A stretch of DNA of 20,000 bases, taken from the IMG/VR virus record IMGVR_UViG_3300037067_001926. One strand, 5' to 3'. The position numbers were made by a program, and so were the translations under genes. A model generated the notes under the pieces. The model had not been told where the DNA came from, ran no database searches, and worked only from the letters and a program-made list of their open reading frames with translations. The stretch is from an uncultured virus (IMG/VR IMGVR_UViG_3300037067_001926). Lineage: Duplodnaviria; Heunggongvirae; Uroviricota; Caudoviricetes. Shown piece after piece: positions 1-20,000 of this stretch (position 1 is the first letter of the stretch; each line of letters opens with the position of its first letter).

Positions 1-66
1 AGCCTCACCCTTCATGTCCTCAGTCGTGATCTGCGGGATGTCCACCTTGTAGGTCTTCTCGCTCAT
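1..66 (-). CDS. 5' part of a hypothetical protein (MSEKTYKVDIPQITTEDMKGEA...), runs off the window
   Basis: ATG at 64-66 overlaps the TGA of the 1124-aa gene (ATGA coupling); frame is open to position 1. Confidence 0.7.
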   Translation of the reverse strand, partial: MSEKTYKVDIPQITTEDMKGEA

Positions 67-3000
67 GGCATTACCGGCCGCTCCATCGGCTGAAGCAGTG
101 GGAACGACTGGTAGGCTTGCCGCATGTCAGCCCCCACTGGCATCCACTCGACACGGGTTTGATCGCTGTACAGGTAGAACCCACAGCAGGGATCCAGCGC
201 CTCCAAGGTGAACCGATAGACCCGGCTCTTGTTCAGAACCCCGTCCGCTGAAGCGTCGGGCAAGTAGACCCTCTCCGTCTCCCTGCGCTCGTGCTTCGTG
301 AGTTCTTCCTCGAACAGCAATTCCCCACCCTCTACGTAGACCCGCAGAACTACAGGCCCGCAACTGCGGTATTGCACCCACATCTGCTTGATGAACTTCC
401 ATCCCGCAGACTGGAAGCTCTGCTCAAGCGAATCCCAGAACGTGTTCGTGCAGGGTTCCCGCACTGCGGTAAACTGATGCGTGAACAGTTGGGACTTCCC
501 GCCTGTTCCTGGGGCCAGGAGAAGCCTGAACTGCCGGCCGATGATCTCTTCGTCCCCAGGCTGGTTCAGAGTCAAGATCAGGTTGCGCGAGTCTATCGTG
601 GTCTTGACCTTGAGCGTCCGCCTAGTGACCCCGTCTGCCTGCACGTTGACCGTACATTCGACATCTCCTGTGTCGATCTCGATGATTAGCTCACGCAATA
701 CCTTCTCGCAGGCGTACCCTAGGTTGTCCCATTCCGTGAACAGCACCTTGTCTGGTGGGTACTGCGTGAACTCGAAGTGGTATGCCCAGTTCTTGAAGTC
801 GTGTGTGGTAACCGTCGGCCGCAGCCTGACTAGCTTGACGGGAGTGGTCAGGTTGATCGGGAACGTCGGCCGCGCCCGAAGGGGTCCGGTGGATGAACTC
901 CACGCTGAGTTCGAGAGCGTGAACGTGTCCACGGACAGCGCTTGCGTGTTCCCGCTGATCCCGTACATGATGTCCAGGTTCAGCGTCACGTCAGTCCCTA
1001 CAACGTCATGCTCGATCGAGAGCTGCGTCAGCCGCTTGTCATGGTAGTAGCCCAGGTTGTCCCAGTCGCTCGCCCGTCCGCGCTGGATCTCCTCCAGCGT
1101 CAGGTAGTGGAACGTAAGCGTGTACAGGTGGGTAGGCTGGCTACTGGTGCCGGTCAGCCTCACGCTGATGGCGTAGGCTTCGTAGCCCATGCCGCAGTTC
1201 AGGGGCAACGGGATCCGGTAGCGCCCCCTGGTGGGGGCCGCGGCCACCGTGAACGTCTCTGTGGCCACCGTAGCGAAGTCGTAGTAGACCTCCACCGTCA
1301 CGGGGTTGTCCGGGTTGGCAAGCTCCAGAACCAGATCCCCGAACTGCTTCTGCATAGCAGGCTGGCCCATGAACATCCAGCCAAGCCACGCTTCCCAGGA
1401 GATTGCGTCACCGTCATCGTGGGTTGCAGCACTCCAGGCATCTGTGGTATGTGGGATCGTCGGCGAGACCGGAGTATTGTCCCGGTTGAGGAGGGCTATG
1501 CCGGAGTCAACATCGGTGAAGAGAAGCTCCCCAGTGTCAGGCTCCAGCATCACTGCGTCAGCGTAGATGTCCTCCGTCGACCAGCGATCGTACAACATGC
1601 TGTAGCGAATGCGCCGGCGCGTGCCTGCCGTGTCAACGTAGCTGACGAAGACTTCGTTCTTCAGGTACCAGAGATTGATCTTGTCAAGGTCGCTGAACCC
1701 AGTCCCATCGGGCGTAGCCGACAGGCTGATGGGGTAGAATCCGCTGGAGTATTCGCCCTTGAAGATGTGGTCAATCTGCTCACTCTTCTTGATGGACTGG
1801 CCACCTGAGAATGAGTAGATCCCATCGTAGGCCAAGTAGTAGAGTTCGTTGTCAGCCTTGCACCATGCCCAGGACGCGAACAAGCCACGCTGCGCGGCCG
1901 TCTCCACCGGCTCTTGCATGGCACCGTTGTACACGCTTACCGCGTAAATCTTGCTCTTGTTGAGGCACAGCAGGTACCCACCGAACTCCGTGATGTTCAT
2001 GATGGGGTTCGATGGCGTGCCAACTAGAATGGATCCCGGAGAGTTGTCCGCCTCATTCTTCACAGCAGGGAAGGCTTCCGGCCGGCCAGTCTTGCTCTTG
2101 TAGAGCGTCTCAGGATTGAAGGCGTCTCCAGCCAGGAACACCGAATTGAAGGCGTGCGCCGCGAAGCGGCATGGCACGTTGGCCCGGCTTGCCGTCTCGA
2201 TAGTCTCGCCAGGATCGTGGGCCACCTGAAACACTGTGACAAACCTGTAGGGTGGAGTCAGGCCAGTGATGTACGACACCACACACCATTCTTCGTGATC
2301 CGTGCCACTGCCTACCCTAACAACCGTACCAGGGAACAACGTGTGCCAGAAGTCGCCATCTGGCAACAGCCCCTCTTCAACGTCTACCGTTACTTCTACC
2401 TGCCCCACAATCGGTATCTGCGCTTCCTGGATTGTGTAGCTGTTGATCGTCCCGTGGAACGGTGTTGGAAGCGATGCCGTCACCGGCCGGTGGCTGTCGA
2501 AATCCGCCGTCGGATTGCTGGCGATGTCTGCATCAGGAACATCGTCTATGAACGTGGTATCAGTAATGCCATCCAGCCCTGTCAGCACAGCTACTCTGCG
2601 GTACAGACTATCGCTGAATGATCCGCCGGCTCGATACAGAACGATGTTCCTGAACCCAGTCACCTGAGGGTCTATGTCATTGACGTTAGTGTCCGATGGC
2701 GAGTTTGGCCTAACCGTTACGCTAATCTGCGAGCCAGCAGCGTCAGTAGTAATCTGGAGTGACTCCAGCATCAGCGGACACGGGTTGCCCTCAACACCCG
2801 TTACCGGGTTACGTAAGGTGTAGATATACGAGTACGGCAGGAACAGTGATATTAGGTTACCAGCGCCACCCAATGTAGCTCGTGCCGGCCAAACCGGAGG
2901 GTCGATGCCCCACCGAACCATGTGCGCAAACGCTTCGCTCTGGTTGTCGTCAAGCGGATCTTTGTACATCCTGCCGGAACTGGCCAAGTACAGATACGGC

Positions 3001-3437
3001 TTCCCTGAAGATGTCTTTCTGTAGGCCAGCCCAGTCCATCGCGCCGTGGTGCTCCCAGGGTTGCCTAGCGCTGCACAGTACTGGAGCCCCACCTCAGGGC
3101 TAGGGACCACTACGGGAGGATCCTCTGAAGTCAGGCGGTAGACGTACTCCCCCGTCCCCACGTAGATGTAGTTCTTGTCGGCAGCCGGGTCATCTGTAGC
3201 CAGCCTAGCAATGCTGTGGATGTGGTCGATCGTGGCGCTTTCGCCGGCAATCCCTCCGGGGGTCATGTTCTCGTAGCCGTTGCGGCTGCGAATAGCCCCC
3301 TCCTGCCAGCTCACCATGTTGACAAGCCGGATGTATTGTCCACCGCTCAACGCAGCAGGATCAATCCGCTGGAGTTCTCCAGTAGAGTTGAACCCGTACA
3401 CCAACTCACGATATTGTTGTGCCTCGTTAAGAGCCAT
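63..3437 (-). CDS. Tail nozzle / stabilisation-like virion protein (P22 gp10 / T7 gp12-like position), 1124 aa
   Basis: Long ORF after the adaptor genes. N-terminal 'GFN...NM..QEGAIRSRNGY', beta-propeller-like centre (LYYLAYDGIYSFSG, SEQIDHIF) and a C-terminal 'G.P...KQF..L' domain are typical of podoviral nozzle proteins. Inferred from motifs and synteny. Confidence 0.7.
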   Translation of the reverse strand: MALNEAQQYRELVYGFNSTGELQRIDPAALSGGQYIRLVNMVSWQEGAIRSRNGYENMTPGGIAGESATIDHIHSIARLATDDPAADKNYIYVGTGEYVYRLTSEDPPVVVPSPEVGLQYCAALGNPGSTTARWTGLAYRKTSSGKPYLYLASSGRMYKDPLDDNQSEAFAHMVRWGIDPPVWPARATLGGAGNLISLFLPYSYIYTLRNPVTGVEGNPCPLMLESLQITTDAAGSQISVTVRPNSPSDTNVNDIDPQVTGFRNIVLYRAGGSFSDSLYRRVAVLTGLDGITDTTFIDDVPDADIASNPTADFDSHRPVTASLPTPFHGTINSYTIQEAQIPIVGQVEVTVDVEEGLLPDGDFWHTLFPGTVVRVGSGTDHEEWCVVSYITGLTPPYRFVTVFQVAHDPGETIETASRANVPCRFAAHAFNSVFLAGDAFNPETLYKSKTGRPEAFPAVKNEADNSPGSILVGTPSNPIMNITEFGGYLLCLNKSKIYAVSVYNGAMQEPVETAAQRGLFASWAWCKADNELYYLAYDGIYSFSGGQSIKKSEQIDHIFKGEYSSGFYPISLSATPDGTGFSDLDKINLWYLKNEVFVSYVDTAGTRRRIRYSMLYDRWSTEDIYADAVMLEPDTGELLFTDVDSGIALLNRDNTPVSPTIPHTTDAWSAATHDDGDAISWEAWLGWMFMGQPAMQKQFGDLVLELANPDNPVTVEVYYDFATVATETFTVAAAPTRGRYRIPLPLNCGMGYEAYAISVRLTGTSSQPTHLYTLTFHYLTLEEIQRGRASDWDNLGYYHDKRLTQLSIEHDVVGTDVTLNLDIMYGISGNTQALSVDTFTLSNSAWSSSTGPLRARPTFPINLTTPVKLVRLRPTVTTHDFKNWAYHFEFTQYPPDKVLFTEWDNLGYACEKVLRELIIEIDTGDVECTVNVQADGVTRRTLKVKTTIDSRNLILTLNQPGDEEIIGRQFRLLLAPGTGGKSQLFTHQFTAVREPCTNTFWDSLEQSFQSAGWKFIKQMWVQYRSCGPVVLRVYVEGGELLFEEELTKHERRETERVYLPDASADGVLNKSRVYRFTLEALDPCCGFYLYSDQTRVEWMPVGADMRQAYQSFPLLQPMERPVMP

Positions 3438-3441
3438 TAGG

Positions 3442-3702
3442 CTACGTCATTCTCGCTTTCAGAGCGCTGAGTGCCGTCGAGTAGTAAACTTCTCCCAGGC
3501 TCACTCCAGCCGTTGCAGCCGCGGCATCGTTAGCTGCCTGCGTGAACTGCGTCAACAGCACCAGCGCCAGCTTGTTGAGCGTCACCGGGTTTGTCGCCTC
3601 GCCCAGAACATTCACCGAAGCGGTCTCCCCGCTGGGATTGGTAGTCGTGGCGACGTCTTCCAGGTACAGCTTGCGCGGTGTGATCGTTATGTCACTAGCC
3701 AT
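3442..3702 (-). CDS. Small hypothetical virion-associated protein, 86 aa
   Basis: Tightly packed between tail genes; its start overlaps the upstream stop; C-terminal 'ANDAAAATAGVSLGEVYY' motif. Confidence 0.7.
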   Translation of the reverse strand: MASDITITPRKLYLEDVATTTNPSGETASVNVLGEATNPVTLNKLALVLLTQFTQAANDAAAATAGVSLGEVYYSTALSALKARMT

Positions 3703-4514
3703 CAGTAGTTCTCCTCTTCTGTGGACTCATCGGCAATTGCCTTGCCTAGCGTGATTCCTTCTTCCCATCGCGCTTGGCAGTACTTCTCCCTGCTGGCATC
3801 CCGTGTTTCCCCATCTCTGCCGAAGACCTTGGTAAGCACCCCGTACGCGATGTACTGGATGAAACTGTCTGGGACAAAGTCGATTGTGTCTTCCAGCGTG
3901 TACGTGTCAACGGCCGGCTTCATAGTGGCCAGCAAGGTCACGTTCAGCGCTGAGCTCACCATGTCGGAGACCGTCCCAAGTAGCCTCCCTGGAACCTCCA
4001 GAAACATCGCGCTCGTGTACGAGGAGATCGTCCCATAGAGAGCCGCAGCGGGAACTAGGTCGAACGTCACCGGGGTTGACGCACTTGAGATCGTCCCGTA
4101 CAGTGGAGCCGTCATGGTGACTGAATACCCGCTTCGCGTGGGGATCCCCTGGAGCTGCACTGTCTTCACAGGCAGCCGGTCCTCATGCCACCGTTCCGGC
4201 CGGCTGCTGGTCTCCGTTCTCCACTGGCGCTGGAGGTTGTCGAGGGATAGACCTGACTCCCGACGTATCAGCCGGTCATCGTAGGAGGCTTCCTGAATGT
4301 CCATAGCGTAGTCTGGATAGCCAACCGAGGATGTCCCCGAAGTGACTTCCATATTGATTAAGCTGCGGATCATGCCGGTGCGTTGCAGGAAGTCCCCAAC
4401 CACTTCCCAAACGTCAAGCAGGAACTGGGCTTCGGTGTAAATTCCCGTCTCCAGCCCGTATGGTTCAAGGAGAACGGAACATACGCGATCGTATACGGCC
4501 TGTACGGTACCCAC
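3702..4514 (-). CDS. Head-tail adaptor / tail ring protein paralogue, 270 aa (GTG start)
   Basis: Aligns by eye to the 214-aa ORF (IRRESGLSLDNLQRQWRTETSS vs LRRTSFHNLASRRNLWLKETSS; DTIDFVPDSFI vs DIIDIPDEMI); lies between capsid and nozzle. Confidence 0.65.
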   Translation of the reverse strand: MGTVQAVYDRVCSVLLEPYGLETGIYTEAQFLLDVWEVVGDFLQRTGMIRSLINMEVTSGTSSVGYPDYAMDIQEASYDDRLIRRESGLSLDNLQRQWRTETSSRPERWHEDRLPVKTVQLQGIPTRSGYSVTMTAPLYGTISSASTPVTFDLVPAAALYGTISSYTSAMFLEVPGRLLGTVSDMVSSALNVTLLATMKPAVDTYTLEDTIDFVPDSFIQYIAYGVLTKVFGRDGETRDASREKYCQARWEEGITLGKAIADESTEEENY

Positions 4515-4516
4515 CC

Positions 4517-4705
4517 TCAGGCCCCCTCCGTCCGCCGGGCGGACGCCATGCTCTCAAGCTCGTTCAAGATCGCGTGCATCCGATCACAGACCGAATGTAT
4601 GGCGCTCTGGCCGTGCTCGATGGCGTCCAGGGCCAAGGCGATTTCCAGTCGGTTCGTATTGAACCGGATTTCGTCAAGCCGTTGCTCATACTTGGTGTCG
4701 ATCAT
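4517..4705 (-). CDS. Hypothetical helical protein, 62 aa
   Basis: ATGA overlap with the upstream gene; fills the gap exactly. Confidence 0.65.
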   Translation of the reverse strand: MIDTKYEQRLDEIRFNTNRLEIALALDAIEHGQSAIHSVCDRMHAILNELESMASARRTEGA

Positions 4706-5346
4706 GCTCTCTTCACCGCTTCCGCTTCAACGAAATACCGCGGGTGCTTAATCCCCCGCCAGCGTTCCCAGGTCTTAACCTGAGACAGGAAGCTGCTGTA
4801 CTTCGTGCTCGCCTGATAGAAGACCGAACCGCCTTCCTTGATTTGCAGTGCCAACACCGCCAGATCCTCAACGGCGTCGATCATCTCGTCGGGGATGTCG
4901 ATTATGTCCGAGTCGTTGACCAGCAGGGTAGGTTCCAGAACACCCACCACTCGCAGGGTTCTGCCGCCCTTGTTGTCTGCCGGATGGATGGCGATTGTAC
5001 GTGACCCAATGGGGGCCCAGACCGCAGTAGGCCCAACATTGCTGGAGGTCTCCTTCAGCCACAGGTTCCGGCGCGAAGCGAGATTGTGGAAGGAAGTCCT
5101 GCGAAGCTGCCTGCCGTCTAGGTCGACGGCCAAAGGGCTGATAACGCTTCCCGGCAGGGAGTAGAAGTAGCGGCCGACGTCTGTAGTGATAGACACCGGA
5201 CCCTGAACGATCCCGGTGTACAGATTCAGGACTTGGAGGCTGTCGTTTATCGCACGGGTAACGTCGACCGCTGGGTAGAAGGCAGTGTTGTCATCCAGTT
5301 GGGCCCAGACACGGGACTTCATCGAACCTAGCGTTACCGACGGCAT
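4702..5346 (-). CDS. Head-tail adaptor / tail ring protein, 214 aa
   Basis: N-terminal helices (TLGSMKSRV..LDD...DVTRAINDS), 'GRYFYSLP', 'IAIHPAD', 'DIPDE' pattern typical of phage adaptor proteins; GAGG SD. Confidence 0.7.
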   Translation of the reverse strand: MPSVTLGSMKSRVWAQLDDNTAFYPAVDVTRAINDSLQVLNLYTGIVQGPVSITTDVGRYFYSLPGSVISPLAVDLDGRQLRRTSFHNLASRRNLWLKETSSNVGPTAVWAPIGSRTIAIHPADNKGGRTLRVVGVLEPTLLVNDSDIIDIPDEMIDAVEDLAVLALQIKEGGSVFYQASTKYSSFLSQVKTWERWRGIKHPRYFVEAEAVKRA

Positions 5347-5352
5347 TCATCG

Positions 5353-5574
5353 TCACCTCTTCGGCGCTCTTGACTTGGTGCGGCCCTTCGCTCCGCGCTT
5401 AGCGAAGCGTTTGAACGTCTCCGCCAGGAGCGCTCTCTTGGCCTGCTTCCCGCCAGCCGCTTTACCTGCGGCGATCTTCTTCGCACTAGCCTTGCCAAAG
5501 GACCCTGCGGTACCCTTGCGAGCTATCTGTTCCTTGACCCGCTGCATCCAGAACTTCGGTCGCTTGCCTGCCAT
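5353..5574 (-). CDS. Small, very basic Lys/Ala/Arg-rich protein, 73 aa, possible DNA-binding core protein
   Basis: Strong K/R excess with only two acidic residues; GAGG SD; compact fit in the operon. Confidence 0.7.
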   Translation of the reverse strand: MAGKRPKFWMQRVKEQIARKGTAGSFGKASAKKIAAGKAAGGKQAKRALLAETFKRFAKRGAKGRTKSRAPKR

Positions 5575-5577
5575 ACT

Positions 5578-5844
5578 TCACCTCTTGGGCTCGATCGCGT
5601 CCCCTTGTTCCAGAGTCGAGAGCGCGGCGCATGGTCCGAAGTTGTGCTCGAATCTTTGGATCGTCTTCCAGTCGCGCATCTCGTCCCCATCGACCCCCAT
5701 CACAGTGTAGGGATCGTTGCTCAAGTCCTGCCGCCTTCGGCGCTCGTCCTCGCGGGCTCTGGCCTCGCTGTACGCCTGCTGTGCAGAGACTACATCCAAG
5801 TCCTGCCGGTTGTTGCTTGACCGATAATCGTCTACGCCTGCCAT
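5578..5844 (-). CDS. Hypothetical protein, 88 aa
   Basis: GGAGG SD upstream; compact fit between neighbours. Confidence 0.7.
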   Translation of the reverse strand: MAGVDDYRSSNNRQDLDVVSAQQAYSEARAREDERRRRQDLSNDPYTVMGVDGDEMRDWKTIQRFEHNFGPCAALSTLEQGDAIEPKR

Positions 5845-5856
5845 AGGCTATCCTCC

Positions 5857-7026
5857 CTAATACCCTGCACCGAAGTCCCAACTGACAATCTCGGGCGTGT
5901 GACCTTGCCAGTAGTCCGCGCCCATCGGCATGAACACCTTCGAGTAGCGGTACTGATATGCTTTCTGGAAGCGGCCTTCGTCTTCGTTCTTCGCGTTCTC
6001 CAGCCCTTGTAGGAAGCGCTTCTCGTATACCTCCGCAAGCGTCGGGTTGAAGAACGGATCCTTCTCGTCCTTCTTGAACCGCAAGGCGTCAGCTATTGCC
6101 CCGTGTACGAAGATCGAAGGGTTGATGAACCACGGTGGCCGATCGTTCTCATTGACCAGATCCGGCCACTGTTTGTAGAACAGGCAGGTGAACTGCCGTC
6201 GGCTACTCGGAGCCGGCCATAGCTCGTGCTGGTAGTTGCCTTGTTCGTTCGGGCCTAGGTCCACAAGCTGAATCAGCGAGCCGGCATTGGTGAACGTCCG
6301 CCGCGCATCGCGGTGATTGACTTCGGTCACAGGGACGTGGAGCCGTACAGGCCATCCAGTCTGTTCATCCTTCATGGCCAGGATGTCTTTGAACTTGGAG
6401 CTGATCGTCAGGTACATCTTGACGATTCGGTAGCTCTGGGTAGATTCCGAGTCTGCCCACCAGAAGTCCGTGAGTTCCAGCTCCGTAGCCGACACCACGT
6501 TGCGGACAGTGAACACTGGATCAGTGACAGAAATGCGGAATTGCAGGCCCGCCAGGGAAGACTGCGTAATCGTCGCTCCAGCATCGTGCGTGTTCGCAAA
6601 CTTGGCGATAAAGCTGTCTCGCTTAAGCTCAACCACGGAGACTACTTCCTCGTCCGCATCGCCGGCATCCACGAACAGAACCGAGTCCTCTGTAATCCCA
6701 GTCATCGCAAGAGGGGTGACTTCGACGTAGCCAATGTCGTCGATCGCCGCGGGGATCGTAGTGCCCACAACATCATTCACCGGCCACGCTGTACCGACCC
6801 CGGTGACTGTGCGGCTGCCTTCTACGACTGACACCGTGCCGGTCTCGTAGGCGTCTGGGACGTAAAGTACTTTCGACGTAATCAGATCAGTCCAGTATGT
6901 GCGGGAGCCGAGCGCTTGGCGAATGCGATCGTTGAGCCAGTCCCTAATGTCAAGGGAACTGAGGCCGGGGCGTGCGTTAGCCACTCGCCCAGTCATACTG
7001 CCCAAACTGTCCGAATACATCGACAT
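5857..7026 (-). CDS. Head-tail adaptor / tail ring protein with inserted beta-rich domains, 389 aa
   Basis: N-terminus SLGSMTGRV matches TLGSMKSRV of the 214-aa ORF; ELWPAP and LVNEND match IHPAD and LVNDSD; central insertion GTVSVVEGSRTVTGVGTAW. Confidence 0.65.
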   Translation of the reverse strand: MSMYSDSLGSMTGRVANARPGLSSLDIRDWLNDRIRQALGSRTYWTDLITSKVLYVPDAYETGTVSVVEGSRTVTGVGTAWPVNDVVGTTIPAAIDDIGYVEVTPLAMTGITEDSVLFVDAGDADEEVVSVVELKRDSFIAKFANTHDAGATITQSSLAGLQFRISVTDPVFTVRNVVSATELELTDFWWADSESTQSYRIVKMYLTISSKFKDILAMKDEQTGWPVRLHVPVTEVNHRDARRTFTNAGSLIQLVDLGPNEQGNYQHELWPAPSSRRQFTCLFYKQWPDLVNENDRPPWFINPSIFVHGAIADALRFKKDEKDPFFNPTLAEVYEKRFLQGLENAKNEDEGRFQKAYQYRYSKVFMPMGADYWQGHTPEIVSWDFGAGY

Positions 7027-7037
7027 GCCAATCCCCT

Positions 7038-7090
7038 AAACACAAAGCGGCCTGGCAGGGTGCCCGTCGCCATTCCACCCTACCAGGCCG
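7038..7090 (-). terminator. Intrinsic terminator after the capsid/decoration/GYT genes
   Basis: Minus strand CGGCCTGGTAGGGTG-N13-CACCCTGCCAGGCCG (15-bp stem, one U-G pair) followed by CTTTGTGTTT. Confidence 0.7.
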
Positions 7091-7161
7091 TCCCCCCGCA
7101 GGAAGTCAGACTGCCCTCGAACCTAACCCCATAGGGGAGGGACCTAGGGGCCCCTCCAGCC

Positions 7162-7425
7162 CTATGGAGCGTAACCTGTGTAGCCCGTCTGGCCTGGGTA
7201 AGCCGTGTACCCAGTGTAGCCAGTGAGCCCGCCGTAGCCCGTGTATCCAGTCGGGCCGGTCTCTCCGCGATAGCCCGTATACCCCGAGTACCCAGACGTC
7301 CCGGTGTATCCAGTGACGCCGGAGTATCCAGTGTAGCCAGTGAATGCACCGTACCCGGTATACCCACTAGGCCCGGTCACCCCGACTGTTGCGCCTTCCA
7401 TCGAGTCGGTGTAGGTGTAAGCCAT
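7162..7425 (-). CDS. Small Gly-Tyr-Thr collagen-like repeat protein, 87 aa
   Basis: Almost entirely G-X-Y triplets (GYT/GYS); GGAGG SD; third codon positions vary between repeats. Confidence 0.85.
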   Translation of the reverse strand: MAYTYTDSMEGATVGVTGPSGYTGYGAFTGYTGYSGVTGYTGTSGYSGYTGYRGETGPTGYTGYGGLTGYTGYTAYPGQTGYTGYAP

Positions 7426-7459
7426 GGATCAATCCTCCGTTCCCGTGGACCAATCCACG

Positions 7460-7705
7460 CTATGCTCCTGTGTAACCGGTGTAACCGGTTACACCAGTGT
7501 ATCCAGTGTACCCAGTCGCGCCTTGCGGGCCAGTGTACCCAGAGTACCCGGTGTATCCAGTAGCAGCGGTATAGCCAGTATACCCGGTCGTGCCTGTGTA
7601 GCCGGAGTAGCCAGTATAGCCGCTATACCCGGTAGGCCCTTGAGGGCCGGTATATCCAGTCGGACCTTGCCATCCGACATTCAGGTTGCCGTAGGTGAAT
7701 GCCAT
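7460..7705 (-). CDS. Small Gly-Tyr-Thr collagen-like repeat protein, 81 aa
   Basis: About 23 consecutive triplets with a single G-to-A break; MAFTY start resembles MAYTY of its neighbour. Confidence 0.85.
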
Positions 7706-7716
7706 CGTTTGCCCCC

Positions 7717-7944
7717 TTAAGCCTGGATCAGGCCGAATCCCTTGAACACGGCTGTTCCGCCAGCCCCAGCCGTGGTGCAGACCCAGCCGTAGTAGGTAGC
7801 CCCACCGGCCGCTGGGACAGAGTTAATGACCTCGTCGCCTACGGCGAAGGTGTACTCGTCTTCCGAGGCACCGGGGGCTGCGGTGCCGAAGTAGCGCTTA
7901 CAAGTGTTGCCGCGGATCGGTTCCTCATAGGGTAGAAGTGCCAT
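7717..7944 (-). CDS. Small virion protein, probable capsid decoration, 75 aa
   Basis: Motif AAP...[33 protein letters not shown], familiar as a C-terminal module of phage spike/fibre proteins; GAGGAG SD. Confidence 0.7.
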
Positions 7945-7958
7945 CGCTTAGCTCTCCT

Positions 7959-8390
7959 CTACGAGATGTCCTCAGCCGCAATGCTCATTGTCAGAACGTC
8001 GATGTCGACTTGGCCGGCCGTCAGGGCAGCGCAAGTCGTATCGACCGTGAAGACCGCCTGCACGTCTTGGCCAGCCGAAGTGCCGTTCTTGAAGCACTGG
8101 GTCATCTGGCCGGTGGTGTCAGCCACAGCCTGGAAGATGTCGAAGGCAGCAGAGAATCCAGTTGCGCCCTCAACCGAGCCGCCTACCGATACGGTACAGG
8201 TGCCTACGCCGCCGCCGGTGAACGCCACCGTGGTCTTAACGCGAACGCCCATGACGGCATCCTTGCCGCCAAGCGAGAACAGCGTGATAGTCTGCGACGT
8301 ATCCGCATCGGTCAGGTCAGTGTGGTCGATCGTGAAACGCCGAAGCTGGAAACCAGCGCCAAACGCAATCGGGAATATTGTTTTCTGCAT
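7959..8390 (-). CDS. Probable capsid decoration / spike-base protein, 143 aa (start revised to ATG 8390)
   Basis: Directly follows the capsid gene; GGAG SD 7 nt before the ATG; beta-rich 'VRVKTTVAFTG...VSVG...LTAGQVDIDV'. Confidence 0.7.
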   Translation of the reverse strand: MQKTIFPIAFGAGFQLRRFTIDHTDLTDADTSQTITLFSLGGKDAVMGVRVKTTVAFTGGGVGTCTVSVGGSVEGATGFSAAFDIFQAVADTTGQMTQCFKNGTSAGQDVQAVFTVDTTCAALTAGQVDIDVLTMSIAAEDIS

Positions 8391-8406
8391 GTCAGTTCTC
8401 CCCCTG

Positions 8407-9375
8407 CTAGAAGCTCGCACTCGTGAGCTTGAACATGGTACGGGGGTTAGGCACCACGATGTTGCACCCCACCAACCATTGCCCGGCCACGTCGATGCCG
8501 CCCTGGGATTCCTTGAACCCCGTGAAGCCCCACTGCCACTTCGGGTTCTGGCTGAAGTACCACTCGATGTAGTTGGTGTTCAGGCCGAACATCCTGCCGT
8601 TCGTCCCGGTAGGCATGTACCTGTCGATCACGACCTCAGCAGCGTTGAACCGGAAGGTCTGGAAACCGACCTTGGCCAGATCGCTCTGCGGATCCTGATA
8701 GCGCTGGAGGTGCTGGGTAGCGTTCCAGATCAGGTTCCAGCCATTGACCGTCGCGGGGATCAGGTCCACATGCTCGTTCCCGTAATACGCGTGTGTATAC
8801 GCTGTATTAAGGGATTGGAGCGTGAAGCTGGTAACCGCGTTGGTGTAGGAGTTCAGCCCGCCTACCGTACCGACAGCCATGATGTCGCTGCGCGTGATTC
8901 CGCCGATCGTAGCGTACGTGTTGCCGTCGTCGATCCACTGCTCGAACCCGGTCAGCTCCTTGGCCCGAGCGCCAGTGTCCTGCAAGTACATAGCGGTAGC
9001 CAGCTTCTTGGCCATCGTCATGCCAGCCGCCTGGAAGCCGAGTTCCACTTGGCTGAAGAATGAGAAAGGCCCCTCGTTAATCATGCTGTCCCAGCCGTAC
9101 AGACTGAGGTTGACGAGATACCCTTTCATGTTTACGCGGAGTGCCGTTGCGATGGGGACGTAGTCCAGCACCGCGCCCTCTCCGCGGCCGATCGCCCCAC
9201 CGTTTAACTCACCGTGGATGATCGGACGCCGAATTGCTAGACCACCCAGGAACTTGTCCTGGTTCCTGGTATGCAGCCGCACAAAGACCGGCGAGTTCAG
9301 ATAGACGACTTCAGTCGCCTTCTTGACGAACATGTCGGTGCTATACGCGGTTAAATCTTCGTATGGAAGTGCCAT
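8407..9375 (-). CDS. Major capsid protein (podovirus-type, HK97 fold), 322 aa
   Basis: Size, position after the scaffold, and motifs NSPVFVRL, GGLAIRRPI, LTGFEQW..D, YATIGGITRS, VGFQTFRFNAAEVVID, MFGLNTNYI; GGAGG SD. Confidence 0.9.
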   Translation of the reverse strand: MALPYEDLTAYSTDMFVKKATEVVYLNSPVFVRLHTRNQDKFLGGLAIRRPIIHGELNGGAIGRGEGAVLDYVPIATALRVNMKGYLVNLSLYGWDSMINEGPFSFFSQVELGFQAAGMTMAKKLATAMYLQDTGARAKELTGFEQWIDDGNTYATIGGITRSDIMAVGTVGGLNSYTNAVTSFTLQSLNTAYTHAYYGNEHVDLIPATVNGWNLIWNATQHLQRYQDPQSDLAKVGFQTFRFNAAEVVIDRYMPTGTNGRMFGLNTNYIEWYFSQNPKWQWGFTGFKESQGGIDVAGQWLVGCNIVVPNPRTMFKLTSASF

Positions 9376-9396
9376 CGCCTATCCTCCGTCGCTTAA

Positions 9397-10245
9397 CTAC
9401 TGAACCTTAGCTGCGTGATCCGCCCTGAATTTGTCGAACACCGCCTGCGCAGTCTTCATATCCCCCAGCTTCGCAGTCTTGACCGCTTCGGGTAGATCCG
9501 TCGGCGTCGAGCCTTCGGGCATCCGGCCGTTGTCGAGCTGCCCCAGATACGGAGCCGGCCCGCCCAAGAGACTTGGGTTTCCGCTTGCCGACATCGCCAA
9601 CTCCTGCCTGACCTTCTCTTCTCCACGCTTCTCAGCCGCCGCCAGCTCTTCCTGGTGCTTGGCCTCAGCCGCTGCCCTATCAGCAGCCGCCTTCTCGGCC
9701 CGCCGGGGGGCCATCATCTCGTTCCATGCCTTCTCGGGGTCGTAAATGCCGTGTTCGCTCCCGTACTTCAAGACAGCACCGAGATCCAACTTCTCGCCGA
9801 ACTCCTCCTTGTGCAGCAGGGGGAGAGGTGCGCCCTTCACGAACGCATTCTCGAACCCGGCTGCCAACGTGTTCAGGCTCTTGTTGTGATCCTCAACTGA
9901 GATGAACCCCTTGGTCCGCTCTGCGAGGGCGGCATCAATGTCTTGCTTCGTGGCGACGAAGCCTTCCTTCTGCAACTGTTCCTTGATCTGATCGAACGTC
10001 ATCTCCGTGGCTCCTGCGGCTTCCATCTGTGCTACACGTTCCCTAAGGGCGACCGTCTCCTTGGTGGTTCCAGCGCTGTCGTCGAAATGCTCCTTGCGCC
10101 AGTCTTCCCACCCGGTCAACCGCGTGTCCGCATCCGCGTACGCGGTTTCCAGCTTAGTGACGGTGTCCTTGAGTTGGGGGTATTTTGCGATTACAGCCTT
10201 GTCCTCGTCCGTGACTCCTTCGAGGATCTGGTCAAAGATCGACAT
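9397..10245 (-). CDS. Capsid scaffolding protein, 282 aa
   Basis: Helical, Glu/Lys/Ala-rich, with a low-complexity linker and short C-terminal helix; immediately upstream of the capsid gene. Confidence 0.75.
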   Translation of the reverse strand: MSIFDQILEGVTDEDKAVIAKYPQLKDTVTKLETAYADADTRLTGWEDWRKEHFDDSAGTTKETVALRERVAQMEAAGATEMTFDQIKEQLQKEGFVATKQDIDAALAERTKGFISVEDHNKSLNTLAAGFENAFVKGAPLPLLHKEEFGEKLDLGAVLKYGSEHGIYDPEKAWNEMMAPRRAEKAAADRAAAEAKHQEELAAAEKRGEEKVRQELAMSASGNPSLLGGPAPYLGQLDNGRMPEGSTPTDLPEAVKTAKLGDMKTAQAVFDKFRADHAAKVQ

Positions 10246-10457
10246 AAGCTCCTTACTGTCCTACCGACGGCGGGACAGCCGCCGCAGTTTTGCTAGTACC
10301 ACCGGCAAGGGGGGCTAGAAGCCCCTTAAGGTAGGGGTTGGCGTTCTTGGTTAACTGCACCATATCCGCCACCCATTGTTCGAGTTTTTGCAGCTTGGCT
10401 TCGAAAATCAGCACAACAAGCTCCTTACTGTCCTACCGACGGCGGGACAGCCGCCGC
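10246..10457. repeat. Perfect 40-bp direct repeat (10246-10285 and 10418-10457)
   Basis: AAGCTCCTTACTGTCCTACCGACGGCGGGACAGCCGCCGC occurs twice, 172 bp apart. Confidence 0.97.
10253..10414 (-). CDS. 53-aa mini-paralogue of the 124-aa protein (not in the ORF track)
   Basis: GTG 6 nt after AAGGAG; translates (M)LIFEAKLQKLEQWVADMVQLTKNANPYLKGLLAPLAGGTSKTAAAVPPSVGQ*, homologous to LEAKLRELEQWMADMLSLTNRVHPPLKALLVPMA and ending in the same AAAVPPSVGQ. Confidence 0.75.
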   Translation of the reverse strand: MLIFEAKLQKLEQWVADMVQLTKNANPYLKGLLAPLAGGTSKTAAAVPPSVGQ

Positions 10458-10799
10458 GGCGGGGGTCATGCTCTCGGCCCCGCCCATCATCGGGCTGGGC
10501 TCTTGAGTCCGTTGTCGCAATTCCGCGATCTCGGCCTCGAATGCTTTCCCAATGTTGGCCATGGGGACCAGGAGCGCCTTCAACGGGGGATGAACTCGAT
10601 TGGTGAGGGACAGCATATCTGCCATCCATTGTTCGAGTTCCCTTAGCTTTGCTTCCAACATGCTGACGGGGTCGACCATCGACGGGATGATCGAACGGCC
10701 CATCTGCATCATGGTTGGCTCAGGAGGAGTCGGCTCAGGGGCCGGCTGGCGAACCTCAGGAGGAACCATCGGAGTCGGGGCTTGTGGATAGGCACCCAC
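10425..10799 (-). CDS. Pro/Met-rich pre-scaffold protein with a helical core, 124 aa
   Basis: GTG start with GGAGG upstream; sits in the head operon. Confidence 0.75.
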   Translation of the reverse strand: MGAYPQAPTPMVPPEVRQPAPEPTPPEPTMMQMGRSIIPSMVDPVSMLEAKLRELEQWMADMLSLTNRVHPPLKALLVPMANIGKAFEAEIAELRQRTQEPSPMMGGAESMTPAAAAVPPSVGQ

Positions 10800-10803
10800 T
10801 CGG

Positions 10804-11091
10804 TTAACGCCTCCCTGGCTTGCTCTGCTCCGCTGTGCGGCTGCTCATCGTGAGTGACGCCGCGTTGCCCAAGCCCTTGATGGGGTTCATCCCCAAGGTC
10901 ACACTGTCACCAGTGGACTGGACTTCTCCGCCTTTCCAAGCGGCAGGGGCAGGCGGAACTGGGGAGTGGCCAAGAGGGATGGAGTCTCCGGTGATCTGGA
11001 ACTCGGTACCCTGCGGGCCGGAACCCGGCTCAGCCGTAGCTGGTCCGAAACCTACCGGAAGACTGTCACCTGTCTTCTCAATTTCTGCCAT
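10804..11091 (-). CDS. Hypothetical protein with three TGDS-x-x-x-G-x-x-P repeats, 95 aa
   Basis: GGAGG SD; repeats TGDSLPVGFGP / TGDSIPLGHSP / TGDSVTLGMNP. Confidence 0.8.
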   Translation of the reverse strand: MAEIEKTGDSLPVGFGPATAEPGSGPQGTEFQITGDSIPLGHSPVPPAPAAWKGGEVQSTGDSVTLGMNPIKGLGNAASLTMSSRTAEQSKPGRR

Positions 11092-11102
11092 TCTAGTCCT
11101 CC

Positions 11103-11163
11103 GAAGCGGGCAGTACCTCCCGCTTCAATAACGACACTAAACGATTGGCAGGAATTGCGTCAA
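11103..11163 (-). promoter_or_regulatory. Putative sigma70-type promoter of the head operon with a 5' leader hairpin
   Basis: TTGACG (11163-11158)-18 nt-TAGTGT (11139-11134); 7 nt later an 8-bp hairpin GAAGCGGG/CCCGCTTC abuts the GGAGG SD. Confidence 0.5.
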
Positions 11164-11266
11164 TATGAAGTCAAGTGGTTTGTTGAAGTTGACGCGATGA
11201 AGTGATGGAAAGGATTAGATTCACGGCTGGATGGTGTTGACACTGCTGGTGCGGGGCTTCAGGCGG

Positions 11267-11283
11267 CGTCCGCCGGGCGGACG
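11267..11283 (-). other. GC-rich hairpin just 3' of the last tRNA
   Basis: CGTCCGC-N3-GCGGACG; no U tract, so not called a terminator. Confidence 0.4.
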
Positions 11284-11286
11284 GTT

Positions 11287-11375
11287 TGGAGGAGGGTGGA
11301 GGAATCGAACCCCCACGGTTCATCGCCGTGCCTCCGGGTTCGGACCGGATTGCCGACCATTCAGCGGCACCCTCC
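11287..11375 (-). tRNA. tRNA-Ser(CGA), long variable arm, atypical (8/4-compatible)
   Basis: GGAGGGTG/CACCCTCC acceptor, TCCGG-TCCGAAC-CCGGA anticodon arm, CACGG/CCGTG variable arm, GTTCGATTC T-loop, encoded CCA. Confidence 0.85.
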
Positions 11376-11380
11376 TATAG

Positions 11381-11454
11381 TGGCTGGAGCGCCAAGAGTC
11401 GAACTTGGGTGGCTCGGTTCAAAGCCGAGTGCCTGACCGTTCGGCCACGCTCCA
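11381..11454 (-). tRNA. tRNA-Gln(UUG)
   Basis: TGGAGCG/CGCTCCA acceptor (U1-A72), CTCGG-CTTTGAA-CCGAG, GTTCGAC, GCCA end. Confidence 0.95.
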
Positions 11455-11455
11455 G

Positions 11456-11531
11456 TGGAAGGGCGGGTAGGATTTGAACCTACGATCATCCGGGTCAGAG
11501 CCGGAGGTCTTGGCCGCTAAACGACCGCCCC
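11456..11531 (-). tRNA. tRNA with CUG (Gln) anticodon, atypical acceptor end
   Basis: GGGGCGG/CCGCCCT acceptor, TCCGG-CTCTGAC-CCGGA, GTAGG-TTCAAAT-CCTAC, TCCA end. Confidence 0.9.
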
Positions 11532-11532
11532 G

Positions 11533-11607
11533 TGGCACCAGCCGCGAGGGTCGAACTCGCTATGGACCAGTTTTGGAGACTGTCCGCCTGCCGTTGGCGT
11601 GGCTGGT
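11533..11607 (-). tRNA. tRNA-Trp(CCA), atypical D-arm linker
   Basis: ACCAGCC/GGCTGGT acceptor, CAGT-CTCCAAA-ACTG, GCGAG-TTCGACC-CTCGC, GCCA end. Confidence 0.85.
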
Positions 11608-11611
11608 GAAT

Positions 11612-11688
11612 TGGTCGGGACGGCTGGATTCGGACCAGCGGCCCCCTGTTCCCAAAACAGGTGCGCTACCAGACTGCGCTACGCCCCG
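11612..11688 (-). tRNA. tRNA-Pro(UGG)
   Basis: CGGGGCG/CGTCCCG acceptor, TAGCGCAGTCTGGTAGCGC D-arm, CCTGT-TTTGGGA-ACAGG, ACCA end; T-loop reads TCCGAAT. Confidence 0.93.
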
Positions 11689-11793
11689 ACTGCAATTCTC
11701 TTTACCGCTTCGCGGGCCGTTGAAATATTCCCGCCAGGATTTTAACGGGCGATCCGCCAGAGGAGAGGACCGCCCGCCGACCCCGATCGACTA

Positions 11794-11867
11794 TGGTTGC
11801 GGGGCTCGGACTTGAACCGAGACCTTTGCGTTATGAGCGCAACGAGGTGCCATTCCTCCACCCCGCT
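11794..11867 (-). tRNA. tRNA-Met(CAU), initiator-like
   Basis: AGCGGGG/CCCCGCA acceptor with a 1-72 mismatch, A11-U24, TTGCG-CTCATAA-CGCAA, ACCA end. Confidence 0.9.
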
Positions 11868-11873
11868 ACAAGG

Positions 11874-11902
11874 ATTATGCCATGGGCTTGAGTCGAAGGC
11901 AA
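11874..11902 (-). promoter_or_regulatory. Putative sigma70 promoter for the fMet-to-Ser tRNA run
   Basis: TTGCCT-17 nt-CATAAT with an extended -10 TG; 6 nt from the -10 to tRNA nucleotide 1. Confidence 0.65.
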
Positions 11903-11911
11903 GATCAAAAG

Positions 11912-11986
11912 TGGTGGCCCCGGCGAGATTCGAACTCGCATCGGCGGAGTGAAAGTCCGCTATCCTGCCTGCTAGAAGACAGGGCC
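11912..11986 (-). tRNA. tRNA-Glu(UUC)
   Basis: GGCCCTG/CGGGGCC acceptor, GCGGA-CTTTCAC-TCCGC, GCGAG-TTCGAAT-CTCGC, ACCA end. Confidence 0.93.
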
Positions 11987-11993
11987 ATTGAAC

Positions 11994-12087
11994 TACCGCT
12001 TACGCGGCCGTGGGCGGGGAGCGGATTTCCGTTTCCGTTTGGGCTTGCGCATCCAAACAAGTGGCTTCCGGTAAATCTGCTCCCACG
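11994..12087 (-). ncRNA. Candidate structured RNA of unknown class in the tRNA-Glu leader
   Basis: Nested stems GGGAGC-AGATTT/AAATC-C-GCTCCC and GTTTGG/CCAAAC capped by GC-GCAA-GC, then CCGC-GTAA-GCGG (two GNRA loops). Confidence 0.4.
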
Positions 12088-12090
12088 AGA

Positions 12091-12759
12091 TCATTTCCAC
12101 TCCGGCGCGTTGCAGATCCATTCCGTGCCGGCCGCGGGAGCCTCGAATCTGGCTGGCGGAGTGTCCCACTTCTCGATCACTGCCACATGCGCATACACAT
12201 TGATCGACTTCACCATCCTTTGGAAGGGAGTCAGACCCATCGCCAGCATGTCCGTAGCGTGGATGTCGACGTTCGCGTGGAGGTCCGAGGAGAGCTTCCC
12301 GATCTTGTCCCCAAAGGGGTTGTCTTTACCGAGGATGTCCTCGCAGATGTAGACCCCGCCAGGGGAGAGGTGAGGGAGGATCTTGTCCAGCGTCACGCTC
12401 TGCTGGCCAGGGGTGTGCCCGCCATCGTCAATGAGCACATCGAGCTTCGGAACCAGCGTCTTGAACCAGTCCCAGAAGCGCGGCTCGCCCTGATCCCCGA
12501 TGTAGACCTTGGTCCAATCGTTCTCGTAGCGGGCGCACGCCGGCTGAATGTCAATGCCGTGGACCGTACAGCCTTGACCAAAGTAGTCCCGCCACATCCC
12601 AAGGCTGCCACCACTGTAGATCCCAACCTCAGCCACGTCTACGGCCGTGCCGCGGAACTTGGATAGGTGCCTATCGTAGATTTCGAAGTAGTGACGCCAT
12701 TTCCAAATCCCTGGTCCTGTGGTGTGCGCGTTGAAGTAGTCTTCCAGAGGGTTGCTCAT
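12091..12759 (-). CDS. Class I SAM-dependent methyltransferase, sugar O-methyltransferase-like, 222 aa
   Basis: KWRHYFEIYDRH, EVGIYSGGSLGMWRDYF, GIDI, IGDQ, DVLIDDGGH, LSPGGVYICED. Confidence 0.9.
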   Translation of the reverse strand: MSNPLEDYFNAHTTGPGIWKWRHYFEIYDRHLSKFRGTAVDVAEVGIYSGGSLGMWRDYFGQGCTVHGIDIQPACARYENDWTKVYIGDQGEPRFWDWFKTLVPKLDVLIDDGGHTPGQQSVTLDKILPHLSPGGVYICEDILGKDNPFGDKIGKLSSDLHANVDIHATDMLAMGLTPFQRMVKSINVYAHVAVIEKWDTPPARFEAPAAGTEWICNAPEWK

Positions 12760-13031
12760 TTGCCCTTCTTTGCGTAGAACTCCAAGTGAATCTTATTGAC
12801 GGGGAGAGGTTCGCCTGATTTCTTGCACCGCTTGATGAACTCACGCTCTGCGTAGTTCGGACGTCCTACGGTCACAACCATCTCCGTGGTTCGATCACTC
12901 TTGCGTGGCTTGTGCCGCCGAGTAGCCTTGACCACTTCGGTTGGGCTGATATACCTCGTAGCCCGTCGAGCGCCGCGCATAAGCATAAGCTCAATCACAT
13001 CACCGCAAACTCCGCCTGTCCCGTATATCAT
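12756..13031 (-). CDS. Basic hypothetical protein, 91 aa (start revised to ATG 13031)
   Basis: ATGA overlaps at both ends; AGGAG SD 7 nt before the ATG. Confidence 0.7.
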   Translation of the reverse strand: MIYGTGGVCGDVIELMLMRGARRATRYISPTEVVKATRRHKPRKSDRTTEMVVTVGRPNYAEREFIKRCKKSGEPLPVNKIHLEFYAKKGK

Positions 13032-14818
13032 CTCGCTTCTCCTTTCCCGCCCGCTTGGCGGACGGCCCACACGCTTGGCCAGCTCTCACCCTTCTCCTGG
13101 TGGAAGTCTGGCAACAACTCCGTCCTGAATCCCAAGTCGATGAAATCTGATTCCTGCCAGAGCGATACGTGGTCCTGGCTTGGGATGTCCTCCTCCACGC
13201 CTTCGCGGTGGTTCTGCAAGGTCTTCTCCAAAGGACCGAAGACCACCACTTTGTTCTTGCACCGCTCCAGCAGCGCCAGTGCATCGTCCTTGGGTATATG
13301 CTCCAGCACGTCTGCCAGAAGAACTACGTCGTAATCCTCTACCGGGAAGCTCCTCACGTCGGCGCAATAAAAGTTCACTTTCTTCGATACCCAGAACTTC
13401 CGCTTCGCCTTGTCGATGTACGGCTGGTAGACCTCAACGTGGTCCAACTGAGCGCACTGCAAAGCAGGGAGTTGAATGGCCAGCCCGCTCTCCCCCGGCC
13501 CTATCCCTACGTTGAGAACTTTCTTGTCAGCTACGTCACCCAGCCTCGGCCGGAGGTCTACGCAGGGGTGAACCTGCGGGTAGCCCCAGCTCACCATGAA
13601 GTGATGGTAGGCCACCGTCTGATCCGTGAACCGCTCCCACTTGTCCTGGTGGTTGTACGGCGTGAACACGTCTGAATTGTAGAGCTTAACCCCATGCTCA
13701 GCCGGGCCCATCCCATAGATGGTTTCTGTGAGGACTTGCACTGAACTCTCGAAGTTCTTGTCATCATCTCCGCGGAACTTGGTCTGCACGATCTGGAGGC
13801 ATTGTCCGAGGACTGGGTGCTTGGGCTCAGCCCCAATGACACCGTTCCCGACCCAGCCATTCCACTCCAAGCCGGCGAACAGGCGATCGGTCCTGAACTC
13901 GTCAGGGATTGGCTTCAGAAGCTCCACGTCAGCGTCGAAGTAGACACCACCATAGTTGTACAGGTAGAACAGCTTGAAGAAGTCGACAGCCTTGACCCAC
14001 CGCTTCGCGGCCAAGGCAGCCTCCACGTATGCGATCCCTCTGGGGATGTCTTCCAAGGTGACTACCTTGTACTCCCATCCTTTGGTGAACTCCCGCTGCG
14101 ATGCGATGCAGTTCTCAACGAGCGGAGGCATAGGCGTGTCACCAAGCCAGAAGGTGAACGCTTTGCGGGGGATGCGCGGCCGGCTGAAGTTCTGGCGAAT
14201 GGGGAATCCGAACTCTTTGCTGCGAGCCTCCAGGAGAGCCCGGTCACGAGCGTTGCTCTCAGGATCATACGCTAAGCGGTATACCGGGTCGGTATTCACG
14301 TCTTCCGGTTTGAACCCAGTCTGGATCGGATGATCGTGGTAGACTTTGGCCTCTTCGCAGAAGACGTACTTGTTGGCTTGGCGGCAACGCTCAGTTAACT
14401 CGCTGTCGCAGCAGATATGCTTGTACCCTGGGTGGAAGAAGTTGCCACCAAGCATAGGCAGTAGCTTCCTCGATCCGACCCAATGTAGAGCCAGTTCACC
14501 ATGCCAGTACCCATCCGCCAGCCCAATTAGCCCATCCATCTCCGGGAACCACTTCTGCATGGCCTCCATCGCAATTCGGAGCCAGCCTTGCTGTGGCACA
14601 CAATCGTTCCCAGTGAATGCTACGAAGTCGCCCTTAGCTTCTGCTACGCACTCGGAGAGTACCGTTGGACATCCAAGGTTGAAGGGTGGCCACTCGTCAT
14701 ACTTCACGATTACTTCGTGTGGCCACTCGGCAGTTTCAGGGATCAGCTTCAGGAGCCGGTCCAGCTTCTCAGGTCGACCGAGGCTGGGGACACAGACGCT
14801 GACGAGGGGCTTGTCCAT
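13028..14818 (-). CDS. Multidomain GT2-like + GT32 (DXD) glycosyltransferase + SAM methyltransferase, 596 aa
   Basis: VSVCVPSLGR...AKGDFVAFTGND...DSELTER (GT2-like); IPRKAFTFWLG...LYNYGGVYFDADVE (GT32); KVLNVGIGPG...YDVVLLADVLEH (methyltransferase). Confidence 0.85.
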   Translation of the reverse strand: MDKPLVSVCVPSLGRPEKLDRLLKLIPETAEWPHEVIVKYDEWPPFNLGCPTVLSECVAEAKGDFVAFTGNDCVPQQGWLRIAMEAMQKWFPEMDGLIGLADGYWHGELALHWVGSRKLLPMLGGNFFHPGYKHICCDSELTERCRQANKYVFCEEAKVYHDHPIQTGFKPEDVNTDPVYRLAYDPESNARDRALLEARSKEFGFPIRQNFSRPRIPRKAFTFWLGDTPMPPLVENCIASQREFTKGWEYKVVTLEDIPRGIAYVEAALAAKRWVKAVDFFKLFYLYNYGGVYFDADVELLKPIPDEFRTDRLFAGLEWNGWVGNGVIGAEPKHPVLGQCLQIVQTKFRGDDDKNFESSVQVLTETIYGMGPAEHGVKLYNSDVFTPYNHQDKWERFTDQTVAYHHFMVSWGYPQVHPCVDLRPRLGDVADKKVLNVGIGPGESGLAIQLPALQCAQLDHVEVYQPYIDKAKRKFWVSKKVNFYCADVRSFPVEDYDVVLLADVLEHIPKDDALALLERCKNKVVVFGPLEKTLQNHREGVEEDIPSQDHVSLWQESDFIDLGFRTELLPDFHQEKGESWPSVWAVRQAGGKGEAR

Positions 14819-15084
14819 TAGGAGTCCTCACCTTTGCTGTCTCGCTCATACTCCAGCCTAAGGTGTTCCCCATTAGACGTGTAGTGAACGTGCTCGGAAA
14901 GCCACTTGTTGAATTCTTGAGTGAACTCCTCTTCGGTTATTAGCCTCTGAGAATGCGGGTCCTCATCATCGCGCTTGCGGGTATGCGTGTACCACCCAAC
15001 CGTGGAGAAGTACTTAGCAAGATAGAATCGCTCAGAGTCCTGACCGCACAGCGTACAGCGCAGGTAGACCCCATTGTCAGCCAT
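14818..15084 (-). CDS. Hypothetical protein with an N-terminal CxxC, 88 aa
   Basis: Overlaps both neighbours; AAGGAG SD; CTLC plus C-terminal His residues. Confidence 0.7.
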   Translation of the reverse strand: MADNGVYLRCTLCGQDSERFYLAKYFSTVGWYTHTRKRDDEDPHSQRLITEEEFTQEFNKWLSEHVHYTSNGEHLRLEYERDSKGEDS

Positions 15085-17497
15085 TCATCCACTCCTTGTA
15101 CTCCAGCTCCATCAACCACTGCGGGATCTGCATGGTCCGCGTACCGCTGTCTACGATCAAGTTATCCCAGGCCGAACCCGCGTCAATGCAGCTAATCGTC
15201 TGTTCCCGCGCCAACAGATTCGCTATCCAGACCTTCGCCGGCATCCCGCCACAGAATACGAATGTCGCCCCTGGCTTAACGTGCCACATCAACTGTTCCC
15301 TGATCGCATCGTACTGCTCGAACGCATTAACTAGCGGGATCTCCACGAAGTCAGCCTTCAGCATGGTTGCCACGGGCTTGAGCCGCGCTGGGCCAACGAA
15401 GGTCTTTGGCGCTTCCGCTTCGCGGACAGCTCCCCAGAACTCCTTTACTGCATGGAAGTCCTGATCTACCCGGTGGAGAAGGCTGTTGTAGAACCTCTGA
15501 TCCCCGAAGGGGACTACGTTGACCACCACGCGGCCGTTGTCCCTCTTCTCACTCATCTTCTCCAGTTGCCAGAAGGCGGTCTTGAGTTTTTGCCCAAGTT
15601 CAGATGAGTATAAGTGACCATCGCAGTTTGCGCCAGTGGCACCGGCCATGCACGCTTCTTCTCCATCCCCCTTCTTAATGAATGAAATTGGGAGGCCCTT
15701 ACGCACGCAATCAGTGAGATATCCAAGCAGAGGATTACCCGGCTGCTCCTGCCGACGCTTGTGCCAGATTGACGTTTCCACACCGTCTGGTTCTCCGAGC
15801 GTCGATCGCACTGCGGAAACTACGCCCGGCCACGTACCCCAGTCGTGCCCACACAAGGTCCCCCCTGGCCGCACTTTGTTGGACCATGCTGCTATGTCCT
15901 TGATTACGCTGCATTCATCATGGCTACCGTCGAGGAATAGCATATCGAAGTATCCGTCAGGGAACTCCTTCGCGGCTTCCAGGCTGTCCGCCCGGCGGAC
16001 AACGAGGTTTGTGCAGTCCTTCGTATTCTCGCTGAACTGGCGGAAGATGCTGTCTGGATCGGCCTTCGCTTCGGCGTGCTGGATGTCCTCTCCAACGGAC
16101 CCGGAGAAGTGGTCTACGGCGAACACCGTGCCGCCGCCGTACTTCGCGGCACCAGTGCAGAGCGCGTGTGTGGACCGGCCTTTCCACGATCCGACTTCGA
16201 GGATCCGCTTCTTGTTCTTCGCGTTCTCGAACAGCCATGTGAGTTCAGGGAACACCATCCACCCTTCAATGTGCTTGTCCCCGTACTCGTAGTAGAACTG
16301 CGTATCGCGGAGAAACTCCTCATTGAAGGGCTCATACCGCAGCGCCTCCATGAGGTGATGCCTTGCTCCGGCCACGTCACCCATCCAGCCTTTGGCGTAG
16401 TATAGGTAGGCGTGCGGGCCGGCGCGATAGTCGCGCACCTGATTAGCGTAGAAGGGATGCCACGGAATCTCCAACGATGCCGCAGCGTAGGCCGCGGACG
16501 CGGAGTGATTCGACCGCTTGCGATAGTACTCAGCGTGCCGCAGCAGCGCTTCGCGGCGAGTCGGATCGGTGAAGAACGCCCGGCTGTACCATTCGAGCTG
16601 AGCACTGTCATCGCCGATTAGCCCGTAGGCGTCTCCCAGGAAGATCATCGACTGCGCCCGCTCGGCGGGCCACGCATTCATGTCGACGTGTTCCTTCAAG
16701 ACCTTAATGGCAGACTTCGGCCGGCCGGTCCAGAGCAGCTCACGGCCGAGGTAATGTAGCTGCCGGTCCCTGTTTCCAGCAGGATCCTCAGTCAGCTTGA
16801 TCCATGCGTCCCACCCCAACCCCGGCAGGTAGTTCGCCCGGTGCGCTCTCGGCTCTTGCCAATGCTCAAGATGGAAGATATTGGGTTGTACGAAGAGATG
16901 GTTTGGGCCATCTTCCTGCCTTGGCGGAATGTTTGGAATAGGGGTGATGACCTCGTGTACCGCACCCCGCCACTCGATTCTGCTGCGTCTGTAGAACTTG
17001 CTTTGGGTGAAAGCGACCGCCGGGGTTACCCCGTCGGGGTTATGCGCGAAGACGAAGTCGTACTCCAAGTGTTCCAGCCTTGGGTCGGCTATGATCTCCG
17101 CGATCTTGTCGAGATCCAGCGCGGTAAACGCCTCGTCTGCATCAGCCCAGCATACCCAGTCATTCGTGGCTAGACTTGCACAGAAGTTCCGTGCCGCGGC
17201 GAAGTCGAACAGCCGGCTGCCGTCCTGAACGATTGGCGGTTCGCCTCCGTCTACGAATCGCTGATTGATGGAATCGGCCAAGTCAGCGTCAATGGTGCGC
17301 ATGAAGCGCTCGTCAACTTCGGTGACTTCCGCTCCGCGGGCGCGGAAAACCTCCACCGAATTGTCGCTTGAGCCCGTGTCGACGACGACTACCCGCCCAC
17401 CACAAGCCTGGAAAGCAGCGAGGGAATCCATCAGCCGCGGGATAGTATTGGCCATATCCCGACAGATGCAGAGCACATCGAACGAAGGAGTTGTCAC
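15077..17497 (-). CDS. Multidomain GT2 + TPR + SAM methyltransferase + GT-D-fold-like protein, 806 aa
   Basis: VVVDTGSSDNS, FDFAAARN, WADADE, WRGAVHE (GT2); YLGREL, YSRAFFTDPTRREAL (TPR); LEVGSWKGRST, FLDGSHD, KVRPGGTLCGHD (methyltransferase); SFIKKGDGE...GMPAK...IDAGSAWD (GT-D/DUF1792-like). Confidence 0.88.
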   Translation of the reverse strand: MTTPSFDVLCICRDMANTIPRLMDSLAAFQACGGRVVVVDTGSSDNSVEVFRARGAEVTEVDERFMRTIDADLADSINQRFVDGGEPPIVQDGSRLFDFAAARNFCASLATNDWVCWADADEAFTALDLDKIAEIIADPRLEHLEYDFVFAHNPDGVTPAVAFTQSKFYRRSRIEWRGAVHEVITPIPNIPPRQEDGPNHLFVQPNIFHLEHWQEPRAHRANYLPGLGWDAWIKLTEDPAGNRDRQLHYLGRELLWTGRPKSAIKVLKEHVDMNAWPAERAQSMIFLGDAYGLIGDDSAQLEWYSRAFFTDPTRREALLRHAEYYRKRSNHSASAAYAAASLEIPWHPFYANQVRDYRAGPHAYLYYAKGWMGDVAGARHHLMEALRYEPFNEEFLRDTQFYYEYGDKHIEGWMVFPELTWLFENAKNKKRILEVGSWKGRSTHALCTGAAKYGGGTVFAVDHFSGSVGEDIQHAEAKADPDSIFRQFSENTKDCTNLVVRRADSLEAAKEFPDGYFDMLFLDGSHDECSVIKDIAAWSNKVRPGGTLCGHDWGTWPGVVSAVRSTLGEPDGVETSIWHKRRQEQPGNPLLGYLTDCVRKGLPISFIKKGDGEEACMAGATGANCDGHLYSSELGQKLKTAFWQLEKMSEKRDNGRVVVNVVPFGDQRFYNSLLHRVDQDFHAVKEFWGAVREAEAPKTFVGPARLKPVATMLKADFVEIPLVNAFEQYDAIREQLMWHVKPGATFVFCGGMPAKVWIANLLAREQTISCIDAGSAWDNLIVDSGTRTMQIPQWLMELEYKEWMNG

Positions 17498-17503
17498 CCG
17501 TCC

Positions 17504-17533
17504 ATTCTACGGACTTTGCTTGTGCCTTGGCAA
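17504..17533 (-). promoter_or_regulatory. Putative sigma70 promoter for the glycosylation operon (leaderless)
   Basis: TTGCCA-18 nt-TAGAAT, then 6 nt, then the GTG start; no clear SD. Confidence 0.6.
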
Positions 17534-17540
17534 GCCTAAT

Positions 17541-17981
17541 CTATTCACCGTCAGCGAAAACTGCGTCATCTGCCGCCCACGGATAGCCCGTTGTGGGGGT
17601 CACCACATTCGAGACGATCGTGTAGTCCTCCCCAGGGAAGGCCCGAACCCCATTGCGATGGATGACGGCATTGTTGCGTACCCCTTCGGGGAGGGGGTAG
17701 GAGCCTGCCCCGTCCCTTGCGAGCCGCACGTTCCAGTGGCGCACCGCGGCCGTCTGCGGGGCAGCGGACAGAACTCCACCAGCTAGGTTCAGCCCAGTCC
17801 CTACAGCCACCGTAGAGCACCGTTTGGTGGCGTCGAACCCCACAAGGCCAGGGCCGGCCGACGGAGCCTGGATCTGGTTCAGGGCAACCGCGGTTGCAGC
17901 GTTGCCCTTCACGGCTGCCCACAGGACGGCCAGGAAAGCCACGACTAGGCTGAAGAATCCACGTCTTGTTCTCATGCCCAT
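17541..17981 (-). CDS. Protein with a signal-peptide-like N-terminus and a fibre-like C-terminal module, 146 aa
   Basis: TRRGFF followed by a hydrophobic stretch and Ala-rich cleavage region; C-terminal RNGVRAFPGEDYTIVSNVVT. Confidence 0.75.
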   Translation of the reverse strand: MGMRTRRGFFSLVVAFLAVLWAAVKGNAATAVALNQIQAPSAGPGLVGFDATKRCSTVAVGTGLNLAGGVLSAAPQTAAVRHWNVRLARDGAGSYPLPEGVRNNAVIHRNGVRAFPGEDYTIVSNVVTPTTGYPWAADDAVFADGE

Positions 17982-17984
17982 CTC

Positions 17985-19391
17985 CTATTCGTATATTACG
18001 GTGACCGCTGCGTTATGATTGGCAATGACTAAGCACAGACCCGTGGAGAACGGGATACCCATTAGGTCATAGGAAGCTGGGAGGTAACTGTTCTGTACCG
18101 GATATGCGATCGTCAACTGTGCGAGCACGGTTCCCGCAGAGGTTAGGCCGTCATAGATCGAGATAACGGCACCACTGTCCGCCACTGAACCTACAAGAAG
18201 GCTGTGGAGATTCCCCGGCCCATACTTTAGCACAGCCCCAGCGGTGGTAGTTGACCTGAAGGCGGATGTTGGCTGGGTGAGCATTGCTCCAAGCCGGCTG
18301 ATGGACGCCACACGGCACGACAGAGTATTGGAGGTCTGGAGCGCTGAGGAGTTCACTGTTTCCGCGAAGATGTGGAAGTTCATCGTATCGGACCAGGTCG
18401 CAGCACTGGCCGATACCGAATGAAGAACGTGTCCGTCCACCCCCCAGTAGACCCTACCGTTGGTCCAGTAGATTTCGTAGGTTACATATCCGGTGCCAGG
18501 GTTATAGGACGCTCCGAGCGTACCGTTAAACGTGGTGACCACGGTGGGGGATCCGTTGGACTTCTGGTATGCTACTCCAAACGTAGTCCCAGCAAGCTGG
18601 AACCACGCCCCGTCAGTCACGGTGATGGTTGCAGGCATTGCCGACCCGTAACCCACTCCCCACCGGCGGGTGTTGTTGGCAGCAGCGGCGCTCAGTGAGA
18701 TCCCAGCGCGGTAGCGCATGGCGTTGGCCGAGACGTATCGGGCTCGCCGCAAGGATGTAAGTCTAGCCGCACCATTGGCCGCGGTTGTGGCCGTGTCGAG
18801 AGTCACCTGGGCGTTGGCCTGGGTCACCGTGCCTGAGTTTGCTACCGTGGAAACCCAGAAGTTGGGGTCCACCGCTCCGGCGTTGCCCACACCGTCGAAC
18901 TGCGCACCCACCAATCGCGTCGGCTGGATGGCCCGCATCTCACCCATGGGGGTATTCGAGGCCACGAATCCATAGCCGTCCTTAAGCCCCTTTAGAGCCA
19001 CCTGTAGAAACCCATTCTCATCCAGCGACCGCGGGACCGCCTCCACGATTGGGCACTGCACGGTGTCGATCGTGACTGTAGCCTGCGCACCAGAACTGTT
19101 CAGAGCCCGTACTCGGACGTAGGCCGCTACAGCCTGAATCGTTATTCCGAACTGACACGTGGTGAGGTAGATGTATGTGTCGGTACACTCGAAAGTGTTG
19201 CTTTCCCGGCCCTGGTCAACATATATCGTAAGGTTCCTGTCGGACTTTACCACCACCTGAATCGCGTTAACGCCAAGCGTCGACGCCCCAAGCCCAGCAC
19301 TGTTCCAGGTTACTCCGTTGTCGATTGTTCCGGCGTAGCTGTTTGCCGTGTCAGCCGTTACGCTTTGAGATATCGAAGGAAAGTACGACAT
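17985..19391 (-). CDS. Probable virion surface protein with a lectin/ConA-like domain, 468 aa
   Basis: Thr/Ala/Ser/Gly- and beta-rich; GAWFQL...YEIYWTNGRVYWGVDG; C-terminal IYDG..AGTVL...GIPFSTGL module. Confidence 0.65.
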   Translation of the reverse strand: MSYFPSISQSVTADTANSYAGTIDNGVTWNSAGLGASTLGVNAIQVVVKSDRNLTIYVDQGRESNTFECTDTYIYLTTCQFGITIQAVAAYVRVRALNSSGAQATVTIDTVQCPIVEAVPRSLDENGFLQVALKGLKDGYGFVASNTPMGEMRAIQPTRLVGAQFDGVGNAGAVDPNFWVSTVANSGTVTQANAQVTLDTATTAANGAARLTSLRRARYVSANAMRYRAGISLSAAAANNTRRWGVGYGSAMPATITVTDGAWFQLAGTTFGVAYQKSNGSPTVVTTFNGTLGASYNPGTGYVTYEIYWTNGRVYWGVDGHVLHSVSASAATWSDTMNFHIFAETVNSSALQTSNTLSCRVASISRLGAMLTQPTSAFRSTTTAGAVLKYGPGNLHSLLVGSVADSGAVISIYDGLTSAGTVLAQLTIAYPVQNSYLPASYDLMGIPFSTGLCLVIANHNAAVTVIYE

Positions 19392-19400
19392 TGCATCCCC

Positions 19401-20000
19401 CTATATAATGAACCAGTTCGTTGCGTCAGTGAAGACGCTCATTGTAGTGTTGTGCGCGATGATCGTCTTCGTCGCCTCTCCGTCGATGGTGGCTCCCCCT
19501 GTCGTAGCCACCGTTACCACAATGCCGTTGGCCGCAATGTGCTTTATGTGGTAGACCTTCCCCTGGAGGCCAGCCGTAGCCGGCAACGTCAGAGTGATTG
19601 CAGCATTGGCGAGGACTAGATTGTCCTCACCAGTGAGAGTGTAATCTACAACCTTTGTCACTACTGCGGTCGATACCCCGCCAATCGAACAAATCACATT
19701 CCCTGTGGCTGGAGCGCTGAGCACCACTACCAGTTCATTGGTGTCAGTATGAGTAATTGAAGCAGGAGCGATCACTGCGCGGGAGGAGTCTATGACCTGT
19801 ACGATTGGATAGGCCCCGAAGCCATGGGTTACCGTGATCGTGTCCGTGGACGTGAACGGGGTGACCTTGGCACAGCTGATACCGCTTACCCCTGGATCTC
19901 CCTGGCCTCCAGTATACCCGGTGTAGCCAGTATAGCCAGTGTACCCGGTAAACGCCCCCAGCCCAGTATATCCTGTATAGCCTGTCACCTGAGGCCCGGT
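19401..20000 (-). CDS. GYT collagen-like fibre protein, 3' part (frame open past the window edge)
   Basis: Reads ...[13 protein letters not shown] with no upstream stop; then ITVTHGFGAYPIVQVID and DYTLT..D..VLAN..ITLTLP...IDG...TNWFII modules typical of phage fibres. Confidence 0.85.
   Translation of the reverse strand, partial: TGPQVTGYTGYTGLGAFTGYTGYTGYTGYTGGQGDPGVSGISCAKVTPFTSTDTITVTHGFGAYPIVQVIDSSRAVIAPASITHTDTNELVVVLSAPATGNVICSIGGVSTAVVTKVVDYTLTGEDNLVLANAAITLTLPATAGLQGKVYHIKHIAANGIVVTVATTGGATIDGEATKTIIAHNTTMSVFTDATNWFII

What the first reader, a model, noticed from the sequence alone, without database searches (positions are those of the whole stretch)
7162..20000. Candidate virion glycosylation system: Gly-Tyr-Thr repeat proteins plus multidomain glycosyl/methyltransferases
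Seen: three genes with G-Y-(T/S) triplet arrays (7162-7425 and 7460-7705 beside the capsid genes, 19401->20000 a fibre) flank a block encoding four glycosyltransferase-like and three methyltransferase domains. Known: Thr-rich collagen-like proteins such as Bacillus BclA are O-glycosylated, GT2-TPR enzymes can modify proteins, GT-D (DUF1792) extends glycans on streptococcal serine-rich adhesins, and some mycobacteriophages glycosylate their virions. Inference: the GYT tracts are dense acceptors on which these enzymes build a methyl-capped glycan coat for the phage particle.
Basis: partly seen in the sequence, partly recalled or inferred. Interest (0 to 1): 0.85.

Follow-up and report, generated by a model that had tools for sequence, protein, structure and literature searches.

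The report
Phage sugar-coat enzymes and capsid whiskers
An uncultured short-tailed phage encodes a seven-domain set of sugar-adding and sugar-methylating enzymes plus two tiny collagen-like Gly-Tyr-Thr proteins in its capsid genes and a Gly-Tyr-Thr fibre, and related phages carry enzymes and repeats together, so it probably sugar-coats its own particle, though no chemistry has shown this.

Summary
Three genes carry Gly-Tyr-Thr/Ser collagen-like tracts, and the block 12091-17497 encodes four glycosyltransferase and three methyltransferase domains. The 806-aa enzyme is GT2-TPR (homologous to C. difficile SgtA, folds like SunS), then a MeT1-like O-methyltransferase, then GT-D. The 596-aa enzyme is GT2-GT32-methyltransferase; the 222-aa enzyme is a sugar O-methyltransferase homologue.

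Independent assortment was not seen. All 17 near-complete viral records found through the enzyme carry collagen-like tracts. Among 48 phage clusters sharing this capsid, 45 have neither nearby. Thr-type repeats go with GT2-TPR and Ser-type repeats with a different GT2 (17/0/0/18). One relative has the same pair of tiny GYT genes after the cement-protein gene; another fuses the tail onto the neighbouring gene.

Against: many GYT loci show no such enzyme nearby, most records are fragments, and nothing is biochemical.

Best reading: phage-encoded O-glycosylation of Thr in virion collagen tracts (0.72), probably extended and methyl-capped (0.5). Not found in print. This scan reported the enzyme-collagen pairing and the Ser cassette before on other DNA; what this window adds is the capsid-operon micro-acceptors and a within-lineage test.

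The parts
7162..7425 (-). 87-aa GYT micro-protein: short N-terminal leader plus Gly-X-Y tract; putative acceptor
   Evidence: positional counterpart of the 36-aa gene in relative L434
7460..7705 (-). 81-aa GYT micro-protein, no charged residue, 27% Ser+Thr; modelled as a staggered homotrimer; putative acceptor
   Evidence: positional counterpart of the 38-aa gene in L434
7717..7944 (-). 75-aa capsid-operon protein of unknown family; its homologue in L433 carries a fused C-terminal GYT tail
   Evidence: Atlas: unnamed viral clusters
7959..8390 (-). capsid cement/decoration protein (jelly-roll); likely start ATG 8390
   Evidence: fold matches Pam1 7eel Z 10.6, KHP40 trimeric cement 7dou Z 10.2, GP4 8h89 Z 9.7; RBS
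8407..9375 (-). major capsid protein, podovirus type
   Evidence: NF033394 106.5 bits, cut-off 80; phrog_9953
12091..12759 (-). 222-aa SAM-dependent O-methyltransferase, sugar-methylase-like; fused to the 596-aa enzyme in relative L320
   Evidence: PF13578; 3ssm E 1e-14, demethylmacrocin O-methyltransferase 8ia9 E 3e-13
13028..14818 (-). 596-aa GT2 + GT32 (DxD) + methyltransferase; putative chain extension
15077..17497 (-). 806-aa GT2 (1-235) - TPR (236-404) - O-methyltransferase (405-582) - GT-D (588-804); putative initiating protein O-glycosyltransferase with extension and capping domains
19401..20000 (-). C-terminal end of a fibre gene with a GYT stalk, cut by the window end; putative acceptor

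Best explanation
A phage-encoded cytoplasmic O-glycosylation pathway for its own virion proteins. (1) The GT2-TPR domain of the 806-aa enzyme puts a first sugar (GlcNAc by analogy with SgtA and GmaR; donor not shown) on Thr, and some Ser, in the Y position of Gly-Tyr-Thr tracts. (2) The GT-D, second GT2 and GT32 domains extend it. (3) The three methyltransferases O-methylate or cap the chain. Acceptors are the fibre stalk and two micro-proteins of the capsid operon, which trimerise as short triple helices and probably stand on the head as glycosylated whiskers. The sugars likely both stabilise these charge-free, Pro-poor helices and form a surface coat. Shown: domain identities, SgtA homology, co-occurrence, gene order, a trimer model. 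Inferred: catalysis, donor, chain, order of steps, virion location, purpose. Step 1 on virion tracts 0.72; steps 2-3 on the same glycan about 0.5; micro-proteins on the capsid about 0.6.
For: Homology: GT2-TPR aligns with the gene directly upstream of C. difficile bclA3 (SgtA; BLASTP 22% over 340 columns, E 4e-14; profile 108.6 bits). Top folds SunS/ThuS (Z 21.3); sequence hit to GmaR E 3e-15. Co-occurrence: 41 of 60 enzyme-ascertained clusters of at least 12 kb have G-Y/F-T tracts, against 0 of 13 methyltransferase-only clusters; 17 of 17 enzyme-ascertained records at least 90% complete have a collagen-like tract. Capsid-ascertained relatives: 45 of 48 clusters have neither locally, 2 have both, 1 has Ser-type repeats with other GTs. 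Thr/Ser split 17/0/0/18, held at whole-record level (0 of 28; 0 of 42). L434 has the same two tiny GYT genes, L433 the fused tail. Domains are reshuffled into single ORFs: 73 of 99 complete GT2-TPR ORFs are fused to one or more of the other domains. No membrane segment in the three enzymes (max 19-residue hydropathy 1.29). Trimer model score 0.44 against best control 0.01 (mark reached by 21 of 30 solved pairs and 0 of 23 single chains; runs agree in at least 92% of contacts, pLDDT at least 63; one-residue stagger; may be recalled from solved collagens). Literature: SgtA adds beta-O-GlcNAc to Thr of BclA3 collagen peptides (PMC7157674); (Gly-Pro-Thr)10 becomes triple-helical only when glycosylated (PMC11923368).
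Against: No biochemistry, proteomics or virion structure. The converse is weak: only 9 of 24 searched GYT-bearing records have a match (25 of 49 were not held), and 45 Thr-type clusters of at least 10 kb lack the enzyme locally, only 3 showing weak or broken hits to a broader profile. 19 of 60 long enzyme clusters lack aromatic tracts locally. Counts are not corrected for kinship, and within the capsid lineage there are only about 2-3 concordant events on a quick tree. The Ser-type GT was defined from the one Ser-type relative, so that cell is circular in the capsid set. SgtA identity is low. Distant GT2-TPR homologues in phages PaBG and NCTB go with ordinary charged collagens that hold few Thr triplets. 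The micro-proteins have no recognised capsid-binding or trimerisation domain. SgtA also accepts Ser (PMC7157674), so the Thr/Ser split may reflect cassette history rather than specificity.
Confidence: 0.72

Rival explanations
1. Linkage only: the GYT genes and the transferases travel in one cassette, the tracts are unmodified Tyr-rich adhesive fibres, and the enzymes have another target.
For: Median distance of the nearest tract to the enzyme is 1.4 kb and 59 of 61 are on the same strand, so co-inheritance is expected. Many GYT loci lack the enzyme nearby.
Against: Tracts occur in several non-adjacent genes per genome and far from the enzyme: three genes 12 kb apart here, three in L433, more than 10 kb away in several complete records. 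A tail is added to a capsid-operon gene whose homologues in enzyme-less relatives have none. The enzyme is an SgtA homologue.
Confidence: 0.1
2. The enzymes modify host surface polysaccharide (LPS, capsule) for receptor masking or superinfection exclusion.
For: GT32/Caps_synth and GT2 families act on polysaccharides. The PaBG homologue is annotated as a LOS beta-1,4-glucosyltransferase (an annotation, not a test).
Against: No transmembrane segment in the three enzymes and no translocase gene recognised in the window. The TPR-bearing GT2 matches protein and peptide transferases. This reading does not predict the Thr/Ser-specific pairing.
Confidence: 0.07
3. The enzymes glycosylate and methylate phage DNA against restriction.
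For: Phage GTs are known DNA hypermodifiers (PMC12619734 and PMC10202952, passages). PHROG labels the MT24 domain's family 'DNA methyltransferase' (phrog_2675).
Against: Best folds are SunS, MeT1 and GalT1/DUF1792, not DNA enzymes. The genes lie among structural genes. No base-modifying partner is recognised in the window; the rest of the genome was not available.
Confidence: 0.04
4. Tyr, not Thr, is the main acceptor (tyrosine O-glycosylation, as in some S-layer proteins; recalled, from no call).
For: Tyr fills 46% of X positions in Thr-type and 37% in Ser-type tracts, unusual for phage collagens (absent from E. coli prophage collagens, PMC3368898).
Against: Tyr is common to both tract types while the enzyme changes with the third residue. 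Relatives with GPT/GAT tracts and no Tyr keep the enzyme. SgtA uses Thr/Ser.
Confidence: 0.07

Closest known systems
SgtA-BclA3 of Clostridioides difficile (PMC7157674)
   Same: GT2-TPR enzyme, homologous over the GT2 and TPR parts, paired with a Thr-rich Gly-X-Y protein displayed on a particle surface.
   Different: Phage virion rather than spore; Gly-Tyr-Thr rather than GPT/GAT; acceptors of 81-87 aa in the capsid operon; enzyme fused to a methyltransferase and GT-D, with a second GT2-GT32-MT enzyme. The BclA3 chain-extending enzymes were not found in that paper.
Mycobacteriophage virion glycosylation (Che8; Freeman et al. 2023, seen only as cited in PMC12619734, PMC11256854 and PMC10877033)
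   Same: Phage-encoded glycosyltransferases put glycans on virion proteins.
   Different: There the acceptors are the C-termini of the major capsid and tail-tube subunits. Here they are dedicated repeat tracts with 10-14 G-Y-T/S sites per micro-protein. Enzyme homology was not tested.
GmaR (Listeria flagellin GlcNAc transferase, PMC9638930) and SunS/ThuS glycocin S-glycosyltransferases
   Same: GT2 plus TPR architecture; best sequence and fold matches.
   Different: Different acceptors (flagellin; bacteriocin peptides); no antirepressor domain here.
GT-D / DUF1792 (GalT1) of streptococcal serine-rich adhesin glycosylation (PMC6493773 passage)
   Same: Fold (5v4a Z 15.1, rmsd 3.1, 180 aligned), profile hit to 4phr E 6.7e-7, invariant Asp-Gly-Glu.
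   Different: Fused behind a GT2-TPR initiating enzyme and a methyltransferase in a phage; donor and acceptor unknown.
Chlorovirus A64R and Mimivirus glycosylation (PMC4691112 passages)
   Same: Virus-encoded GT-methyltransferase fusions and methylated virion glycans; Mimivirus collagen-like proteins are glucosylated.
   Different: Eukaryotic giant viruses; Mimivirus L230 links glucose to hydroxylysine; no homology was tested.

Membership tests
SgtA/BclA3-type collagen O-glycosylation | GT2 domain followed by TPRs, homologous to SgtA | tested here: met
   BLASTP E 4e-14, 22% over 340 columns; profile 108.6 bits; DxD at 119-121 conserved
SgtA/BclA3-type collagen O-glycosylation | Linked Gly-X-Thr collagen-like acceptor gene | tested here: met
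   three GYT genes within 2-8 kb of the enzyme gene; recurrent in relatives
SgtA/BclA3-type collagen O-glycosylation | Transfers beta-O-GlcNAc from UDP-GlcNAc to Thr/Ser | not testable with these tools
   needs an enzyme assay
SgtA/BclA3-type collagen O-glycosylation | Acceptor is a spore exosporium protein of a spore-forming bacterium | tested here: not met
   context is a podovirus capsid/tail gene block: it works like SgtA-BclA3 but is not that system
GT-D (DUF1792, PF08759/PF22882) | GT-D fold with Asp-X-Glu metal motif | tested here: met
   5v4a Z 15.1 over residues 588-789; 4phr E 6.7e-7; DGE invariant in 23 of 23
GT-D (DUF1792, PF08759/PF22882) | Pfam model match | tested here: inconclusive
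   no hit for the window's protein; 11 of 14 aligned members hit PF22882 weakly, best E 0.0012
Collagen triple helix | Gly at every third residue | tested here: met
   runs of 12+11 triplets (81 aa) and 4+15+3 (87 aa); PF01391 above cut-off
Collagen triple helix | Three chains staggered by one residue | tested here: inconclusive
   model only: 0.44 against best control 0.01, interfaces 11-77, 13-79, 12-78; may be recalled from solved collagens
Mycobacteriophage-type virion glycosylation | Glycan on the C-terminus of capsid/tail-tube subunits | not testable with these tools
   needs virion glycoproteomics; primary paper not held
Mycobacteriophage-type virion glycosylation | Homologous glycosyltransferases | not tested
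   no direct comparison with the Che8 enzymes was made; the tblastn of residues 1-404 against cultured phages listed 8 records, none a mycobacteriophage
Phage DNA-hypermodifying glycosyltransferases | DNA-acting GT with a base-modifying partner | tested here: inconclusive
   best folds are protein/peptide transferases; no partner in 20 kb, rest of genome not held

The most novel reading that the evidence does not exclude
Phages have evolved purpose-built glycan carriers: 36-88-aa genes in the capsid operon that are little more than a docking leader and a Gly-Tyr-Thr triple helix. A phage-encoded multi-domain assembly line loads them with extended, O-methyl-capped glycans, so the head carries a brush of glycopeptide whiskers. 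Two exchangeable codes exist (Gly-Tyr-Thr with GT2-TPR, Gly-Tyr-Ser with a TPR-less GT2), and in both the sugar, stacked on Tyr, replaces hydroxyproline as the helix stabiliser.
Probability: 0.35. Interest if true: 0.88.

Novelty: new variant of a known kind. Interest (0 to 1): 0.68.

Why it matters
Virion glycosylation in bacteriophages is reported for mycobacteriophages (as cited in PMC12619734 and PMC11256854), and phage glycosyltransferases are often assumed to act on DNA or the host surface. This locus names both enzyme and acceptor, and the acceptor is an 81-aa protein that can be co-expressed or synthesised, so the question is directly testable without growing the phage. If true, it shows a widespread environmental route to glycosylated phage heads and fibres. 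It offers a test of glyco-threonine stabilisation in natural Pro-poor, charge-free collagens. It would also supply soluble multi-domain enzymes that initiate, extend and cap O-glycans on a simple repeat, including the kind of extension step not found for BclA3.

Tried and rejected
No whole genome is held for the window, so sugar-donor genes and a DNA-modification partner outside the 20 kb could not be checked. Single-sequence scans of viral contigs with the capsid protein and the 806-aa enzyme found no close relative; alignments were needed. A -1 frameshift fusing the 75-aa gene to the 81-aa gene was considered, since the frame is open from 7822. It was set aside: the 81-aa gene has its own RBS, no canonical slippery heptamer is evident by eye, and L434 has stop-separated genes in the same places. 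An assembly error there is unlikely (contig piece 7262-8583 with no differences, possibly the source sample). No RNA holder was listed. The promoter/terminator scan gave nothing above shuffles. The 75-aa protein stayed unassigned: Pfam weak only, Atlas lead PTL_trimer 0.85, a lead only. The cement alignment had no sequence hit in PDB. tblastn of the L433 GYT fibre against cultured phages gave no match, probably owing to the low-complexity filter. The first bclA3 pattern found nothing; a second found it. A strict script for tiny GYT ORFs missed the known L434 and L171 cases, so its list is not a census. The careful tree did not finish; the quick tree is used. The Freeman 2023 paper is not held. 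No paper supplements were read; those of the cited papers may bear on the comparisons.
Full report
Setting. The window is part of a podovirus-like phage, with all genes on the - strand. The major capsid protein is 8407-9375 (NF033394, 106.5 bits), an SU10-adaptor gene lies at 4702-5346, and five tRNA genes lie at 11381-11986. No whole genome is held. Four of five genome-bin contigs with this capsid type are labelled Acidobacteriota, a weak host hint.

Repeats. The 87-aa (7162-7425), 81-aa (7460-7705) and open fibre (19401->20000) genes hold 10, 14 and 6 G-Y-T/S triplets. Almost every triplet uses different codons (9 of 10, 13 of 14, 6 of 6), and 100 shuffles gave at most 3 triplets per 90 aa against 14 observed. 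Both small genes have G-rich RBSs. The 81-aa protein has no charged residue, 5% Pro and 27% Ser+Thr. Three copies fold as a one-residue-staggered trimer: score 0.44 against best control 0.01; the mark was reached by 21 of 30 solved pairs and 0 of 23 single chains; contact agreement at least 92%, pLDDT at least 63. This may be recalled from solved collagens. The two genes follow capsid, a cement-fold protein (Pam1 Z 10.6, KHP40 Z 10.2, GP4 Z 9.7) and a 75-aa protein of unknown family.

Enzymes. The 806-aa model is confident (pLDDT 93.5). Residues 1-324 match SunS (Z 21.3), 403-585 match MeT1 (Z 22.2) and 588-789 match DUF1792/GT-D (Z 15.1). A profile of the last domain hits GalT1 at E 6.7e-7, with Asp-Gly-Glu invariant in 23 of 23. 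The family profile hits GmaR at E 3e-15. I fetched the gene directly upstream of C. difficile bclA3, which fits the paper's description of SgtA. It aligns at 22% over 340 columns (E 4e-14) and scores 108.6 bits against the GT2-TPR profile, while the Ser-type GT2 below is not listed. The 596-aa protein is GT2 (26 of 26 homologues hit PF00535), GT32 and MT25. The 222-aa protein matches 3ssm and demethylmacrocin O-methyltransferase and is fused to the 596-aa homologue in L320. That MeT1 and 3ssm (MycE) methylate sugars is recalled, not from a call. Of 99 complete GT2-TPR ORFs outside the genome-contig set, 73 are fused to one or more of these other domains in varying combinations, which argues for one pathway. 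None of the three enzymes has a membrane segment.

Enzyme-first test. The family has 179 hits among the 8000 candidates scored. I kept the best 77 viral, 80 genome and 80 metagenome loci. Of 62 viral loci with GT2 and TPR in one ORF, 38 had aromatic G-x-T/S tracts within the locus, 7 had other Thr/Ser-rich tracts and 17 had none. The 24 without aromatic tracts were searched whole: 14 of 24 had a collagen-like match, including 8 of 8 that are at least 90% complete. Completeness was seen only for the loci sent; among them 17 of 17 near-complete enzyme-ascertained records have a tract, some of GPT type. After merging overlapping loci, 41 of 60 clusters of at least 12 kb are Thr-type, against 0 of 13 methyltransferase-only clusters (one of those, L231, has a non-aromatic Thr-rich collagen). 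In genome contigs 41 of 64 GT2-TPR loci have a Thr/Ser-rich collagen within the fetched locus, mostly GPT/GAT, the SgtA-BclA3 arrangement.

Capsid-first test. Eighty viral loci were found by capsid alone. Of 48 clusters, 45 have neither enzyme nor aromatic tract locally, 2 have both, and 1 has Gly-Tyr-Ser tracts. Fifty of the 80 were searched whole. The GT2-TPR part occurs in 3 records: G069, G005, and G004, a fragment of the same phage as G005 that ends before the tracts. Collagen-like matches occur in 6: many in G069, G005 and G095, and one or two weak ones in G053, G078 and G090. None of the 15 near-complete records has GT2-TPR, and 13 of them have no collagen match. L434 (G005) has two stop-separated GYT genes of 38 and 36 aa right after its homologue of the 75-aa gene, as in the window. 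L433 (G069) has the GYT tail fused to that homologue. Homologues in enzyme-less relatives show no tail (the middle of that output was cut). On a quick tree of 54 rows, L431 (87% complete, neither) is sister to L433/L430/L434, the window joins them at support 87, and G095 sits among three complete records with neither. That is about 2-3 joint events, not dozens. An unrelated phage (L171, phrog_371 capsid) also has a 119-aa GYT-tailed gene just after its capsid gene, with the enzyme 4 kb on.

Thr/Ser split. G095 carries several GYS proteins followed by a 348-aa TPR-less GT2, a 156-aa protein, a B12 radical-SAM enzyme and a GT2-MT24 protein; the 348-aa family is almost wholly viral. In repeat-ascertained clusters that have either enzyme, Thr-type goes with GT2-TPR 17 times and Ser-type with the 348-aa GT2 18 times, with no cross cases (Fisher 2e-10, uncorrected for kinship; Thr clusters could gain flank from enzyme-ascertained loci). 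Over all 374 non-genome clusters: 182 Thr-type (62 GT2-TPR, 0 other) and 64 Ser-type (19 other, 0 GT2-TPR). Whole records: 0 of 28 Ser-type have the GT2-TPR part (1 near-complete); 0 of 42 GT2-TPR records have the other GT2 (19 near-complete), while 2 of 8 Ser-type records without a local hit do. Tyr is common to both types (46% and 37% of X positions) while the enzyme follows the third residue, which points to Thr/Ser as acceptor.

Against. The repeat does not predict the enzyme well. Only 9 of 24 searched GYT records match (2 of 2 near-complete; 25 of 49 not held). Forty-five Thr-type clusters of at least 10 kb lack it locally, with 3 weak or broken hits to a broader profile; several are giant-virus bins by their contig names. 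Among cultured phages only distant homologues exist (8 records, under 32% identity). DSL-LC01 has GPT collagens upstream, but PaBG and NCTB have none within 12 kb and only charged collagens with few Thr elsewhere (one locus each was read). Linkage alone could produce part of the signal (median distance 1.4 kb). Nothing here is chemistry.

Mechanism. Most likely the TPR-bearing GT2 places a first sugar on Thr of the tracts in the cytoplasm before assembly, the GT-D, GT2 and GT32 domains extend it, and the methyltransferases cap or decorate it. Glycosylation probably lets these helices fold and yields a dense surface coat; which benefit is selected is unknown.

Literature seen. PMC7157674: abstract and passages, including Tables 1-2. 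PMC11923368, PMC3368898, PMC6493773, PMC9638930, PMC4691112, PMC12619734, PMC10202952, PMC10877033, PMC11256854: passages. Freeman 2023: not held, seen only as cited. Searches listed no paper that, by title and abstract start or the passages read, describes a phage GT2-TPR/collagen pair or Gly-Tyr-Thr/Ser repeats; the library lacks most subscription papers. Earlier AI notes of this scan describe the SgtA-like pairing many times, the Ser cassette and its exclusion of Thr-type fibres. I re-derived these independently but do not count the notes as support.

Verdict. A real feature and a new variant of a known kind: an SgtA-like protein O-glycosylation system moved onto a phage virion, with micro-acceptors in the capsid operon and fused extension and capping domains. 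Confidence 0.72 for the core, interest 0.68.

Noticed in passing
window 11381-11986: Five tRNA genes (Gln x2, Pro, Met, Glu) between the enzyme block and the scaffold/capsid genes; the surrounding 11100-12000 stretch looks as if it holds further tRNA-like sequences that ARAGORN did not call.
   Followed up: no
L489:4891-19504 (G095): A complete relative with the same capsid family carries Gly-Tyr-Ser collagen-like proteins and a different enzyme set (TPR-less GT2, 156-aa protein, B12 radical-SAM, GT2-MT24), plus a second GT/MT cluster elsewhere (L491).
   Followed up: yes
L171:5491-5850: In an unrelated phage a 119-aa protein with a C-terminal GYT tail follows the capsid gene; L242:555-884 has a similar one.
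   Followed up: partly
L422, L428, L436, L438, L444: The capsid gene appears in two ORF pieces in several relatives, possibly an intron or insertion.
   Followed up: no
L434:11920-12280: Right after the two tiny GYT genes lies a stretch whose translation resembles a transposon-protein zinc-ribbon remnant (resemblance recalled, not tested).
   Followed up: no
window 12756-13070 and 14818-15084: Two small genes of unknown function (104 and 88 aa) sit inside the enzyme block; the 104-aa one has a homologue in an enzyme-less relative (L455).
   Followed up: no
window 17985-19391: 468-aa Ser/Thr-rich (21%) protein with a weak GH16/lectin-like match (E 0.0019) between the fibre and the enzyme; it could be a further acceptor or a receptor-binding protein.
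   Followed up: partly
window 5353-5574: 73-aa very basic Lys/Arg/Ala-rich protein among the tail genes, possibly a DNA-binding core protein.
   Followed up: no
L646 (phage PaBG) and L647 (phage DSL-LC01): Cultured phages with distant GT2-TPR homologues (profile 160 and 153 bits); DSL-LC01 has GPT-rich collagens just upstream, PaBG does not.
   Followed up: partly
L479-L483: Four of five genome-bin contigs with this capsid family are labelled Acidobacteriota, a weak hint at the host group.
   Followed up: partly

Follow-up and report, generated by a model that had tools for sequence, protein, structure and literature searches.

A promoter-like element abutting nucleotide 1 of an initiator-type tRNA gene in a phage tRNA array: a possible leaderless tRNA

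In a 20,000-nt stretch of DNA from an uncultured tailed phage (hereafter, the window), the gene for an initiator-type tRNA-Met is directly preceded by a sigma-70-like, extended -10 element from which, by the general rules of start-site selection, transcription would be favored to begin on A1, the first nucleotide of the mature tRNA. This element is probably, at a confidence that we put close to even or slightly below it, a real internal promoter with a start at A1 or within 1–2 nt of it. Only the tRNA-Met would be leaderless, and RNase P could be dispensable, at most, for its 5' end. Promoter function, the position of the start, a triphosphate at the 5' end and any advantage to the phage are inferred from the sequence.

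The phage tRNA array

The window covers the head and tail region of the phage, and the tRNA array is located between glycosyl- and methyl-transferase genes, which lie upstream, and the head genes. Among the open reading frames (ORFs) encoded on the strand of the array are matches to a major head protein (PHROG 9953, E 2e-22), to an SU10-type adaptor (Pfam PF24175) and to proteins of the virion and tail. Five tRNAs are called by ARAGORN with default settings and by Rfam at the gathering score, and relaxed ARAGORN adds tRNA-Trp and tRNA-Ser, resulting in seven genes in the order Glu, Met, Pro, Trp, Gln(CTG), Gln(TTG) and Ser, which are separated by spacers of 44, 105, 4, 1, 1 and 5 nt. The genes of the array and the components of the element ahead of tRNA-Met, in the order in which they follow along the minus strand, are:

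11912..11986, minus strand: tRNA-Glu(TTC), first in the array (ARAGORN, Rfam)
11897..11902, minus strand: -35-like hexamer TTGCCT, matching the consensus at 4 of 6 positions
11881..11882, minus strand: TG of an extended -10 (TGG ahead of CATAAT; sequence read and promoter scan)
11874..11879, minus strand: -10-like hexamer CATAAT, matching at 5 of 6 positions, 17 nt beyond the -35
11868..11873, minus strand: 6-nt discriminator CCTTGT, with T at -1 (sequence read)
11794..11867, minus strand: initiator-type tRNA-Met(CAU) with A1xA72, A73 and an encoded CCA, anticodon at 11835-11833 (ARAGORN and Rfam)
11612..11688, minus strand: tRNA-Pro(TGG) (ARAGORN, Rfam)
11533..11607, minus strand: tRNA-Trp(CCA) (relaxed ARAGORN only)
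11456..11531, minus strand: tRNA with a CTG anticodon, G1.U72 and U73 (ARAGORN, Rfam)
11381..11454, minus strand: tRNA-Gln(TTG) (ARAGORN, Rfam)
11287..11375, minus strand: long-arm tRNA-Ser(CGA)-like gene (relaxed ARAGORN; 35.4 bits with RF01852, the Sec model, which is below the gathering score)

The tRNA with the CTG anticodon lacks the U1:A72 pair and the G73 of the neighboring tRNA-Gln(TTG), which makes its amino acid identity uncertain. Given that the last five tRNAs are only 1–5 nt apart, they can be released only by endonucleolytic cuts, and the array therefore depends on RNase P-type processing. From 10500 to 13000, the minus strand contains no terminator-like site, neither in the segment from tRNA-Glu to the promoter-like element nor in that from the array to the head genes. 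Because there is no such site between tRNA-Glu and tRNA-Met, read-through into tRNA-Met is possible, and the precursors generated in this way would need RNase P.

Initiator features of the tRNA-Met

The tRNA-Met scores 57.5 bits with Rfam, within the range of the neighboring tRNAs, and all four of its stems are intact. The identity rules of tRNA-fMet are those of the RajBhandary and Varshney literature, and G2:C71, C3:G70, G4:C69 and A73 are the formylation elements of the initiator tRNA. All of these are present here: acceptor positions 2–7 read GCGGGG, and the ends of the tRNA are AGCGGGG...CCCCGCA-A-CCA. Positions 1 and 72 form an A/A combination that is flagged by Rfam as non-standard, that is, no Watson-Crick pair is formed, as is typical of initiators, and in the Rfam alignment, the D stem is GAGG/CCUC and includes A11:U24. 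The anticodon stem departs from the GGG/CCC arrangement of initiators in that it consists of G29:C41, C30:G40 and G31:C39, with the middle pair inverted. The tRNA is, then, like bacterial tRNA-fMet in the non-pairing 1:72, the formylation elements, A11:U24, the CAU anticodon and the presence of three G/C pairs adjoining the anticodon loop, and unlike it in the inverted C30:G40 pair, a form found in phage or metagenome DNA only. A further difference from the usual bacterial tRNA-fMet is the presence of A1 instead of C1, although A1 is common in nature.

A tRNA-Ile2 (carrying lysidine) or an elongator tRNA-Met is ruled out by the initiator-type acceptor positions 2–7, the 1:72 mismatch and A11:U24, and an initiator of the archaeal/eukaryotic type with A1:U72 is ruled out since position 72 is A. 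The D-arm pattern of this tRNA had no matches in viral contigs. The first 25 nt of the tRNA, including its short D arm (GGAGGAAUGGCACCUC), are identical to those of an initiator tRNA from a Saccharibacteria genome (MAG loci L236 and L161), and this identity points, weakly, to a groundwater bacterium of the Patescibacteria type as a possible host.

The promoter-like element and the predicted start site

Within the 44-nt spacer between tRNA-Glu and tRNA-Met, on the strand that bears all the genes, TTGCCT is followed by a 17-nt spacer, TGG-CATAAT, 6 nt and then by nucleotide 1 of tRNA-Met, an A (11867). With a total motif score of 9/12 plus the TG and a 17-nt spacer, the element conforms to the sigma-70 extended -10 type (TGn followed by a TAnnnT-like -10 hexamer, with a -35 hexamer at 16–18 nt), except that the first position of the -10 is C, not T. 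In a scan of positions 10500 to 13000, this was the only promoter-like site, and the exact placement of a promoter-like site relative to nucleotide 1 is present for tRNA-Met alone among the seven tRNAs, with no site so placed for any of the other six. The original prediction had specified this geometry down to the nucleotide, together with the retention of the 1-72 mismatch as A-A and the replacement of GGG/CCC by GCG/CGC in the anticodon stem; all of this agrees with the minus-strand sequence, the non-standard pair flagged by Rfam and the three stem pairs listed above.

RNA polymerase prefers to start at position 7 after the -10 hexamer, with a pyrimidine at -1 and a purine at +1. Under these general rules, from which those of the host may differ, T at -1 and A at position 7 make A1 the favored start and G2 the second choice; of the neighboring candidates, position 6 is a pyrimidine, and position 8 is G2 itself. 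The purine at the 5' end of the tRNA-Met (A at 11867) is shared with leaderless tRNA genes. U at -1 is also preferred by the bacterial RNase P, so that the 5' flank of the tRNA-Met is equally consistent with ordinary processing.

How improbable is such a site? In the whole window, we detected 7 promoter-like sites compared to 6.3 +/- 2.7 in shuffled sequences, that is, no overall enrichment. The site before tRNA-Met is the sole one with a TG among these 7, and on the coding strand of the window, one TG-extended site was observed against 1.23 expected. For one given tRNA, the probability of a comparable site 5–7 nt upstream is P = 0.0006 under the composition of the window and P = 0.0019 when the composition of the spacer itself (45% G+C) is used; when the TG is required as well, P falls between 2e-5 and 1.4e-4. 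Across the seven tRNAs, the positional chance is approximately 0.004, and it is 10–30 times lower with the TG. Such a position is improbable in one window, yet it is expected to occur occasionally over very many windows, and alone, it is not decisive.

Another minus-strand site of the window, TTGCCA-18-TAGAAT (10/12; 17497-17533), has a -35 that shares the TTGCC start with the tRNA-Met element, and its TAGAAT ends 6 nt ahead of the GTG of an 806-aa glycosyl/methyl-transferase ORF, which is the geometry of a leaderless mRNA. The possibility that this second site, abutting the GTG, reflects a general habit of the host to produce leaderless transcripts was rejected because most other ORF starts have Shine-Dalgarno-like sequences.

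Related phage loci

The exact tRNA-Met is also present in one 1.6-kb metagenome contig (L265), where the flanks are identical, and in contigs of two metagenome runs (X1 and X2), of which X2 is unchanged across 11794-11902. None of the sequencing runs listed as containing this locus is an RNA run. The copies are near-identical and, therefore, uninformative on conservation. The near-identical X2 phage lacks 11285-11532, that is, both Gln-type tRNAs and most of the tRNA-Ser, and has nine other letters instead. Close relatives differ in which tRNAs the array contains.

When used as a single query, the capsid protein identified no relatives in viral contigs; in metagenomes, it has 186 homologues, some on contigs of 70–106 kb, and a profile derived from the alignment of 28 capsid homologues then yielded 74 related viral loci. 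No tRNA was called in 63 of these 74 loci within the stretch examined per locus, and in a blastn comparison of the array with phage records, the tRNA-Pro part alone matched (20 of 116 records, among the matches listed). In L284, 13 tRNA genes (5800-7409) are located downstream of the capsid gene, so the position of the array differs within the phage group.

The only diverged syntenic relative with a counterpart tRNA is L281, in which the capsid protein is 56% identical, and four other structural ORFs and a small ORF (w10425) match in the same order. L281 encodes a single tRNA at the equivalent place, upstream of the head module, with A1xC72, A11:U24 and CAU. This tRNA is preceded by TGGAAA-16-TG-TACATT, and the distance from the -10 to A1 is 10 nt, not 6. 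The coding strand of L281 contains 6 TG-extended promoter-like sites compared to 1.26 expected, and the other strand contains none; 4 of the 6 are found within 800 nt around the tRNA. The phage group, accordingly, seems to use extended -10 promoters. A promoter just ahead of the initiator-type tRNA looks conserved in this group, as judged from the predicted sites. The original prediction had looked to the spacing of the -10 in homologous loci, and while the promoter-like element ahead of an A1 initiator-type tRNA does recur in L281, the exact 6-nt spacing between predicted -10 and A1 is not conserved.

In an unrelated phage family (L001, L005, L247, L250, L252, L256, L259, L261, L263 and L264), a C1 initiator-type tRNA with the GCG/CGC stem is followed by tRNA-Lys(CTT). 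Between the L001 and L250 types, the 26 nt ahead of the tRNA are 100% identical, including TGcTATGCT, which ends 5 nt before C1; farther upstream, the sequences have diverged, and tRNA-Lys is clearly less alike than tRNA-Met together with its upstream element.

A1 initiator tRNAs and tight promoters in bacteria and phages

The A1 initiator-type pattern had at least 120 matches in the viral and at least 120 in the cellular collections. Among the 119 cellular matches listed, positions 72/73 are A/A in 86 and C/A in 14, position 72 is U in 14, and 5 were not read. The cellular matches listed come from Acidobacteriota, Chloroflexota, Dormibacterota, Patescibacteria, Nitrospirota, some Pseudomonas, Veillonella and others, and those with A1:U72 include DPANN and other archaea as well as some Patescibacteria. 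In all 10 cellular genomes that were checked, no gene other than the A1 gene has the initiator pattern. A1 is better regarded as one of several non-pairing bases tolerated at position 1 than as a change adapted to the phage promoter.

Sequences that resemble a -10 hexamer occur close to many of these genes. Among the 105 distinct cellular A1 upstream regions with A or C at position 72 (matches listed), TANNNT is found at gaps of 4, 5, 6 and 7 nt in 7, 22, 6 and 10 cases, respectively, compared to a background of about 3 per position. Under the full promoter criterion, a site lies within 20 nt of 44 of the 86 cellular A1xA72 genes, with the best site at a gap of 5 nt in 21 genes, 4 nt in 3 and 6 nt in one (matches listed). 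For the phage A1 tRNAs, among the matches listed, a promoter-like site is present within 20 nt in 6 of 95 distinct cases, with a gap of 6 nt in one of these, and the positional -10 profile has no clear peak.

Two bacterial phyla were used as controls. For Acidobacteriota (201 genomes), the 150 matches listed, of approximately 180, include 107 C1, 30 U1 and 13 A1 genes, and TANNNT is found at gaps of 4–7 nt in 16 C1, 10 U1 and 10 A1 genes (36 rows altogether). The unpublished genomes G029, G157 and G054 are represented by C1 rows, none of which is among the 36, so that they affect the C1 denominator only. For Pseudomonadota (151 genomes, with the gene found in 91), there are 131 matches (108 C1, 21 U1 and 2 A1), and only 2 genes have TANNNT at gaps of 4–7 nt. 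As far as these predicted sites indicate, tight promoters are a feature of lineages, commonest with A1 but also occurring with U1 and C1, the samples being phylogenetically non-independent. The pattern of A1 with an adjacent promoter-like site is present in cultured Acidobacteria; in Acidobacteriaceae strains such as Granulicella, Edaphobacter and Acidobacteriaceae KBS 146, the predicted -10 stops 5 nt short of A1.

In genomes of Acidobacteriaceae-like bacteria, Bryobacterales, Dormibacterota and Chloroflexota, the sole initiator tRNA is an A1xA72 form that begins 5 nt after TTGAC-17-TAnnnT; these tight loci include L130, L131, L139, L140, L150, L167, L171, L199, L203, L212 and others. Related Acidobacteriota have U1 with the same 5-nt spacing. 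We found no report of the tight A1xA72 arrangement of cellular genes in the searched literature.

These comparisons bear on two proposals of the original prediction. The suggestion that the change from C1 to A lets transcription make the mature 5' end directly holds insofar as the geometry favors a start on A1, but A1 is common, and tight promoters also precede U1 and C1. A link between the promoter and A1 is in part apparent for the cellular A1 genes, which are strongly enriched for a -10 located 4–7 nt upstream relative to the controls, but not for the phage A1 genes.

The altered anticodon stem

The combination of the GCG/CGC stem with the initiator acceptor had no matches among 185,579 species (one genome each); viral contigs contained 6 matches and metagenome contigs 21. 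Across these loci, all four bases occur at position 1. More generally, among the matches listed, G30:C40 and G31:C39 are kept in 114 of 119 cellular A1 tRNAs compared to 80 of 120 viral ones; in the remaining 40 phage tRNAs (L007-L126) and 5 cellular tRNAs (L127-L246), these pairs varied, with AGC/GCT, TGC/GCA, ACG/CGT and others among the phage forms. These counts indicate that phage initiator-type tRNAs vary a stem that is fixed in cells.

One reading of the stem change is that it might protect the tRNA from nucleases whose target is the anticodon arm of tRNA-fMet. A published account of phage tRNAs (PMC10264068) proposes that such tRNAs evade host anticodon nucleases, for example, VapC, a cutter of tRNA-fMet, and states that phages mostly avoid encoding tRNA-fMet. 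The tRNA-Met described here would be like the phage tRNAs of that account in being a phage-borne copy of a nuclease target with an altered anticodon arm. It is unlike the cases presented there, which involve the anticodon loop, in that here the stem is changed, and no such nuclease is known from the host of this phage.

Proposed mechanism and alternative explanations

The reading that we favor, tentatively and without granting it a full half of our confidence, is that the element is a real promoter that yields a leaderless pppA1 tRNA-Met in part of the transcripts, whereas the downstream array is cut by RNase P. A sigma-70-type extended -10 promoter within the 44-nt spacer would be read by the host RNA polymerase, and transcription would begin on A1 and, to a lesser extent, on G2. 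RNA made from this promoter would have the mature 5' end of the tRNA-Met in triphosphate form, making an RNase P cut unneeded at that point, and would continue through tRNA-Pro, tRNA-Trp, the two Gln-type tRNAs and tRNA-Ser, perhaps into the head genes. The downstream tRNAs, as well as any read-through from tRNA-Glu, would still be separated by RNase P and 3' nucleases. The initial proposal of a leaderless, RNase P-independent tRNA is thereby narrowed: the geometry speaks for it in the case of tRNA-Met alone, but the five tRNAs downstream need an endonuclease, and read-through from tRNA-Glu is possible.

An alternative that we consider unlikely, but to be taken seriously, is that the motif arose by chance, all seven tRNAs are part of one precursor transcribed from a promoter located farther upstream, and the 5' end of the tRNA-Met is made by the host RNase P. 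Several observations fit this explanation: the window has about as many promoter-like sites as expected from the shuffles, the case was selected from a very large scan, no minus-strand terminator-like site separates tRNA-Glu from tRNA-Met, the tight packing of the downstream tRNAs shows the reliance of the array on endonucleolytic processing, and phage A1 tRNAs generally lack an adjacent promoter. What a chance origin accommodates poorly is the low positional probability calculated for the seven tRNAs, all the lower when the TG is included, and the presence in L281 of a TG-extended site that lies just before the counterpart tRNA and belongs to a strand-specific cluster.

Less likely still, the promoter could be real and serve the downstream tRNAs, perhaps together with the head genes, with a start that is not fixed at A1 and might lie 1–3 nt upstream or at G2; the tRNA-Met would then be a precursor with a short leader that is trimmed by RNase P or tolerated, as are E. 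coli tRNAs with short leaders. The spacing varies, from 10 nt in the relative L281 to 5 nt in both the L001 family and the tight cellular A1, U1 and C1 genes, so that none is conserved, and no minus-strand terminator-like site lies between the array and the head genes, both of which are compatible with this explanation, as are the E. coli primary leaders of 3–7 nt and the continued aminoacylation of pre-tRNAs with <8 extra nt, as given in PMC7049720. By the usual rules, however, the favored start in the phage element is A1 itself. Finally, it appears very improbable that the tRNA-Met, with its inverted G30:C40 pair, is not a working initiator but a decaying copy, an elongator or a decoy, in which case its 5' end would have no functional meaning. 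The absence of the GCG/CGC stem from the cellular species genomes and the retention of the G30:C40 and G31:C39 pairs in nearly all cellular A1 tRNAs listed would agree with a loss of function, but the four stems are intact, the covariance score equals those of the neighbors, and the acceptor positions 2–7, A11:U24, A73 and CCA are all retained. Moreover, the recurrence of this stem in 6 viral and 21 metagenome loci, with any of the four bases at position 1, argues for selection and against decay.

Comparison with known systems and implications

To our knowledge, the 5' ends of all bacterial and phage tRNAs are attributed to RNase P, the accepted exceptions being an archaeon that lacks RNase P and the eukaryotic tRNA-Sec. 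The eukaryotic tRNA-Sec is transcribed from +1 and keeps its 5' triphosphate. The phage tRNA-Met would be similar to it as a single special-purpose tRNA that has no leader in a setting where RNase P is otherwise used, and it is dissimilar in that tRNA-Sec uses an upstream promoter of Pol III and differs in tRNA identity.

The leaderless tRNA genes of Nanoarchaeum equitans were reportedly described by Randau et al. in 2008. Leaderless tRNAs of this archaeon are also described in another source (PMC10100707). As in N. equitans, the predicted promoter in the phage array is placed such that transcription would start on the first nucleotide of the tRNA, a purine, with a predicted 5' triphosphate. 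N. equitans, however, lacks RNase P, and the arrangement is general among its tRNA genes, whereas here it would apply to 1 of 7 tRNAs and would involve a sigma-70-type promoter, and the neighbors in this bacterial-type phage array plainly need an endonuclease.

For E. coli, Table 1 of PMC7049720 lists leaders of 3 nt for trpT, 3–4 nt for pheU/pheV, 4 nt for cysT, 5 nt for serT and 5–7 nt for proK/proL. The phage gene is similar to these short-leader genes in that a bacterial promoter is located a few nucleotides from the mature 5' end, and for the E. coli genes, the same source indicates that 5' trimming is partly dispensable for charging. Unlike in those genes, the predicted leader here is 0 nt, a length that does not occur among the values given above. 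In the searched literature, which mostly excludes subscription journals, work on leaderless tRNAs concerned Nanoarchaeum, organelles and eukaryotes, and none of it bacteria or phages.

If the favored reading is true, the mature 5' end of an initiator tRNA would be set by a bacterial-type promoter, which would represent a third route to such ends, the phage supply of initiator tRNA would be freed from a host processing step, and a 5'-triphosphate initiator would meet formyltransferase, IF2, peptidyl-tRNA hydrolase and RNA pyrophosphohydrolases.

A broader possibility, which we regard as doubtful, is that a promoter abutting nucleotide 1 of the initiator tRNA is a widespread, undescribed arrangement in bacteria and phages, in which RNA polymerase makes the unpaired position 1 as a 5' triphosphate. 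Candidate examples are found in Terriglobia-like Acidobacteriota, Chloroflexota, Dormibacterota and some CPR lineages, and, among phages, in the present one, L281 and the L001 family. Where the spacing is the common 5 nt, G2 might even be the first nucleotide of the transcript. Such an arrangement would fit the drift of position 1 among A, U and C in those lineages and, if it exists, RNase P would be bypassed for the tRNA that every cell needs first.
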